This document shows, piece after piece, positions 1 to 64,000 of a stretch of 64,000 nucleotides of DNA. The DNA is from a virus. Its lineage: Duplodnaviria > Caudoviricetes. Made by a program: the position numbers and the translations under genes. The DNA lies in the IMG/VR virus record IMGVR_UViG_3300035675_000001. The stretch is one strand, 5' to 3'. Each line of letters starts with the position of its first letter. Positions within the stretch are counted from its first letter, which is position 1. The notes beneath the pieces were generated by a model, which saw nothing but the letters and a program-made list of their open reading frames with translations, did no database searches and was not told where the DNA came from.

Positions 1-447
1 GACCACGGCTTCCAGGAGGAAGTAGTAGTCGAACATCTTGAACTGCTCGTGCTGCATGGGAAGGGTCTGGATGGACTTGAGCCAGGGGAAGTTCCACCAG
101 CAGGTCTGGTTGCCTGGGTCGGTCAGAACGTGGACCTCGAAGCCGTAGCTGGACATGATCCGGGCAAACGGCCAGGTCATGATCTGGTCCCCATAGCCGC
201 CGCTGCCGTTGTAAATCAGGAGGCGCTGGGTGCCAGGCTTGCGGGCCAGGGCATTGAAATTGGCGATTCGGCTTTCAATCCGGCTCACCTTGAAGGCACG
301 CTGGTTGACAGCCTGCTCCTGGATGATGCGGTTGAACTGCTGCTGGGGCAGGATGTATTCGCGGCCTGCCTCAAAGGTCATGGTCGCGGCACCCGCCGAC
401 TTTTTGAAGTTGATCGAGACCGGTTCGGCAAATGTTACCAGATTCAT
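1..447 (-). CDS. GT9 (heptosyltransferase-like) glycosyltransferase, 5' part only (runs off window)
   Basis: Not in ORF track; manual translation MNLVTFAEPV...LLIYNGSGGYGDQIMTWPFARIM has the GT9 G-x-G-D-x-I-x-x-x-P motif. Confidence 0.65.
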   Translation of the reverse strand, partial: MNLVTFAEPVSINFKKSAGAATMTFEAGREYILPQQQFNRIIQEQAVNQRAFKVSRIESRIANFNALARKPGTQRLLIYNGSGGYGDQIMTWPFARIMSSYGFEVHVLTDPGNQTCWWNFPWLKSIQTLPMQHEQFKMFDYYFLLEAVV

Positions 448-457
448 ACTTCTCTAC

Positions 458-463
458 AGAACG
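458..463 (-). promoter_or_regulatory. CGTTCT motif (putative middle promoter element)
   Basis: 10 nt before ATG 447; GTAAAC lies 11 nt further upstream. Confidence 0.5.
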
Positions 464-535
464 CGGACGTTTTTGTTTACTTTTTTGGATCGGTCGCCCG
501 CCCTGTAGATACATCGGGGCCGTGTGCCCTCGCTT

Positions 536-967
536 ATGGTCATTAAGAAAAAGAAAGACACGTTCAACGATTACTCGGTGGAACTGAGCTGGGGCCAGCT
601 CAACGCCATCTACCGGGCGCTCGAACAAGACCACGCTGATCCTCTTGCGGATGAGCTTTTTGCTGAGCTTGGCTGGTATCTCCAGAACGTCCCCGGACCC
701 GGTGAGGACGAGGAGGAATACAAGGAGGCCAAGGACGCCGAGAAGCAGGCCATCGAGGGCGGCGAGGAAGCAGGTATGCCTGGTGAACAGCGCAACCCTG
801 ACCTTATCGGCCAGGAGATTGGGGCCGAGGAGCCGGAAGGCGCTGAGGGTCCAGTCGAGGGCCAACCTGCGCCGGGCGGCGAAGAAATGCCGCAGGCCGG
901 AGAACCTGCCGAGCGACCGGAAGCTGCCGAAGCCGATCAATTCCTGGAACGTCCACCCGTTGGTTGA
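536..967 (+). CDS. Acidic hypothetical protein (possible internal head protein)
   Basis: ORF 524..967; ATG 536 preferred; E/P/G-rich tail; TAGATA at 506-511 upstream. Confidence 0.7.
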   Translation: MVIKKKKDTFNDYSVELSWGQLNAIYRALEQDHADPLADELFAELGWYLQNVPGPGEDEEEYKEAKDAEKQAIEGGEEAGMPGEQRNPDLIGQEIGAEEPEGAEGPVEGQPAPGGEEMPQAGEPAERPEAAEADQFLERPPVG

Positions 968-983
968 GTTCTATTTGGCGTGA

Positions 984-1613
984 ATGAGTGCCAATACCTC
1001 ACTACTGACGGACGCCTCCCGGCTATCCGCGACGCAGAACACGGAGAACTACGCCGAGGGCGTTGCCGTCCACATCAACGGCGACTGGTCTCAGCACTAT
1101 CAGTTCGTCGTGATTCCGCAGGCGTGGATTGATTCGTGCGGCAACACCATCCCCGGCAGCCAGCGCCTTCGCATCCCGCTGACGGCTTACAACACGGATG
1201 TCAACGTCGTGGTGCCCATTATTCCGTTCATCCCGCCCACCAGCGGCGTGGCTCCGTCGATCATCACACCCCCGACCGCCAAGAATATCGGCTACGGCGA
1301 AACGGCCCGATTTGCAGTGATTGCAGACGGCACGCCGATGCTGACCTATCAGTGGTATCACAACGGCAATCTCATCCAGGGGGCCACGTCCAACCAACTT
1401 GCCGTCACCAACGCTGCTCTGGACGATGCGGGCCTGTATTCCTGCACCATCAGCAACGACTTCGGCCAGATTACAACCACGCCCGTCCAACTGTATGTCC
1501 AGTGGGCGCAGCGCAACTGGCGCGAAACCACGTTTTGGGAGGATGTGGTGGACTTCTTCGACAGTGGGCCACTCTACGGCCTGCCGCCCGGCACGGTTGA
1601 TGGACCCCTATGA
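984..1613 (+). CDS. Ig-like (I-set) domain virion protein
   Basis: TYQWYHNG..IQGATSNQL..TNAALDDAGLYSCTISN Ig signature. Confidence 0.8.
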   Translation: MSANTSLLTDASRLSATQNTENYAEGVAVHINGDWSQHYQFVVIPQAWIDSCGNTIPGSQRLRIPLTAYNTDVNVVVPIIPFIPPTSGVAPSIITPPTAKNIGYGETARFAVIADGTPMLTYQWYHNGNLIQGATSNQLAVTNAALDDAGLYSCTISNDFGQITTTPVQLYVQWAQRNWRETTFWEDVVDFFDSGPLYGLPPGTVDGPL

Positions 1614-2704
1614 GCCAGAAACAATTAGTCACTCAGGGTGAGGTCAAGAACACGATCAGTGGTCTGGACGCGCTGGCCAACAACCTGAACGATCACGTCA
1701 ACGCCAGCATGTCCAAATCACATGGCTGGACGGGGATGGATCAGGAGTATTTCGATTCTGGCGGCTGCTGGCACACAGACACTCCTGGCCGCGTGCTCCG
1801 CATCGTGGTGGGCGACCAGATTTACTACGCCCCCGCTCAGCTCTCTGGCGGGCTGGACGGCTACCCCGATCCGGTCCTGCCGCCTTACACCGGCATCATC
1901 TCCCCACAGCAAGCCGACCCCACCCTCGACCTGACGGTGGGCAGCCCGGCTATCGCAAGCCTGGTCACCGAATTTGCCGGAGAACTGAACGTCGTCGCAG
2001 GCGCGTCAGACACGACGCTGCTTAGCCACGCAGGCACGGAGCCAGAGCGCGTCCACGGAGCCTTGTCCGGTATGCTGCGCTACACCCGCGACAACGCCGG
2101 AGCACGCCATATCGTGGGACGCCGCGTGGTCAATCTGACCATCGCCGGTGTGAAGTGGTCAATCGTCTGCGACTACGAGCCGCTGGGACCAACGCAGCCT
2201 ACCCGTTTTGTCAACACCTGTCCGCAGATCATCGCCAAGATCGGCGAGAGCAACCTCAGCGACCAGGGCAACTGCTACTGGAAAGACGAAGCCGGGGATG
2301 GCGACAGCATGAACGATTACGTGGCCGAGCTGGAGGTTGTCGGGACGCCGCCGATCCAATACAAGTGGCAATACTGCACCAACGCCACGACCCCTATCTG
2401 GACGGACGTGGTATCTGGCGGAACCTACAGCGTGAACAACGGCTTTTCATTTACCGTTCTTGCTGATGCGGCCCATGCTGGCGATGAATGGATCGTTGGT
2501 CTGCCCTCTGGCGCGACGACGGTGAATCCACCGGCCTCGACCAAGCTCCGCATTGCGATCAGTCACGGCGGAAGCAACGCCAACGGCACGAATTTCGGCT
2601 ACGGCATCCGCATGGTTGCAGACAATTCGGCCATCCCTGATGGCTCGATCATCTACAGCGACATGCTCTCGATGGCCATGATCGACCACACGGGCTGCTG
2701 CTGA
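1610..2704 (+). CDS. Putative virion structural protein
   Basis: ATGA-coupled to Ig gene; beta-rich, Ig-like GTPPIQYKWQY segment. Confidence 0.6.
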   Translation: MSQKQLVTQGEVKNTISGLDALANNLNDHVNASMSKSHGWTGMDQEYFDSGGCWHTDTPGRVLRIVVGDQIYYAPAQLSGGLDGYPDPVLPPYTGIISPQQADPTLDLTVGSPAIASLVTEFAGELNVVAGASDTTLLSHAGTEPERVHGALSGMLRYTRDNAGARHIVGRRVVNLTIAGVKWSIVCDYEPLGPTQPTRFVNTCPQIIAKIGESNLSDQGNCYWKDEAGDGDSMNDYVAELEVVGTPPIQYKWQYCTNATTPIWTDVVSGGTYSVNNGFSFTVLADAAHAGDEWIVGLPSGATTVNPPASTKLRIAISHGGSNANGTNFGYGIRMVADNSAIPDGSIIYSDMLSMAMIDHTGCC

Positions 2705-2706
2705 TT

Positions 2707-3159
2707 ATGCCTGATGTAATTTGTAAACAACTTGAAGCACGGGGTCTGATGACCCCGAACGAACACCAGCTCATCCGTTTCATGTTGGTTTGGGACTCGC
2801 AGAATCCCTTCGCCTCCATGATGGCCAACTTCTACCTGGGCAAAGGCCGCATCCTGGTGGACAAGATGCTCGCAGGTAACCACGATTGGAACGAGTCAGC
2901 CCAGCGCAACAAAGAGATCATCAAGTTCATCGAGGAAAAGAAGTGGCCCGAAGCTTCGATAGGCTACGGCGACATGCTCGTGGACTACATGACCAAATAC
3001 TGGCCCGACTGCGACAATGTGTTTTGGAAAAAAGCCGTCGTGCTCTACCAGGAAGCTAAAGAGCGCATGGCCAAAGGCGAGCCAGTGGTGGGCGTTTGGC
3101 CAACTAAGGCCGATGGTCCTCCACCGGCCTTCCCGTTCAAGCTGACCCGCACTCAGTAA
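2707..3159 (+). CDS. Hypothetical protein
   Basis: 150-aa ORF, 2 nt after previous stop, phage-like codon usage. Confidence 0.7.
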   Translation: MPDVICKQLEARGLMTPNEHQLIRFMLVWDSQNPFASMMANFYLGKGRILVDKMLAGNHDWNESAQRNKEIIKFIEEKKWPEASIGYGDMLVDYMTKYWPDCDNVFWKKAVVLYQEAKERMAKGEPVVGVWPTKADGPPPAFPFKLTRTQ

Positions 3160-4826
3160 GTTTTCAGCGCCAGCATGGACATGTAAACCATGCAATACTG
3201 GTCGCTCGGATTGGTGATCGTAAACTTATTGTCGAACTGCCGGAGCCGAGGCCCGGAGACGGTCCCGTTCAAGGAGAATCCCGGAACATTGGTATCACCG
3301 CCCAGGGGAATAGTCGCCTGGGTTCCATAGCTCTTGACCGTGCCCGCGTTAGCGAAGCTCAGAATGGCGTCAGTGTTCGTCCAATTCACCGAAGCCGGAG
3401 AGGTCGAAAGCGTGTCAGGCATGACGAGCGTGATCGAACCCAGCCATTTGGCGTAATAGTAAAACTTCAAGAAGGCCAGCCCGTGCCCAACTGCCGCATC
3501 GCTCACCTTGTATTCCTGGAAGGTCACGATAGCCGTGCCCGGATACGAAAGCGGGATGTTGAGGTAAGGGCCGTCAGGACCACTTGCAGCCTTGTAGTCG
3601 GCCTCGACGTAAACGGTGCCGGTGCATGTTCTGAACCCATAGGCCGTGGTGGGGGCGCTGAACATCAGGTTCCAGCTCGTGTTCGGAGGAGCCGTAGTCC
3701 ACTGAATCGGACCAGTCGGAGGCAGGACCGCGATGTAAGTTTGGGTCTCTCCACCGACCACATAGGTCACCACATCATTCAGGATGTAAGGCTGCGACGG
3801 GTTATCGGTCGGAGGGTTGCCCCAGGTGCCACGGTAGGTTGGACCGTTGGAGCCTTTGGCAGCGATCAAATCCCACTCAGCCGGATACGTGATGGGATCG
3901 TGGTTCGTGATCGGGAGCGGCGAAACGCAAACATACGAGCTGCCCAGGTATTCCACTCCCTCGTCCTCATTGTAAGTCGTGGCCGGGCTGTAAACGCCCT
4001 TCCAGTCGAACCCAGGATCACCCTTCTTGGCCAGGAAATCCCACCAGAGATCGCCGCCTCCACCCACCGGGACGTTGCCGACGTTGCCTGCTGCTTTGGA
4101 TTTGAACGCTGAGCCGTCGTAGTAAACCACGTCGGTTGCGGTGTAGGCCGTGGAGACCACCCAGGTAGATTGCCAGGTCAGCCCAGGCGATCCGGCAGGA
4201 CCGGTCGGACCAGCTCCGCCGCTAGGCCCCGGAGGACCAGCGGGTCCGGGCGGGCCGGAAGGCGCAATCGAAGCCGACGCCAGCAGAAAGCCAGACGTGG
4301 CTCCCAGGGGGCGCATGGTGAGCAGGATCGAAGCGATCATCTCCAGCGTGGAACCGCCACGGTTCTTGAGCGTGATGATGAACTCGCCCGCCGAGAAGAA
4401 AATGGTGCCGCCCGTGTATTCGGTGGACGTGCTGACCACCTGAGCGCCGGTGGAATTGCCGAAGCTGTTCGGGGTGTAGTAAATGTCCAGCTCCGCACTG
4501 GAGGAGGCCGGGATCGAGGTCACGACCGCATTGAGCACGCGGCACTCAAAGCCGGGCGGGATGCGGAAGTTCTGGATGATCTCCTCGGCATTGGGTGGGA
4601 GCGTGGTCCGCAGCACCGGCATGGGGACAAACTGCTCCTTATTGTTTACAACTTCGATTACCTCGTTGACCTTCTGCGCGATGGCCACGTCACGCTGAGC
4701 CAGGTGCCGGGTCGGGCGCGAAATGCCTGGAACGTCCATCGCATCACCCTCGGTGAAGTGACGCACGTCGTTCTCGCCGTAGTTGATTGCTGCGGCATCT
4801 GGAATGCTTAGTGGGTCGATTGCCAT
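3153..4826 (-). CDS. Collagen-like tail fibre protein with CBM5/12-like repeats
   Basis: GPP-GPA-GPP-GPS-GGA-GPT-GPA-GSP triplets; three W..(T)AY...DVVYY-type repeats. Confidence 0.75.
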   Translation of the reverse strand: MAIDPLSIPDAAAINYGENDVRHFTEGDAMDVPGISRPTRHLAQRDVAIAQKVNEVIEVVNNKEQFVPMPVLRTTLPPNAEEIIQNFRIPPGFECRVLNAVVTSIPASSSAELDIYYTPNSFGNSTGAQVVSTSTEYTGGTIFFSAGEFIITLKNRGGSTLEMIASILLTMRPLGATSGFLLASASIAPSGPPGPAGPPGPSGGAGPTGPAGSPGLTWQSTWVVSTAYTATDVVYYDGSAFKSKAAGNVGNVPVGGGGDLWWDFLAKKGDPGFDWKGVYSPATTYNEDEGVEYLGSSYVCVSPLPITNHDPITYPAEWDLIAAKGSNGPTYRGTWGNPPTDNPSQPYILNDVVTYVVGGETQTYIAVLPPTGPIQWTTAPPNTSWNLMFSAPTTAYGFRTCTGTVYVEADYKAASGPDGPYLNIPLSYPGTAIVTFQEYKVSDAAVGHGLAFLKFYYYAKWLGSITLVMPDTLSTSPASVNWTNTDAILSFANAGTVKSYGTQATIPLGGDTNVPGFSLNGTVSGPRLRQFDNKFTITNPSDQYCMVYMSMLALKTY

Positions 4827-4833
4827 AACGGTT

Positions 4834-4839
4834 TAACTA
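4834..4839 (-). promoter_or_regulatory. TAGTTA motif (putative late promoter)
   Basis: 7 nt before ATG 4826, no SD in spacer. Confidence 0.6.
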
Positions 4840-4841
4840 CC

Positions 4842-5186
4842 TCAGCCATACCAGTTCAGGTGCCGAGTGCTCATCCACTCGCGGTAAATCTTGAACCTGT
4901 AGCGGATACGGGGGTCAAGGATGTATGTCTGCTTCTGTTTGACGACGCCCTTTCCAGGCGTTCGCCGAAATCCCATCGTCACCTGGCGGGCCTCCTGCCA
5001 CTGCGGGACCAGAGCACCGAGCCGCCCAATGGTGACTTTGCTGCCATCCGCCACGCCCTCCTCGAAGGTGGAAACCATCGTCCGGTAGAGCTGGCAGGCC
5101 ACGTCGTAGGTGACACCGCACTCCTGCATCCACTTGCGGATGAAGTCGCGGCGGTTAACCGTTTGGCGCTTGCCGGTCAGGCTCAT
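4842..5186 (-). CDS. Divergent HU/IHF-like DNA-binding protein
   Basis: RRDFIRKW..ECGVT...DGSKVTIGRLGAL...RYRFK matches HU fold pattern. Confidence 0.65.
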   Translation of the reverse strand: MSLTGKRQTVNRRDFIRKWMQECGVTYDVACQLYRTMVSTFEEGVADGSKVTIGRLGALVPQWQEARQVTMGFRRTPGKGVVKQKQTYILDPRIRYRFKIYREWMSTRHLNWYG

Positions 5187-5893
5187 GTGGTGAAGGGCAG
5201 GGAAAGGTTGAATGTGGCCTGGTTCATCTTCGAGAGGAAGATGGCGTTGACCAGGACTTCACGCGGGGAAGGCCGAAGCACTTCCAGGGATTCAAGGCTG
5301 ACTCGCGGCTCGAACTGGTTGATCGCCTCGTCGATCTCCTGCTGGATCAACGACTGGACGTTGCCATCGTTTGGCTCGAACACGGCCCGCCGCAGATTCG
5401 TGCCGTAGGTCGGGTTCATGACCCGCTCGCCCTTGGATGTGATGAGCAGCATTTTCACCGAAGACTTGAGCACATCCAGGTTGAAACCGGTGTCGAAGTT
5501 CCACTCCTGCTCGTTGGGGAAGCCATCGTCCATCGGCAGGATTGGACCGAACAGATACTTGTCCACGGTGGGAACAAGCTGCTCTGGCTGAATGGTAACG
5601 GTGCTGTAATAGGCCGTCTGATTCGGCGTGGGCTGGAGGTAGTTCCAAGCCAGGATGGTGATGAAGTAGGTGCCCAGGCGCAGGTTCCTGGTCATGTCCA
5701 GGGAGATGGGCTTATGCCCCGGAGTGAACTGAACGGGCGGCGTTCCGTCGTTCCAGTCCAGGCTCGCGCCCACCATGTTGATGGCCGGGTTGCTGTCCGT
5801 GACCACGGCAATGACGTGGACCGAGCCATAGTTCCTGCCCGGCAGAACCATCAGATTCTCCTGCTTGGCCAGGTTACAGGTGATCGTCAGCAT
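5183..5893 (-). CDS. gp25: Baseplate wedge gp25-like protein with N-terminal PKD-like domain
   Basis: LLITSKGERVMNPTYG..LFEP...EAINQFEPRV = gp25/GPW motif; LDWNDGT upstream. Confidence 0.85.
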   Translation of the reverse strand: MLTITCNLAKQENLMVLPGRNYGSVHVIAVVTDSNPAINMVGASLDWNDGTPPVQFTPGHKPISLDMTRNLRLGTYFITILAWNYLQPTPNQTAYYSTVTIQPEQLVPTVDKYLFGPILPMDDGFPNEQEWNFDTGFNLDVLKSSVKMLLITSKGERVMNPTYGTNLRRAVFEPNDGNVQSLIQQEIDEAINQFEPRVSLESLEVLRPSPREVLVNAIFLSKMNQATFNLSLPFTT

Positions 5894-7809
5894 TACATCC
5901 TCTCCGGGTAGAATTGCCGATACGGCTGCTCCGTCTTGGCCTCGTTGAGCGGGCCGGGACCAGAGCCGGTGACGGTCTGGCCTGTTTCAGACTGGCGTTT
6001 CAGCTCCATCGGGTGCCGCCCGTAGGAGGAGATAATCACGTCCCAGCTTCCGATCTCCGCCTTCATGTCCATGCCTTTTCTGCTGAACATGTTCTCGTGG
6101 AGCTTGCGCTTGCCACGGCTGCGGGAGGGAGCCGCTTCGCCCTTGATGCCCTGGCGAAGCTCCTCGACCAGCGCAACAACATCGGGCGACTGGCGCACCT
6201 TGTCTTCGATCTCGCGCAGGATGCGGTAGCTGTAAGGCGCGGGTCGTTTTTGTAAACTTTCCATAGCTGGCTCCTCGATTTCAGAGGGGAGCGCAGTGAT
6301 GAACATGTTCACGACCTCATCGGGCAGGCGCATGTAGCGTTTGAAGATGGTCTCGACCCAGGCTTCGCGGGGCAGGTTGTATTTGGCCATCACGTCGGCC
6401 AGGACATCGAGCACTTCGGCCTGCTGGCGCAGCATCTCCAGCTTCATCTGGTCTTCCAGGCTGCCGATGGGCGGCATCATGGCCTTGATGTCCAGCTCGC
6501 GGATGTCTTTGCCCTTGAGCACCGCGTGGAAGTAGCCGAGCCAGGTGTAGCCGTTGATGACCGGGCGGCGGATGCCCTTGATCTTCCGCAGGAACCTCAT
6601 GTCCTGGGCAAGCAGCGCCTTGCCGCTCATGGCCTGGTCCCCACCGGCGCTGCCGCTCTTGGCACCAAACCAGGAGCGCGGCATACCGATGATCGAGTAA
6701 AAGAGGTCGGTCAGCAGCTCGATGTCGTAAACGTCGGGGATGTTCTGCGTGCCCTGGAGCTTTTCGATGGTGTGCTCGAAGCCGGTGGGCTTGGCGACCC
6801 ACAGGATCGTGTCCAGCGACCAGGCGTTGTAGAAAGCCTGGAAGCCCATCGGGTCCGTGAGGTCTTGCGTCAGGCCGTTACTGCCCTGGTTCTGGAGGCC
6901 AAAGGACAGCTTGCTGCGGAGGGTCTGCTTCCACCGCTGGACCGTCTTCATCTGCTCCATCGGCGGCTGATCCTTGGTGTCGATGTTGATGACGTAGCGG
7001 TCGGGCTGGACCTGGGCGCGGTGGACGACCATCTGGTCAATAGCCAAGCGCAGCTTTTTGTAAATCCCCTGCGCCTCGTCAAAAATCGGTTCGCCGTGCT
7101 CGCTGATGCGGAGCCGATACATGCGCCGGAAGTGGAGCATGTCCCACGGATACCACAGCTCCTCGACGTTTTGGCCGTCGCTGATGGCCACGCGCTCGAT
7201 GGGCGTCTTGTTGTCCGGGTGGACGAACGCAGCTTCCTTGCTGGGCTTGTGGCCGGTCCAGCGGAACCCGACCACCTTGCGATTGCGCTCCAGCCAGTAG
7301 CGGCGAATGTCCATCGGGTGGATGAAGCTCATCCCCAGCACACCTTCGCCGGGCGCGTATTCCAGCTTCTCGAAATGGTTGCCCAGGGAGGCGACGTAGT
7401 AAATCTGCGAGGGCAGCAGCTCCTCCGTGTTCAGATTGACCAGCATCCCGTTCAGTTCATCCTCGAACTCGCGGTCGTTGCACTGATACCAGATCGAGGC
7501 CGGGCTGTTCTGGTCGGTCTGAGTAGCTTCGTCAACAATTTCTACCAGGGCGGCTGCCATCAAGTCCCATCCGGCCATCTCGTCCCAAAGCTGGAGCATG
7601 GCGTCGAAGGTGACAGGACGCCGCATGTAGGCGTTGAACCTTGACCAGACATCCGGGTTGGCGACCCTGCCCGCCTCCTGGAACTCCTTGAACAGCTCTT
7701 GATCTGCTGTGGGCGTGCCTGCCCGTGGAACGAGACTTCCGGTTGGCTGCCCGGATGTCCCGATCATCCCCAGGTATTTCAGCAGGCTTGTTGCAGTCGT
7801 GTTTGCCAT
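5893..7809 (-). CDS. gp20: Portal protein, T4 gp20-like
   Basis: IFDEAQGIYKKLRLAIDQMVVHRAQVQPDRYVINID resembles gp20 LEDA.VIYR..RAPERR.FYID; 638 aa. Confidence 0.85.
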   Translation of the reverse strand: MANTTATSLLKYLGMIGTSGQPTGSLVPRAGTPTADQELFKEFQEAGRVANPDVWSRFNAYMRRPVTFDAMLQLWDEMAGWDLMAAALVEIVDEATQTDQNSPASIWYQCNDREFEDELNGMLVNLNTEELLPSQIYYVASLGNHFEKLEYAPGEGVLGMSFIHPMDIRRYWLERNRKVVGFRWTGHKPSKEAAFVHPDNKTPIERVAISDGQNVEELWYPWDMLHFRRMYRLRISEHGEPIFDEAQGIYKKLRLAIDQMVVHRAQVQPDRYVINIDTKDQPPMEQMKTVQRWKQTLRSKLSFGLQNQGSNGLTQDLTDPMGFQAFYNAWSLDTILWVAKPTGFEHTIEKLQGTQNIPDVYDIELLTDLFYSIIGMPRSWFGAKSGSAGGDQAMSGKALLAQDMRFLRKIKGIRRPVINGYTWLGYFHAVLKGKDIRELDIKAMMPPIGSLEDQMKLEMLRQQAEVLDVLADVMAKYNLPREAWVETIFKRYMRLPDEVVNMFITALPSEIEEPAMESLQKRPAPYSYRILREIEDKVRQSPDVVALVEELRQGIKGEAAPSRSRGKRKLHENMFSRKGMDMKAEIGSWDVIISSYGRHPMELKRQSETGQTVTGSGPGPLNEAKTEQPYRQFYPERM

Positions 7810-7816
7810 ACGCTTT

Positions 7817-7822
7817 TAACTA
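7817..7822 (-). promoter_or_regulatory. TAGTTA motif (putative late promoter)
   Basis: 7 nt before portal ATG, no SD. Confidence 0.6.
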
Positions 7823-7854
7823 CCAAAAAGAACGGGAACCCTGGTCAACGATTC

Positions 7855-7860
7855 CGTTCT
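7855..7860 (+). promoter_or_regulatory. CGTTCT motif
   Basis: 7 nt before ATG 7868. Confidence 0.5.
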
Positions 7861-7867
7861 ATCGAGC

Positions 7868-8080
7868 ATGGCTGAAAAGAAGCTCAAAGAACACATCGTG
7901 TCCTTTCGGATTCCGAAGGAACAGGCAGCTATCGTGACCAAGATGCTGGAGGACCAGCCCATCCTGGGCGTGAAGTCCATCAACCAGTTTTTCCGCAAGA
8001 TTGGGCGGGATCACTTGGCCGGTCGCCTGGCCTACAAAAACCCGGAGCACGCGACGGTCGATACAGACGTTCTCGACTAA
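7868..8080 (+). CDS. Ribbon-helix-helix (CopG/Arc-like) DNA-binding protein
   Basis: HIVSFRIPKEQ...SINQFFRK: alternating beta strand then two helices. Confidence 0.55.
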   Translation: MAEKKLKEHIVSFRIPKEQAAIVTKMLEDQPILGVKSINQFFRKIGRDHLAGRLAYKNPEHATVDTDVLD

Positions 8081-8391
8081 ACCCGCTGCGCTTTGTGCGT
8101 CAAGGGGTTGATCTCGAAGAACACGTCCAGGCCGAACGTCGAAGTGCTTTCATGGTCGGCGACCCGGCACGGTATCCTCACCGTGATCTTGTCCGGGTCA
8201 ATTTTTTCGACCACGGCCAGTTCCACATTCAGCGGCTCGTCCTGCTGCTGGATCGTTTCCAGCAGCGTTTCACGAAAACATCCAGTCCGGCATTCAGCTT
8301 GAATCCAGGCTGTCAAAGGGGGCTTCGGAGACGGGTCATCTTCGACGAAGGTGCCCGCAATCTTCCTGGCGGTCTCAGAAGGCGTAGTCAT
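8077..8391 (-). CDS. Hypothetical protein
   Basis: ATG 8391 (MTTPSETARK) with GAGGAG SD preferred over ORF-track start 8484. Confidence 0.65.
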   Translation of the reverse strand: MTTPSETARKIAGTFVEDDPSPKPPLTAWIQAECRTGCFRETLLETIQQQDEPLNVELAVVEKIDPDKITVRIPCRVADHESTSTFGLDVFFEINPLTHKAQRV

Positions 8392-8806
8392 ACTCCTCAC
8401 CCGGAAAGTCCTCCGGCCTGACCTCGATCTGGACGCCGGTGCGGGCCTGCCCGTCCTTGACGAACCGAAAGAGCTTAGGCTCACGCGGAGAAGCTATTAG
8501 CCGGATGAGAGGAGTCAGGACTTCCTGGGGAAGTCGTCGGAAGGAAAGCTGGACAATCACGCCATCGGCAGGAGCTTTGGTTTCTTTCTCCTCCTCCGCC
8601 TCATTGAACACCCCGTCCTCCACTTGGTCGTCAGTATCGGCTTCGATGCCGGGCTTGAAGACCGTCACGTCGGCGAGGTTGGCCATGAGAGCGGGCTGCG
8701 ATTGAAGCCGCAGCATGAGCCGGTTGACATAGACGGCGATCTTCTTGTCGATGTTCGCGTCTGCCAGCTTCTCGATCAGCAAAATGGCCAATTCACGGTC
8801 GGTCAC
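8375..8806 (-). CDS. Hypothetical protein
   Basis: GTG start, TAGTTA 4 nt upstream (8811-8816), GTGA overlap with upstream stop. Confidence 0.7.
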   Translation of the reverse strand: MTDRELAILLIEKLADANIDKKIAVYVNRLMLRLQSQPALMANLADVTVFKPGIEADTDDQVEDGVFNEAEEEKETKAPADGVIVQLSFRRLPQEVLTPLIRLIASPREPKLFRFVKDGQARTGVQIEVRPEDFPGEEYDYAF

Positions 8807-8997
8807 GCCCTAACTACGTCTTCGGAGCGGAATTTATTGCGGGCACCAAAATACTCGCGTAGCGCCTGCGATACCAGCCGTCGAAGCCAGTCTTTGGGCA
8901 AACGGGACCGACCGGTAGAGAACAGTGGAGATACCTCTGACGTGACCTCACACACTTCTTGACCGTTCACCTGTAAGCAATAAAGCTTCACGAACAT
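8803..8997 (-). CDS. Small hypothetical protein
   Basis: ATG 8997 (MFVKLYC); CGTTCT at 9014-9019 upstream. Confidence 0.55.
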   Translation of the reverse strand: MFVKLYCLQVNGQEVCEVTSEVSPLFSTGRSRLPKDWLRRLVSQALREYFGARNKFRSEDVVRA

Positions 8998-9082
8998 AAC
9001 TCGCACACCTACCAGAACGGATTGGGAGTAGCCTCCAGTCGCATCTAAGCGCATTACCGATCAATTTGTCATCGCTATAAAC

Positions 9083-9088
9083 CGTTCT
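9083..9088 (+). promoter_or_regulatory. CGTTCT motif
   Basis: 7 nt before sbcD-like ATG 9096. Confidence 0.5.
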
Positions 9089-9095
9089 TCCCTCC

Positions 9096-10133
9096 ATGAG
9101 AGCTTTAGTTTACGCGGATTTGCAGGCCACGGACGGGCACGAGCGGTGTTTTGGTGACCCCACCAAATCCCTGCAACTCTATCGCATTGAACGGTTTTTC
9201 GACCAAATCGAGCGCATCTACAAGGAGCACCAGTGCGACGCGCTTTGGGACTTGGGGGACACGACCGACGACCGGACGGCGGTCCCCGTGCCGGTCATCG
9301 ACCTGATGTGCGACCGGCTGGAACGATTCCTGGGCCGCTGGAACTTGAAGCTGGTCGGCAACCACGAGCAGTTCCTCCGGGACACCAAAATCCACGCCGG
9401 GAAGATGTTTCGAGCCTATTTCCACGTTGTGGACGGCTGCGAGCTGATTCCGTGCGAAAAAGTAAACATTTTGTGCATCAGCTACCACGATGACGAAAGC
9501 ACGGTCCAGAACTTCCTGCGGCTCCACCGGGCCAAGCGCCCCGTGCTGCTCTTGGGCCACTTTCAGGTTTCGGGGTGCCAGCTCCCTGGCGGCATCTCCA
9601 TAGCCGGGCTGGGCAAGGAGTCGCTTGATTTTGTAAACATTGGCCTGCTTGGGCACATCCATCGGCCCCAAACCATCGGCAGCAAGCTTCACTACGTCGG
9701 ATCACCCTTCCAGCAGGACTGGGGCGAGTCTGGCGAGGCCAAGCGCGTGGCCATCGTGGACATCCAGGGCGACAAGATCGACGTGTCCTGGGTGCCCCTG
9801 GAGGGCTTCCCGGCCTATCGTCAAGTGGCGTTCGCCGATTTCATCTCCGGCGTCAAAGCGGACTCCGAGGACCGCTACAAGGTCGTGCTCCGAAGCGTCG
9901 AGGAGACCGAGAAGTATTACGCCCACCCCCTGGCCAACCGCGCCGACGAGGCCATCTACGACTACCAGCAGACGGTCGAAACCAACGGGACCGAGACCGG
10001 CGAGCCAATCCCACGCTCCAAGCAGGACATCATGCTGCGATACCTAAGACAGAATCCGCCGCAGGATGCGGGGATCGTCCTGGAAGACGACGCCATGCTG
10101 GCCTACGGGGATCAGATTTCGTCCGGCACATGA
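9096..10133 (+). CDS. sbcD: SbcD/Mre11-like (T4 gp47-like) metallophosphoesterase nuclease
   Basis: ADLQ, LGDTTD, VGNHE, GHFQ, GHIHRPQ, YVGSP motifs. Confidence 0.85.
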   Translation: MRALVYADLQATDGHERCFGDPTKSLQLYRIERFFDQIERIYKEHQCDALWDLGDTTDDRTAVPVPVIDLMCDRLERFLGRWNLKLVGNHEQFLRDTKIHAGKMFRAYFHVVDGCELIPCEKVNILCISYHDDESTVQNFLRLHRAKRPVLLLGHFQVSGCQLPGGISIAGLGKESLDFVNIGLLGHIHRPQTIGSKLHYVGSPFQQDWGESGEAKRVAIVDIQGDKIDVSWVPLEGFPAYRQVAFADFISGVKADSEDRYKVVLRSVEETEKYYAHPLANRADEAIYDYQQTVETNGTETGEPIPRSKQDIMLRYLRQNPPQDAGIVLEDDAMLAYGDQISSGT

Positions 10134-10375
10134 AGAAGTTCATTCCGCTGGCCCTGCTGGCGCTCACCGGGTGCATACCGATGGGTAAGAGCACCCACCT
10201 GGTTCTCGGCGTGGGGGTGTTCCGGGTTCAGAGCACCAATGAGGTCACGGTCGTCAAAGCCAACACCCTGGGGGTCCACGCTGGAGCCGGTCGGTTGAAC
10301 GTCGGCCTGTCCAGCGTCATGACGGCCAGCATCCCAACCAACAGCAACACGATCCTGGAGATCAAGGGTAGATAG
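10130..10375 (+). CDS. Predicted lipoprotein
   Basis: MKKFIPLALLALTG-C signal peptide with lipobox. Confidence 0.7.
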   Translation: MKKFIPLALLALTGCIPMGKSTHLVLGVGVFRVQSTNEVTVVKANTLGVHAGAGRLNVGLSSVMTASIPTNSNTILEIKGR

Positions 10376-10380
10376 AGGGT

Positions 10381-10794
10381 ATGAGAAAGCTGCACATGTT
10401 GCTCATCGGAGCCGCCCTGGCATTGGCTGCCACTGGCTGCCAAGGTCTCAAGTCCGTGGTGACCACGACCCAAACGGGCCTGGGCATCAGCATCTCGGAA
10501 AACCCCTCCACGCAGCTCTACGAAGCTCGCCTGGGCTATTTCCGAAACGAGTTCGCCTTCGTGCCCGGCGACACCAACTGCCCGGCCACGGTGCCTGACG
10601 TGATGATGGAGATTCGCATGGAGAACATCTTCAAAGGCGGTCTCGTCTATCAACGCCTGGCGGTCGGCAAGAACGCAGTCCAGCAGCCCGGCGCTTCGCT
10701 CATGTTCGCCAGGGACAAGGATGGCGGCTTGAACAGCAACGTGGTTGACGCCATCAGCCAAAAGGTCCGCAACATCCCCGAAGCCCCGAAATGA
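10381..10794 (+). CDS. Predicted lipoprotein
   Basis: MRKLHMLLIGAALALAATG-C lipobox; GAGGG SD. Confidence 0.75.
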   Translation: MRKLHMLLIGAALALAATGCQGLKSVVTTTQTGLGISISENPSTQLYEARLGYFRNEFAFVPGDTNCPATVPDVMMEIRMENIFKGGLVYQRLAVGKNAVQQPGASLMFARDKDGGLNSNVVDAISQKVRNIPEAPK

Positions 10795-10949
10795 ACACAC
10801 GAGTTTTCCGCATCGACCTGGTGACTGAGCCGGACCTCGCCGCCGCCATCCAGGCAGCCTGCGACAAGCAGCTCACCGAAGGGTTCAAGCTCGCCTCGAC
10901 CTTCGTCTGGAAGACCGACCTGGTTCTGATCTTCCAGAAAACGTCGTAA
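10791..10949 (+). CDS. Small hypothetical protein (52 aa, DUF4177-like)
   Basis: Below ORF-track cutoff; MNTRVFRIDL...LTEGFKLASTFVWKTDLVLIFQKTS; ATGA overlap. Confidence 0.65.
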   Translation: MNTRVFRIDLVTEPDLAAAIQAACDKQLTEGFKLASTFVWKTDLVLIFQKTS

Positions 10950-10967
10950 ACATTTTCTACCCCATCG

Positions 10968-10992
10968 AAGCGCATTAACTTCCAATGCGCTT
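10968..10992. repeat. Inverted repeat AAGCGCATT-N7-AATGCGCTT
   Basis: Perfect 9-bp arms in intergenic DNA; same half-site at 9047-9055. Confidence 0.7.
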
Positions 10993-11085
10993 AGGCAACT
11001 GAAAACGGGGTCGCGTGGTTACGAGTGGTTAGAGCACTCCAGGCCAAGCCGGGGGTGCCAGAACGAAACAACAAACACATAACGT

Positions 11086-11652
11086 ATGAATCAAGCATCA
11101 TTAGTTCCGTTTGGGACAGACGCATCCCGGCTGGCTGGCTACGCACAGACAGCAAATGAGCGCCTGGGCGCGGTGGACTTCATCTTCGAGAACACGGGCA
11201 AAGTCGCGGCCTACATCCGCGTCAAAGCCTACGTGGCCCCGACGACCACTCCGTCCGGCTATGCCGACGTGAATCCGATCTACGCGGGCGTCATGCCCAG
11301 TGGCGGCGAAGCCGCGACGTTGGGACCGGAGATTTACGTCAACGCCGGTGGCGTCGTCACCCGCAGCTACAACCTCCTGAGCAAGCGCATCGGCTTCTTC
11401 GGGTCAGGTGTCAAAGCCACGGTGAACGGCCAGGTCATCAGCTCGACCACGGTCAACATCTCGGCTGTCCTCCGCAACAAGAGCGACATCCGGGGAGCGC
11501 AAATCGACATCAGCCAGGTCGGTCGCCAGGGCTGGGGCTTCGATCCCGCGTTCAACACCCCGAACCTCACCAAGAAGTGGGGTCAGCTCGATGCCACGAC
11601 GGGTCAGCTCAATCCGAACGACCCGAACTACAACGAGCCGCTGCCGAGCTAA
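11086..11652 (+). CDS. Putative capsid decoration/structural beta-sandwich protein
   Basis: Beta-rich; A/C-rich leader shared with the MCP gene; followed by a strong terminator. Confidence 0.55.
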   Translation: MNQASLVPFGTDASRLAGYAQTANERLGAVDFIFENTGKVAAYIRVKAYVAPTTTPSGYADVNPIYAGVMPSGGEAATLGPEIYVNAGGVVTRSYNLLSKRIGFFGSGVKATVNGQVISSTTVNISAVLRNKSDIRGAQIDISQVGRQGWGFDPAFNTPNLTKKWGQLDATTGQLNPNDPNYNEPLPS

Positions 11653-11687
11653 GCCTTTCACTCAAGGGCAAGTCGTTATACAGTCGC

Positions 11688-11715
11688 AAAGCCGGGCCGA
11701 GTGGCCCGGCTTTTT
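11688..11715 (+). terminator. Rho-independent terminator
   Basis: AAA GCCGGGCC-GAGT-GGCCCGGC TTTTT. Confidence 0.85.
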
Positions 11716-11727
11716 GTTCTTTCTGGC

Positions 11728-12339
11728 GTGAAGAAAGAGATCGGTTTCATCGCCAGCGAGTCTGGAGCGGTCGTCAAATACGACCCAAAGATTCATGCGG
11801 TCCAGCAGTCTGTGCCGCCAGCGGGTCCGTTGACCAAGCACCAGCGAGCCACGCTTTACTTCAAGGCGCTGCGGGCTGCCAATGCCCTGCTCAGAGAAGT
11901 CGGGTTCCACACCGTAGCCGACGTGGGCCACAGCGGCTTCTGCATCGAGATGGACGGGTTCATCCTGGAGATGATGGTCAAGGAGCCTCCGCGCCTGGCC
12001 CACGTCACCAGCTACCCTGGCTACGAGTATGACCCCAAGAAGATCAACGCCAAGGTCACGATGGCGTGCCCCACCGAGGACAATGAATACGTGATCCAGG
12101 TCATCGCCTCCTACCGGCGCGGGACCATGCCCCCGTTCTACATCGTCGTGGCCAAGGATTCACCCGACGTGCTCAAAGAAGCCTTCCGCAGCATCCTGTT
12201 CGCGGCCCGCGACTTCATCCAGAAAGACCCCAACCTGATGGCAAAAATCCAGGCCGCGATGGCAAACCGCGACCTGGATAAAGACCTGGAACGATTAAGC
12301 GCGGCAGACAAGTTCTTGCCGCCGCCGATGTCAGATTAG
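11728..12339 (+). CDS. Hypothetical protein
   Basis: GTG 11728 preferred (ORF-track start lies inside the terminator); TGTTCT 7 nt upstream. Confidence 0.7.
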   Translation: MKKEIGFIASESGAVVKYDPKIHAVQQSVPPAGPLTKHQRATLYFKALRAANALLREVGFHTVADVGHSGFCIEMDGFILEMMVKEPPRLAHVTSYPGYEYDPKKINAKVTMACPTEDNEYVIQVIASYRRGTMPPFYIVVAKDSPDVLKEAFRSILFAARDFIQKDPNLMAKIQAAMANRDLDKDLERLSAADKFLPPPMSD

Positions 12340-15300
12340 CGTGATCGCCACGTTGACGGCCACGGCCCTTCCTAGCGGCCCATCCGGGCTGGTGTTGAGA
12401 AGGTGGTAGGTGCCAGTGTTCTGGTCCTTGAGCACCAGTCCAGAGCTTCCTCCGCCGTCGAGGTTGATGGCGTTATAGACCTTGTAGTCTTGGATGAGGA
12501 TGTCCGCGATGTCGCCGACTCTCATGCCGCCCTGGCCTCCGCTGGACCCGCTGACGCCTTCCACCACGCAGATAACAAGCGTTTGCTGATCGAGGGTGAC
12601 TCCGGCGACGGTGCGGGCACGGATCAAGTCATACCAGGAGTTGCTGTTGCTGTAGCCGCTGATGGCACTGAGCTGTCCGGCATTGGTGCCGTAAATCGGG
12701 ATCGTCTTGACGCCATTGGTGATGACCTGGGCGCTGCCACTGACCGTGTTTACAAGCTGCATCGCTTCGAGGATGTGCTTGTTGTCACCGAACGCCGGGT
12801 TGCGATGAACAACAGCCGCGTGGAAGTTCGCGTCGAAGTTGAGCGCCGGAGCGTAGGGCAGTATCGCGTAGCTCTGGTTCGGGTATCCGAAGCCGATGGG
12901 CTGCGGCTCGAACGGCGAGAATTTATTCGTGCTCGAAACAGTGAAGCCGACGCTCGCTGCGTTCAAGTCAAAGGACGGGAACGGCAGGAAGAAGTTGCCG
13001 TTGAACGCCAGGTCGGAATAGACCATTTGGGCGAAGTCAAGGGTCGTCTGCCGAACCGTGTCTCGCGTGCCTCCAGGATACGTCACGTAAACATTGGCGT
13101 GGCGCATATCGACCACGGCGATGAACATGCGGGTGCCGTCAGGCAGCGCCCTGGACTCAACAGTCACGCCCTCCTTGGGGACGAAGCTGCCGCTGAAATT
13201 CCACTCCAGCAGGTCAAACGCTGCGCCAGGCTCAGTCCCAGCCCAGGTGTAGATGCCCCCGTCATGGATGACCGTAGCGTAGCGTTCCACTGGAGGCGCA
13301 GCCACGACGATGCGCGTGCCACTGTCCGAAATATAAGCCGAAGGCCAGCGATAGAGGTAGGCATTCTCAACCACCCGCAAGCTGTTGCGCTCGACTTCGG
13401 GAACCCGGTTGGTGGGCGGAGGCGTTCCGTAGCGCACGAGGCTTTGGAACGGATTGGCAGCCAGGATGTGCGGCAGCTCGCCTTCTTCACCAAGCCACAC
13501 ATCCATGTCGCCATTGAATCCCGCGTCCTCGCGCCCTGCGTAAAGTTTGAAGACCAGCGGCCCGGCCAGCGGCGTGTTGCTGCCATACCAGGTCGAGGGA
13601 TAAGGGAGTGCCGGAACTGAATCGTTGATGCCACGGCAGCGCACCAAAACGTATTCTGCGCCTGCCGATTGGACCGTCAAAATGCTGTCAGGATTGATCT
13701 CACTCGCAGTGATGTCCACGGGCAGCGTGCCGTAGAAGCGATACTCGCTGCGGTCAGTCAAACCCGTGAAGCCCACCGAGCGGATCGGAGTCGGGCTGGC
13801 AGGATAGAGAGTCCCTGCCGCGTAAAGGCGGGGCCGTGGCACCCAAGGCTTCCAGGTCACGTTGACCGCCGCCTTCTTGGCATACATGCGGAACGCGAGC
13901 ACGTCTCCGGGCAGAACGTCGATGATGATGTTCCGAATGCCTTGGCGGAGCACAAAGTAAGAAGGCACGCTGTTGCGGTAGCGCACGATTTGCTTTTCGC
14001 TGTCGGCACTGACCGTAATCGACAGCGTGCCTTGGCCCGCGACGCTGAGGAAAGGCTGCTCAGGTCGGTTGGCCGTAATTCCGACAGTCTCCTCGCCCGT
14101 GGTCAACCCATTGATGCCGTCGTTGTAGGTCTCCGGGACGACAGCGAAGAATGGCATCCCATTGTCCACATGGTTCATGTAAACATCCACGTCGCGCTGG
14201 TTCTCCGGGTCACGGTAGCGGAACACCATACCGCCCGAAACGGACCCCGTGCAGATCACATCCTGGCAATCGTAAACAACTTCCACGTCACTGCGGAGCA
14301 CGGGCTGGTAACCAGTCGTGAAGGGCAGGCTGCCGTAGAGGCCGTAGCAGGTGCCTTGGAAGCAGACGTAATCAGGCGGAACAGTCGTGCCGGGGTAAGG
14401 GATCACCAACGGACTGCTGGTGCCGTTGCAAGCCACAAAGCCGTAGGGCACTCCGCACATGCTTCCGTTGGTATAGGCCACATACGGATCGTGCGGCGGG
14501 AACGTGCCGTAGAGCGTGCCGACCCACTCCTCGATCAAGCAGGGATTGCAGTGGCAGAGAGTCACGTTGTCGGCAGGGGCCACGAACGGAGCCGGGTCGT
14601 AGAGCGGCTGAGGAACGTGCATCTTGTGATCCACGTTTTCCTGGCCGTAGCAGAACATGCCCACCGGAGCGCACTTCGGATCGTAGCAAGCCACGATGTC
14701 AGCGACCATCGGGTAGATCGTGCCGGACACGTCAACCGTGTAGGTGCCGCTGGAGCTGGTGGTCGTGCCCATCATCACATCGACGAGGCCAGTGTTGTGG
14801 TAGCACGCGCCGTCGAACCGGGCGAAGGGAGCCGATGTCGTTGAATAGATCGTGCCCTCCAGAGGAACAGGGTCGGGTCGAACAGTGCCCATAGGCCAGG
14901 TGCCCAGGTCAGCGCCAGTTTCGTCCAGCGTCACGATCCCGACCAGGCCATTGTCGATGAAGCAGCCATCAGAAATGTCAACGTCTGCCTCTCCGATCTT
15001 GAGGTAGGTCTCCAGATCAGGACTGAAAGCGTCGGCAGTGATGGGAACACTGACAGTCTCGGTCCCATACCCGCCCGCCGTCAGAAGACGCAGGGTGACG
15101 ACCGTGCCCTGGTTCACAAAGCCATTGGCCAGGTAAACGGCGACTTTCCCGGATACCCGGCGCGGGCGCTGGATGATCGTCGGGTAGGCGGGCATCATGA
15201 ACGAAATTGTAAACGGGCGTGCGTTCTCGATGGCGTAGGTGCTGTTGGCATCCACTTCAAGCACACCTGGAACAGTCGGATCGTAGGACGTGACCCAATT

Positions 15301-16524
15301 CTGGTTCGTGTAGAACATCCGATGCGTCTCGTCAGAAAGGTCTGGCAGGCCATCCAGGCTCAAGGGCATCGGGAGAGTATTCGGGATGTCCGTGCGGTAG
15401 TGCTGGAGCGTCGCCGGGCTGCTGCCCATGCGCTGCTCAGTCGTATCCGTGTCGGTCAGCAGGTCCAGATCGCTGAACACGACCGCAAACCGCCGCGCCC
15501 GCATCCCCGCACCGCCCACCGAAGACGAACCGGGGCACGGCTGGAAAGCGTAAACCTCCTGGCGGTCATAGAAGCACTTGATGCGGATGCGAAAGCGGAA
15601 CGGCAAAATCGGACCAATGTGCGTGGCGAAGCTTTCGGTCGAAAGCTGGAGCCGAATGTCAGCCGGAGCAGGGATGATGAACGTGTTCTCCAGGAACTCA
15701 TACGGCAGGTCAACCGCGCCGGGCGGCTGGCCCAGGACAGACCAGTTGCCGGTTGGGGTTCGGACGAGCACTTGGTCGGGAGGATTGACCGATTCCGGGT
15801 CCAGCTCGACCTGGAAATAGGTCGTGCCCGGCAACAGGTAAATCTCCTCCGCCATCGCGGAAACGGACATTCCGATGGAGGACGAAAACGCAGCCTCGCC
15901 GATCTGCTCGCCGGTATAGACGTAGCCGAGAAACTGCTTGGTCTTGCCTGGCAGCGGGCGCAGCGCGGACTGGACTTCAAAATCACCTGCTACGACTGTT
16001 GAGCTGTCGCCGGTGATGATGTTGTTCTGGAAGTCAGTGATGCGGGCCACGATCCGATAAACGCCGTGGTCAGCGTTCTGGTAGTGGACCTTGTTGGTGT
16101 CTCCCGAAGCCTGCCAAATGCTGTTCCGGTAGAGGTTCCAGGTAACTGATTGGTAGCCCAAGCCTTGCGGGCTGGAAAAGAGGATGTCGGCGTCAATCGT
16201 GTCGCCCTTGGCGTATTTGAGCTGGCTCCAGTTGATCCAGGTCTCTACCGGGCCGGTGGGGTAGCCCATGACCTGGACCGTGAATGCCTGAGTCTGGCTG
16301 GTCGAATCGGGCTTGACCGCCATGACGCTGATGATCGTGGTCACCGGCGAAACCGGCGTGAACACGACCTTGGAACCCGTTCCCTCAGCAATCTTTACCG
16401 TCGTCCAGACAGTCCAAACTGTTTGGAGCGGCACTACCCCGTCAACCAGGATGTCCAGCTCTACCGCAACTCCGGCAGTCAGGATCGGCGGTAACGGATC
16501 GCCATTGAGCGTCAGCGTTATCAT
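12331..16524 (-). CDS. Large virion protein: PKD-like N-terminus, Cys-rich middle, C-terminal phosphodiester glycosidase (NAGPA-like) domain
   Basis: AFNGNFF, ARTVAG, GMRVGDIADIL, AINLDGGGSS motifs; TAGTTA 5 nt upstream (16530-16535). Confidence 0.8.
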   Translation of the reverse strand: MITLTLNGDPLPPILTAGVAVELDILVDGVVPLQTVWTVWTTVKIAEGTGSKVVFTPVSPVTTIISVMAVKPDSTSQTQAFTVQVMGYPTGPVETWINWSQLKYAKGDTIDADILFSSPQGLGYQSVTWNLYRNSIWQASGDTNKVHYQNADHGVYRIVARITDFQNNIITGDSSTVVAGDFEVQSALRPLPGKTKQFLGYVYTGEQIGEAAFSSSIGMSVSAMAEEIYLLPGTTYFQVELDPESVNPPDQVLVRTPTGNWSVLGQPPGAVDLPYEFLENTFIIPAPADIRLQLSTESFATHIGPILPFRFRIRIKCFYDRQEVYAFQPCPGSSSVGGAGMRARRFAVVFSDLDLLTDTDTTEQRMGSSPATLQHYRTDIPNTLPMPLSLDGLPDLSDETHRMFYTNQNWVTSYDPTVPGVLEVDANSTYAIENARPFTISFMMPAYPTIIQRPRRVSGKVAVYLANGFVNQGTVVTLRLLTAGGYGTETVSVPITADAFSPDLETYLKIGEADVDISDGCFIDNGLVGIVTLDETGADLGTWPMGTVRPDPVPLEGTIYSTTSAPFARFDGACYHNTGLVDVMMGTTTSSSGTYTVDVSGTIYPMVADIVACYDPKCAPVGMFCYGQENVDHKMHVPQPLYDPAPFVAPADNVTLCHCNPCLIEEWVGTLYGTFPPHDPYVAYTNGSMCGVPYGFVACNGTSSPLVIPYPGTTVPPDYVCFQGTCYGLYGSLPFTTGYQPVLRSDVEVVYDCQDVICTGSVSGGMVFRYRDPENQRDVDVYMNHVDNGMPFFAVVPETYNDGINGLTTGEETVGITANRPEQPFLSVAGQGTLSITVSADSEKQIVRYRNSVPSYFVLRQGIRNIIIDVLPGDVLAFRMYAKKAAVNVTWKPWVPRPRLYAAGTLYPASPTPIRSVGFTGLTDRSEYRFYGTLPVDITASEINPDSILTVQSAGAEYVLVRCRGINDSVPALPYPSTWYGSNTPLAGPLVFKLYAGREDAGFNGDMDVWLGEEGELPHILAANPFQSLVRYGTPPPTNRVPEVERNSLRVVENAYLYRWPSAYISDSGTRIVVAAPPVERYATVIHDGGIYTWAGTEPGAAFDLLEWNFSGSFVPKEGVTVESRALPDGTRMFIAVVDMRHANVYVTYPGGTRDTVRQTTLDFAQMVYSDLAFNGNFFLPFPSFDLNAASVGFTVSSTNKFSPFEPQPIGFGYPNQSYAILPYAPALNFDANFHAAVVHRNPAFGDNKHILEAMQLVNTVSGSAQVITNGVKTIPIYGTNAGQLSAISGYSNSNSWYDLIRARTVAGVTLDQQTLVICVVEGVSGSSGGQGGMRVGDIADILIQDYKVYNAINLDGGGSSGLVLKDQNTGTYHLLNTSPDGPLGRAVAVNVAITLI

Positions 16525-16543
16525 CGACCTAACTACCCACGGA

Positions 16544-17128
16544 TCACTCCGTGCCCAAAGCGCCGTAGATGAACTGCTGATCGACGAAAACGAGGTCGGT
16601 GCGCTCGATGCTCATGGGGTTGACGCGGCCCTTGTCCGGGAAGACTTCCTGGCCCTTGAAAAACTCGTGCTTCACGTCTTTGCCCCACTGGAGCACGCTG
16701 AAATGCAGGTTTTCCTTCTTGGCCTCCTCTGCATTATCCGGCAGAACGATAAGGCTTTCGTGCCGGACGCTGGGTTCGAGCAACATGAAGCGCCCGACGA
16801 TCTGGAAGGCGTCCAGGGCGATTTCGTCCCGCGTCAGCTTGGCGAGAATGTCCTCAACATGGAGGAAGCAGTTCAGAACGCCCTTGATGTCAAAGGTGAT
16901 GGTCTGAGCGAATGCCTGGGGGAGCTGGAACAGCACAAGGTCGCCCGGCGTGTAAACTTCCTTGGTGCTGTATTTGCCCTCCGGCCCGTAGCCCTCCAGG
17001 GCACCGACCGCGATGACTTCACCGATCTCGTAAAGCTTGGCGCGATTGGGAGGCAAATGGATTGCCCCTTTCAACTTGGCAGCGTGCTGCTTCACCACGA
17101 CTCGACCCGGCATAGCGTTCAATTTCAT
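16544..17128 (-). CDS. groES: Tandem two-domain GroES/Cpn10 co-chaperonin
   Basis: Domain 1: RVVVK..GAIHLP..GEVIAVG..GDLVLF..EDILAK; domain 2: RFMLLEP..LIVLP..VLQWG..GQEVF..QFIYGAL. Confidence 0.75.
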   Translation of the reverse strand: MKLNAMPGRVVVKQHAAKLKGAIHLPPNRAKLYEIGEVIAVGALEGYGPEGKYSTKEVYTPGDLVLFQLPQAFAQTITFDIKGVLNCFLHVEDILAKLTRDEIALDAFQIVGRFMLLEPSVRHESLIVLPDNAEEAKKENLHFSVLQWGKDVKHEFFKGQEVFPDKGRVNPMSIERTDLVFVDQQFIYGALGTE

Positions 17129-17136
17129 ATTCGGGT

Positions 17137-17142
17137 AGAACG
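17137..17142 (-). promoter_or_regulatory. CGTTCT motif
   Basis: 8 nt before groES ATG; TGTAAACA core 11 nt upstream. Confidence 0.5.
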
Positions 17143-17155
17143 CGGTTGAAATTGT

Positions 17156-18211
17156 TTACAAATGTGCTCCGGCTCCGCGCTGGCCAGGGAGGTCGGTGCC
17201 CAGGCGCATAATCTCCCGGTCCACGCTGTGGGGCCTCTCCCGCTCGGTGACGGCGTAGAGCGCAGCATCCACGTCGTCGTTGGCGTCATTGGTCAGCCGG
17301 GCCGTGCCGTCCGCGTTTTTCCCGTGCGGCATCTTGGCAACCGATACAGGCATCACAGAGCTGAGCCGCAGCGCAGTCTCCACGGCCAGGCCGGTGGAAT
17401 CGCTGTCGTAGAGGATGCAAAACTCCTTGATGTGCCGGTAACGCTGAAACTTGGCTACCTGGGACCGGCTGAGACGATGCGTGAAGATACAGACCGGGAC
17501 GATGTGCTGGATGTCCAGCTCCCGCAGCTTGCGGCGGATCGAGAGCGTGTTCAGGATCGACTCGACCACGATTACCAGGCTGATATTCGGGTCGGCCAGC
17601 GCGTCCAGGTTGTAAACCCAGTAGCTCGGCCCATAGGGCACTTCCTTTTTGCTGGGGAACTTCTTGGTGGTCTCGAAGCCCTCGTCGGAGTAGGTGCGGC
17701 CCTGGTAATAGACGCAGCGCACGCCCTCATAGACCGGGAAGATGCAGAAAGGCTCCCAATTTCCTGTCCGCGTGAATCCGGCCCCCGCTTCCTCCAGGTC
17801 TTCGATGCCCAGGTGCTTACGCTCGGCCATGTCCTTGCAGAAACGCCAGTAGCAGCTCTTTCGGTTCTTGGCCAGCGGGCTGAACCCCTCCGGCAGCTCG
17901 ATGTTCTGGACCGGCGTGACCGCCTGCTTCATGTCGCCCCGGAGCGTCTGGCCGAACTCGTCAAACCCGGCGCTGCCATCATCCGTCCAGCTCAGCCCCT
18001 TCAACTTGAACAGGGCGGCAACGTGGTGCGGCTGGGGGTCGTGGCAGCGCCAGCAATGCGACCGTAAGGTCTTGACGTTGATGCTGCGATTTCCCGTTCT
18101 ATCTCCACAGCCAGGCACGGGGCAGACGATGTAGATTTCATCGTCCGTCGTGCGGTCTTTGATGACCTCAAAGACGTTGCCAATCTCGCGTTTGACCCTA
18201 TCCGGCGACAT
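17156..18211 (-). CDS. dnaG: DNA primase (Zn finger + TOPRIM), DnaG/gp61-like
   Basis: CPVPGC..CWRC zinc finger, YYQGR, VVES, YDSD; start ATG 18211 (MSPDRVK). Confidence 0.85.
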   Translation of the reverse strand: MSPDRVKREIGNVFEVIKDRTTDDEIYIVCPVPGCGDRTGNRSINVKTLRSHCWRCHDPQPHHVAALFKLKGLSWTDDGSAGFDEFGQTLRGDMKQAVTPVQNIELPEGFSPLAKNRKSCYWRFCKDMAERKHLGIEDLEEAGAGFTRTGNWEPFCIFPVYEGVRCVYYQGRTYSDEGFETTKKFPSKKEVPYGPSYWVYNLDALADPNISLVIVVESILNTLSIRRKLRELDIQHIVPVCIFTHRLSRSQVAKFQRYRHIKEFCILYDSDSTGLAVETALRLSSVMPVSVAKMPHGKNADGTARLTNDANDDVDAALYAVTERERPHSVDREIMRLGTDLPGQRGAGAHL

Positions 18212-18215
18212 GCTG

Positions 18216-18227
18216 TAGTTAAGAACG
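18216..18227. promoter_or_regulatory. Abutting divergent promoter motifs: TAGTTA (+) and CGTTCT (-)
   Basis: TAGTTA 18216-21 is 12 nt before ATG 18234; CGTTCT 18222-27 is 10 nt before primase ATG. Confidence 0.55.
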
Positions 18228-18233
18228 AAGTTT

Positions 18234-18425
18234 ATGGAACTGAACCAGATGATCGACATTTCGAGGAAGTTCGAGCAGGACCAGCAGCAGGCTGCCATCG
18301 CCCAGGATGGCCAGAACAAAGCTGCGTTCGCCCTGAACTTGATCCAGCGGATGCCGCAAGAACCGACGAAGCCCGAAGAACCGCCGAAAATCCCGTCCCT
18401 GGGAGCCTTGGCCATTCCGAGCTGA
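18234..18425 (+). CDS. Small hypothetical protein
   Basis: 63 aa, 1 nt before GT gene. Confidence 0.65.
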   Translation: MELNQMIDISRKFEQDQQQAAIAQDGQNKAAFALNLIQRMPQEPTKPEEPPKIPSLGALAIPS

Positions 18426-18426
18426 C

Positions 18427-19299
18427 ATGAAACCGCAAGGTGTCTGCATCGTTGCGATGGGTGAGCCATGCTTTGGCGTTTACGCCTACAACCTGGCTGT
18501 CACCATCAAGTTCCGCGACCCCTCCGCACAGATTGCCGTGTTTTACGAGCCGCGCACCCTGTGCGGCCTGGAGCCGCAGGAGATCAATGTCTTTGACGAG
18601 CTGATCGAGCTGGGGCCACGGCACGAATACACCTACCAGGGGCGGATCAATCCCCTGGGATTCAAGCTCCGCGCCCACCTGTTCTCGCCCTTCGAGCGCA
18701 CGATCCTCCTGGACGCCGATAGCGCCTGGTTCGGACCCCGGACGGTGACCTCTTTCTTTGAAAACGAGATGGCCGGGCTGGACTTCGCCACAGTCAGCCA
18801 CGGCGTCAGCCACGCCACGAGGCCAATGGCCCTGGGCAACGTGATCGACCACGGCCCGCTCTGGCAGGTCCAGAAGGCATTCGAGATTCCCGATGGCCGG
18901 ACGATCCATGAGTGCTACACCCAGTGGTTCTACCTGGTTCGGAATGAGCGCACCGAAGCTTTCCTCAAGCGAGCGATCAGCCTTTACGACGACTGCCAGA
19001 TGGGCCTGCGGATGCGCGGCTCGGCCTGGCGCAACTCGGTCGTAAACGATGAGCTGGTCCTGTCCGCCGCCACAGCCCTGTGCGAAATAGCTCCTGGCCG
19101 CATTCCGTTTCATCCCACCACGGACGGCTCGACCAAGGAGCTGACCCCGGAACAGCAAATTGTAAACATTGTCGGCGAGGACACCACGGAGAAGTCCATC
19201 CAGGCGCTCAAGATTTACACCTTCATCACCGACGCCATCCGCGACATCGGTTTCCGCTGGCTGCCTAAGCCGTGGCAGCCAAAGTTTTATCCCTATTAG
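18427..19299 (+). CDS. GT-A fold nucleotide-diphospho-sugar transferase
   Basis: KLRAHLFSPFERTILLDADS (DxD) motif. Confidence 0.75.
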   Translation: MKPQGVCIVAMGEPCFGVYAYNLAVTIKFRDPSAQIAVFYEPRTLCGLEPQEINVFDELIELGPRHEYTYQGRINPLGFKLRAHLFSPFERTILLDADSAWFGPRTVTSFFENEMAGLDFATVSHGVSHATRPMALGNVIDHGPLWQVQKAFEIPDGRTIHECYTQWFYLVRNERTEAFLKRAISLYDDCQMGLRMRGSAWRNSVVNDELVLSAATALCEIAPGRIPFHPTTDGSTKELTPEQQIVNIVGEDTTEKSIQALKIYTFITDAIRDIGFRWLPKPWQPKFYPY

Positions 19300-19990
19300 C
19301 AGCGCGGTCGCGCAGCTCGTGGTAGATCGGCCATAAGGCGTCCGGGCACTTGGCGTCTGTGACGTGCGATAGCTTGGGTTCGATGAAATCCTGGCGGATG
19401 GGGTAACCCAGCAGCGTTTCCAGAAAAGTCATCGCGTTTCCGTTCATCAGCTCGTCGTGCTCGACGTAGAAGAAGGTGCCATCGTCGTTGGCCAGGACAT
19501 GCTGATAAGCGTTGGCCCACATACCCTCCAGTGCGGTCCTCTCGCGTGAAATAGAGGGATGGTCCGCCCGGAGCCGCAGGGCGCTGTCCACGAAATCGGA
19601 AGGATTGCGAAACAGCACGATATTGACGTGCGGCTGAACGAAGAAGGGCTTCCAGGCCAGGTAGGTGAAGGCAAAGCGCGGGTCTTTGAAAGCATACGGC
19701 TGGAACCAGAAGTAACGCCGCATGTTCATCGGCACAGGGAACTTGGCCAGGGGCATCCGCTCACGGGCTTCCAGCGGAATCGGCGCAATCAGAATGCCGC
19801 TGTAGTCGCAGCTTTGTTTCAAAAGCTCGTTGTTCCAGTGGCAGATGTGGTGATCTTCAAAATAGCCGTGTGGCATCTGGCTGGTAGCTCCAACCGGGTG
19901 AAGCCCGGTGAACACTCCTGACTTGGCCAAGGCACCGGCCAGGGCAGACGTGCCGCACCTGCCTGAACCGAAGATAAGACAGTTCCTCAT
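19265..19990 (-). CDS. PAPS-dependent sulfotransferase
   Basis: IFGSGRCGTSALAGAL (5'-PSB), FKDPR, LFRNPSDFVDS (3'-PB), YVEHDELM. Confidence 0.85.
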   Translation of the reverse strand: MRNCLIFGSGRCGTSALAGALAKSGVFTGLHPVGATSQMPHGYFEDHHICHWNNELLKQSCDYSGILIAPIPLEARERMPLAKFPVPMNMRRYFWFQPYAFKDPRFAFTYLAWKPFFVQPHVNIVLFRNPSDFVDSALRLRADHPSISRERTALEGMWANAYQHVLANDDGTFFYVEHDELMNGNAMTFLETLLGYPIRQDFIEPKLSHVTDAKCPDALWPIYHELRDRAANRDKTLAATA

Positions 19991-20637
19991 GACTTATGCA
20001 CTTTCGTTGACCACCCATCACGCACGCAGGCCAGCATTCTCTGGCGCAGACCCTCCAAGCCAACCGGGTTCAGAGCTGCCCAGTAGTGAATCATCCAGGC
20101 GTCCGGCCAGAAGTTGGAGTCCTGGTTGCAGATCAACCACTCCGGGATGAACGAAATCTTGCTGCGGAAATCCGGGAAATAGTGCATGAGGCACTTGATG
20201 GCATTCTGCTCCCAGGTGTCGTGCGTGTCGAACGGATCAGCCGGAACGATGGACCCCAGGTGAGGGAGCATGTCGAACAACGACTTTGACCAGGCGCAGT
20301 TTTTGACCAGGAAAATGCCGAAGCAAACGCCCCACTTATCGAGGGAGACGAGCAGCGGCTTATCCCACGAAAAGGTCTTGACCACATCCTCCAGCTTGAT
20401 GTCGTCGCGCACCATGAGCGCATCGGCATCGAGCCACAGCAGCCAATCACAGTCGTCCATCTGTGAGCGGACAGCGGTGATTTTGTTCCAGGACGCAGGT
20501 TGCTTCGGATTGAACAGCGACCGGTAGCACACGAACTCGTAGCCGTGCTTGAGGGCATACGCCTGGGTTATCGGGGCGCTGATGTCACCCAGCATCGCCC
20601 GTCCCTCGTCGTAGAGCATGACGACTTTTATCTTCAT
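19987..20637 (-). CDS. GT34 (GMA12/MNN10-like) glycosyltransferase
   Basis: SWNKI..DWLLWLDADALM..CFGIFLVKN..WEQNAI; start ATG 20637 (MKIKVVM). Confidence 0.85.
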   Translation of the reverse strand: MKIKVVMLYDEGRAMLGDISAPITQAYALKHGYEFVCYRSLFNPKQPASWNKITAVRSQMDDCDWLLWLDADALMVRDDIKLEDVVKTFSWDKPLLVSLDKWGVCFGIFLVKNCAWSKSLFDMLPHLGSIVPADPFDTHDTWEQNAIKCLMHYFPDFRSKISFIPEWLICNQDSNFWPDAWMIHYWAALNPVGLEGLRQRMLACVRDGWSTKVHKS

Positions 20638-21404
20638 CAGTAGTAGAGCCACTTGGGATGGCGCGATTGAGGCTCGGTCATTTTGCGGGCGACCAGGATC
20701 AAGCACTCCTCGCGGATCACTTCCGGGAAATTGTTGGCTTTCAGGTGATCCATCGTGTGCTGGTCCGTGTCGCTGAAATCCACCGCGTAGTTGCAGCCCT
20801 TGATTTCCACCACCTGGTATCCGCTGGCTTCGGCCAGGTCTTTCAGCTCGCCGGGGGAGTATTCCCTGGCCAGGCGCGGTTCGCCTGAGATGATGTAGTT
20901 GCTGAAAAACCCAGGGTGAAATCCGTTGAGCACCTTCCAAACAGCTTTGATCGAAACCGCGTTGGGCACGGTCAGAATCAGAGTGCCGTTGGTCTTCATG
21001 ATGCGGTTGATCTCATACATCATCCACATCGGATCGCGCTGCATGTGGGGCAGGACTTCGCAGCAGAGCACCGTGTCGAACATCCCGTCGCGGTAGGGGA
21101 AGTTGTCTTTTTCCGCGTCGAAGTAATCCATCTGGCACTGGAACTCTTTGCCCTCGCGGGAAAAGATGCTGGCCGACCGCTTGCCTTTGCCCAGGTAGCA
21201 GGCATAGACATCCTGGTAGCCGCCGAGGACTTTGCAGACGGGGGCCATCTGGAGAAAGCTCCCCATGTCGAGGAGGTTTTTGCCCGGCCCTCCCTCCGGC
21301 ACCTTTTCCAGAGTTCGGAGCATACGGATGCGGTGCCCCTTGACGTAATTCTCCTGATCCTCTGTGTGGGTCCAGTCGATTATCTGAGCCAATTCAAGAT
21401 TCAT
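20637..21404 (-). CDS. Class I SAM-dependent methyltransferase
   Basis: LLDMGS, FPYRDGMFDTVLCCEVLPH, NRIMKTNGTLILTVPN. Confidence 0.85.
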   Translation of the reverse strand: MNLELAQIIDWTHTEDQENYVKGHRIRMLRTLEKVPEGGPGKNLLDMGSFLQMAPVCKVLGGYQDVYACYLGKGKRSASIFSREGKEFQCQMDYFDAEKDNFPYRDGMFDTVLCCEVLPHMQRDPMWMMYEINRIMKTNGTLILTVPNAVSIKAVWKVLNGFHPGFFSNYIISGEPRLAREYSPGELKDLAEASGYQVVEIKGCNYAVDFSDTDQHTMDHLKANNFPEVIREECLILVARKMTEPQSRHPKWLYY

Positions 21405-23689
21405 AGCTTCTGCAAATCGTTGACAATTCCATCATCAAAGAACGCCATCCGGCATCGGCAATCGTTTTCACCGAAGGTGACCAGCCAGCCGTCTGCTGCC
21501 CGAATGGCCCCGCAGGGGAAGATCACGGAGTGCTGGGAGGGCCGGTCGTGCTGAACCGATTCCTCCTCCCCGGCCAGGAGGGGGAACTTGGACATCAGCA
21601 CTGGCTTGAACGGAGGGTGAGGCTCGAAGGCGTAAACGCCGATAAAGTATTGACGGATGGGTCCGTAGGACTCCTCCCGGATGTTGATGCTCGAATGAAA
21701 GAAGGACCAGAGCAGCCCGTCGTGAAGCACCGGCGATGAACCGCCACGCAGCTCGCCCCGTTTCCAGTCGTAGTCGTAGCGGGTCTCGTGAACAAACTTG
21801 GTGGTGTGGTCCTCCAGGTTGACCTCGATGACCTTGTGAGGAGCGATGCCGTAGGAAGCGAACATCCGGCCCTCGGCCTCGAAGAAACACCAGTTCTTCT
21901 CCGGCCTGGTGTGATACCAGGGGCGCTCCAGGTAGAAGCTTTCCGCCGTGGTCATGTCGTCGTTAAGGCGGGCGATCCCGACCTCATGTGCGTCGGTATA
22001 TGTGAGCCAGAGATTTTCTTTGTAAACGAAAAATCTTGGGTCTTCCACGCAGTAGTTGCCAAACTTGGAATGGAGGTCCAGAACCTTGGTGGACTCCAGG
22101 ATCGGGTTCCACTCCCGGTCCAGCTCGCTGACCGCGACCATCGAGAGCCGGAACCAGGGGATACACTCGCACCGGTAGGCCAGGAACTTTCGCCCCTTCC
22201 AGATGGCCAAGCTGGGGTTGAACCAGGCTTCCACCCGGCCCTTCCGCCCGAAGGTCCACTGGATGACGTTGCGCTTCATCGGCGGCGGGATGGGAATGGC
22301 CTGGAGCATCCGGCTCGTCTCGAACAGGTGTGTAGAAGCCATGTCGATGCTCCGGCGCAGCCCATTGATCGTGGCCGGAACGCCGTTGTGGGTATAGAAA
22401 GACTCGAACTTCTTGGGCGTCTCAATGACGTTGATCTCCTGGGCCTGGTGAACCAGTTTGCGCTGGTGCCACTTCTCCTTGCGCCGGGGATTGGGCGGCA
22501 GATGCTTTAGCTCAGGAATGTAAACAAACCTGTCTTGCCCGTAAATCGCGTTGGGCCGCTTGAACTTGCAGTTGGCGAGCTGGGGGTAGGTTTCCTGAAT
22601 CGTGTTGACCTTCAAACCCTCGGCAATGGCGTAAGGGCAGCTCTGATTGCCGATGAACAGATGGCACCCCGCGATCAGCCTGGCCAGCTCCAGCAGGTTG
22701 GCCGTGGGAACGTGCGGGATCAGGCCGTAGTCGGCCACGAAGGAAGCATACTCCTCGCCGGTGCCGACGAACACCATGTCTCGCCGAAATTTGTTTACAA
22801 TCTGGTGCCAGGGGAAGTCTTGATTGCGCCAGCGATGACTGCGGTGAATGACCACGCTGCGCTTGAGGACGATGGGGTCCACGTCCAGCCAAGGCATCAG
22901 ATCATTGAAAAACGTCCCGGCGCTCAGACAGCACGCATCGAGGGACTGCTCCACCAGGTTCTTGCCCAGCCCGCCGAAGTTGCGAAACAGGTTCAGGTCG
23001 TAGTTCACAATCGGCATCTTCTCGACGTAAAAGACCGACTTCACGTAGGGCTGAGCCAGCATGAGCGGAGCGAGGTTCTTCACGACCTTGGGGGACATGA
23101 CCTCCCGCAAATCAGGCTTGGGGTTGAGCCTGATCTCCGGCCCCAGGTAGAAAATGCCAAAGCCCATGACTTTCATGGCGGGCATGGAGTAGATGATGTC
23201 GCCCAAGTTGCCGCTGTGGTAGAGCCTCCAGCCCTTGGGGTCGTGGTTGCCCTCCATGCGCTCGACCAGGCCCACCGCGCCGACTTCCCGTGTCTTCATC
23301 AGGGGCGAGCTGAGGGCCGGATAAGACCTGCGGAAGAATGAGGAGCTGTAGATCGGCTCGTCCATCGCGTGGCGCAGGTCCACCCGAAGAAGCGGTTGGG
23401 TCAGCCTGGCATGGATGCCGAGCACTTCCTGGTGATACCAGAGGCCCGGCGTCCAGATGACGCAGACCTGGCCGCTGGAAATACGCACCCCTGCCGCAAC
23501 CGGTGATTCGCCGTTGCTGGGCTTGACCTGGAGGCCGTCACCGATGTCCTTGTCGAGAAGGTTTACAAAAACCAATTCACGGTGCGGGTGCGTCTGGCGC
23601 TGAAAGCTTTCATGGATGGATCGCAGAGACCCTACGGTCTTCTCATCCACCACCACGATTGTCGAAACCAAGACTGACGCATCTATCAT
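21401..23689 (-). CDS. Multidomain glycan enzyme: degenerate GT2-like + GT9-like + GH130-like beta-propeller
   Basis: HSGNLGDIIYSMPAM; LLELARLIAGCHLFIGNQSCP; FNPSL, VEDPR, EKNWCFF, VIFPCGA. Confidence 0.75.
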   Translation of the reverse strand: MIDASVLVSTIVVVDEKTVGSLRSIHESFQRQTHPHRELVFVNLLDKDIGDGLQVKPSNGESPVAAGVRISSGQVCVIWTPGLWYHQEVLGIHARLTQPLLRVDLRHAMDEPIYSSSFFRRSYPALSSPLMKTREVGAVGLVERMEGNHDPKGWRLYHSGNLGDIIYSMPAMKVMGFGIFYLGPEIRLNPKPDLREVMSPKVVKNLAPLMLAQPYVKSVFYVEKMPIVNYDLNLFRNFGGLGKNLVEQSLDACCLSAGTFFNDLMPWLDVDPIVLKRSVVIHRSHRWRNQDFPWHQIVNKFRRDMVFVGTGEEYASFVADYGLIPHVPTANLLELARLIAGCHLFIGNQSCPYAIAEGLKVNTIQETYPQLANCKFKRPNAIYGQDRFVYIPELKHLPPNPRRKEKWHQRKLVHQAQEINVIETPKKFESFYTHNGVPATINGLRRSIDMASTHLFETSRMLQAIPIPPPMKRNVIQWTFGRKGRVEAWFNPSLAIWKGRKFLAYRCECIPWFRLSMVAVSELDREWNPILESTKVLDLHSKFGNYCVEDPRFFVYKENLWLTYTDAHEVGIARLNDDMTTAESFYLERPWYHTRPEKNWCFFEAEGRMFASYGIAPHKVIEVNLEDHTTKFVHETRYDYDWKRGELRGGSSPVLHDGLLWSFFHSSINIREESYGPIRQYFIGVYAFEPHPPFKPVLMSKFPLLAGEEESVQHDRPSQHSVIFPCGAIRAADGWLVTFGENDCRCRMAFFDDGIVNDLQKL

Positions 23690-25416
23690 ACGCGGACAAC
23701 CTGTAACCCGGCCACATAGCCGACGATTTCAATTCTGATTACGGAGCCTGGAACCACGTCCAGTCCGGTAAAAAGAACGAAGTTGTCGTTCTGTGTCCAC
23801 GAGGTTACCCCGGTCGGGGCGGTCGTCGCGTGAAGGATGGTTCCGCCGTCCACTTGGACGTAGTAGTCCGAACCAGCCGTTCCGAACTTCTGATCGCTGT
23901 AGAGGTAAAGCTGGTAGGTGCCGGGCGGCAGGCCGTGAAGCCGGAAAATGCTGTCGTAAGGAACCCCGCCCATGTCGTAGCCGCCGATCCAGGTCTGGAG
24001 CATCCCGTTCCAGGTCGGGGTCACGCCGCTGTTGTTGACCAGGGGCGCAATGCGCTCCAACCAGATCGGGGTGTCGGTTTGGACCGCATCCTTGAGGTAG
24101 ATGTAGGGCGTGGCGGAATAGGTGAAGCAGACTTCCGGCGCAAAGCTGTAATCGTAACCGCAGAAGCAGTTTCGGTAATCCTTGGTGAACGCCACGGGCA
24201 CGTAGTTGTTCCAATAGTCGCCCGTGGTGCCGACCACGGCAGGCCCCCAGTAGCGAGCGGTGGTGATGCCGTTTTCCAGGTCGAAATCGTCCGTGAGCAG
24301 TGTCGTGGCCGTGGTCAGGTTTTCGAGCGAGATGGAATCCAGGAGCGAGCCGTAAGCCTGGCCAGGGTCCGTTTCCAGCGCGATCTTTCGGAACGAGATT
24401 TTGCCGGTAGAGCCGTCCCCGACGAAATCGACGTAGTAGTCCTGGAACGGCTGCATGTAGTCGGTGATGTCGATGGTCGAATCCACCAGCGCCCCCGCTT
24501 TGTAGTTCAGGATTTCGTGGGCGCGGGCCAGGCGTTGGTTGCCCGCCGCCCGCCAGCTCAGGCGGAACGTCTGGCCGAGAGTGAAAGTGAAAGTGGTCTT
24601 GCTCTCCAAGCGCCCATACCAGCTCATGCTGCCGCCCGCGTTGCCGCTGCCGGACATGTCAATGTAGAGGCCGTTGCCGGGCAGGAAATCGTAGAAGCCC
24701 CGGCCAATCAGATCAACCGAGCCATTGTCCACGACATCCCAGTTGGTGAAATTCGAGTAGCCCAGTGCGCCACGCCCCTCGGTCACAGTGCCGTCGCTGC
24801 CATTGAAGTCGATGTTGACCAGCACCGGCTTCTGATAGCCCAAAATGTTTACAAAATAGTGAATGCCTCCCACAATCACCTGGCGGATGATCGTGGTGAA
24901 GGACCGAGGCAGCCTGTCGGCAGCCTCTTTGATGTAGCCGGTGCGCCCAACCGCGTGCGTGCCGTCCTGGAGCTGGAAATGGCGGCTGACCGAAGCAGGG
25001 TCGTATGCCTTGCCATACCACTTGATCTGGAAGAACAGCTCATCGGTGAGCAGGTAGCCGATGATGTCGCCGCGTTCGACCGGCTGGGCCGTCTGGACCG
25101 CGCAGGTGAGCAGGCCGTGGACCGTCGTCCACACGTCATTGCCGTGGTCAATGGTGATTTCGTAGGTGGGCTGAAAGCCGAGCTGGCTCCCGGACGTGTA
25201 TTTCCAGGTCGGAAAGATGAGCTTGATCGAGATGACTTTGCCCGCGCCCGGAGCGACGCAAGGCTCGCCCGTTTCAAACCGGTAAACGCAGCCCAGGTTG
25301 ACCTCGCCCTCAACGGAGAAGTCTTCCAGCAGGAACAACTTCTTCCGGCTGGGAGGCCGAAGCTTCTGGAGCGTCCATCGCGCTGGCAACTTCAATGGTG
25401 ACAGGTCTGGAATCAT
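23686..25416 (-). CDS. Virion protein with degenerate M23 peptidase-like N-terminus and beta-sandwich domains
   Basis: PCVAPGAGKV..ITIDHG..V.RGDIIGY..ELFFQI..YDP; Zn ligands missing. Confidence 0.65.
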   Translation of the reverse strand: MIPDLSPLKLPARWTLQKLRPPSRKKLFLLEDFSVEGEVNLGCVYRFETGEPCVAPGAGKVISIKLIFPTWKYTSGSQLGFQPTYEITIDHGNDVWTTVHGLLTCAVQTAQPVERGDIIGYLLTDELFFQIKWYGKAYDPASVSRHFQLQDGTHAVGRTGYIKEAADRLPRSFTTIIRQVIVGGIHYFVNILGYQKPVLVNIDFNGSDGTVTEGRGALGYSNFTNWDVVDNGSVDLIGRGFYDFLPGNGLYIDMSGSGNAGGSMSWYGRLESKTTFTFTLGQTFRLSWRAAGNQRLARAHEILNYKAGALVDSTIDITDYMQPFQDYYVDFVGDGSTGKISFRKIALETDPGQAYGSLLDSISLENLTTATTLLTDDFDLENGITTARYWGPAVVGTTGDYWNNYVPVAFTKDYRNCFCGYDYSFAPEVCFTYSATPYIYLKDAVQTDTPIWLERIAPLVNNSGVTPTWNGMLQTWIGGYDMGGVPYDSIFRLHGLPPGTYQLYLYSDQKFGTAGSDYYVQVDGGTILHATTAPTGVTSWTQNDNFVLFTGLDVVPGSVIRIEIVGYVAGLQVVRV

Positions 25417-25425
25417 GTTATCCCT

Positions 25426-26232
25426 CTAAGTAGCTTTCTGTGGTATCTGCTGGATGTCGTCAGCGTAAAACGTGGCAGCCAGCGTCACGACCTTGGCCGT
25501 GTCGTAGGACATTTCGCTGAGCTTGAACGATCCCAGCCAGCACCGGGTCAGCCGGAATTGAGAGGAGAATTGAAGGTCGTTGATGATCGAGTTTGCTCCG
25601 ATAGCCGCAGAAGCCGCCAAGCCCACTGTTTGAATTGTTGAGTAGCCAAAAAGACCGGCCAGGGCGTTTCCCTGCTGGATCAACGCTTGCGCCGGGCCAG
25701 TGTCGAGCACCTGGGGGTCCACCCCGCGCAGGAGCAGCAGTCTCACATCGAAAGCGTAGTCGATCCGGTAGTCGGCGTTGAGCCGGATCGCATACTCGCT
25801 GGACATGGCCCCGCGCCCGGCGCGGACGACTGCTCTCCAGCCGTCAAGCATCTGGTAAACGTCTGATTTGTAGGGGGTAGTGTTGGCTGTCCCGGCGCTA
25901 CCGGCAGTGTAGCAATCCAGGATGAAGGTCATGGAGATCGGTTCCAGGGCTTCGTCCCAGGAGGGGGTGGGGTAGGGCCTGGAATCGCGCCGAATCGGCT
26001 CAGCCCTGGTCTTGAGTTCAGGCAGCGTCACGTTCTGAACAAAGTAGGAAGCCAATTTGGGCGGCAGATAATACGGGGCCAGCCCAGGGGTCATGTCCTC
26101 AGAGCGCGTGAGCATCTGGTTCAAGCCCTGGAGGGCGTCCTTGAAATCAACGATCCACAGGTCAGAGCGTTGAATCTCAACGCCCTTTAGCGTGCCCCAC
26201 GGATTCGTCTGATTGTCGATTACGCTTCTCAC
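25426..26232 (-). CDS. Tail tube-like / baseplate tube initiator (gp19/gp54 family)
   Basis: VQNVTLPEL..ISMTFILD..FKLSEMSYD..LAATFYAD; GTG 26232. Confidence 0.65.
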   Translation of the reverse strand: MRSVIDNQTNPWGTLKGVEIQRSDLWIVDFKDALQGLNQMLTRSEDMTPGLAPYYLPPKLASYFVQNVTLPELKTRAEPIRRDSRPYPTPSWDEALEPISMTFILDCYTAGSAGTANTTPYKSDVYQMLDGWRAVVRAGRGAMSSEYAIRLNADYRIDYAFDVRLLLLRGVDPQVLDTGPAQALIQQGNALAGLFGYSTIQTVGLAASAAIGANSIINDLQFSSQFRLTRCWLGSFKLSEMSYDTAKVVTLAATFYADDIQQIPQKAT

Positions 26233-26236
26233 GCTG

Positions 26237-26242
26237 TAACTA
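26237..26242. promoter_or_regulatory. Shared TAGTTA/TAACTA element between divergent virion genes
   Basis: 4 nt from GTG 26232 (-) and 9 nt from ATG 26252 (+). Confidence 0.55.
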
Positions 26243-26251
26243 CTCTTGGAT

Positions 26252-27346
26252 ATGAGCTTGCTCGGAACATACGCCGGTCTGGTTGAGGACAACAAAGACC
26301 CGGAAAAGCTTGGCCGGTTAAAGGTCAGGGTTCCACATGTTTACGGGGCAGTTGGCGGCGTTTTTGGTGCGATCAGCACCGAAAACCTGCCCTGGTCGAT
26401 GCCTTCCGGCCTGCCCAACGGCCTTTCGCAGAACAGCGGCGGCTTCGACTGGCTGCCCGAAGTCGGGGACCAGGTGCTCGTCCGGTTTTTGGACGGAGAG
26501 CCGGAGAAGCCCGTTTACGAGTGGTTCATGCAGACGCAGAAGGCGGCTGAGACCTTCAAGCTCCACCAATACAAGGACGCCACAGGCGCGATCCCCGGCA
26601 GCGGGGGAGGCAAGCCCAAACGGGGCGCTATGGTCCGCTACGGCCACACGGTGGAGTGGAACGCAGACGGGCTGATATTGACGACCAGCAAAGGCTATCG
26701 GCTGCTCCTGACCGATGCCAGCAGGGCCGGGAACGACGGCGACATCCAGCTCGCCTCGGCGATGGGCCAATACCTGGAGTTCGACGACCTGCTAAACCAG
26801 TGCAACTTGAACGTCAACCTGGACTGGCAGATCAACGTCGGGAACCAGATTTACTCCCTGTCCGACTCGGTGAGCATCAACACGATGAGCAACGAGATCG
26901 AGATGGTCTCCGGCAGCTACATGTCCATCGACACCCTGGACAACCTGGAGGCGATTGTCGGCGGCGATTGGCGGATGGATGTGACCGGTGACACCTACTG
27001 GACGATGGTTGGGGACGTGACCATCGACGTGACCGGCAGTTGGATCATGACGGTCGTCACTGACCTGGACCTGAGCGTCCTGGGCAACGCCTTCGCAACC
27101 ATCACCGGCAATCTCGAACTGACCAGCATTGGGACCACGACCCTTGACTTTTCCAGCCTGTTCCTCGGCACCGGTTCAACAGAGTCTTTTGTTCTTGGAA
27201 ATCAATTACTTACCTACCTGACACAACTGGTCAGCCTGCTCCAAGCGCACCAGCACCCCGAACCAGACGGCACCACGTCTCCGACCGCGACGGTATTCCC
27301 AACGCCTACTGCTGCCCTGCTGAGCCAGGTCATCAAGGGTCGTTGA
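26252..27346 (+). CDS. gp5: Baseplate central spike, gp5/VgrG-like OB fold + beta-helix (no lysozyme domain)
   Basis: GLVEDNKDPEKLGRLKVRVP..PEVGDQVLVRFLDGEPEKP; C-terminal HQH. Confidence 0.85.
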   Translation: MSLLGTYAGLVEDNKDPEKLGRLKVRVPHVYGAVGGVFGAISTENLPWSMPSGLPNGLSQNSGGFDWLPEVGDQVLVRFLDGEPEKPVYEWFMQTQKAAETFKLHQYKDATGAIPGSGGGKPKRGAMVRYGHTVEWNADGLILTTSKGYRLLLTDASRAGNDGDIQLASAMGQYLEFDDLLNQCNLNVNLDWQINVGNQIYSLSDSVSINTMSNEIEMVSGSYMSIDTLDNLEAIVGGDWRMDVTGDTYWTMVGDVTIDVTGSWIMTVVTDLDLSVLGNAFATITGNLELTSIGTTTLDFSSLFLGTGSTESFVLGNQLLTYLTQLVSLLQAHQHPEPDGTTSPTATVFPTPTAALLSQVIKGR

Positions 27347-27366
27347 AAAAGTTTACAAAACTTTCC

Positions 27367-27372
27367 CGTTCT
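27367..27372 (+). promoter_or_regulatory. CGTTCT motif
   Basis: 10 nt before ATG 27383; GTTTAC 10 nt upstream within AAAGTTT-aca-AAACTTT inverted repeat. Confidence 0.5.
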
Positions 27373-27382
27373 ACTGGGGTGT

Positions 27383-28303
27383 ATGGCATTTCAATCGAAG
27401 TTGAAAAGCCTGCAACCGCGCAGGCTACAATACCAGAAGCGGATCAAGCTGCTCTCTGGCGGCTACGTTAAGCCAGACGCTTTCCCAAACGGCGAGATCA
27501 ACGTCTTTCCCTGGGATGCAAACGTCGATGACTGGCTGGCTGAACGTGTCCGCAAGGGCAACCAAAACACGGTCCTGTTCGACCTCTGCGCCCAGGTGTG
27601 CGACCTCAACGGTTGCCCCCTGGAAAGCTTCGTGGTCGGGGACGTGAACACTGTGCTCCTGGTCGCCCGGTCGCTGCGCTACAACGGCAGCAAGGTCGAA
27701 TACGAGACCACCTGCCCGAAGTGCGGCAACACCGAAGTCGCCGCCATTCAAGTGCCAGATGAGCTGGGCCGCGTAGGCGAGAAGGACCAAAGCTACCAGG
27801 GCTTTGACACCATCACGCTGCCGGACTCCGGCGATGAGGTCCAAATCCGGCCTCTCCAGGTCAAGGACGAGGGCATCATCATGAGCCGTGATACGGCCTC
27901 CAAGCAGCTCATGACGGATCGCGTCATGCACATCCTGATGCCGGTCGTGGCCATCAACGGCGGCAACCCGGACGCCTGGGAGGACGTGGTGCGCTGGTAT
28001 AACGCGCTGTCCCCGCGAGACGCAGAACTGCTGGAAGACGCCGAGAACGAACTCTACCCACACCTGGACACCGCGATCCCGCATCAGTGCGACCGGTGCC
28101 GCCACAAGTTCAAGCATACCTTGGACTTTACCACCGAGTTTTTTCGTTCGAGCCTCAAGCCAAGCCACGGAAATGCGGTGGCACCAGATGTTCGATCTGG
28201 CGTGGAACGGCAAGGGGCTAATACTGAACCTGCGGGAAGTCCCGGACCAAATCCTGGAACAGATGGTGGAGTGGGCAAACGAAAAGATCGAAGCGGAAAA
28301 TGA
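27383..28303 (+). CDS. Baseplate hub / tail assembly protein, gp26-like
   Basis: GDVNTVLLVARSLRYNG..CPKCG..IRPLQVKDE..CDRC..DFTTEFF. Confidence 0.7.
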   Translation: MAFQSKLKSLQPRRLQYQKRIKLLSGGYVKPDAFPNGEINVFPWDANVDDWLAERVRKGNQNTVLFDLCAQVCDLNGCPLESFVVGDVNTVLLVARSLRYNGSKVEYETTCPKCGNTEVAAIQVPDELGRVGEKDQSYQGFDTITLPDSGDEVQIRPLQVKDEGIIMSRDTASKQLMTDRVMHILMPVVAINGGNPDAWEDVVRWYNALSPRDAELLEDAENELYPHLDTAIPHQCDRCRHKFKHTLDFTTEFFRSSLKPSHGNAVAPDVRSGVERQGANTEPAGSPGPNPGTDGGVGKRKDRSGK

Positions 28304-28328
28304 GCAGATCAAAAGCCCGCCGCCATGA
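28173..28328 (+). CDS. Unannotated gp51-like small ORF / frameshift extension of gp26-like gene
   Basis: +1 frame MRWHQMFDLAWNGKGLILNLREVPDQILEQMVEWANEKIEAENEQIKSPPP; its TGA overlaps ATG 28325. Confidence 0.65.
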   Translation: MRWHQMFDLAWNGKGLILNLREVPDQILEQMVEWANEKIEAENEQIKSPPP

Positions 28329-29209
28329 ACGACCTGATCGTTGATGGAAATTCACTCTTTGCCCGCTGCTGGTTCGCCGTAAAAAGCGACCCGGAAGCGA
28401 CGCGACGGGTGTTTGTTCAATCCGTGCTCCAGCTCCTCGACGAGCGGGATGGCCGGATCGGGCTGACGATCAATCGGACCCTGTTTGCCTGGGACGGCAA
28501 GGCCAAGACCGACAAGAATCACAAGGACAAGGGCGAGGAATACGACCGCTGCCGTCGCAAGATTCAGGAAGACCTCTACACCCTGTTCGATACGGTCCAC
28601 GGCTACCATAAGGAATACGAAGCCGATGACATCGTGGCGACCGCCGTGTTCAACTCCACAGCCCGCCAGGTCTTCGTAGTCAGCGGCGATAAAGACCTCA
28701 TGCAGCTCCAGGGCGGCAACGTCAGCTACTACTGCCTGAACAGCAAAGCTGTCGTGCCCTCGCGCACGATCTGCCACAAGTTCTGCGTCAAGCGCCCCTC
28801 CCAGGTCGCCCTGGCCCTGGCCATCATCGGCGATGCCAACGATGGCATCAGCGGCGTGCCCCGCTGGGGTCCGAAGAAGTCCGAGAAGCTGTTCGAGGCC
28901 GTGACCGAAGCAATGAACTTCGAGTCAGCCCTGGCAACCATCCAGGCTCAGATTCCAGAAGACCTGCTGCCCTACTTTCTGGACTCGCTGGACAAGACCC
29001 TTCTCCACAATGACGTGCCCGGCGTGCCGGAGCCTGCGGAGCTTCGTTTCTGCACGACTGATGAGCTGATGAGCTTGGGGATCGAGAAAATCGCACAGGG
29101 CTACGAGCGCGTAGCCATGCAATACGAAGGCGGAAATCAGGAGGAAGCGATGGCCGCAATGCTCAAGCGGCCTACGGATTCGCCGAGCGCCCGCAGAGCA
29201 CCTGAATAG
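28325..29209 (+). CDS. 5'-3' exonuclease / RNase H (FEN1-like, PolI N-terminal family)
   Basis: LIVDGNS, FAWDG, YEADDIVAT, VSGDKDLMQL, GDANDGISGVPRWGPK. Confidence 0.9.
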   Translation: MNDLIVDGNSLFARCWFAVKSDPEATRRVFVQSVLQLLDERDGRIGLTINRTLFAWDGKAKTDKNHKDKGEEYDRCRRKIQEDLYTLFDTVHGYHKEYEADDIVATAVFNSTARQVFVVSGDKDLMQLQGGNVSYYCLNSKAVVPSRTICHKFCVKRPSQVALALAIIGDANDGISGVPRWGPKKSEKLFEAVTEAMNFESALATIQAQIPEDLLPYFLDSLDKTLLHNDVPGVPEPAELRFCTTDELMSLGIEKIAQGYERVAMQYEGGNQEEAMAAMLKRPTDSPSARRAPE

Positions 29210-29549
29210 CCACAGTCTGAGTCTGGCTGTTCGTAAAGGTGAACGCATTGGGCGTGTCCGACAGCAGCGCGACCTGGCCGGTGCCAGTGAAGATGTGCGG
29301 GGCATTCAGCACCACAGAAGGTCCACCATCCACGGAATAGGTCACAGCGCCATTATACACGCCTGCCATGATGGCCAGGAAGGGCACGTCGCCAGGATTG
29401 CTGCCGGGCTGAACGGCGATGGTTCGGCTGGTCAACCCACCCAGGACGAAATTCACCTTGTCGTAAGCCTCAACGGTGAAGCTCTGGTTGAGCGTGAGCG
29501 GGGCCTCGCCGGAGGCGGTGATGGTGGTTACGACTGTGATTCCGTTCAT
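29172..29549 (-). CDS. Putative virion protein
   Basis: Beta-rich T/V/G composition; in tail operon. Confidence 0.65.
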   Translation of the reverse strand: MNGITVVTTITASGEAPLTLNQSFTVEAYDKVNFVLGGLTSRTIAVQPGSNPGDVPFLAIMAGVYNGAVTYSVDGGPSVVLNAPHIFTGTGQVALLSDTPNAFTFTNSQTQTVAIQVLCGRSANP

Positions 29550-29555
29550 AGCTGT

Positions 29556-29909
29556 TTACAAGTTGAGGATTGGAACCGCCCCGCCAGAGTCGCGGTTGAA
29601 ATAGCGGGTGATGGCGAACTCCAGAAACGCACCACCGGAGGCGTTGCCGATCATCTGCACCTTCGGGTTCGAGGACTCGACCTCGATCAGCTTGGTTTCG
29701 TTCGGGGAAAGCGTGTTGTAGAAATCGCTGCCGCTCGCGCCCATGTCCACCCAAGACACGCCGTTCCACTCCTGGAACCGGTAGTTCATCGTGTTGACAC
29801 CGGAGTTCTTGAGAACGATGGCGGCATCAATCGGGGCGGGCTGAATGATGGTAAAGAGCGTGCCAACGGCCTCGCCGACGACCTGTGAATCAGTGATGTG
29901 GACTACCAT
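29556..29909 (-). CDS. Putative virion beta-sandwich protein
   Basis: IVLKNSGVNTMNYRFQE; in tail operon. Confidence 0.65.
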   Translation of the reverse strand: MVVHITDSQVVGEAVGTLFTIIQPAPIDAAIVLKNSGVNTMNYRFQEWNGVSWVDMGASGSDFYNTLSPNETKLIEVESSNPKVQMIGNASGGAFLEFAITRYFNRDSGGAVPILNL

Positions 29910-29912
29910 AAA

Positions 29913-30449
29913 TCAGAAGCGTATCCGCCAGGTTAAGGTTGGGGAGAAGTCGGACGTTTTGTTGATCCCGACGCTGCGGACTTTCCGCGCCAGGAGCGTG
30001 TTGTTGCCGGAAAACAGGCCGAACTCCGTCAGGAGGTAGCCGTTGGCGTCGCCGACCGCGATATTGAATCCAACCCGCATGACAAATGCCGTCAGGAAAT
30101 CGACGCTGGTGATTAGCGCGGTGGTCGCGCCAAAACCCGATGCCAGCGGGATGGCAGCCTCCAGGGCTACGTCAGTCACCCTGGCCGCAGTGAGGCCGGT
30201 CCCAACGCCGAACTTCTGGACCGTGTAGTTCTCGATGGGAGCGCGGAAGCCGAAAGCGTAAGCGAGGAGCTGGCGACCTTGATCGAGGAACAGGTTGCTG
30301 CCGAGGCAAACTTCATCCTGGCCAACATCCCACCCACCCGGCGTTCGTTCCGGGTTGATCCATCCGTAATCACAAGCTTTGCGGAGTGGCAATTCCTTAC
30401 CATCCGCAAGCGTGATCTTGGAAACGGTGATTAGACCTTCTGCTCGCAT
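29913..30449 (-). CDS. Tail-collar/baseplate attachment-type protein
   Basis: FGVGTG..VTDVALE..LTEFGLF..LLARK..INKTSDF..TWRIRF. Confidence 0.7.
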   Translation of the reverse strand: MRAEGLITVSKITLADGKELPLRKACDYGWINPERTPGGWDVGQDEVCLGSNLFLDQGRQLLAYAFGFRAPIENYTVQKFGVGTGLTAARVTDVALEAAIPLASGFGATTALITSVDFLTAFVMRVGFNIAVGDANGYLLTEFGLFSGNNTLLARKVRSVGINKTSDFSPTLTWRIRF

Positions 30450-31192
30450 TATTCAGCGCCAGGGGCCTCCAAGAGCCGGTCAGCCAACGCCTGGATCGAA
30501 CCATCAACATCCAGGTGCTCCATCGAGGGCTGCATCGGGTTGATGGCAGCCTTGGACGGAACGCCACAGGCTTTCGGGGGCACCTTGTTGTATTGCTGGC
30601 GGAAATTCATTCGGCCTTCGTTGCCGAGACGGCGACGCATCGGCGGACGAACCGGGACGCGACCAGCAGCGGCAGCCATACCGCCGCCAAAGCTCTCTTT
30701 CACGTCCTTCTCCGGCGCGTCATCCTTGGACTTGTCGCTCTTGCCCTTGCCTTCCTTGTTCTGCTTCATGCGGGTGCAGAAGCCACAGGTGCAACCGGCC
30801 TTGTGCCCGCCCTCGGACAACAGCGCGGCCACATCGTCCTCATCGCCGTCGATGAGCTGGCGCAGAGTCTCCTTCATGGCCTCCTTGCTGATCTTCTCGC
30901 CCTCGTCGTCGCTCTTGCCATCACCCTTGGTGGTGTAGTCCTTGCCGGACGTGGGAGCGTGCGAAGGGGCGGCGGCAACAGGGGCAGGAATCGACCCCGA
31001 AGGCTGCTTGTAAGCCTTCTTGACAGTCTCGCCCTCGTCCTCACTCTTGCCCTGCCCCTTGGTTGTGGCGTCCTTGCCACTGGTGGGTGCGTGCGAAGGA
31101 GCGGGTGCGACAGGAGCCGGGATGCTGTCTTCACTGACCCTGCGGCCATGCCGGGCATCATCCAACCTGGAGATAAATTCGTGCGCTTTCAT
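30449..31192 (-). CDS. Charged low-complexity protein with 44-aa duplication (possible internal head protein)
   Basis: SIPAPVA.APSHAPTSGKD.TTKG.GKS.DEGE twice; HKAGCTCGFC. Confidence 0.7.
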   Translation of the reverse strand: MKAHEFISRLDDARHGRRVSEDSIPAPVAPAPSHAPTSGKDATTKGQGKSEDEGETVKKAYKQPSGSIPAPVAAAPSHAPTSGKDYTTKGDGKSDDEGEKISKEAMKETLRQLIDGDEDDVAALLSEGGHKAGCTCGFCTRMKQNKEGKGKSDKSKDDAPEKDVKESFGGGMAAAAGRVPVRPPMRRRLGNEGRMNFRQQYNKVPPKACGVPSKAAINPMQPSMEHLDVDGSIQALADRLLEAPGAE

Positions 31193-31195
31193 GTG

Positions 31196-31804
31196 TTAAG
31201 GGATCGGAACGATCATTGAGTCGATGTTGACGGGGTAGTAGCGGTCAATCTGGATGCTGAGCTGGCAGTCCACTTTGCCGCTCGTCGTCATATCGGCATC
31301 CGAGAACTTGAAGCCCTTCAAGAGCACGCCTTCCAGGCGATACTTGAGGCCGTTTTTCATCGTGTTGGGCGATGACTGGGGGACGCCCCGAATGTCGCCG
31401 TTCTGTGCGACCTGGTTGGGGACGATCCAGATAAAGAACCCGTCCGTCTTGACCATGCTGGTCAGACCGACACCGCCCGTGAGCGGATTGCGAATCAGCC
31501 ACATCCACTTTTCCAGGGCTGTGGCGATGTCCGTGGCGAACGCATAGCGAACAGGCACTTCCACGGCAGGCGTTGGGGTGTCGCCGCCGATCTGGAAGTT
31601 CGTCTGCTGCATGTATTTCACCGGGATCACGTCAATGCTGCGCTCCGGGAACGGGAATTTCTCCACGGCAAACTCCACCTGGTCGGTCCAGTTCATGCGG
31701 AGCTGCTGAGGCAGATTGATGCTGAACTTGAACAGGTCTTGACGCTGCAAGTCCAACCGAGAGTCCTGGCTCCCGAACGTGTTCTTGAATAGCATTCTGC
31801 TCAT
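31196..31804 (-). CDS. gp19: Tail tube protein, gp19-like
   Basis: Directly after sheath; QRQDLFKF..FPFPER..LEKWMWLI..FSDADM..IQIDR. Confidence 0.75.
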   Translation of the reverse strand: MSRMLFKNTFGSQDSRLDLQRQDLFKFSINLPQQLRMNWTDQVEFAVEKFPFPERSIDVIPVKYMQQTNFQIGGDTPTPAVEVPVRYAFATDIATALEKWMWLIRNPLTGGVGLTSMVKTDGFFIWIVPNQVAQNGDIRGVPQSSPNTMKNGLKYRLEGVLLKGFKFSDADMTTSGKVDCQLSIQIDRYYPVNIDSMIVPIP

Positions 31805-31809
31805 AAATC

Positions 31810-34020
31810 TTAGCCAGTTACATTGGTGAGGTCTGCGCCGGACTCGCGGACGATTGCGTTGATGTAGATGCGCTCGACGGCATCAGTCGGGATGACGTAG
31901 AGATCAACGATCACTTCGCGCCGGTTCCGCGTGGCGGCGTTGTTGTTCGACTCGTCACAGACGAGGTTGTAGGCTTCGACGCCCCGGAGGCTCTTGACGC
32001 CATCGAGGAACTGCGTCATCGCCAGCTCAATCTGGTTGAGCAGCGTCACGTCGTTCGGGTCGAACACGAACCGGCGACCGATGACCGCCAACCCCTGGAC
32101 GATGTATTCGACCAGGACCAGGTTGTGAATCGCAGTGAGCTTGCTCTCCTTGCGCTGGAGAGTGCGCTCGCCGTAAACCATGATGGACCCGTTCCGCTGG
32201 ATGATCGGATTGACCGAGTTGCCGGAGCCATACATGGCCTCCTTGGCATTGTCGGACAACCGAGGGAACATGACCGAGGTCGCCTCGCTGATGATGCCCC
32301 GGTTCTCACCGGCAGCGGCATACCAGGGCTGGTCGTGCAACCAGGTGTAGGCCATCGCCCGGAGCGCCCCGATGCACGGGGGAACGAGCTTGGGCTGCTG
32401 GGTGATGGGGTCGTTCATCGTGAACCAATTCCAGAAGCACGCCAGGTAAGCCGTGTCGAGCTTGCCGCGAGACTGGAATTTGCCCTGGCCGTTGTGCCAG
32501 TCGATGGCGTCCCACACGTTCATCGGCACTCCGTTGTAGGAGGCCGGAACGTCGATGAGGCCGATGGACTTGGTGACGTAGGCCGTGTCGCGCATCTGCG
32601 TCTGGACCGGAACCATCGTCGCGTCCGCCGAGGTCACGCCAGGGGCGCACAGCGTGGTGATGTAAATGTTGTCGGTGTCCTCGTAGGACTTGAGGCCCGT
32701 CATGGTGTCGTCCACCGGGTTCAGGGTGCCGACGAAATCCGAAGCTTGCGCGGCCTCGCCGTTGTAACCGCTGGCGAAAGCACCGCCCGGCAGAGGCACG
32801 CCATACTTGGCCGTGTTGGTCGGGGATTGCGGGACCGGCAGCGTCGGGCTGCTGTTCCACGGATCGACCGTGTTGGCTGGAACCACGCTGCCGAGCAACT
32901 TGATGGTGATGTAGCTGGAAGGCGTGTCGGTGTTGATCGTGGCCTCGAACTCCAGGGGCGGAGCCGTGGTGGGGAAGGCGCTGTCGATGCCCAGGTTGTC
33001 GTAAACTTCGACCAGGGCCGAATCCCAGTAGATGCTGAACTTCTTGGTGCCCGCCTGAGTGCCGGGGCTGACCTTGACCTGCAACCCGCTGATGGGGTTC
33101 GAGTCGGTCGTATTGGCCCAGGTGCCTTCGGTCGCGGCGTAAATCAAGCACGAGTTGGTCTTGCCGGAGACCTTCTCCACCGTAGCCGCGTCGTAGCGGT
33201 CCTGGAGAGGAAGCGCCTGGTAGCCACGTTCGGTGTCATCCGTGGCCTGGATTTCAATGGTCGCCGCTCCGCTGATGATCGGGTTGACCCTGGTCACGTA
33301 AACCTCATAGGTCGGGAACTTGCCCGCCTGGCTAATCCGAAGGAGATCACCTACGGCGATGTCGGTCGGATTGGTCGTGACGCTGAAATAGTAGTTGCCC
33401 TTTTCACCGGAAACCGTGCCGAGAGTGGCAATGGCGGTGTAGGTGTAACCCTGGAGGACGCCCTGGGCTTTGCTCGCCGGGTTAGCGTAGTAGCTGAACT
33501 TGAGCGTGCCGTTCGTGTAGGTGTCGGCCAACGTCACCGATTCGAGGGTGACCGTGGTCCCGGAAACGCTGAGCACCTTCGCGTTCAGAGTGCTCTGCTT
33601 GCCGTCCTCCGTGATCGAGACGTAATACAGGCCGGTCGGAGAAGGCGTTTGGGTGGAATCCACCAGCGGAGCAGCATTTGTGGTGAAAGTCGAGGCTCCC
33701 GCAGTGCCCGTGACCGCGTAGCTGACAGTGCCAGCAGGCAGGTCTTTGTAGAGCAAGCCCACGCGCACGACCATGCAACCATCCGTGTATGGCGTGCAGA
33801 CGCCCACGGCGGTTCCGAGGAAGTAGTCGCCGTCAATCGGTGCGCCGAAGATGCGGACAAAATCCTGGATCGTGCGAACCTGGGTCGGCGTATTGAATGG
33901 GCCTTTGCTGGCCACACCAATCAGGCCGGGGCGGAATCGAGCAGTGTTCGTGTCGGAGAACGACTGGTCGATGATCTGCGTATAGACGCCCGGAAAGTTC
34001 TTTCGCTTAATCGTTGCCAT
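31810..34020 (-). CDS. gp18: Contractile tail sheath protein, gp18-like
   Basis: FPGVYTQIID..IGVASKGPFNTP; WYAAAGENRG; NSVNPI; YGERTLQ; CDESNN..ERIYI. Confidence 0.95.
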   Translation of the reverse strand: MATIKRKNFPGVYTQIIDQSFSDTNTARFRPGLIGVASKGPFNTPTQVRTIQDFVRIFGAPIDGDYFLGTAVGVCTPYTDGCMVVRVGLLYKDLPAGTVSYAVTGTAGASTFTTNAAPLVDSTQTPSPTGLYYVSITEDGKQSTLNAKVLSVSGTTVTLESVTLADTYTNGTLKFSYYANPASKAQGVLQGYTYTAIATLGTVSGEKGNYYFSVTTNPTDIAVGDLLRISQAGKFPTYEVYVTRVNPIISGAATIEIQATDDTERGYQALPLQDRYDAATVEKVSGKTNSCLIYAATEGTWANTTDSNPISGLQVKVSPGTQAGTKKFSIYWDSALVEVYDNLGIDSAFPTTAPPLEFEATINTDTPSSYITIKLLGSVVPANTVDPWNSSPTLPVPQSPTNTAKYGVPLPGGAFASGYNGEAAQASDFVGTLNPVDDTMTGLKSYEDTDNIYITTLCAPGVTSADATMVPVQTQMRDTAYVTKSIGLIDVPASYNGVPMNVWDAIDWHNGQGKFQSRGKLDTAYLACFWNWFTMNDPITQQPKLVPPCIGALRAMAYTWLHDQPWYAAAGENRGIISEATSVMFPRLSDNAKEAMYGSGNSVNPIIQRNGSIMVYGERTLQRKESKLTAIHNLVLVEYIVQGLAVIGRRFVFDPNDVTLLNQIELAMTQFLDGVKSLRGVEAYNLVCDESNNNAATRNRREVIVDLYVIPTDAVERIYINAIVRESGADLTNVTG

Positions 34021-34087
34021 ACACGTTCATCTTTCTCTCTATCTACGCTGCGTCATTTCGTGGTTTCGTGGTCAATTTTGTAAACAA

Positions 34088-35257
34088 TTACGCTAAATCC
34101 CGGCTCCAGCTCGACCGGAAGACCAAGGTCAGGGTGTGCGAATTGTCTTTGATCTGGTTGCTGTCCAAAACGAACACGTAAGCCGTCGAGGATGCCGCAA
34201 AAAAGTTGTTGGGAGCGTGGTATCCGTAGCCGAAGCTGCGCTGATCCACCCGATTGGCTGTTCCGACATTGAAAACGGCGGTCGCATCCACGTAAAAGCT
34301 GTTGGCTGTGTAAGATGCCCGCGTAACGGTGTCGGCGTAGCCCGCATTGGTATGGCGATTCACGCACGATCCAAATGTCGCCGGTGCCGCTGCGTTGGGA
34401 GACAGAAAGACTCCCCAATTTGAACCACCCGTGTTGAACGGTTCCGAAGTCAAAAATCCGTAGATTTGTGATGAACCGTTGGTGTCCACCGTGCCCAGTA
34501 GAGCGAGCTGCGCCTGTTCAACTCCGGTGGTCCCGGTCCAACCGGAGATCGCCGCCGACCTGGAAATGGGTGATCCAGGGTTCAGCGTGACTCGAAGCTC
34601 GTAGGTGACGCGCAACTGCTGGCCGATGTCCACAAACACGGGGGCAGGCAGCAGAACGCGGGCGAAAGTCGTGCTGGCTCCCGTATTCGTCCAGGAGAAG
34701 CCGATTTCCGTGTAGTTCTGTGCGGCGATCTCGATGGTGAAGTCGAAAGTGCGCCGGAACTGAAATTGATTGCCGACCTGGGTCGTGCCGCAGTTGCCCG
34801 CGCCGGTCAACTTGGTGTTGGTCCGCTTGGTCTCGATCTGGAGCGCCGTATCCTGTGTGTTGTATTTGACGAAATGGCCGCTGGCCGAAGCGGTCGAGGC
34901 TGTGCTGACGGTGGTCGAGTTCAGGTAGCTGCTGATGAGGGCGCGGGTGCCGTCGTCCCACTTCAACTCGGCTCCAACGTCGCTGGGATCGAAGAAAGAG
35001 GCGTCGGTCGAAATCGTGCCCGCCGCAAGCGTGGCGTTGGTGGTCAGGCTGTCCACGGAGGTCGGTCGGACGCCAGTGCCGCAGATCGCATACTCGAAGC
35101 TGCTCACCCAAGCCCGGCTGGCGATACCGTTCAGACCCGCGTTCAGGATCAGGTTCCTGATCCAGCCGGGGCCGGAGTCTCGAACGACCTTTCCGGTCGC
35201 TCCATCGACTACCGCCCACTTGAGGTAGCCGCCCGCTGATTGTGATGTCCGAGTCAT
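34088..35257 (-). CDS. Putative baseplate/tail virion protein
   Basis: NLILNAGLNGIA..ICGTG; LTLVFRSSWSR end; TAGATA 4 nt upstream (35262-35267). Confidence 0.65.
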   Translation of the reverse strand: MTRTSQSAGGYLKWAVVDGATGKVVRDSGPGWIRNLILNAGLNGIASRAWVSSFEYAICGTGVRPTSVDSLTTNATLAAGTISTDASFFDPSDVGAELKWDDGTRALISSYLNSTTVSTASTASASGHFVKYNTQDTALQIETKRTNTKLTGAGNCGTTQVGNQFQFRRTFDFTIEIAAQNYTEIGFSWTNTGASTTFARVLLPAPVFVDIGQQLRVTYELRVTLNPGSPISRSAAISGWTGTTGVEQAQLALLGTVDTNGSSQIYGFLTSEPFNTGGSNWGVFLSPNAAAPATFGSCVNRHTNAGYADTVTRASYTANSFYVDATAVFNVGTANRVDQRSFGYGYHAPNNFFAASSTAYVFVLDSNQIKDNSHTLTLVFRSSWSRDLA

Positions 35258-35264
35258 AATCTAT

Positions 35265-36821
35265 CTACGCATACGCGCCGTTCAAAAACAGGCCCGCCAT
35301 ACTGCCAGAAGCGAACCAAGTGCCAGCGTCCGCGACCACCATCGTATTCGTCCCCACCAGGAAGACGCTTGCGGTCGTGCCCGCGTCAAAGTAACTACCA
35401 CCGTCAACAGAGGTCAGGGTGTAGGTGCCCGTGCCGAAAACGCCTGCGCTGGTCCCGGCCTCAAAGTAGGTGCCAATATCAACGACAGTTGAGCGATACG
35501 TGCCGGTCGTGAAAACACCCGCCGTGGTCCCACTCTCGAAGTAGGTGCCTCCCGGCATCAGCGTCAGGACGTAAGCTCCCCCGGTCAGGCTGCCTGCCGA
35601 AGCCCCGTAATCGTAGAGGATGAACTTCTCATTGGCCCCATAAAGCAAACCGCCATAAACGCTTCCAGATTCAACCACGCTGCCGTAGTCAACAATGGTC
35701 CCTCCGGGGAAGAAATAGTCCCCGGACAGGAACGCGCCGTTGACGCTGGCTCCCTCGTAGTGGGTTCCACCGAAAGCGGTTACCATGACCAGGCTGGCCA
35801 TGCCGTAGCCAGAGGTTTGCGGGATGCCGCCCATGAAAAACGGGCTGGTCGGGTATGGGCTGCTGCCGCCGTAGAGCAAGTAGGCGTTGGGCTGGAGGCT
35901 ACCGTTCAGGTAAATCTCGTGATACGGGTAGGTTCCGTATTGAGACAGAATTTGTTGACATTCTTCATCAGGAGGAATGTTGGGCCGCGACAGCATGGTC
36001 ACGTTGTCGTCTTTGAGCCGCAGATCGACCTCCTGCTCCTCGAAAGCTTCGTCCAGTTCGTCCGGGTTGACAGCTTCCTCCATGCCCCGGATGAGCAGTT
36101 TCCAGAGCGCCGGGACAAACTGCACGTTCTGGTCGATGGAGTAGCCCTCCATGCAGAGCGTGAAGGTCGTGCGAAATTCAACGTGCTTCTGATCTTCTGG
36201 CTCCTCCAGGGTGCTGTTCTCGATGTCCCCCTCAATGAACATCCTGATCTTGTGCCAGCCGATCACCGGGTAATGGATGTGGACCCAGCACTGCGGCGTG
36301 CCGCCTGTGATCCACATGGACCGCATCAGCTTTTCGACGAAATACGCCTGCGTGTCCGGGCGCATGGCGTAGTGGTCAACCTGCCAGCGGTAGTCCCAAG
36401 CCATTGGCCGGTAGCTGACAGTGACGTTCCCAAGCTGACACCGGCCCACGTCATCGCTGACGGTGGGCCAGTTCATTTTGCGCCACTGGTGGATCGAGTA
36501 ATTCTGCTCCGGGCGGTAGCGCCAGCCGCGCCGGAACACGGAAATCAGAGGGTAGCGAAGATTGGACGGATACGGCTCATAAAGCGGAGTCCCCTTCTCA
36601 TCCTTGAGGTCGAGAAGGTATTTGAACGGGTTGTTTTCGCTTTTCCACAGCTTGTCGAAGTTCCCGAAGGCATCCATCGGCGTGCTGAACACGACCGGGA
36701 TCGGATAGCCCTCACGAACAAAGAATGTTGTGTAGAGCCATCGCTGGAGCGCCAGCTCGTGGTAGCGCATTCCTGTCGCACCCACGCCGCCCGGCCTCAC
36801 GCTTAGGGTCTCGTCTGCCAT
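35265..36821 (-). CDS. Tail completion/sheath stabiliser (gp15-like) fused to C-terminal ~26-aa repeats
   Basis: IPVVFSTP..YPLISVFRRGWRYRPE..FRTTFTLCMEGY; GTYFEAGTSAGVFGTGTY repeats. Confidence 0.6.
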   Translation of the reverse strand: MADETLSVRPGGVGATGMRYHELALQRWLYTTFFVREGYPIPVVFSTPMDAFGNFDKLWKSENNPFKYLLDLKDEKGTPLYEPYPSNLRYPLISVFRRGWRYRPEQNYSIHQWRKMNWPTVSDDVGRCQLGNVTVSYRPMAWDYRWQVDHYAMRPDTQAYFVEKLMRSMWITGGTPQCWVHIHYPVIGWHKIRMFIEGDIENSTLEEPEDQKHVEFRTTFTLCMEGYSIDQNVQFVPALWKLLIRGMEEAVNPDELDEAFEEQEVDLRLKDDNVTMLSRPNIPPDEECQQILSQYGTYPYHEIYLNGSLQPNAYLLYGGSSPYPTSPFFMGGIPQTSGYGMASLVMVTAFGGTHYEGASVNGAFLSGDYFFPGGTIVDYGSVVESGSVYGGLLYGANEKFILYDYGASAGSLTGGAYVLTLMPGGTYFESGTTAGVFTTGTYRSTVVDIGTYFEAGTSAGVFGTGTYTLTSVDGGSYFDAGTTASVFLVGTNTMVVADAGTWFASGSMAGLFLNGAYA

Positions 36822-36881
36822 AATCTAAATAGCCGACGAGCCTGGACGCGCACTCGCGTAGCGCGAGCTGGCACGACAAGA

Positions 36882-37154
36882 TCACTTGAGGGTAATCAGC
36901 AGGCTCGACTGAACGGGAAGCTTCGTGCCATTCGGCAGTTCGACATCAACAAAACCGCTGCCCTTGGCCGATGGGCCAACCACCTTGGCTTTGACACCAG
37001 GCTGGGCGTAAGTCGGATCGTCGATGATGGCAACCGTATCCCCGGAGTTTACATCCTCCGAGAGAATCCGATTGGCTGCCTCCTTGATGGAGGCGGGCTT
37101 CCTCACGTCGGCTTGCGCGACCGCTTCTTGGATCGTCTGTTCAATGTTCTTCAT
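36882..37154 (-). CDS. Small protein, SH3/KOW-like C-terminus
   Basis: GDTVAII..KAKVVG..FVDVELPNG; TACTTA 6 nt upstream. Confidence 0.65.
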   Translation of the reverse strand: MKNIEQTIQEAVAQADVRKPASIKEAANRILSEDVNSGDTVAIIDDPTYAQPGVKAKVVGPSAKGSGFVDVELPNGTKLPVQSSLLITLK

Positions 37155-37159
37155 GCTTT

Positions 37160-37525
37160 TTAAGTAGCGCCCTTGCCGAGCGCCAACAGTATCGCTGCAT
37201 CTACGTCACGATGCGGGTCAAACCAGTCTGACCCACGCCGAAGCAAGCTCAGCAAGGCCATAGATTCCGCATCTGACTTAATTACGAGCTTCCCCTCCTG
37301 GATGCTGACCTCCAAATTTTTGGCCAGTTTTCTGAGCTTCGGCTCCATATCCGTTATGCGCTGAGCCAGATCAGGGACCGGCTTGAGCTTGGCGTCCTGG
37401 TTGAACCAGACCATAAACCTTTCCACCACCGCATCCTGCTTTTTGGTAGTAATTGTAAACAATTTATCTTGGAGTGCCCCTCGGACAGCATCCATGAACA
37501 CCCCCTCTTTTCGGCCAACGATCAT
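37160..37525 (-). CDS. Hypothetical protein
   Basis: ATGA-coupled to upstream neck gene. Confidence 0.65.
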   Translation of the reverse strand: MIVGRKEGVFMDAVRGALQDKLFTITTKKQDAVVERFMVWFNQDAKLKPVPDLAQRITDMEPKLRKLAKNLEVSIQEGKLVIKSDAESMALLSLLRRGSDWFDPHRDVDAAILLALGKGAT

Positions 37526-38172
37526 GGCCAGTTATGGGGGATGTTGGTGGGACCGGACGGTGTTGGGCCAGGCCAGTCTTCCAGCGGCTTGGCGAACCCC
37601 GGCTGCTCCGCAGGCACCGTGACCCCCACGTTGGTCACCGGGCGAGCGTCGCCATCGGGGGCGATCACGGCTTCGCAGGTCATGCCCAGCCAGACGTTGG
37701 TCTGGAGCCAGTAGGTGCTGGGGTCGAGCACCGGATTGATAATCATGAGCCGGTAGCCGTTGTAGTAGATCAGGTCACCCCGCAGGGGGAAATAGTCGAG
37801 CCGGATGTTGTCCTGCGCCTGCTCCCTGCCGTCCATAAGTGTTCCTGGCGGAGTGATATGCAGGTTGGCGATCCAAAATCGAAAGTGCTGCTTGGGGGTA
37901 ATGCCCAGCTTGGTCATGGCCCAGTTCGGCTTGTCGAACGTGACGATGGCCGGAATGTCCAGGGTCCGCTTGAACACAACCCGTTCTGTGGTCGGCATGT
38001 GCCAAAGCGGGTCCACTGCCTCCTCGCTTCGATCAACCTCGAAGAACTTCGGGTAAGGCTTGGGCGAATTTGTTCTCACGTATTCGGCGTGAATCTTGAG
38101 CGCGGTCACCGTGTCTGACCGATTCCAGACCTCGCCGTCGTAGAGAAACTCTTTCCGCTCGTTATACCGCAT
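37522..38172 (-). CDS. Head-tail joining / neck protein (gp14-like)
   Basis: TLDIPAIV..LGIT..F.FWI..FPLRGDLIYYNGYRLMI; ATG 38172 (MRYNERK). Confidence 0.6.
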   Translation of the reverse strand: MRYNERKEFLYDGEVWNRSDTVTALKIHAEYVRTNSPKPYPKFFEVDRSEEAVDPLWHMPTTERVVFKRTLDIPAIVTFDKPNWAMTKLGITPKQHFRFWIANLHITPPGTLMDGREQAQDNIRLDYFPLRGDLIYYNGYRLMIINPVLDPSTYWLQTNVWLGMTCEAVIAPDGDARPVTNVGVTVPAEQPGFAKPLEDWPGPTPSGPTNIPHNWP

Positions 38173-38176
38173 ACCG

Positions 38177-38182
38177 TAACTA
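38177..38182. promoter_or_regulatory. Shared TAGTTA/TAACTA element between divergent genes
   Basis: 4 nt from ATG 38172 (-), 2 nt from ATG 38185 (+). Confidence 0.55.
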
Positions 38183-38184
38183 TC

Positions 38185-38487
38185 ATGATGAAGCGACCCG
38201 CTGAACTGATACAACTGCTCGACGAACTAAAGGGCGAGGCCCCGGAATCCGCCGTGGTTGTTCAAGCCGACAGCCGCCTCGTAGTCGTAATCGACGATAC
38301 CGAGGTCCGCTACGAGTTCACCGGGCCGGAAGCGAAACTTCTTCTGGCCAGCCGGGACACTGTGGAGCGACTGTTTGAGGCCCTGGACTACCCGGAGGAA
38401 ACTTTCGTTGAACTCCAAAACCTGACGATTGATGAGGATGTGATGGCTGAACTGGAGAGCTACGCCTCAACCGTCGATGAAATGTAA
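38185..38487 (+). CDS. Acidic hypothetical protein
   Basis: 100-aa ORF. Confidence 0.65.
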   Translation: MMKRPAELIQLLDELKGEAPESAVVVQADSRLVVVIDDTEVRYEFTGPEAKLLLASRDTVERLFEALDYPEETFVELQNLTIDEDVMAELESYASTVDEM

Positions 38488-38495
38488 ACAAAACT

Positions 38496-39839
38496 GTGGC
38501 TGACCAAGCAGGCAATACAAATCTGGAAGGTCGAGCTGTCGTGGAGCTTGAGCTGCGGCTCCCGAACAGCAAGATCATCCCGTTCAGCAAGGTCAACATC
38601 GTCCACGACAGGACGATCCTCACGGAGACCTTGAAAGCCCCATCGACCCATGAAGTGTGGGTCCAGGCCCCGACGACCGACTACGTGGACAACCTGATCC
38701 GGTTTGCTCAGTCCCAGGGCACACCCAAGATTCGCTACCGGATCGGTGTAGGGTTGCCTGGCCAGATGGCTTACCTGCCCTGGCAAGACGCGATCATCAC
38801 GGACCTCTCTGCCGCCATTGACGGCATCGGCAAGAGCACGGGCCACTTCGTTCGGCTGACTCTGAGCGATTATTTGTTTACAATGACGCGCCGGACAAAG
38901 GTCGTCACCCGCAAAGGCAAGATCAGCGCCATCGTCGCTCAGATCGCCAAAGAGAATGGCATCACCAACACCGTCATCGAGGAGACCACCGGCGAGGGCA
39001 TGTGGGTGCAAAGTTTTGTTGACGATTTTGACTTCCTCCTGAACCGGATGGTGCCGCGTGCGATCAACAGCAAAGGCCGTGGCAACTACGGCCTTTACGT
39101 CCAGGACAACACGCTCCACTTTCACTCGCCCGACTACCAGGCGAACCTCAAGGAGCTGGTTTACTACCAGGTCAACAACATCGGGCTGACGCAGCTTGAT
39201 GAAAGCCAGCACATGCTCGAATACGGAGCCTCTGGCGTTCGCGTGGTCGTTTACGACCCCTACACCAGTCAAATACGGGAAGTCGCGTCTGACGCAACCA
39301 AGGCGCTCAAGCTGGGCAACGTCATGCACCAGTTGGTGAACGTGAAGGGGGCCGACCTCAACGTCCCGTTTCACCTGAGCACCAACGCGCCCCAGGAGGC
39401 GGAGAACATGGCCCAGGCCATGTATGAAAACGCCAGGTCACAAATCTTGGGCATCAAGGTGGACGTGGCCCGCTCGATCTTCCTGCGTGTCGGCGACATC
39501 GTTCGCATCATCATCAGCCCGTCATCCGACAAGGCCACGGTGTGGTCCGGCACCTACCTGGTGACCAATGCCTGCTACACCATTGAGAGCGGAGCGATGA
39601 TGTCATCCTTCGTCGTGAAGCGCGGCGAGTTCCAGACCAACAGCACGACGCCGCAGTCTATCGCAGTTCTTGGAAGCACCGTCATCATCAGCGATCAGGA
39701 AGCTCCCGGACAGGCGCTCAACCTCAAGACAACACAAAGCTCCGGGCTTACGCACGGAGCTGGTCAATCTGCTTTTACCTCTGTCTTTACGCAGACTCAG
39801 AACGCAAACACGCTTCCGAGTCCGCTCAAGAACTACTAG
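38496..39839 (+). CDS. Baseplate hub protein (gp27/GpD-like)
   Basis: ISAIVAQIAKENG..WVQSFVDDFDFL..YVQDNTLHF..LRVGDIV..SGTYLVT. Confidence 0.7.
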   Translation: MADQAGNTNLEGRAVVELELRLPNSKIIPFSKVNIVHDRTILTETLKAPSTHEVWVQAPTTDYVDNLIRFAQSQGTPKIRYRIGVGLPGQMAYLPWQDAIITDLSAAIDGIGKSTGHFVRLTLSDYLFTMTRRTKVVTRKGKISAIVAQIAKENGITNTVIEETTGEGMWVQSFVDDFDFLLNRMVPRAINSKGRGNYGLYVQDNTLHFHSPDYQANLKELVYYQVNNIGLTQLDESQHMLEYGASGVRVVVYDPYTSQIREVASDATKALKLGNVMHQLVNVKGADLNVPFHLSTNAPQEAENMAQAMYENARSQILGIKVDVARSIFLRVGDIVRIIISPSSDKATVWSGTYLVTNACYTIESGAMMSSFVVKRGEFQTNSTTPQSIAVLGSTVIISDQEAPGQALNLKTTQSSGLTHGAGQSAFTSVFTQTQNANTLPSPLKNY

Positions 39840-40330
39840 GAGGTCGGGAATGGGGCAGGCACCACAACGCCGGGACCGGCGTGGTAGCTCTTGCTCCAAA
39901 GGTCCGGGCACCCAAAGGTGTCAGTGCGGCTCATCGCCATCTGCTCCCACTTCAAGCGGGAATCCACCTGGGCGCGGATATTGCCGCCGCCGCCGACGCA
40001 CTTGATCTCGATAAACGGCGCGTTGATGTAGAAGTCAACGACGCGCTTGCCGAGAGGCGCGATAGCATACTGGGGCGTAATGGACGAACGGGTGCCGGAA
40101 GGACCGTCATCCGGGGTCTGCTGGACCTGGAAATAGACAGTGGTGCCGTTGCTGACGTTTTCGATGGTCAGGTGGACCTTGCTGTCTTCCAGGTCGATGC
40201 CCGCGTAGTTGGTGCCGAAAGAGTAGTCAGCGACTCGCAGCCGACTGCCGACGTAACCCGAAACCATCGGGCACATCACCCAAGTCGTGCGAATCAACGG
40301 TTCAACGTATGCGCCTGGTTCCATAATCAC
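39836..40330 (-). CDS. Putative virion beta-sandwich protein
   Basis: HLTIENVSNGTTVYFQVQQ; ATGA-coupled. Confidence 0.6.
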   Translation of the reverse strand: MIMEPGAYVEPLIRTTWVMCPMVSGYVGSRLRVADYSFGTNYAGIDLEDSKVHLTIENVSNGTTVYFQVQQTPDDGPSGTRSSITPQYAIAPLGKRVVDFYINAPFIEIKCVGGGGNIRAQVDSRLKWEQMAMSRTDTFGCPDLWSKSYHAGPGVVVPAPFPTS

Positions 40331-41799
40331 TCAGCTCCGGTTGCGACGGGCATGGGACGCTTGCCCGGCCTAAATTCCTCGTCACCAGCCAGGTCTTCCT
40401 CGCCGCCTTCGCCTGGCTCCAGCTCCTCTCCTTCTTCGGGGAGTTCCGGCGCTTCGCCGCCCTCGGCAGCCTCGGCGGCAGCCAGATCGGCGAGCAGGTC
40501 ACGGATTTCACGAAGTAGGCCCAGGGCCACATTATCCTGGGTGGACGCGCCGACCGCGCTATCCGATACCGGTGGTTCCACCGGCATGTCAGCGCCAGAA
40601 GGCGGGGGCATCTCGCCCACATCGTCCAAACCGCCCAGCTCGTCACCCATCTCGACCACGAGCCTGCGGGCGTTCTCTACGACTTTGGCTTCTTGCAGTG
40701 TCAGCAGCGTTTTCATGTTCGTCATACTATCTACTCCTTCTGTCTTGAGGAACCTGTTGCCGAGAAATTGACGCCGCAGGAGCTTATTCATGGTGCTCGG
40801 TGCGGCCTTCTTTTTCGCTGGCGCGGGTGCCGGTTTCTTGGCTGCCGCAGCCGCTTTGGGCGTGGGCTTAGCCGGTTTTTTCGTTGGTTTCGCCGGGGGT
40901 GCGGGGGCAAATCCCCGCCCACGTTGGCCGGGCGGCGTGGCCAGAGGGGGTGCCGGAGCCTTCGGCGGCTTGGGCGCAGCCGGGGGCTGAGGCGGCATGG
41001 GAGCCTTGCCATACTTGGCTTTGAGTTCCTGCGGCGACAGCGGCTCTTTGTGCCACGGCTCCATTGGGATACCGGGCAATTCAATGGGCGTAGCCACAGC
41101 CAGCTTGTTCGGCAGCTTGTTCTGCTGCTCAGGCGGTAAGCCGATGTTGCGGCGAGCCTTAGCGGCAGCAATGAGCGCATCGCGTTGACGGGCTTTCTGC
41201 ATCTCCGCATCGAAATTCAGCCAGCGTTTGGTCGCCTTCGCGGTGAGCTTATCCAGGCGATCCGTGGGACCGACATCATCCGGGAAACCAGAGAGCAGAC
41301 CGTAAATGAAGTCCCGCGTGGCTAAAATATGTTTACAAAGTCCAGGCAATCCCTGCGGATTGGTCTTCCTGGGTGCTCGCCGGATGCACTGGTTGAGCGA
41401 GTTCTTGCCGATGGGTCCGGCCTTCTTCTGGTGGTTGGCCCAGGCCCAGCGGTAGCGGTAATCCGGGCACATGCAATCGACCTCAACGGGCAACTGCGAG
41501 AGCGGGGTGTTCTTGCCCTTATGGCTGCGCTTGGGCTTGCGGAACCGGACATAGCCACGGTGCCGCAGGCCGGTGGTGGAATGGCCCGGCGCGGACTTGG
41601 CGTTGAAGTAGTAAGAGAAGACCCAGTGGTTGGGAGTCTGGTAAGACTCGACCTCCATCGGGGGGATGCGGACGAAGTGGGACCGGTAGAACCGCTTCGG
41701 CTCCGACATGCGATAGAGCTTGTCGTAGGTCAGGTATTCCTGGAGGAGTTCCAGGCTCTCGACCGCTTCCATCAGCTCTTGAAATCGCATCCCACGCAT
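40327..41799 (-). CDS. SWIM-type zinc-finger protein with P/A/K-rich linker and acidic tail
   Basis: VDCMCPDY...GLCKHILA (C-x-C-xn-C-x-H). Confidence 0.7.
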   Translation of the reverse strand: MRGMRFQELMEAVESLELLQEYLTYDKLYRMSEPKRFYRSHFVRIPPMEVESYQTPNHWVFSYYFNAKSAPGHSTTGLRHRGYVRFRKPKRSHKGKNTPLSQLPVEVDCMCPDYRYRWAWANHQKKAGPIGKNSLNQCIRRAPRKTNPQGLPGLCKHILATRDFIYGLLSGFPDDVGPTDRLDKLTAKATKRWLNFDAEMQKARQRDALIAAAKARRNIGLPPEQQNKLPNKLAVATPIELPGIPMEPWHKEPLSPQELKAKYGKAPMPPQPPAAPKPPKAPAPPLATPPGQRGRGFAPAPPAKPTKKPAKPTPKAAAAAKKPAPAPAKKKAAPSTMNKLLRRQFLGNRFLKTEGVDSMTNMKTLLTLQEAKVVENARRLVVEMGDELGGLDDVGEMPPPSGADMPVEPPVSDSAVGASTQDNVALGLLREIRDLLADLAAAEAAEGGEAPELPEEGEELEPGEGGEEDLAGDEEFRPGKRPMPVATGAE

Positions 41800-41800
41800 A

Positions 41801-42358
41801 TCAGGTCGTCGGAGGTTTCGTGGACTTGCCCGTCAGGAACGACATCTCCTCCGGCGTGAGGGCGTCGGGGTGCTGCCACTTTTTCTCCGTGGCCTTGCGT
41901 GAAGGTGCTTTGGACGGCTTCTCCGGCCTTTCGCCGTAAATCGTTTCCCTGGCCGGGGCAGGTTGCGGGGTCTTGAACACATCCTCGGCCCACAGCACGG
42001 TGTCATCGGGCATGATCTGCAAAAAAGAGCGAATGCGGTCCTGAAACGCAGGCGGTATCTTCAACCAGTATTTCGGGCTGATGAGGGTCTTGTTGCCCTC
42101 GTGGTCGATCATGGCGATGACCATGCCGTAGTTCCTAACGTATTCATTGACGGCGTGATCCGGGTGCTCATACACCTGCTCCGGGAACTTCTGCCGGGTG
42201 TATTGTTCCAGGGACCGTAGCAGTGCCTCAAAGACGTAGGTTTGACCCACATCCTCGAAGAACGCGCCCGCGTCACCCGTCACACGAGGAAGCCAGAACA
42301 ACCCCCTCGACGACGGTGGGGGAGCCGCTTTCGTTTTCTGTTTTCTACGACCAAGCAT
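41801..42358 (-). CDS. Hypothetical protein
   Basis: ATG 42358 (MLGRRKQK), TAATTA 5 nt upstream. Confidence 0.65.
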   Translation of the reverse strand: MLGRRKQKTKAAPPPSSRGLFWLPRVTGDAGAFFEDVGQTYVFEALLRSLEQYTRQKFPEQVYEHPDHAVNEYVRNYGMVIAMIDHEGNKTLISPKYWLKIPPAFQDRIRSFLQIMPDDTVLWAEDVFKTPQPAPARETIYGERPEKPSKAPSRKATEKKWQHPDALTPEEMSFLTGKSTKPPTT

Positions 42359-42363
42359 CACCC

Positions 42364-42375
42364 TAATTACGTTCT
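42364..42375. promoter_or_regulatory. Abutting divergent motifs TAATTA (-) and CGTTCT (+)
   Basis: ccc TAATTA CGTTCT ctctggc ATG. Confidence 0.55.
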
Positions 42376-42382
42376 CTCTGGC

Positions 42383-44332
42383 ATGGCTGACCTTCGGATC
42401 AAGCGGATACAACTGAGAAACTGGACGACCGTGCAATCGGCGGACATCAGCTTTCCCGACAAGGGCTTAGTTTTGGTGATTGGATCGAACCTTGCCTCCG
42501 ATGGCAAGCTCCAGAGCGTGGGGTCCGGCAAGACAGCCCTGGGCGAAGCCCTCAGCCGGGCGCTGACGGGCGTGGCCGGGCGGTTCGCCAACCTGGGGCA
42601 CTACGCTTCGGACACGGCCCGCGTGCCCAATACGCTGGTGAAGGTCGAAGCCGAATTGCTCTCAAAACCCTTGACCGTGGAGATGGGCTTCAAGTGCCCG
42701 GAGCTGTCCAAGACCGGCGAGGGCTTGCGCTTCACCTACGACGGCAAAGTGATTCAGCGCGGGCATGTTGACCAAACCCGTGAGGAGCTTTCCCGGACCA
42801 TTCAAGTCACGTCCGAACTCGCAGAATGGACAGTCTTCCTCGACGGCGACAAGCTCAAGTTCAACCGGATGTCCCAGCAGGACTCCGTGAACCTGCTCAT
42901 GACCGCCCTGGCCCAGCCGCCCTGGACCGAATACTTCGAGCGGGCGACCAAGGTGCTCCAGGATGGCCGTCGCCAGGTCGCCCTTGCCAACCAGGCCCTC
43001 CAGAGCGCCAAGATGAAGCTGGAGCGCCTGCAAACAGACCTGGAGGACGCGCAGCAGGATCACAATGACGCCAAGGCCGAGTATGAGCGCCAGGTCGAGG
43101 AGTTGCAGGACCGCATCAAGGAGTTGAAGCGTCAAAATGTAAACGACCGCAACTCCGTGAAGGCGGCTGAGGATGGGATCGCCAAGCTCAAGAAGAAGAT
43201 CAAGCTCCTGGAGGAGCAACACGCGACCGCCGCCAAAGAACTTGACCTCCAGCGCCAGCAGCTCCGAGATCAGCTCGCCCTGCTCGACCAGGAGTGGCAG
43301 CAGGCCGTGGAAACCCGGTCCACACGCGACACGGAGGAGCGCCAGGCGCAGAAACGCCTGGACGCCATGAAGAAGGTGCCGAAGAACTGCCCCACCTGCA
43401 ACAAGCCCTGGGACAAGGCCCACAGCGACGAGGAGATGAAGAAAGCCGAGAAGGCGCTCAACGAGGCGACGCTGAATTACCAGGCAGCCGACCGGGCTTA
43501 CCAGGGGATTAAAACCAAGCGGGAGGGCATCCAGACGCGCATCCGGGAGATTCAGGACCAGATGGACGACGACACGCACCTGGCAGACGCCAAAGAGCTG
43601 GGCGAGCAGGTCACCGGCTACGAGCGGACCATCCGCAGCCTCAACGCGACCATCCAGGCCCGCGAGGTCAAGATCGCCGGGATGGCCAACGGCGTGGACA
43701 ACAGTTTTGTAAACAAAAAATCTGCCATCGTCGAGGAGCGCCAGCGGGCGCTCACGGCGGGCAACAAAGCCGTGGAAACTGCCGCCAGCGACCTGGCCGG
43801 TGAGGAGCAGGTCTTCAAGGTGCTCGAATACTGGCACAAGGCTTTTGGACCCACCGGCATCCCCAACATGGTCCTGGCCGACGCCATCCCGCCGCTCAAC
43901 CGTGTAGCCCAGCGCATCTCGAACATGATGACCGGGGGCACGCTCCAGGTCAGTTACGCAACCAAGCGCGAGTTGGCCACGGGCGACAGCAAAGCCCAGC
44001 TCATCATCAAGGTGGAAAACCGGATCGGCAGCAAGCGCCTGGAAGGCAGTTCCAAGGGCGAGTCGGGCCTGACCAACCTCATCATCGCGGAGAACTTGTC
44101 AGAAATCGGCCAGGTGTCGAACCGCGTCGGTTTCCGCTGGTATGACGAAATCACCAGCGGCCAGGATGCGGTCGTGCGCCGGAGCATTTTCAGCTACCTC
44201 AAGGAAGTGGCCAACAAGATGGGCATTCTGATCTTCGTGGTCGATCACCACGTCGAAGCCTCCAGCTACGCGGACTACGTGCTCGTGGCGGAAAAGACCA
44301 AGAACGAAGGCACGCGCTTTTTCTGGCGCTAA
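42383..44332 (+). CDS. sbcC: SbcC/Rad50-like (T4 gp46-like) ATPase
   Basis: IQLRNW, GSGKT Walker A, CPTC zinc hook, coiled coils, WYDE Walker B, VVDH. Confidence 0.9.
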   Translation: MADLRIKRIQLRNWTTVQSADISFPDKGLVLVIGSNLASDGKLQSVGSGKTALGEALSRALTGVAGRFANLGHYASDTARVPNTLVKVEAELLSKPLTVEMGFKCPELSKTGEGLRFTYDGKVIQRGHVDQTREELSRTIQVTSELAEWTVFLDGDKLKFNRMSQQDSVNLLMTALAQPPWTEYFERATKVLQDGRRQVALANQALQSAKMKLERLQTDLEDAQQDHNDAKAEYERQVEELQDRIKELKRQNVNDRNSVKAAEDGIAKLKKKIKLLEEQHATAAKELDLQRQQLRDQLALLDQEWQQAVETRSTRDTEERQAQKRLDAMKKVPKNCPTCNKPWDKAHSDEEMKKAEKALNEATLNYQAADRAYQGIKTKREGIQTRIREIQDQMDDDTHLADAKELGEQVTGYERTIRSLNATIQAREVKIAGMANGVDNSFVNKKSAIVEERQRALTAGNKAVETAASDLAGEEQVFKVLEYWHKAFGPTGIPNMVLADAIPPLNRVAQRISNMMTGGTLQVSYATKRELATGDSKAQLIIKVENRIGSKRLEGSSKGESGLTNLIIAENLSEIGQVSNRVGFRWYDEITSGQDAVVRRSIFSYLKEVANKMGILIFVVDHHVEASSYADYVLVAEKTKNEGTRFFWR

Positions 44333-45168
44333 GAGGAAGAAAAGCCCTTGTAGTCGCGCTCGGACAGCAGCGTCATTTCCCTGGTGTTGTAGAGCTTCTT
44401 CTTCACGTCGTCGGCGAACGCCTGAACCATCGTCGCGTTCTTGCCCAGCGTGTTGGCAGAGATCGAGAAGTTGTTGCCGTAACCAGGAACGTGGACAAAA
44501 GTAAACTCGAAGTCTCCCGACGTGGGCAGGTTGCAAGAACGGTTGGGACCGCGCAGCCAAGGACCATTCAGCTTCACCCTTACGTCCTTCAAGTAGCCCG
44601 TGCAGACAATGCCAGGCCCACCGCTGTCAACGAAAATCAGTTCCAGGCGCAGTGTCACGGGCGGAGAAAAATCCGCGTCGGTCTGCGGCGTGACGTTGTA
44701 AGGAGAATCGCTGGCCTGGGCACGCGCCGTCTGCGAGCTGGCATCATTGGCTGGAGCAGCGTTTGGATTGGTTTGATTAACCGTGACGTTGATCTTGGTC
44801 GCCTGGCCTGACTTGGAGATGGGCAGCGCCATCGCGTGAAGCAGCGCGGCCAGCTCCAGCAGCGACTTGGCCCCCTTGGGGCAAAACTCCTTGTCGAACG
44901 AGTGGAGCTTGAAAGTAAACGGGATATTGAGCGGATTCGTCCACTTATACTGGTGGATGCCGTCCGGCATGACCTGGCTGTTGACCACCATGTATTCCAC
45001 GCTGCGAGCCAGCTCGATGGCATCCGGCATGGCCGGAAAATTGATGGCCACAAACGAGGACAGACCCGCGAACGGGTCGTAGTTCGTGGTGCGACCGGAC
45101 TCCAGGACGATCAGCCGCCCGCAATACGGGAAGCTTGGTCTTTGGAGTGATGTGGTGGGCGTTGCCAT
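44329..45168 (-). CDS. Baseplate/tube initiator-type protein (gp48-like)
   Basis: Follows tape measure; INFPAMPDAI..YKWTNPLNIPFTFKL..PTSGDFEFTF. Confidence 0.55.
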   Translation of the reverse strand: MATPTTSLQRPSFPYCGRLIVLESGRTTNYDPFAGLSSFVAINFPAMPDAIELARSVEYMVVNSQVMPDGIHQYKWTNPLNIPFTFKLHSFDKEFCPKGAKSLLELAALLHAMALPISKSGQATKINVTVNQTNPNAAPANDASSQTARAQASDSPYNVTPQTDADFSPPVTLRLELIFVDSGGPGIVCTGYLKDVRVKLNGPWLRGPNRSCNLPTSGDFEFTFVHVPGYGNNFSISANTLGKNATMVQAFADDVKKKLYNTREMTLLSERDYKGFSSS

Positions 45169-45171
45169 AGG

Positions 45172-47673
45172 TTAACGTATATTCACGCCAGCCGGAACTC
45201 CGCTGACTGTGACTGTGTTCCTTTTGACCGTTGTGCCAGGACTTGTCATCATGCGGTTGTTGGTGATCTCTCGGAAGTAGCGCAGCGATTCTTCCCGGCG
45301 CTGACGATCCATGTCGGCCTTGCGATCTACCTCGATCTTCTCCAGCAACTTTTTGGACCCGCCCTGGGCCTCGACGCCCTTCTTGGTCAGATCAACGATC
45401 TCAGCGTCGCGCTGCAAAGTCTCCCTCTCCGCCGAAGTGACCGAAGCCAGGCCAATTCGCTCGCGGGCCTGGGCGGCGGCTTCTTTGTAAACTTCCAGCA
45501 TTCTCTCCGTCCCACGCTCCGTGCTCAGCCCTTTGACCAGATGGACATTTTTCTCGAAGATACTCTGGATGGTGTCTTCTTTGCCTTCGTAAATCGCCTG
45601 GCGGATGTCTGCTGCCACGTCACCCCAGGACTTGGTGCCCTGAAACTGTGAGACGCCTGCCACGCTCGGCTTCTGCATGGCCTTGACCGAAGCCTCACCC
45701 ATCTGACGAGCAACCATTGCGATCCAGTTATCCGGCCATTTCTTGTCGATCCAGCGGCCTACGGCCCAGCCTGCCGCGCCAGCGGCAGCGACGGCAGCAA
45801 CCGGACCCATCATGCCCAGGCGACCAACCAAACCCCACAGGCGCGTATTCGCGCCGGACATTAGCGTGTTCAGTTTACCAATGCCTCCCAGGCCGGAGTA
45901 TTGAGTCTGGAGCATCGTCGGCAACGCCTTGCCAAGAAACCCTCCGATCCCAGGAATCTTGCTCGCGTATTTGGCCACGCTGCCGATACCGACGTTGATG
46001 CTTTGAAGAATTTTTCCGTAGGCAGCCTGCGTCGCCAGAGACTTGGTTAAAGTTCCAGTGAGTCCGCCCGGTCCTCCGCCGCCTGTTGCGCTTTGAGCCG
46101 CCGCCGCTAAGGCTGCGTTTTTGGCAACCGCCATAAGCGTAATCGCCAATTTTCCGAGCGACCAGATAGCCTTCACGATCCCTGCGGTCAAGATGGTGAA
46201 AGTCACATACATCGTCACCTTGTTGCTGGCGATCCAGGAAACGCCTTTGGCAACCAGGTCAAGGAACGGAGTGACCACGTTTTCGATCAATGGGTTGAAC
46301 CCGCGCTGGATCAGAGCAGTCAAAGATTCACGCACGCGACCCAGCGCCTTGTTGGCATTGGAAATCTGTTCCCGCCAGCGAGCTTCAAGCTTTTGCTGCT
46401 CATTCAGTGGTTCGTTGGCCTTGGCCATCATGTCGCTCCACAGCCGAATCGTCTCCGTGCTTGTGCCGAAAATCTGCGAGGCCGCTTCGAGCTGCGCGGT
46501 GTAGGCCATCGTGCCGGGCCGCGCACTGACGATGGTCTTAATCATCCGGTCGATGCCCTGCATCGCGGCCTGCGCCCCAGGCTGACCTGCAAGTGCCCCT
46601 GGAGTATTGACCCCGGACAAGCCGCGCAGCATGAAACCCTGAGCGGTGCCCTTGGTCATCTCTCCGAACATTTTGACGATCTCGCTGGAATCACCACCCA
46701 CGTCCTTCATCCGGCCTGCCATCATCGTCATGTAACCTGCGACTTGTGACGTGTTGCCCTGCATCGGGCCGAGCAACCGCAGGGCCTTGCCGATCTCCGT
46801 GGCGAAGCGCGTGGCCTCATCCGCTGCCAGAGAGGTCTGGTTGGCGATGGCGGCGATTTTGTCGGCGACCTCACGCACCGGGGTCTTCAAGTTGACCTCG
46901 AAAATGCGGGCGAGCTGGGCTGAATTTTCGTAGGAGACGCCAAGGCCCTCCTCCATTTGAACCATGACTTCCAGCGTGCTCTTGAACTTGCTGCCCATGT
47001 CAAAACCGACGCCAGTAAGCGCCTTGGCAGCAGCCAGCATATCCTTTTGCTCGTTGCCGGTCTTGGCCATGACCTCCCACACGTCCCGCGACAGCTCAGC
47101 CCGCTTGCTGGTCAAAGAGTTCGCCTCGATGAGCGATTGGTTCAGCTCGCCGCTCCGTTTCACGGCATCGACGAATCCCTTTACGATCAGGACTTCCATC
47201 GCAAACTCTTTGCCGCTCCACTTGTGAATCTGCTCGCGCAGGCTCAACTGAGCCTGAACCGCGTTAAGTTCCTTCTGCGCCTGATTCACTGACTGCTGGG
47301 CCACGTCCACGCTCTGCTGCTGCGCGGCCCTCTTTCGGGTCCAGTTTTTTCGGATGCTGTCCAGGACTTCCTGGTGGTAGCGCAACCCGGCAGTCGCCTG
47401 AGCTAATCTGTCCTTGTGCTCAGCAACCGCCGTGTTCATCTCCTCGATGGGGGTCACCAATGCGCGGGAAATACCCTGCAAAGACGGACCCAGCTTGATG
47501 CCGCTCAGGACGTATTCCATCAGGCCCTTGCGCTGGCTTTGGAGCTGCATGGCCAGCTCAGCAAAGTTCTTCGCAATGCCCTTGCTGGCCTTGTCCATCT
47601 TGAGCAGGTTCTCCGTAGTCACCCGGACAAGCTGGGATACTGCTTCCAAATCGCGTTGTTCGCTCGATGCCAT
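45172..47673 (-). CDS. Tape measure protein
   Basis: 833 aa, helical A/G/L-rich, central hydrophobic segment, GAAGWAVG motif. Confidence 0.75.
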   Translation of the reverse strand: MASSEQRDLEAVSQLVRVTTENLLKMDKASKGIAKNFAELAMQLQSQRKGLMEYVLSGIKLGPSLQGISRALVTPIEEMNTAVAEHKDRLAQATAGLRYHQEVLDSIRKNWTRKRAAQQQSVDVAQQSVNQAQKELNAVQAQLSLREQIHKWSGKEFAMEVLIVKGFVDAVKRSGELNQSLIEANSLTSKRAELSRDVWEVMAKTGNEQKDMLAAAKALTGVGFDMGSKFKSTLEVMVQMEEGLGVSYENSAQLARIFEVNLKTPVREVADKIAAIANQTSLAADEATRFATEIGKALRLLGPMQGNTSQVAGYMTMMAGRMKDVGGDSSEIVKMFGEMTKGTAQGFMLRGLSGVNTPGALAGQPGAQAAMQGIDRMIKTIVSARPGTMAYTAQLEAASQIFGTSTETIRLWSDMMAKANEPLNEQQKLEARWREQISNANKALGRVRESLTALIQRGFNPLIENVVTPFLDLVAKGVSWIASNKVTMYVTFTILTAGIVKAIWSLGKLAITLMAVAKNAALAAAAQSATGGGGPGGLTGTLTKSLATQAAYGKILQSINVGIGSVAKYASKIPGIGGFLGKALPTMLQTQYSGLGGIGKLNTLMSGANTRLWGLVGRLGMMGPVAAVAAAGAAGWAVGRWIDKKWPDNWIAMVARQMGEASVKAMQKPSVAGVSQFQGTKSWGDVAADIRQAIYEGKEDTIQSIFEKNVHLVKGLSTERGTERMLEVYKEAAAQARERIGLASVTSAERETLQRDAEIVDLTKKGVEAQGGSKKLLEKIEVDRKADMDRQRREESLRYFREITNNRMMTSPGTTVKRNTVTVSGVPAGVNIR

Positions 47674-47674
47674 A

Positions 47675-48223
47675 TCAGACCTTCACAATCGTTCCGTCTC
47701 TGATTAAGTAGCGGCCCCAAGGGGTCTCGAACTCCGCCCCGGCTGGCCAGCGCCTCCGCCTCACCAACTCCTTCATCCGCTCGATGACCGCGAGCTGCTG
47801 CGCCCGGTAGGAATTGCCGAACGGGATAAAGAGTTTGTTGACGTATTTTCCTCCCTCGACCGGCGAGGGCACCTGGAAATTCCACTCGATATTCAGGCCC
47901 TCGCCGGGGAGCGGCATCCCATACTTGGAATAGACCTTGAACGTGCTCTGTTCGGTGGGATAAACGTCCTTGAAGCCCATGTCATCGTCGTCGGCCTCCA
48001 GCATCATTTTGACGGCGTAGGCTGCCCGCTCTTTGATGGCGTGCGGCACCTTGCCCCCGGCGTCGGTGTTCTGGAAGCCCTTCTTCAAGTGCTTCTGGCC
48101 GGTGACCGCCGCGACCATGTTGATGAACTCCTGCGGCTGGCGCTTCATCGCGGCAAGACCCTTCCGCCGCGCATAGGACTTGGCCTCTGGCGGCAGCGGC
48201 AGCTTTTTCAGGTCGTCCCTCAC
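47675..48223 (-). CDS. Hypothetical protein (possible internal head protein)
   Basis: Basic N-terminus, MMLEADDD junction. Confidence 0.65.
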   Translation of the reverse strand: MRDDLKKLPLPPEAKSYARRKGLAAMKRQPQEFINMVAAVTGQKHLKKGFQNTDAGGKVPHAIKERAAYAVKMMLEADDDDMGFKDVYPTEQSTFKVYSKYGMPLPGEGLNIEWNFQVPSPVEGGKYVNKLFIPFGNSYRAQQLAVIERMKELVRRRRWPAGAEFETPWGRYLIRDGTIVKV

Positions 48224-48594
48224 TGGTGGATGCGAATGAGGTTGTTGGCGGCTGCCCGGATCGTAGTCAAGGCGTGCGTCTGCTCCGGCGAGGGATTGGT
48301 CAGGCTCGCCTGGAGCCGTTTGAGCGCACTCAGGATCGTCCGGGCCGAAGCAACCTCATTGCTCTCCTCAGCAGCATCGTCATGACCCAGGACTTCGCTG
48401 ACGATGGCCGAACCGATGGTGCGGAGGCTTTCCATCTCGGAATGCTTGGTCCCGGCAAAGTGGCGCAGTTGCGTAATGTTCATGGACTGAGCCATGCCTT
48501 TGGCCGGGCCTTTCAACCCTTTAGTCGTGCCTTTGCGCTTGGCATCCAGGGCCGCTCCCGCAGCGCCTTGCTGTTCTGGACTTACGGATGGCAT
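48220..48594 (-). CDS. DUF3008-like protein
   Basis: MPSVSPEQQGAAGAALDAKRKG..LKGPAKGMAQSM..QLRHFAGTK. Confidence 0.7.
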   Translation of the reverse strand: MPSVSPEQQGAAGAALDAKRKGTTKGLKGPAKGMAQSMNITQLRHFAGTKHSEMESLRTIGSAIVSEVLGHDDAAEESNEVASARTILSALKRLQASLTNPSPEQTHALTTIRAAANNLIRIHQ

Positions 48595-48697
48595 AATCGT
48601 TCAATTTCAAAGGTTTGCGCCACATCGGCGCGTTCTTACGCTCTAACTACCCCTGGTTGGGCATGAAAAAAATGTAAACAAAAGTGCATTTACCCCC

Positions 48698-48726
48698 TTG
48701 ACGGCGAACTTTTTATCGTTTACAGT
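48698..48726 (+). promoter_or_regulatory. Host sigma70-type early promoter
   Basis: TTGACG-17 nt-TACAGT. Confidence 0.7.
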
Positions 48727-48736
48727 TTTGACCAGA

Positions 48737-49105
48737 ATGAATGCTACGAACATCCAGTCGAACTTGAAACAGATCGAGCGCACCTTCCAGGTCGCGCTGT
48801 TCAACGAGACCCGCGAGCTGAAAGCCAACGGCTTCCAGTTCACCGGCCAGCCCGAACCCACCCGCTTTCACGCCAACGGGGTCGTGGCCGTGCGCTACCG
48901 CACGAGCCGCAAATTGCACCTGGCCAGCGTGGAGATCGAGACCAAGCCCGAAGAAGTGGAGCGCCTGACCAAGCACCCCTTCAACTGGCGCAAAGGCGAC
49001 GGCATCGCCTACCGCGTGACCGGCTTCCGCAGCTTTGGCAACTTCCGTTCCGTGCTCATCCCCCTGGACTGGGCCGACAAATTCACCCCTGACCGCTTTG
49101 CCTGA
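48737..49105 (+). CDS. Early hypothetical protein
   Basis: ATG 48737 (MNATNIQ) 10 nt after -10 box. Confidence 0.7.
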   Translation: MNATNIQSNLKQIERTFQVALFNETRELKANGFQFTGQPEPTRFHANGVVAVRYRTSRKLHLASVEIETKPEEVERLTKHPFNWRKGDGIAYRVTGFRSFGNFRSVLIPLDWADKFTPDRFA

Positions 49106-49106
49106 T

Positions 49107-50228
49107 ATGAACGACCACATGAAAAATCTGACGGACTTCATGGAGAAAAAGGCTCCCGCCGCCTTCCATGCCTGTCACCCGCGCAACATCACACCGCCGC
49201 CCAACTACGCGAACCCCAAGCATTACGCGACCTCGATGGTCGCCAACATGATGGTGGTTCAGAACCCGGACATGCGGCAGCTCCCGCACCTGACGGCCTA
49301 CATGACCACACTCCAGTTGATCGCCAACAAGGTGCCGACCTACTTCATCGCCTACGAGTTCTGCCACGCCGTGGCCAACACGGACCTGCCCTTGGACTTC
49401 AAATTCGCCGAGATCAAGTGGCCCCTGGACGCGCAGCTCTTTGTCCTGCCGGACCAGTTCGTCTCCCAGTATTTCGGCTGCTACGCGCCGTTCCTCTCGG
49501 TCTGCCGCTGCCCGAAGGGCTTCTACCCTGACATGCTCAAGCTGCCGGTCCACGAGGTCGAACTCTGCGACTTCGAGAACCAGGTGGACAAATTCTCCGT
49601 GGACTACCCGGTCTATCACGCGAACGGCACACCCACCGACTACAACGGCAACTACCCGCTGAGCATGGGCGTCGAAGTGTTCAAAAGCGCCGACTGGGTG
49701 GACTCCACTGTGTTCGAGCAAGAATACCACGGCGTGCCCATCGCCTTCCGCGAGCAGGAGCTTACGCCCGAACGAGAGAAGGTTTTTGTGGACAAGGCCC
49801 TGATGTTCGCCATGAAGCTCATCCTGGCCGTCTCCTGCCGCCCTGGCGTCGTCGAGCACGGCCACTGCACCCGGCCCGCGAAGATCAAGCAGGGCCGCGT
49901 CATCTACAAAGACATGTGGAGTCCGAACGTCATCGGGCGCACCTACCGCATCCCGCGCCAGGGAGCTGTCGGGACCAGCACTCCAGGCCGCAAGCCCCGT
50001 TTCACTTTCCGGCGCGGTCATTACGCCTGGGTCGCCAAGCGTTTCAAAAACGTCGAGTTCGTCTCAGTCGAAGCCATGCCCCACAAGCCTGATGGCACCA
50101 TCGACTTCGATGTCGCCGGTGAGGAGCTGTCGAGCAAGTTCCGCACGGTCCACGAGCGCCAATGGATCGAAGGCATTCTCTTTGGGGATGAAGGAGATAC
50201 CAGCAACTCATGTGCCACACCGTCCTAA
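49107..50228 (+). CDS. Early hypothetical protein with C-terminal RRGH motif
   Basis: ATG 49107; PRFTFRRGHYAWV. Confidence 0.7.
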   Translation: MNDHMKNLTDFMEKKAPAAFHACHPRNITPPPNYANPKHYATSMVANMMVVQNPDMRQLPHLTAYMTTLQLIANKVPTYFIAYEFCHAVANTDLPLDFKFAEIKWPLDAQLFVLPDQFVSQYFGCYAPFLSVCRCPKGFYPDMLKLPVHEVELCDFENQVDKFSVDYPVYHANGTPTDYNGNYPLSMGVEVFKSADWVDSTVFEQEYHGVPIAFREQELTPEREKVFVDKALMFAMKLILAVSCRPGVVEHGHCTRPAKIKQGRVIYKDMWSPNVIGRTYRIPRQGAVGTSTPGRKPRFTFRRGHYAWVAKRFKNVEFVSVEAMPHKPDGTIDFDVAGEELSSKFRTVHERQWIEGILFGDEGDTSNSCATPS

Positions 50229-50248
50229 TCGCATAAAACTTTATGCGA
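50229..50248. promoter_or_regulatory. Palindrome TCGCATAAA-AC-TTTATGCGA (operator-like)
   Basis: Perfect 9-bp arms, 20 nt upstream of TTGACA. Confidence 0.55.
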
Positions 50249-50268
50249 ATAAAAAGATACGAACCCTC

Positions 50269-50297
50269 TTGACACCGAACTCGAAATAGTCCACATT
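50269..50297 (+). promoter_or_regulatory. Host sigma70-type early promoter
   Basis: TTGACA-17 nt-CACATT; aligns with the 48698 promoter. Confidence 0.55.
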
Positions 50298-50374
50298 TAG
50301 CGCGTAACGAAGGTTGGGCATGTCGCCCGGCCAAGAATGAAAGACAGAAACAACGAACAGAGAAAGACGATAAT

Positions 50375-51145
50375 ATGCACGAATCCAAACTGATGCTCCA
50401 TTGTGGCGGTCAACTCGCAACCCGTGAACAGATCGCTGCCGTCCAAACCCCGACCCCCACCAAGACCTGGGTGCCGGTCCCGCACATCACCCTCATCAAC
50501 CGCGTCGAGGAAGCCTTGACCACCTTCCAGATGCGCGTCGTAACTTCCGCCTTCGCCCTGGCCAAGTCCGGCGAACGCTTCTTCGGCCTCATGCAGATCG
50601 CGCTGGCCGACCGCGAGGAGAAGGACTACGGCTACGTCCTCAGCCTCCGCAACGCCCACGACAAAGCCTGGCAGGTGCTCATGGGCGTCGGCTCCAACGC
50701 CTTCGTGTGCGACAACCTCGCCTTCTCCACCGAAATCCAAGTGTGCCGCAAGCACACCAACCGCGTGCTCCTGGACCTCCCCAACCTGGTTGGCCGGGCC
50801 GCTGGCCAGCTCGCTGAACGCTGGAGCGACCAGGGCACCCGCATCGAAGCCTACAAGCAGCACGAGCTGACTGACTCCCAGGCCAACGACCTCATCGTCC
50901 GCGCCTACGAGGGCGGCGTGGCCCCCATCACCATCCTCCCGGAAGTCATCAAGGAATGGCGCACCCCGCGTCACCCGGAGTTCGCTGAGAGCCGGAACGT
51001 GTGGCGGCTGTTCAACGCCTTCACCGAAGGTCTCAAGGGCAACCTGTGGGCACTCCCGAAGCGGACCCAGGCCCTCCACGCGCTGATGGACACCCAGGTC
51101 GGACTCCTCGGTCGGCAGACGGCCATGACCGTCCAGGCCAACTAA
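50375..51145 (+). CDS. DUF932/DUF945 family protein
   Basis: LMLHCGG..TPTPTKTWVPVPH..LRNAHDK..GSNAFVCDNLAF..WRLFNAFTE. Confidence 0.85.
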   Translation: MHESKLMLHCGGQLATREQIAAVQTPTPTKTWVPVPHITLINRVEEALTTFQMRVVTSAFALAKSGERFFGLMQIALADREEKDYGYVLSLRNAHDKAWQVLMGVGSNAFVCDNLAFSTEIQVCRKHTNRVLLDLPNLVGRAAGQLAERWSDQGTRIEAYKQHELTDSQANDLIVRAYEGGVAPITILPEVIKEWRTPRHPEFAESRNVWRLFNAFTEGLKGNLWALPKRTQALHALMDTQVGLLGRQTAMTVQAN

Positions 51146-51160
51146 CCCGCCAACCCCAAC

Positions 51161-51182
51161 GGGGGCCGGGAGTCCGGCCCCC
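51161..51182 (+). terminator. GC hairpin, possible terminator/stabiliser
   Basis: GGGGGCCGG-GAGT-CCGGCCCCC, weak U-tail. Confidence 0.5.
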
Positions 51183-51196
51183 AACTCTTTACCACC

Positions 51197-51412
51197 ATGA
51201 ACAAAAAAATCAAAATCACGATCCAACGCCTCGAAAACCTGGGCATCGGCGCTCCCTACAAGATCAGCAAGCTCGTCAACGCTGTGCGCGTCACCAGTGG
51301 CGTCAGGGGGCACGACAGCCAGAGCGACCACGCTGTTGGCGATGGACTCCGCGAGGAGCAGATCGAAGGCTTGCTCAAGAACCGCCGCTACGAAGTCACC
51401 GTCACCCTGTAA
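51197..51412 (+). CDS. Small hypothetical protein
   Basis: 71-aa ORF. Confidence 0.65.
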   Translation: MNKKIKITIQRLENLGIGAPYKISKLVNAVRVTSGVRGHDSQSDHAVGDGLREEQIEGLLKNRRYEVTVTL

Positions 51413-51416
51413 GCCT

Positions 51417-51797
51417 ATGCTCGATCCAATCCCCACGTTCGCTATGCAGCTCATCGTGTCCGGCCAGAACGCCGAGCTGGTCAACGGCCTGTGTGCCGTG
51501 CTCCGCAATCCTATCGCCTGGCAGCCCAGGTCACCTGAACCCATGCCGCAAGACACGCGCATGTGGGAAGCGAACGTGGGCGATTGGCAGCTCGTCCTGG
51601 TGGACTTTGACATCAGCACGCAGCCCAAGCGCAAGCCCGGCGACCGGGGCCAAAACGTCACGATGTCCAACAAGAAGTCCGGCCTCATCGTTATGAGCGA
51701 CGGCATCATGCAGCACGAGGTAGCCCGCTGGCTCCTGGAGCGCATGGATCAATACGGCGGCGGGAAGTCCGATGCCGCCTGGAAAGTGAAAGGCTGA
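51417..51797 (+). CDS. Hypothetical protein
   Basis: ATG 51417 (MLDPIPT). Confidence 0.65.
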   Translation: MLDPIPTFAMQLIVSGQNAELVNGLCAVLRNPIAWQPRSPEPMPQDTRMWEANVGDWQLVLVDFDISTQPKRKPGDRGQNVTMSNKKSGLIVMSDGIMQHEVARWLLERMDQYGGGKSDAAWKVKG

Positions 51798-51798
51798 T

Positions 51799-52008
51799 AT
51801 GAACGACAGACACGAAGAACACCACATCACGCTGAGCGGCCTGGTTAGCTGGGCAGCGGCCATCTACCTGCTGGTGACAGCCATCCTTTGGCTCGCAGTT
51901 CGATCCCCGGTATGGCTCATAAAGCTGGTGGTTTACGGTATCTGCACCGTGTTGACCGCCGCCGTGATCTACGGTTACGCGAAGGCCATAATCGAAGGAA
52001 CGCTTTAG
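51799..52008 (+). CDS. Small membrane protein (2 TM)
   Basis: Two hydrophobic stretches. Confidence 0.65.
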   Translation: MNDRHEEHHITLSGLVSWAAAIYLLVTAILWLAVRSPVWLIKLVVYGICTVLTAAVIYGYAKAIIEGTL

Positions 52009-52036
52009 TCAGTTCGTTGGTCATTCATTCAAACAG

Positions 52037-52071
52037 AAAGCCCCGCCTGGATCGCTCCGGGCGGGGCTTTT
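52037..52071. terminator. Bidirectional Rho-independent terminator
   Basis: AAAGCCCCGCCTGGA-TCGC-TCCGGGCGGGGCTTTT between convergent early island and MCP. Confidence 0.85.
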
Positions 52072-52088
52072 GAATTGGACAACGGCGC

Positions 52089-53543
52089 TTAGCCGATGAC
52101 GGAACCGAAGGTCGTCGGGGAGTTCTGCACCAAGCCCCGGCAATACATCTTCGAGTTAATCATCTTCCGGGCGAAGCTCGTTGCAAAGCCCCGCTGGTGG
52201 ATGAAGTCGGGCAACACCACATCAGGCGTGGTGTAGAGTTTCTGGTATTCAGCCAAAACGTAGCCCGTGGTGAGGAACTGATCGCCCTTGTGTCCGACCA
52301 ACCACTCGTTGACCGGGAAGTGCGGGTCCGCAAACACCTTCTTGTTGCCGAGATCACCCAGGTAGGTGATGCCCTGCATCTGAGTCCGGGCATTGCGGGC
52401 CACGAACTGAGGCAGAGTGGCAACAACCGTCGCAGCCTGGAGGCCGAGGAGCAGCCAATTTCCGGCGACCATGTTGGTTGCGCCGAAGATGAAGTTGCTC
52501 GCCGTCTCGAAGGCGTCGATGATGCTGAACTTGTGGGTCTGGTAGTTCACCGAGGGCGGAGCCACGGCGTCCCAAACCACGAAGCCAGCGTCGGCACGAG
52601 CACGCAAATCGAAAATGACTTGGCGGTGCTTCTGGTAGGTCAACGCATTCGTCAGGGCGTTGAGCAGGACGCTCTCAGCCTTGATGTTATACATTGCCTG
52701 GAGGTTCTGATCCGCTTCCTCGGACCAGAGAGTCTTGAGCTTCATCACCTTCGCCGTGACCGGCGTGGAGCTGAGCTTCATCTCGTAGTCCTGGATGTTC
52801 AGGTTGCCCTCAGCGTTGAACGCATAGGTCGCGCTGTAGGTCGCGGCTGCCGCAACACCAGTGATGGTGATAGCGCCGGTGACGTAGTTCACCGTGCCGC
52901 CCAGGATGGCACCAACCGGAAGGATGTTGCCATTGCTGTCATCAGTGGTCACGTCCGAGCCAACCGTGATCGTCACGGTCCCGGCGCGGATCGGATACCA
53001 CTCCAACTGCCCGGCGTTGCCCGACAGGGTGCCGGTCTCGTCCTGAACGAGTTCGTCACCGTCGTCGTCGCGGTCCACCGCGCCTTGCAGAGCACGCCAC
53101 ATGGGAGCGCCAGCAGGGGTGCGGCCTTTGCGCCGACCGGTCACGATGTCCATGTAAACGATCTGGCTCACCGGACCAGCCATAGGCTGGAGGGCGACGA
53201 GCTGGTCGATCACATCGTTCTCGGACATGTTCGCAATGATGGGGAAAATCCATTTGTCGAACGTGCCCAGGGACGTGGTGCGAGTCACTTCGTCGAGTTG
53301 ACCGAAGCGGCTGCGGCAGTTTTCGAGCATAATCGCCGTGTAGGCCCGTTTGTGTTCGGGCATGTGGGCGACGAACTCCTTCCAGCCTTTGGCTTCCCAA
53401 AGGCCCTTGGGATTTTTGTCGGTAATTCCGACCGGCGTTTCGGCAAGTTTGTAACCCCATTCCAGCGTTTCCGTGAAACGGGCGATATGACCGCCGTTGG
53501 TCGCCAGCATCGGCCTACCGGTTACTGAGTCTTGAATAACCAT
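52089..53543 (-). CDS. gp23: Major capsid protein, T4 gp23-like
   Basis: AIMLENC, VALQPMAGPVSQIVY, VTAKVMKLKT.WSEEADQNLQAMYNI, RGFATSFA. Confidence 0.95.
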   Translation of the reverse strand: MVIQDSVTGRPMLATNGGHIARFTETLEWGYKLAETPVGITDKNPKGLWEAKGWKEFVAHMPEHKRAYTAIMLENCRSRFGQLDEVTRTTSLGTFDKWIFPIIANMSENDVIDQLVALQPMAGPVSQIVYMDIVTGRRKGRTPAGAPMWRALQGAVDRDDDGDELVQDETGTLSGNAGQLEWYPIRAGTVTITVGSDVTTDDSNGNILPVGAILGGTVNYVTGAITITGVAAAATYSATYAFNAEGNLNIQDYEMKLSSTPVTAKVMKLKTLWSEEADQNLQAMYNIKAESVLLNALTNALTYQKHRQVIFDLRARADAGFVVWDAVAPPSVNYQTHKFSIIDAFETASNFIFGATNMVAGNWLLLGLQAATVVATLPQFVARNARTQMQGITYLGDLGNKKVFADPHFPVNEWLVGHKGDQFLTTGYVLAEYQKLYTTPDVVLPDFIHQRGFATSFARKMINSKMYCRGLVQNSPTTFGSVIG

Positions 53544-53598
53544 AGGTTTCGCTTTTCTCTTTGTTGTTTGCTGTTCCGGTTAAGTTGGCTGACAACCA

Positions 53599-55266
53599 TC
53601 AGCCTTGAACGGTCGCTTTGGACAGCCGCGTAACCATTCCGATGGCTTCGTTGAGGCCGCGAGGATCGCTCGGTGTTGCACTAAGGATTGTCACCCCTTC
53701 GGTAACCGGTGCCTTGGGGTTACCTTCGGCTGGCGTAGCCGCAGGTTTCTTGTCCTCCGTCACGGACGGAGCCGCCGCCTGCTTCTTGGTCTCATCGACC
53801 TTGCCCGCAGGTGCGCCTTCGGTTTTACCCGCAGGCGAATTGGGTTTCTTGCCTTCGCAGAGGGCGCGGATGGCAACCAGGTCACGCGGCTTGGTCGCTT
53901 CCTTGAGGGCCTTCTGGATTTCAGGAGTCTGAGCCTTCTCAGCGAACTCCAGTTGGATGACCCGTTTGCCCATCTCGGTCACGTCGGCCTTGTATTTGGC
54001 CGCGAGTTGCTGGAGGGCTTCGGAGGCCATCATGAAGCGGCGGCGATACTTCGACGACTCAGCTTCATTGGCTTTGGCCAACTGCCGCCAGGCTTGCCCG
54101 CGCTCCACGACTTCGTTGAGCAGGGCCGACTGACGACCGGCCTGTTTGATGGACTCGCCGAGCTTGTTCTTGAAGGTCAGGCCAGTCGTTGCGACAGCCT
54201 TGATGACCTGCATCAGCTTGGTGTTGTCCTCGTTCAGCTTCGAGGCCCGTTTACCGGGCGCGAGCTGCGCTTCCTGCCAGGTGTTCTCAATGGCTTTGAT
54301 CTCATCGTGGAGCTGCGTTCCCTGCCAAGAACGCTTCGCGTCCTCAGCAACGAAATTGGCAACCTCCTGATGGAGCGCACCCAGTTGAGACATCCCTTCG
54401 GCGAATTGCTGCGGGCCGAGCTTTGACGGCTCTGTGGCCTTGAACGTAGCAAGCGCCTGTTTGATCTCGTTCACGTTCATAGTTTTAACTTGGGATGATT
54501 CCGTTGTTTTTACGGGAGTTGACGCCCCCGATGTTGAAGCCTGAGAACCCCGCTCAGTCTCCAAAGTGTTGGTTTTCGGTGGGGCAGCCGGAGGAGCTGG
54601 AGCAGCGGTCGGTGGGACCGCATTTTCAGCCAGAGTTGTGGCTGGAGACGACAAAGCAGCCTTTTGATCGGCTGCTTCGGCGGTGACAGTTTCGCGGGGA
54701 GGATTCAGCTCGGCGGTTTCAAACGACGGCTTAATCACAACATCCCAGCCCTCGCACACGTAATCGTCCTGGACATCATCCACGCCGTCGTGCGCCCGGA
54801 CCAGGCTGCCAAACCCACGACTGGAAACGAGCGGGTTGTAGCCCGCTTCGATCAACGCCCTGAGTTTGTTTCCTTCCTCCGTTCCGAGAACCTGGATTTC
54901 TCCAGTGACCTCCCAAATTTCTTTGCCGGTATTGGCTTCCCGGCCCGGTTGCAACTTGGCATCGGTGACCAAGTGCGAAATCGGCGATAGGAGCGTGACC
55001 TGGCCATCTTTGGGATGCTCCAGGAGACCGAAAGCTGCGTTCTTCGCTATCGCCGACATGAGAGTCGAGCCTTGTGACAGGTTCTTCTCCCAAACGCGCT
55101 TGCCGTATCTGCGGTTGTTGCCGTTAATGCAGTCGCAAACCGAAAAGCGCCCAGGAATCCTGGTTCGAGTCTTCCCGTTGGGCAAGGACTCGACCACGAT
55201 CTTCTGAACATCAGCGACGAAGGGGAACGCACCCTTCACGCCTTCTGCAAGATATTGTCGCGCCAT
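53599..55266 (-). CDS. gp21: Prohead protease (gp21-like) fused to scaffold-like coiled coil
   Basis: INGNNRRY, LLEHP, VSSRGFGS, WDVVIKPS; ATG 55266 (MARQYLAEG). Confidence 0.9.
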   Translation of the reverse strand: MARQYLAEGVKGAFPFVADVQKIVVESLPNGKTRTRIPGRFSVCDCINGNNRRYGKRVWEKNLSQGSTLMSAIAKNAAFGLLEHPKDGQVTLLSPISHLVTDAKLQPGREANTGKEIWEVTGEIQVLGTEEGNKLRALIEAGYNPLVSSRGFGSLVRAHDGVDDVQDDYVCEGWDVVIKPSFETAELNPPRETVTAEAADQKAALSSPATTLAENAVPPTAAPAPPAAPPKTNTLETERGSQASTSGASTPVKTTESSQVKTMNVNEIKQALATFKATEPSKLGPQQFAEGMSQLGALHQEVANFVAEDAKRSWQGTQLHDEIKAIENTWQEAQLAPGKRASKLNEDNTKLMQVIKAVATTGLTFKNKLGESIKQAGRQSALLNEVVERGQAWRQLAKANEAESSKYRRRFMMASEALQQLAAKYKADVTEMGKRVIQLEFAEKAQTPEIQKALKEATKPRDLVAIRALCEGKKPNSPAGKTEGAPAGKVDETKKQAAAPSVTEDKKPAATPAEGNPKAPVTEGVTILSATPSDPRGLNEAIGMVTRLSKATVQG

Positions 55267-55441
55267 GATTAGAGCAGATGAGTCTGCAAAACTACGAGTA
55301 ACCACAACACGGGACTTAACGCCCTGGCGCTTTACGGGGGACGCTCCTAAGACGATTGGAAATCAATTTGTCACTGCTAAAAACCGTCCACAATTTCTGC
55401 CCCATTCAAGTCACTCCCGTAAACTCTTTCGACTGAAAGCG

Positions 55442-55479
55442 AAAGCGGCCAACCGGGGTCGCCTGGCTGGCCGCTAAAA
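55442..55479 (-). terminator. Probable intrinsic terminator
   Basis: AGCGGCCA..TGGCCGCT stem followed by TTCGCTTTC on minus strand. Confidence 0.55.
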
Positions 55480-55507
55480 GTGGACAAATTGTTTCTTGCA
55501 GAATGGC

Positions 55508-55795
55508 TTAGTCGATCTTTGGCTGGAGCAGTGGTTCTTTGATGGCAGGCTCTCTGTAGTTCTCGATCTCGATGGAGCCTTTGTAGAAGTTCCAAACATG
55601 GTCGAGAGCCTTCTCCACCAGGATCATATCGGCACCGCGCTCGCGGAACCATTCCACGGTCTCATCGGGGTCCAGTTCCTCGGTGTGAACGCTGCCGTCT
55701 GACTTGGGGATGTGAAGAATGAAAAAGTCAACGAACGCTTCCCTGGTCACAAAGACCGTCAGGGAATGAGGAGCTGGTGGGGCCTGGTCACTCAT
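55508..55795 (-). CDS. Hypothetical protein
   Basis: 95 aa, ATGA-coupled. Confidence 0.7.
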   Translation of the reverse strand: MSDQAPPAPHSLTVFVTREAFVDFFILHIPKSDGSVHTEELDPDETVEWFRERGADMILVEKALDHVWNFYKGSIEIENYREPAIKEPLLQPKID

Positions 55796-56562
55796 CCCAT
55801 GAAACGCCGGAAGGAATTGTAAACAGTTTTGCCGTCGCCTTCCTTGTGCTCAGGCATGAGGGAAGCGCCGGGCTGAGCTGGAGTCATGGCGTTGGCGACC
55901 TTGGCGGCGATCTCAGCCGGATCGGCCATCGTGGCGACCATCGACTCGGCCATTGCCTGGAGTTCTTCGGGAGCAGGGTTCTGACGCCCCAGGATCGTGT
56001 CCATGACGCCTCTGGCGCTGGCCGAGGACGAAGTGCTGGGCTGGGTCATCGGCTGCTCACGGCCCATCTGCTGCGCGGCAGCGACGGACGGCGGGGGCAT
56101 GGGCCGCTCGGCAGGCTTCGGGGGTGCCGGAACCTGAGATGGATCAAGCTGTTGGAAGACGTTGGGGGTTACATCCGGCGCTACCAGGGCGGCGGTTGGT
56201 TGAATCAGCTCCTCACCCGCCACGTTGGTCGTAGCCTGGGGTTCTGCCGGGCCGTCTGCCGGAGGAAGCGGGTCCGTGCGGATGCCAGGGATGTTGGCCG
56301 CGCCGGTCATGTTGTCCATGCTTTGGGCGTCGGGCGGAATGATCGACTCGTCATCGGCTTCGGTCATGCCGATAATGCTGGCGACAACGCTGCTTTGACG
56401 GGCCTTCTGCCTGAGCTTATCGTCGTCTTTGTCTTTGGGCGGCACAGTCCGCTGCCTGCGCGGATCGTTGCGCTTGCCCGCCAACACGGGCGGCACGTCG
56501 CTCTCGTCCACCGGCCCTCTGCCGACCGGCTGCTTGCCAAGGATTTGGTCAACAAGGCTCAT
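55792..56562 (-). CDS. P/A/Q-rich hypothetical protein (possible internal head protein)
   Basis: GGAG SD; IIGMTEADDE junction. Confidence 0.7.
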   Translation of the reverse strand: MSLVDQILGKQPVGRGPVDESDVPPVLAGKRNDPRRQRTVPPKDKDDDKLRQKARQSSVVASIIGMTEADDESIIPPDAQSMDNMTGAANIPGIRTDPLPPADGPAEPQATTNVAGEELIQPTAALVAPDVTPNVFQQLDPSQVPAPPKPAERPMPPPSVAAAQQMGREQPMTQPSTSSSASARGVMDTILGRQNPAPEELQAMAESMVATMADPAEIAAKVANAMTPAQPGASLMPEHKEGDGKTVYNSFRRFMG

Positions 56563-57017
56563 CGTCCTACTCCAAGAATTTGCCTGGCCGGGTAGCCCTC
56601 AGCTTCTTCGGGCGTTTCGACCGAGGCTGGTTCAGTCGTGGCTAAGTCTTCACCAGGCACGCCTTCTTCGCCAGGAATGCTGCCAGAAGAATCATCCCCG
56701 CCCTGCTGCTCCAGGCGCTCGTCAGCAACCTTAGCCATCTCGATAGCCCCCTCGCGCCCAATGGCAAACACGAGCTTCACAGCTTCCTGGTTGCTCATGG
56801 TCATGAAGCGGGCAACCACTTCCTCGCGGTTGCCAGGCCACATCTTGGCCAGCTCGTTGACCTGAGTGTCTTCGGGAGTTCCGAGCGCAGCGGGACCGTC
56901 AGCTTCGGGCTTCGGCTGTGGCTTGGACTTCGGCTCAGCCGTAGGCTTTTCGGCCTTGGGCTTCTTCTCTTTATCGTCGGCTTCGGCCTCGCCGAGAATG
57001 CGTCTGATGATGTCCAT
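56559..57017 (-). CDS. Acidic hypothetical protein (possible internal head protein)
   Basis: IIRRILGEAE start; TAGTTA 6 nt upstream (57024-57029). Confidence 0.7.
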   Translation of the reverse strand: MDIIRRILGEAEADDKEKKPKAEKPTAEPKSKPQPKPEADGPAALGTPEDTQVNELAKMWPGNREEVVARFMTMSNQEAVKLVFAIGREGAIEMAKVADERLEQQGGDDSSGSIPGEEGVPGEDLATTEPASVETPEEAEGYPARQILGVGR

Positions 57018-57026
57018 ACGCCCTAA

Positions 57027-57944
57027 CTACGCGGGCGCATCGACCAAAACATACTGTCCGAGATTGTCCACCGGGATACCCATTCCGCTATGGCCCCCGG
57101 CGATCTTCGGCAGCCGCAGATAAAAAGGCCGGTAGATCGGCTCCTGGCCGTAACGCTTGCTGATGTAGGACATGACCTCGTAGGACTCGTGATCCGCCAG
57201 CTTGCGCTCAGCACCGCCGAAGCTGGTGGGCACGTCCTGGTGCCGGAGCATCGGCTGCGGGAACTCCAGATCGAGGCAGTTCTGCATTTGGCCATCCAGG
57301 TTGATGAATCCACCCAGCCTCGCTCGGATGGTGTAGTCGCAGTGCTCCTCGCCGAAACGACCGAAACGCGCATCGAAGTAACCGATCCTGTCGAAGCAGG
57401 CGCGGGTCACTGACATCATGATGCCAGTCATGCGCGGAAGAAGCTTCACTTTGTAGCCGCGAGAATTGACCGTGACCCAGCGGTAGGTTTCAGGCGCACC
57501 AGAGATGGCCGGTGATGCCTGGGTGAAGTCGCAAAAGCAAAACATGCCCACGTCCAGGTCTTCATGGCCGCGAGCATAAAAGTTTACAAAATCACCCACG
57601 ACGAACAGGTCGTCGTTGAGCAGGCACAGATGGTCACACCCGGTTTCAGAAAACCACTTGAGCGCCCGGTTCGAGTTTCCCGCTACGCCCAGGTTGGTGC
57701 TGCCCAGGAACACCTGGATGTTTGGACCCAGGTGAGCACCGCTGTATTCCGCCGCCAACAGGTCAATCCGGTCCTGGACCTTGACCGGCGCGGGTCCGCG
57801 CAGGAAGGTCTCTGTCCCGTCGCGCTGGCCGCAATCCTCGAAGATCGCAGTTGGATACTGCGAGCAGTGTTGGGAAAGCCCGGAGAGGCAGTCCTTGAGC
57901 GCGTTGACGCGATTATACGTGAGGATGGCGACGGCTGATTTCAT
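57027..57944 (-). CDS. GT2 family glycosyltransferase
   Basis: AILTYNRVNALKDCL..IFEDCG..NLGVAGNSN..LLNDD..GYFDARFGRFGEEHCDY. Confidence 0.85.
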   Translation of the reverse strand: MKSAVAILTYNRVNALKDCLSGLSQHCSQYPTAIFEDCGQRDGTETFLRGPAPVKVQDRIDLLAAEYSGAHLGPNIQVFLGSTNLGVAGNSNRALKWFSETGCDHLCLLNDDLFVVGDFVNFYARGHEDLDVGMFCFCDFTQASPAISGAPETYRWVTVNSRGYKVKLLPRMTGIMMSVTRACFDRIGYFDARFGRFGEEHCDYTIRARLGGFINLDGQMQNCLDLEFPQPMLRHQDVPTSFGGAERKLADHESYEVMSYISKRYGQEPIYRPFYLRLPKIAGGHSGMGIPVDNLGQYVLVDAPA

Positions 57945-58264
57945 GCGGCGGGTGGTGTGGGGGCAAGTTTGGTTTGGACGGCAGTCTTGAGTTCCTTGCC
58001 CGTCTTGAACCGGATCACCGGCCTTGACGGGATGCGGACCTCGCCGGATTCAGGGTGCTTCGGGTTGCGCCCAACGCGCTCTTTGGACATGCGGACTTCC
58101 CAAATGCCAAAGCCTCGAAATTCAACTCGACGACCCGATCCCAGGGTGGTCTCGATCTGTTTGAGGAAAGCTTCAACGACCGATTCGACAACCGCCTGGG
58201 ACTGATTGGTCGTGGCGGCTACGGCTTTGACAGCTTCGATTTTAGTGAGTGTTTGGTTGTTCAT
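57941..58264 (-). CDS. hup: HU/IHF DNA-binding protein
   Basis: LTKIEAV..GRRVEFRGFGIWEV..RVGRNPK..IPSRPVIRFKTGKELK. Confidence 0.92.
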   Translation of the reverse strand: MNNQTLTKIEAVKAVAATTNQSQAVVESVVEAFLKQIETTLGSGRRVEFRGFGIWEVRMSKERVGRNPKHPESGEVRIPSRPVIRFKTGKELKTAVQTKLAPTPPAA

Positions 58265-58267
58265 ACG

Positions 58268-58657
58268 TCATTTTTGTCCTGATAGGTAGGCTACTGCGAT
58301 CCGTGCCGATGCGTTCGGCAACATGGCGATGTCCGCGTGTGCTTTCAGCACGAACCACGAGCACCGAAAAACGAGAGAGATAAGCCAGATCAGCTTGAAC
58401 ATGATGCTGGCCATCAGGACTGCCAGCAGGACCAGCAGCTTGGGCGTGCCTTCCGGGCTGGACTGATGGAATAGAAACCAGAAGCCGGACACGATCCACA
58501 TGACCAGGATGACGGCGAGCATGATCCAGTCAAACACGGTCCACCAGCCCGCTTCCTTGAGGGCCTGCCATTGGGTCATGGGTTTTTCAACGATGACGGT
58601 GCCCTGGGCCTGGGGAGGCGGGGGCGCTCCGGCTGGAGTGGGGATTGCGTCTGCCAT
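58268..58657 (-). CDS. Two-TM membrane protein (holin-like topology possible)
   Basis: Two long hydrophobic helices. Confidence 0.65.
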   Translation of the reverse strand: MADAIPTPAGAPPPPQAQGTVIVEKPMTQWQALKEAGWWTVFDWIMLAVILVMWIVSGFWFLFHQSSPEGTPKLLVLLAVLMASIMFKLIWLISLVFRCSWFVLKAHADIAMLPNASARIAVAYLSGQK

Positions 58658-58658
58658 A

Positions 58659-60176
58659 CTATGCCTTGGTGAAGGTCATCTGAGCGTGCGCCCGGATGAG
58701 GTTGACTGCCTCGGAAGCGTTCATGTCGTCGGGAAGATACCAGGAGGGACGACCGCCTTTCTCGCCCGATTCGAGCTTGAGGGACGGCTTGAGTTCGTCA
58801 GCCGGGGTGATGAACCTCAGCCGCAACGGCGAGGTTTGTTTGCCGATGGAGAAGATGAGCTGCATACCCTCGGTGTCCAATCGGTCTTTGTGCCGGTAGC
58901 AGATTTCGCCCTGGTGCTTCACGCGGCGGAAGTTCTCGTCCAGGAAGGTCAGGATTTCTTCCTCGCGCTCGCTGTCGGCAAAGGCCGTGTCGTTGGCCAT
59001 GAACGTGGGCCGGATGACCGGGACGCGAGCGTGGCGCGATCCAAGCAGCTTGTGACTGATGGTGATTTCGCCCAGCCCGAAGTTGGAAGCTTTCAGCTCG
59101 CAACCCTCACGCATACCGCAATTTATACACGAACGGTGGTGCTTCTGAAACATAATTCCGAAGCACTTGAACCGGTCGTTGCGGACCTCCGGGATGGGGA
59201 TGTTGCACAGCCGCATGGCCTCCTTGATCCCCTCGTTGTCTTTGAGGCGGTCAAACTGGTGCTGGGCCGCGAGCATGAGCGCCCGCTTGCGCGTGATCTC
59301 GTCGATGCTCCTGGGGATTTGGACGCCAAAAAATTGAAGCAAGGTCGCCATCGCCGCTGTCAGACGAGGGTCGTCCTCCATGTGATTTTTCATAAACAAG
59401 CACTTCTCCTTAATGTCATCGTGAATCTGCTGGAACAGTTCCGGGGTGATCCGGCTGCCCAGCCCTTTGGCCAGATGCTCGATGCGAATGCGGACCCGCA
59501 GCGGCTCACCTACTTCACGACCGATTTCGGATTCCTGCTGCGCCAGCCAGCACGCCCGCTCGTTGTGCGCCATGATCTGTTCCAGGACCATGACCTCAAC
59601 CGGTTCCAGCCGGACGGTGACCTCCTCCATCAGCTCGCGCATCTTCATTGCGTCGTCGCCGGAGTCGAGGTCGGAAATCTGAAAGCCATTGTCCGGGTCG
59701 TCGATGCGGACTTCCTGCGGCTTGGTCGAGACGGGGCTGAAATTGTTGCGCTGATCCTTGGGTGGGGGCTTGATGCCGGTGCGCTTTTCGGTGAAGCGGT
59801 GCTTCTGCACCAGGCTGCAAATGTGGTTGCGAAGGGCAGTCTTATACTGCTTGAAGTATTCGACTCGGTTCCGGCATCGGCTGAGCAATCCCTTGGAGTT
59901 CATCTCCACGGTCTTGGCCCAGCACTCCGATACCAGGTCATCGAAGTGAAGCTCGACGCAGGATTGATCCACGTAACCGGCCACGACCTTGTGGATCAGG
60001 TTGGCCATGTCGCTGACCATCTCCTCATAGACCGGGGGCCGCAGGTCGGCCTGCGCGAAAATCAAAAACAGCCGGTTCTTCGGAGGCGCAAACCTCTGTT
60101 TCTCGACATGGATAGGCGCAGCCCAGGAGGCCCGCACATCAATGGCTATGTGGATCGTCGTCTCCATACACTTCAT
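58659..60176 (-). CDS. Sigma70/ECF region-2-like protein with Cys cluster and C-terminal extension
   Basis: LIHKVVAGY..FDDLVSECWAK..YKTALRNHICSL; CFG..CINC..C cluster. Confidence 0.6.
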   Translation of the reverse strand: MKCMETTIHIAIDVRASWAAPIHVEKQRFAPPKNRLFLIFAQADLRPPVYEEMVSDMANLIHKVVAGYVDQSCVELHFDDLVSECWAKTVEMNSKGLLSRCRNRVEYFKQYKTALRNHICSLVQKHRFTEKRTGIKPPPKDQRNNFSPVSTKPQEVRIDDPDNGFQISDLDSGDDAMKMRELMEEVTVRLEPVEVMVLEQIMAHNERACWLAQQESEIGREVGEPLRVRIRIEHLAKGLGSRITPELFQQIHDDIKEKCLFMKNHMEDDPRLTAAMATLLQFFGVQIPRSIDEITRKRALMLAAQHQFDRLKDNEGIKEAMRLCNIPIPEVRNDRFKCFGIMFQKHHRSCINCGMREGCELKASNFGLGEITISHKLLGSRHARVPVIRPTFMANDTAFADSEREEEILTFLDENFRRVKHQGEICYRHKDRLDTEGMQLIFSIGKQTSPLRLRFITPADELKPSLKLESGEKGGRPSWYLPDDMNASEAVNLIRAHAQMTFTKA

Positions 60177-61173
60177 ACTCCCCTGATCGTCGTGGGTCTA
60201 ACACTTCGACCATTTCGTGGTAAAGGTCTTGCGCCGTCCGCGCATTTTTACCGTGACGTTCCCCGACTTCCGCCACAGAGTCAGGGTCTTTGTCTCCGGC
60301 TTCAACTTCATCAAAAATCTGTTTCGCTTCGACCAGGGCAGAGAGCTGCGCGATGGTCGGAATCTTGAGCCGCATACCGCCATAGACGGCACATAGATAC
60401 TTGCCGTGAACCTTCCAGGTGAACGGCGTGTTGGGCATGTCGAAAAGGTTGACGAAATGGGTGTAGCTGTAGGCTGCCCGAACTAAGTCCTCCTCCGTGA
60501 AGGGCACCCGGATGCGCCGATACATCTGATCGCGCATGGCCACGAGCGCCCATGAATAGAAAAACTTGGCCAGTTCCAAGGAGATGCCGTAAGCATAAGC
60601 GGCACCCTTCACTGCCGACTGCTTATCGTGGTCCTCCTCCAAAATGCACTCGATGAGAAAGTGGATGGCCCCAATCTCTTGCGGCGTTCCCCACCGGCAG
60701 GTCAGGTTCGCCAGCCTGGCGCGAACCTCCGTGGCCATGTCGTGCTTATCAACCGCGTGGTCCTCGGCCCCAAAGAACTTTTCCAGGTTGTCGGACGTGA
60801 CGTGGTATCGTTTACGAAACTGATTGACCTTGACCAGCTCCGAGCGGAAGGCGTTTTTGGCGCACTTGCTGAACCAGGCGAACAGCTTGCCTTTTTTGCG
60901 CTGCCAGCGCAGCAGCCATTTGACGACCTTCTCCTGCGCGGCGGACACGAGGATGTCCAAATCTACGGTGTAATGGTAACCCTCGTGCTGGGCCAGCCGC
61001 TCGAACATCTGCGTGGACCCCACCACAATTTCCTCCAGGACAAGCATGGCCTCCGTGTGCCTGCCCTGCGAGTTAAGCTCCTTCCAACGGAGAGCCAGCG
61101 GCTCCAGATAACTGGCCGGGAAAATGTGTTCACCGGCAACCGTAGGAACGGGCTGTGTGAGGTTTTTCGACAT
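60139..61173 (-). CDS. Late sigma factor-like protein (T4 gp55-like)
   Basis: DILVSAAQEKVVKWLLRWQRKKGKLFAWFSKCAKNAFRSEL resembles gp55 DMISD..ENC...NPFAYFTQII..AF. Confidence 0.65.
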   Translation of the reverse strand: MSKNLTQPVPTVAGEHIFPASYLEPLALRWKELNSQGRHTEAMLVLEEIVVGSTQMFERLAQHEGYHYTVDLDILVSAAQEKVVKWLLRWQRKKGKLFAWFSKCAKNAFRSELVKVNQFRKRYHVTSDNLEKFFGAEDHAVDKHDMATEVRARLANLTCRWGTPQEIGAIHFLIECILEEDHDKQSAVKGAAYAYGISLELAKFFYSWALVAMRDQMYRRIRVPFTEEDLVRAAYSYTHFVNLFDMPNTPFTWKVHGKYLCAVYGGMRLKIPTIAQLSALVEAKQIFDEVEAGDKDPDSVAEVGERHGKNARTAQDLYHEMVEVLDPRRSGEYEVYGDDDPHSH

Positions 61174-61982
61174 CAGGATTTGAACTTGAGGGGGTCACAA
61201 GTATCCTGGTAGTCCCGAACGATGTCCTCCAACTTTTTCTGCCGTGCCTCCGCGCTGGGAAAACGCTCATAGTGCTCCGACATGTTCAACGCCGACAGCA
61301 GCAGTGAATAAATCGAGCTTTGGACGGAGTAATGCGGGTATTTGGAGTAATCAAATTCGGGCGGTAGTTTGAGCGGCTGCCGCTCAGGCGGCAATTCGCT
61401 TTCCGGCATGGCCGGTTCCTCCGGCTTGGCAGCGGGCACAGCTTCCGCTGCGGGCGCTGGCTCAACCGGAGTGTTCGTCTTGACGGGCTTAACCGGCGCT
61501 ACGGCCTTGACCTTCTTCGGCGGAGGCGGCGGTTCGACCTTCTTCTTGGCAGGAGGCGGAGGCGGCGGGGGCGGCGGGTCCGGCGCAGCCGGTTTAACCG
61601 CCTTGGCCTTCTTCGGTTTTTCCTTTGCCGATTCCGGCTGGGCCGGAGCAGGCGCAGGACTGGCAGGAGCCGTCGCGGGGGAGCTGTTGTTCGGGCCAGG
61701 AGAACCCAGCCGCATCATGACCCGCGCTGCCATTCGCAGCACTTCATTCAGCGGCACCTTATGGGCATCCTTACCCTCACCGTGCAGAGCCTCCGTGATT
61801 TCGACGGTTTCCTTGGAGAAAAACACCTTCTCCCCGAAGCGCGTCTCAATCGGATGCGTCTTCGGGCTGAGCTTGTCACGGATGGCAGGCTGGCTTTCCA
61901 GAATTTCCTGCACCCGCTCATAGCGCATCGAAGTCGGCAGCTTTGACTGCGGCTTCGTTTCAGTTGCGATGGCAGTGCTCAT
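61173..61982 (-). CDS. Pro/Ala/Lys-rich hypothetical protein
   Basis: Globular ends with PPPPPPP/PAK linker. Confidence 0.7.
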   Translation of the reverse strand: MSTAIATETKPQSKLPTSMRYERVQEILESQPAIRDKLSPKTHPIETRFGEKVFFSKETVEITEALHGEGKDAHKVPLNEVLRMAARVMMRLGSPGPNNSSPATAPASPAPAPAQPESAKEKPKKAKAVKPAAPDPPPPPPPPPAKKKVEPPPPPKKVKAVAPVKPVKTNTPVEPAPAAEAVPAAKPEEPAMPESELPPERQPLKLPPEFDYSKYPHYSVQSSIYSLLLSALNMSEHYERFPSAEARQKKLEDIVRDYQDTCDPLKFKS

Positions 61983-62047
61983 ACAGTCGTCGTGGTTCTT
62001 GATGTAACGGGACAGTATTTTTTGTCCACACTTTTAAGTAAAAAAAT

Positions 62048-62536
62048 TTAGCCCTTCGGTTTCTGACTCTCCGCGAACTGCTTAGCGGACGTTTTCAGTG
62101 CTTCACGCATGTCCAAAAGGCCCTCGTTCCATGCTCCAAAGTGGGCGACCGTGGCCCGGAACTCCTGAATGTCAGGCTTCCGGGTCTTGAGACTGATCTC
62201 ACCCTTCTTGTTCCTTTCCACATTGATAGTCATGATGGCTCGATGTATCGCCGCCTTCTTTTTGATGTCATCGGCGTGGGTCCAGAAATAATAGTCCCCG
62301 ACGACGACGAAAGCCGCGCCCGTCAAGAGTTGATAGACGGGTGCGAGCTTGCGGCAGACGATGGGGTTGCCCTTCGGCTCGACGTGCTCCCCTTCGTTGT
62401 TGGTGCGGATGGCGAGTATGGAAGTGATCTTGAGTTCCTGCTCCCGGATGGGATTAAACTCGACATACCGCTTCTCGTTTACAATCGCGTCCACGTCTTT
62501 GGTGAACTCAGCGTTCACTTCATACTCGGTTTTCAT
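62048..62536 (-). CDS. Putative phage metallopeptidase-family protein, degenerate active site
   Basis: FVVVGDYYFW..KKAAIHRAIMTI..RKPDIQEFRATVAHFGAW; HExxH absent. Confidence 0.65.
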   Translation of the reverse strand: MKTEYEVNAEFTKDVDAIVNEKRYVEFNPIREQELKITSILAIRTNNEGEHVEPKGNPIVCRKLAPVYQLLTGAAFVVVGDYYFWTHADDIKKKAAIHRAIMTINVERNKKGEISLKTRKPDIQEFRATVAHFGAWNEGLLDMREALKTSAKQFAESQKPKG

Positions 62537-63963
62537 AGGTCATCGTCCGCAACGCCAGGTATTGATTGTTTACGCCGGGCACGGGTCGGAGGTTCAGGGT
62601 CGGCGTCAACACCTTCCTCGTCTTCCGTCTCCGGCTGATAGAACTCGCCCAGGCCCTCGGTCTCGTAAGCCCGGCGCATAGCTACTTCCCACAGCGCATC
62701 CAAGTCGCGGCGGTGTGCGCGGTAAAAACTCAGCCACTCGTAGCGGTCGGCGATGGACGGGTCTTTGACCCGCTTGCCCTTTTTCCCTTCCTCCTCCTTG
62801 AGCGTGATGTTCTCCGCGAACGTGGTGGTCTCCACTTTGAATTTGCGGAACAGGAAGGTGATGGTGCTGCTGCCCTCCTCGCGCTGGGCGACTTTGAGGA
62901 AAATCAGCGACTCCAGGATGCTGAGCGCGTTGTGCAGCCCGCCCTGCTCCTCGTCGAACAGCAGGACCATGCGAGCCTCGCGCCCTGGCTTGCGGATGCG
63001 GTTTTTGACCGTGCGGAATCCGACCAGGTAGCCAGCCGGGAACTGCGCCCCTTTGACCAGGGTGTATTTGACCGGCACCTGGAACATGAAGACGCGATGG
63101 CTGGCGTAAAAGGCCAGAGCCTTGCCGCCGAAGGTGGAAAAGTCGTCCGCCTGGGGCGTGTTGAACCGGGCCTTGTAGCCCCCGCCTTGCTGGAGGTCTT
63201 TGAACTTGGTCCGCACCTGGTTGGTGAAGATGCAGGCCACGTTGTGTCGGCTGACTTCGTTGGTGATGCAACGGAATCCCAGGCTGATTTGCTGGGCCTG
63301 GCGCGGGTAGTCGCGGTCGCCCCATTCGCGCTCCAGCTCCTCTTTCGAGCTGGTGCCCGCGATGGTGTCCGTGATGAACAGGCCGAACACGATCTTGCCG
63401 GTGTTCTCCTCCTGGTTGTATTTCTCGCGCTCCTTGATCTTCTCGATGAACTTGTCCACGGCCTGGAAGATTTGATCCACCGTGTCGCACATCATGAGAC
63501 CGGTCTTCATCGTGATGCGGTCGATGACTTCCTTGCCCTCCGCGTCGAAGCCAACGTCGGTGATGGTGACCTTGAAGCCTTTTTCCAGGGAGTGCTCGTT
63601 ATCCACGTAGCACTTGATGACCTCGACCTTCTCCGGCTTGACCTGCTTGACCGTGTAGATGAAGCCCTCGCGGGCCACGACTTCGTAGATGAATCCGGCC
63701 TGAAAGCGGCACATCGAACGGACCATCATGGCCGTCTTGCCGCAGTTCTCCAACCCGAACACTTCGCTGATGCGTCCAAAAGGAAATCCGCCTACGATGC
63801 GGTCGTAGGGGTCGATTCCGGTCAGGAGCACATACTTTACGTCGCCCAGGATGTCCTCGTCGGACATCACAATGTCGAAGGTTGCCGCCCCATCCTTCTT
63901 GGGGCGGCAACGCGACATCGAGGCAACGAAAGACTCCGTAAGGTCTTTCGGCATTTTGCCCAT
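62533..63963 (-). CDS. recA: RecA/UvsX recombinase
   Basis: GGFPFGRISEVFGLENCGKT, YVDNEH, ITDTIAG, IFTNQVR, TFGGKALAFYASHR, VKNR. Confidence 0.92.
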   Translation of the reverse strand: MGKMPKDLTESFVASMSRCRPKKDGAATFDIVMSDEDILGDVKYVLLTGIDPYDRIVGGFPFGRISEVFGLENCGKTAMMVRSMCRFQAGFIYEVVAREGFIYTVKQVKPEKVEVIKCYVDNEHSLEKGFKVTITDVGFDAEGKEVIDRITMKTGLMMCDTVDQIFQAVDKFIEKIKEREKYNQEENTGKIVFGLFITDTIAGTSSKEELEREWGDRDYPRQAQQISLGFRCITNEVSRHNVACIFTNQVRTKFKDLQQGGGYKARFNTPQADDFSTFGGKALAFYASHRVFMFQVPVKYTLVKGAQFPAGYLVGFRTVKNRIRKPGREARMVLLFDEEQGGLHNALSILESLIFLKVAQREEGSSTITFLFRKFKVETTTFAENITLKEEEGKKGKRVKDPSIADRYEWLSFYRAHRRDLDALWEVAMRRAYETEGLGEFYQPETEDEEGVDADPEPPTRARRKQSIPGVADDDL

Positions 63964-64000
63964 AGCTATTGGCCTTTCTTGGTGATCTTATCCAGACGGG

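Follow-up and report, generated by a model that had tools for sequence, protein, structure and literature searches.

Two adjacent sigma-like genes in an uncultured T4-like jumbo phage, one of them with a predicted fused C-terminal double-wing domain

Phage sigma cascades, such as those of T4 and SPO1, are textbook material, known from a few phages in culture. In T4, MotA together with AsiA carries out sigma appropriation, while gp55, whose C-terminal tail serves clamp binding, works with gp33 and the gp45 clamp; sigmas of the gp55 type read AT-rich late promoters that consist of a minus-10 element only. Many ECF sigmas, in turn, read minus-10 elements that contain CGT, and Wbl proteins are docked on region 4 of a sigma when they act. 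Phage sigma cascades are known already, as are sigma factors in T4-like jumbo phages: the T4-like 'group 2' jumbo phages lack an RNA polymerase (RNAP) and encode sigma factors, and jumbo phages with a gp23-type capsid likewise have no RNAP and carry more than one type of sigma factor (PMC7824862). Here we analyse two sigma-like genes, A and B, that lie side by side in an uncultured T4-like jumbo phage, within a window of 64,000 nucleotides (the whole stretch of DNA studied). The new element is the fused architecture of B, of which we found no description. In the joint scheme, which we consider probable, A and B would be sigma factors through which the phage takes control of the core of the host RNAP, with the promoter pairing, the order of expression and the role for the C-terminal part of B that are proposed below.

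Both genes lie on the minus strand, and the boundaries, lengths and 38-bp overlap (60139-60176) that a sequence-only reading of this DNA had given them were confirmed (Table 1). In public gene calls (P0121), B starts at its fourth codon, ATG 60167, to give a protein of 502 aa; this start is better spaced from GGGGAG, the SD sequence for B, which lies 5' of the B start inside the DNA for the C-terminal tail of A, and with it the overlap of the two genes would shrink to 29 bp. The same reading had called the genes dissimilar, in agreement with the probability of 0.2% that hhalign gave for the family A alignment against that of family B. The adjacency of A and B is kept in distant relatives on metagenomic contigs of 220-250 kb, and about 19 contigs appear to be common to the match lists of the two genes. 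Of the flanking proteins, the one encoded upstream of A gave no Pfam or PHROG signal and no usable match in the Atlas feature search, and no anti-sigma domain was detected in the two-TM protein encoded downstream of B. A and B had zero tblastn matches in 50,697 GenBank phage records, and against all PDB sequences the profile of family A returned nothing and that of family B noise only.

Table 1. Features of the A/B locus, with positions in the 64,000-nucleotide window
Feature	Residues	Coordinates	Strand	Remarks
Candidate sigma70-like promoter		62001..62028	(-)	TGGACA-N16-TACATC; 18 nt before ATG of the 269-aa gene; read by eye
269-aa gene upstream of A		61173..61982	(-)	Stop overlaps A start; proline-rich linker; position kept in relatives
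Gene A	344 aa	60139..61173	(-)	Predicted three-domain sigma-70-family protein, sigma2 domain gp55-like
A sigma2 domain	17-124	60802..61125	(-)	Carries region-2-like motif LFAWFSKCAKNAF
A middle helical domain at sigma3 position	140-220	60514..60756	(-)	Full-length alignments to sigmaB, sigma32, RpoH
A acidic Mor/C-type HTH at sigma4 position	268-333	60175..60372	(-)	Pfam Mor, PHROG 836, structure matches
A disordered C-terminal tail	325-344	60142..60201	(-)	Conserved DPxR-x-GE-aromatic motif
Gene B	505 aa	58659..60176	(-)	Predicted ECF-like sigma2-sigma4 module, Cys4 site and double-wing domain
B sigma2-like domain	44-129	59790..60047	(-)	Structure and language-model neighbours
B sigma2-sigma4 linker	128-140	59757..59795	(-)	FTEKRTGIKPPPK; most conserved segment of B
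B sigma4-like HTH domain	171-267	59376..59666	(-)	Structure search
B helical region	268-325	59202..59375	(-)	pLDDT 79-92
B putative metal site	338-359	59100..59165	(-)	C-x11-C-x2-C-x5-C
B double-wing alpha+beta domain	400-505	58662..58979	(-)	YjbR/TfoX-N/MotA-CTD-like
129-aa two-TM protein gene		58268..58657	(-)	Starts 2 nt past B stop; position kept in relatives

Judged by its predicted fold (AF2 model, mean pLDDT 79.5), A is a sigma-70-family protein with a collinear sigma2-sigma3-sigma4 layout. The best 34 rows of the VIA structure search were all sigma factors, with T4 gp55 as the closest structure (7d7d_F, Z 11.5, 124 aligned residues, A 17-185); similarly, the best 50 Foldseek rows against the PDB were all sigma chains, and among the AFDB models, where 30 of 30 Swiss-Prot matches were sigmas, RpoH 1-284 aligned to A 1-328 with a probability of 1.00 and an E-value of 1.6e-3. 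The sigma2 domain by itself matched 2mao (Z 10.3, rmsd 3.3, 100 aligned) and 2o7g_B (Z 10.1, rmsd 2.4, 88 aligned) in VIA. The earlier proposal of a gp55-like region 2 fits both the structure match and a weak collinear profile alignment that spans the NAF motif on which it drew; the quoted string KLFAWFSKCAKNAF is found at A 96-109. At the level of profiles, hhalign of family A against an 8-sequence gp55 alignment gave a weak match (E 0.0035, probability 9%, 95 columns, A 10-113), as did PHROG 234, the gp55 late-sigma family (E 0.14), and nothing was returned against the single T4 gp55 sequence, which is too weak as a target. Pfam Sigma70_r2 scored 11.6 bits on A, below its gathering cutoff of 24, and was weakly matched by 7 of 36 family members (best E 0.0073). 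Pfam gave no signal for sigma region 3 or region 4 on A, and its C-terminal HTH (pI 4.7) scores as Mor rather than Sigma70_r4: Mor was matched by 17 of the 36 family members (best E 6e-6), PHROG 836 (late activator) aligned with A 259-322 (E 0.0018), and VIA paired the domain with a DeoR HTH (Z 6.7) and with Mu C (9l0x_G, Z 6.1). In the tail, where pLDDT falls below 50, P327, R329, G331 and E332 show little or no variation.

For B, the sequence-only reading had proposed an ECF-like region 2 and a region-4-like segment and had staked itself on a sigma2 fold. Sigma2 is predicted in the models of both proteins, and the full-length AF2 model of B (mean pLDDT 76), from which all domain matches were taken, points with modest Z-scores to an ECF-like sigma2 followed by sigma4 over residues 44-267, with a linker between them and no sigma3. 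The two quoted strings, DDLVSECWAK and KTALRNHI, lie at B 79-88 and 112-119. In VIA, the sigma2 domain matched 1sig_A (B 50-126; Z 7.7, rmsd 2.8, 71 aligned), 8b3z_A (Z 7.6) and 4x8k_A (Z 7.2), the sigma4 domain matched 3mzy_A (Z 7.9, rmsd 2.2, 70 aligned), 3vep_D (Z 7.6) and 2h27_D (Z 6.4), and whole ECF chains aligned over B 49-267 (for example 6dv9_F, Z 7.5), scores of Z 7-8 being attainable by chance for small helical domains. About 36 of the best 50 VIA rows for B are sigma proteins; some non-sigma structures (3t38_B, 3a4l_A, 4k12_B) score like sigmas, and Foldseek with the whole model gave weak E-values (0.03-0.6). Language-model neighbours, which are independent of the fold model and provide a lead rather than an alignment, agree with a sigma assignment, as 72 of the best 100 named clusters carry Sigma70_r2 (top score 0.95). 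In addition, a standalone homologue of 234 aa, the size of an ECF sigma, spans B 48-260, and the basic, proline-rich linker is highly conserved across 160 sequences: all of them (100%) have R132, and T129 and K131 each reach 97%. B itself had no match in Pfam or PHROGs at E<=1, Pfam scans at E<=0.1, run on 37 relatives and on 20 divergent members, gave no sigma family in the B-homologous region, and hhalign of the B family against the gp55 alignment returned nothing. Searched against 1.84 billion proteins, the B family profile found only 249 matches (clusters at 50% identity), and the 150 listed of these look like family members. Scanning the 20 relatives that are divergent or truncated with Pfam also brought to light an intein in one of them (P0279), which sits within the KTAxxN helix, between K112-T113 and L115-R116-N117.

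Beyond this module and a helical region that no specific fold-search row covers, B carries four cysteines that the earlier reading had seen as a putative CFG-type zinc cluster. The cluster is present, with its first spacing corrected from x8 to x9 (CFG-x9-C-x2-C-x5-C; C338, C350, C353, C359), and 159 of the 160 full-length relatives (99%) have all four cysteines. The assignment to zinc is less certain, as the C-x2-C-x5-C spacing, which is typical of [4Fe-4S] sites, would fit such a cluster equally well. The extra C-terminal domain of about 130 aa that had been noted is likewise there, but its confident model is confined to about 106 residues (400-505), which follow a basic linker. These residues are predicted to share the double-wing fold of the MotA CTD, YjbR (PF04237), TfoX_N, DUF1801 and DUF5655, and five libraries agree on it: VIA (2a1v, Z 7.3, rmsd 2.9, 96 aligned; YjbR 2fki, Z 7.1), Foldseek (MotA CTD 1kaf/5jlt, probability 0.77-0.82), BFVD (phage MotA models), the Atlas (a YjbR cluster with TM 0.59 and rmsd 2.8, a TfoX/Sxy cluster with TM 0.62) and AFDB (matches named MmcQ/YjbR and TfoX_N). 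Foldseek also aligned 6k4y_M with B over 233 columns (E 0.06), with no separate match to the MotA N-terminal domain. The double-wing domain had no Pfam match in B or its relatives, the Atlas feature search of B 270-505 gave no usable match, and hhalign of the B family against the single T4 MotA sequence, too weak as a target, reached a probability of 0.1%.

The predicted fold lends some support to the earlier suggestion of a co-activator that B might itself bring along. We propose that the C-terminal module may contact upstream DNA or a partner and so replace conventional minus-35 reading, which would make it a built-in counterpart of T4 MotA. As excerpts of three reports describe, cellular ECF sigmas are regulated through C-terminal extensions, some of them Cys-rich (PMC8999054, PMC9023288, PMC3107203), and by analogy B could be a sigma whose Cys4 site and double-wing domain, instead of contacting promoters as a co-activator, form a fused domain for regulation or sensing. 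Such a domain would be an on-board anti-sigma or a redox or metal switch, as in ECF41, ECF42, CorE and OrbS, with an Fe-S or Zn cluster that gates sigma activity by host physiology. This possibility draws on the [4Fe-4S]-like spacing, on a double-wing domain that is slightly acidic rather than basic (net charge -2, pI 5.9) and on GTTCT sites that have no conserved upstream DNA element, and we nevertheless hold it to be unlikely: the fold group contains a proven DNA binder, the MotA CTD, along with predicted DNA binders (PMC7641849), the Pfam scans detected none of the SnoaL_2, TPR or CRD extension types in B, and the C-terminal half of B may also occur on its own (P0297 and similar), which would suit a partner acting in trans no less well. 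As a target for the double wing we considered a dispersed TTGTAAAC motif (TTGTAAACA sites), about two thirds of whose copies are intragenic; it stays an idea.

The two promoter classes to which the sequence-only reading had matched the genes were recovered as TA[GC][TA]TA and GTTCT, both close to start codons and kept in relatives. TAGTTA has 10 copies where 3.45 would be expected, and 8 of the 10 precede a start codon on the same strand by no more than about 25 nt; each motif class stands upstream of 11 genes, 4-19 nt before the start codon, and both recur before genes in two relatives (L001 and L002). TA[GC][TA]TA, typically as GTAGTTA, precedes portal, sheath and other virion genes. We propose that A, as a distant gp55 relative that retains the full sigma2-sigma3-sigma4 layout, would drive these virion genes through TA[GC][TA]TA as a minus-10-only element, and that the sigma module of B may bind core polymerase and read a short minus-10-like element, for which GTTCT/CGTTCT is the candidate. 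Within 45 nt upstream of the sites of either class there is no conserved minus-35-like or MotA-box-like column, and 11 GTTCT sites that share no upstream element weaken a MotA-box-like reading. The operon lies behind a sigma70-like promoter candidate (Table 1), so that the host sigma would make A and B first; in the neighbourhood of the operon, a scanner for the sigma70 consensus gave no match on the coding strand. The three-tier programme that the sequence-only reading had put forward (host sigma70, CGTTCT, TAGTTA) is, like the pairing, a proposal.

This pairing agrees with the minus-10-only preference of gp55-type sigmas, with the CGT-containing preference of ECF sigmas and with the virion genes behind TA[GC][TA]TA, but nothing computed ties either protein to either motif. 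It is conceivable, if on balance improbable, that the pairing is reversed, with A reading GTTCT, or is not one-to-one, for instance with both factors at the same promoters like SPO1 gp33 and gp34, or that the motifs are translation or RNA-processing signals, which their closeness to start codons would allow; moreover, one GTTCT pair (7829-7860) forms an inverted repeat and could be an operator. Very unlikely, finally, is that B is no initiation factor and instead a DNA- or RNAP-binding regulator whose generic three-helix and HTH domains resemble sigma2 and sigma4, for example an ordinary activator of transcription or a decoy that keeps host sigma from binding: B lacks HMMER-level homology to sigma factors, and Z 7-8 over 65-75 aligned residues is common for small helical domains and is reached by the three non-sigma structures given above, but two separate domains match sigma2 and sigma4 in the correct order and spacing, whole ECF chains align, the neighbours found from sequence features, independently of the fold model, belong to sigma clusters, one standalone homologue is as long as an ECF sigma, and the conserved linker sits where, to judge from established holoenzyme structures, ECF linkers thread through RNAP.

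We return to A and B as probable phage sigmas on the host core enzyme. No RNAP gene was seen within the 64-kb window, and the phage appears to be without an RNAP of its own. What the analysis establishes is the two ORFs with their conservation and synteny, their predicted folds, the invariance of the four cysteines and the presence of two conserved motif classes; that the proteins bind RNAP, which sigma reads which promoter, in what order they act, and what the C-terminal module does and which metal it holds, we infer. Doubtful, in our view, is a more far-reaching version in which B performs sigma appropriation in one chain, with a MotA-type DNA reader that replaces minus-35 recognition and an Fe-S or Zn cluster that couples the modules and senses the redox or iron state of the host, and in which B represents a large unannotated family of viral sigmas (at least 249 clusters at 50% identity). 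Should B act in the way proposed above, it would join in a single chain functions that T4 spreads over sigma70, AsiA and MotA, and would equip a viral sigma with a metal cluster. Across a widespread clade of uncultured T4-like phages of 220-250 kb, two sigma-like genes that are unrelated to each other remain neighbours, and B founds a large family that is invisible to standard annotation. We believe that the locus gives testable hypotheses on the recombination of promoter recognition modules and a handle for annotating the transcription programmes of metagenomic jumbo phages.

Compared with described systems, A stands closest to T4 gp55, its best structural match, with which it also shares the weak collinear profile match that includes the NAF motif; further likenesses would be the virion genes with a minus-10-only element and the conserved disordered C-terminal tail. 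T4 gp55, however, has 185 aa and no sigma3 or sigma4, and its family is marked by short proteins without sigma4 (about 160-200 aa; the homologues compared have about 157-202 aa), whereas A has 344 aa, a middle domain and an acidic HTH of the Mor type. In domain order and length A resembles the group 3 sigmas (RpoH, sigmaB, FliA/WhiG), the kind to which all 30 Swiss-Prot fold matches belong, but differs from them in its missing Pfam region 3 and region 4 signals and in the Mor score of its HTH. B is most like the ECF sigmas with fused extensions (ECF41, ECF42, CorE/ECF44, OrbS), in that a predicted sigma2-linker-sigma4 module is followed by a long, partly Cys-rich extension and a gene for a small membrane protein lies directly downstream, as is often the case for anti-sigma genes. 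In contrast to these, B is phage-encoded, has no detectable sequence homology to them, and bears a Cys4 site and a double wing where they bear SnoaL_2, TPR or known CRD extensions. The last three cysteines of B are spaced as in the WhiB-like/FCL [4Fe-4S] motif (C-Xn-C-X2-C-X5-C), with a fourth cysteine upstream, but neither B nor its relatives match Pfam Whib, the G[VI]WGG turn is absent, and the motif lies inside a sigma-like polypeptide. T4 MotA, whose CTD fold the C-terminal domain of B matches, is a phage transcription component that acts with a sigma, as B would be; MotA is absent from the best 50 VIA rows for B, which favour YjbR/DR2400 (Z 7.1-7.3), and shows no sequence similarity to B. 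MotA is, moreover, a separate protein of 211 aa whose N-terminal domain docks onto region 4 of host sigma70, whereas the part of B that precedes the double wing is itself sigma-like, so that the domain is covalently joined to a putative phage sigma. As a pair, A and B would take their place beside SPO1 gp28 and gp33/34 and the sigmas of the group 2 jumbo phages, in which phage-encoded sigmas replace the host sigma in temporal tiers.

The two long minus-strand open reading frames on which the sequence-only reading was built, A (344 aa) and B (505 aa), are both present and overlap by 38 bp, and the GC3 of B (0.79) compares with a range of ~0.7-0.83 for real genes in the window. In public gene calls, B begins three codons later, at codon four (ATG 60167; P0121, a 502-aa protein), a start that is better spaced from GGGGAG, a sequence encoded within the conserved tail of A. 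The quoted sigma-like strings were located at A 96-109, B 79-88 and B 112-119, and the cysteine motif described for B is present (C338, C350, C353 and C359); its first spacing had been given as x8, however, and is one residue longer (CFG-x9-C-x2-C-x5-C). In addition, A and B are mutually unrelated (hhalign probability 0.2%). The observation as such is thus confirmed with small corrections, and the interpretation placed on it is partly supported.

Our AlphaFold2 model of A, which used 36 relatives as input (mean pLDDT 79.5), was compared exhaustively with 48,161 PDB chains, and its top match was T4 gp55 in the gp45-dependent activation complex (7d7d_F; Z 11.5, A 17-185, 124 of 137 residues aligned), so that the proposed gp55 likeness holds at the level of the predicted fold. 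Next came sigmaB, sigmaE region 2, SigW, SigC and others, with sigma factors filling the first 34 rows; the best 50 rows of a Foldseek PDB search were all sigma chains (~180-400 aligned columns), as were 30 of 30 Swiss-Prot AlphaFold matches, among which RpoH spans A 1-328 (probability 1.00). The sequence-level signals are weak yet coherent: Pfam Sigma70_r2 was detected in seven of the 36 relatives (best E 0.007), PHROG gave 'late sigma' (E 0.14) and 'late transcriptional activator' (E 0.0018), and hhalign against an alignment of eight gp55 homologues (E 0.0035) paired A 10-113 with gp55 9-110, placing CAKNAF opposite ACFNAF. Taken together, the fold matches and these signals indicate that A is a predicted sigma-70-family protein with a gp55-like sigma2 domain. 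Compared with T4 gp55 (185 aa), A adds a middle domain (140-220) and, at the sigma4 position, an acidic helix-turn-helix (HTH; 268-333, pI 4.7), on which Pfam Mor was found in 17 of the 36 relatives (best E 6e-6); a conserved disordered tail, DPxR-x-GE-aromatic, follows the HTH.

For B, nothing meaningful was obtained from Pfam, PHROGs or PDB sequence profiles. A B-family profile gave 249 matches among 1.84 billion representative proteins, and the 150 listed (E 1e-34 or better) look like family members or fragments; HMMER therefore shows no link from B to the numerous cellular sigmas. The model of B has a mean pLDDT of 76 (83-96 in resolved domains), and its two N-terminal domains further match the SigE N-domain (Z 7.6) and sigmaA domain 2 (Z 7.2) at 44-129, and sigmaE region 4 on minus-35 DNA (Z 6.4) at 171-267. 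Whole ECF chains span both domains in order (SigL 6dv9_F, Z 7.5 over 49-267; SigK, SigH and BldN), which bears out the suggested ECF likeness for the predicted fold, and for both proteins a sigma-like nature holds at that level. These Z values are modest and, by the tool's own warning, are often reached by chance by small helical domains, so the case for B as a sigma is built on four additional lines of evidence, all in agreement with the fold. In a language-model comparison, B 44-270 has sigma clusters as its neighbours (Sigma70_r2 in 72 of 100 named matches; top score 0.95). P0304, a stand-alone homologue of ECF-sigma size (234 aa; L014 1948-2652), is 34% identical to B 48-260. The sigma2-sigma4 linker FTEKRTGIKPPPK is the family's most conserved stretch, and all of 160 sequences (100%) retain R132; ECF linkers thread through the polymerase in established structures, and by analogy the B linker would sit at the position where they do so. 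Finally, a LAGLIDADG intein in the 899-aa relative P0279 lies exactly within the KTAxxN helix of the sigma2-like domain, between residues matching T113 and L115 of B, and inteins typically occupy essential, conserved sites. The gene for P0304 is well removed from any jumbo-phage context: it lies on a 7.3-kb contig, where its neighbour is a phage-integrase-like gene.

Of 160 full-length relatives, 159 retain all four cysteines of B, which lie in a segment modelled with moderate pLDDT. C-x2-C-x5-C with a fourth, upstream cysteine is the [4Fe-4S] spacing of WhiB-like proteins and of the DNA-glycosylase iron-sulfur cluster loop. B has this spacing but neither a Whib profile match nor the G[VI]WGG turn of WhiB-like proteins, so that its putative metal site would be compatible with both Zn and Fe-S. 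Moreover, the co-activator-like extra domain proposed for B finds a counterpart at the predicted-fold level in the double-wing, the alpha+beta fold of the MotA C-terminal domain, YjbR and TfoX-N. With B 400-505, Foldseek retrieved structures of the T4 MotA C-terminal domain (probability 0.77-0.82), BFVD gave models of MotA from Acinetobacter and Erwinia phages, AlphaFold DB gave MmcQ/YjbR and TfoX-N proteins, and the ESM Atlas gave a YjbR cluster (TM 0.59, rmsd 2.8), TfoX-type clusters (TM 0.53, 0.62) and also DUF1801 and DUF5655 clusters. A passage in PMC7641849, citing Singarapu et al. 2007, describes the DNA-binding double-wing of MotA as common to YjbR-type proteins. The domain in B is slightly acidic (net -2) and follows a basic linker. 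As the chief alternative to a MotA-like DNA contact, this extension would have a regulatory role, in line with passages in PMC8999054, PMC9023288 and PMC3107203 that describe regulation through C-terminal extensions, some of them Cys-rich, in cellular ECF sigmas.

Features of the A-B locus, domains of B and start-proximal elements (window positions unless stated)
Feature	Location	Strand	Remarks
TGGACA-N16-TACATC	62001-62028	-	candidate sigma70-like promoter; upstream of the operon-heading 269-aa gene
269-aa gene	61173-61982	-	heads operon; two small domains with a long linker rich in proline, alanine and lysine between them
Gene A	60139-61173	-
Gene B	58659-60176	-
Sigma region 2 match	B 44-129		1sig_A, Z 7.7, rmsd 2.8, 71 aligned
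Sigma region 4 match	B 171-267		3mzy_A, Z 7.9, rmsd 2.2; SigD4, Z 7.6
Helical region	B 268-325		no fold match
Double-wing match	B 400-505		DR2400 (2a1v), Z 7.3, rmsd 2.9, 96 aligned; YjbR (2fki), Z 7.1
Two-hydrophobic-segment protein, 107-129 aa	58268-58657	-	conserved; in relatives, L001 11529-11852 and L002 11439-11819
TA[GC][TA]TA sites	4834, 7817, 8811, 16530, 26237, 38177, 57024 (minus strand)
TA[GC][TA]TA variants	before 10381, 23686-25416, 31810-34020, 34088-35257, 36882-37154

The source of the window is an uncultured jumbo phage that is T4-like and has a contractile tail. Among the genes of the window are those for a UvsX-like recombinase, a tail sheath and a portal of T4 type, and ORF 52089-53543 shows 23-29% identity to annotated major capsid proteins of cultured phages; in relatives, gp23-type capsid and gp21-type protease genes lie shortly 3' of the A-B locus, and homologues of A and B are found on 220-250 kb metagenomic contigs. 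DNA of the window is present in wetland, subsurface and soil metagenomes, and tblastn of A and of B against 50,697 GenBank phage records gave no match for either. The locus order (recombinase, metallopeptidase, a gene of ~230-270 aa, A, B, small membrane protein) is the same in relatives with B identity down to 31-40%, and ~19 contigs, some of only 3-5 kb, are apparently common to the match lists of both proteins, and A and B therefore form a conserved adjacent pair. The 269-aa gene shows translational coupling to A and keeps its place in relatives, and its product gave no signal from any library. The two-segment protein is always encoded immediately 3' of B, a slot often occupied by an anti-sigma gene in ECF operons; no anti-sigma domain was recognised in it. 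Downstream, on the strand of A and B, lie genes for an HU-type DNA-binding protein (Pfam Bac_DNA_binding, E 3e-22) and a glycosyltransferase (57027-58264), the stop codon of the latter being overlapped by a TAGTTA element. In the relative L002, a tubulin/TubZ-like gene (1-441) is found ~10 kb upstream of the pair.

Two motif classes lie just before start codons. TAGTTA occurs 10 times in the window against 3.45 expected, a count reached in none of 100 shuffles, and eight of the copies are within ~25 nt upstream of a same-strand start codon. The relaxed TA[GC][TA]TA, typically GTAGTTA or TAGATAGA, precedes the start by 4-19 nt in 11 genes, mostly virion genes (portal, sheath and a 1397-aa protein among them), and recurs as a conserved element ahead of L001 (13253) and L002 (12682, 785) genes. 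The overall enrichment of CGTTCT is no more than marginal (45 copies, 31.7 expected), and GTTCT precedes 11 further genes by 4-22 nt. In L001 and L002, too, genes are preceded by both classes, one example being the orthologue of 56559-57017, and no conserved upstream element was found within 45 nt for either. If these motifs were promoters, the transcripts would be leaderless because the motifs lie so near the start codons; they may instead act in translation or in the processing of RNA. The two CGTTCT copies that lie between the portal gene and a divergent 70-aa gene are arranged as an inverted repeat (AGAACGG-N18-CCGTTCT, 7829-7860), which could be an operator and not two promoters. An AT-rich word, TTGTAAAC (core TGTAAACA/TGTTTACA), has 24 copies in the window (59% GC), where 0.62 are expected (e.g. 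17154-17161, 27351-27358, 34078-34085, 43707-43714); about two thirds are intragenic, in both orientations, and several others closely precede start codons or lie ~10 nt 5' of GTTCT. GTTTACAA is found in L002 too. Read as promoters, the motif and promoter observations would fit the three-tier order proposed previously, with host sigma first and phage sigmas next, and by analogy A might serve the AT-rich, minus-10-only class and B the CGT-containing class.

Phage-encoded sigma cascades are established, as for T4 gp55 and SPO1 gp28 and gp33/34. Among 224 jumbo phages surveyed in PMC7824862, those of the T4-like 'group 2' are reported to have two sigma types and gp33 but no RNA polymerase, and the two sigma genes described here are therefore of a known kind. 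Full-text literature on MotA or double-wing domains together with sigma factors, and on ECF C-terminal extensions together with MmcQ, yielded no B-like fusion. The pairing in A of a gp55-like sigma2 and an HTH of Mor type appears to be undescribed, as does, more notably, the architecture of B, in which a predicted sigma2-sigma4 module is joined to a four-cysteine site and a double-wing domain.
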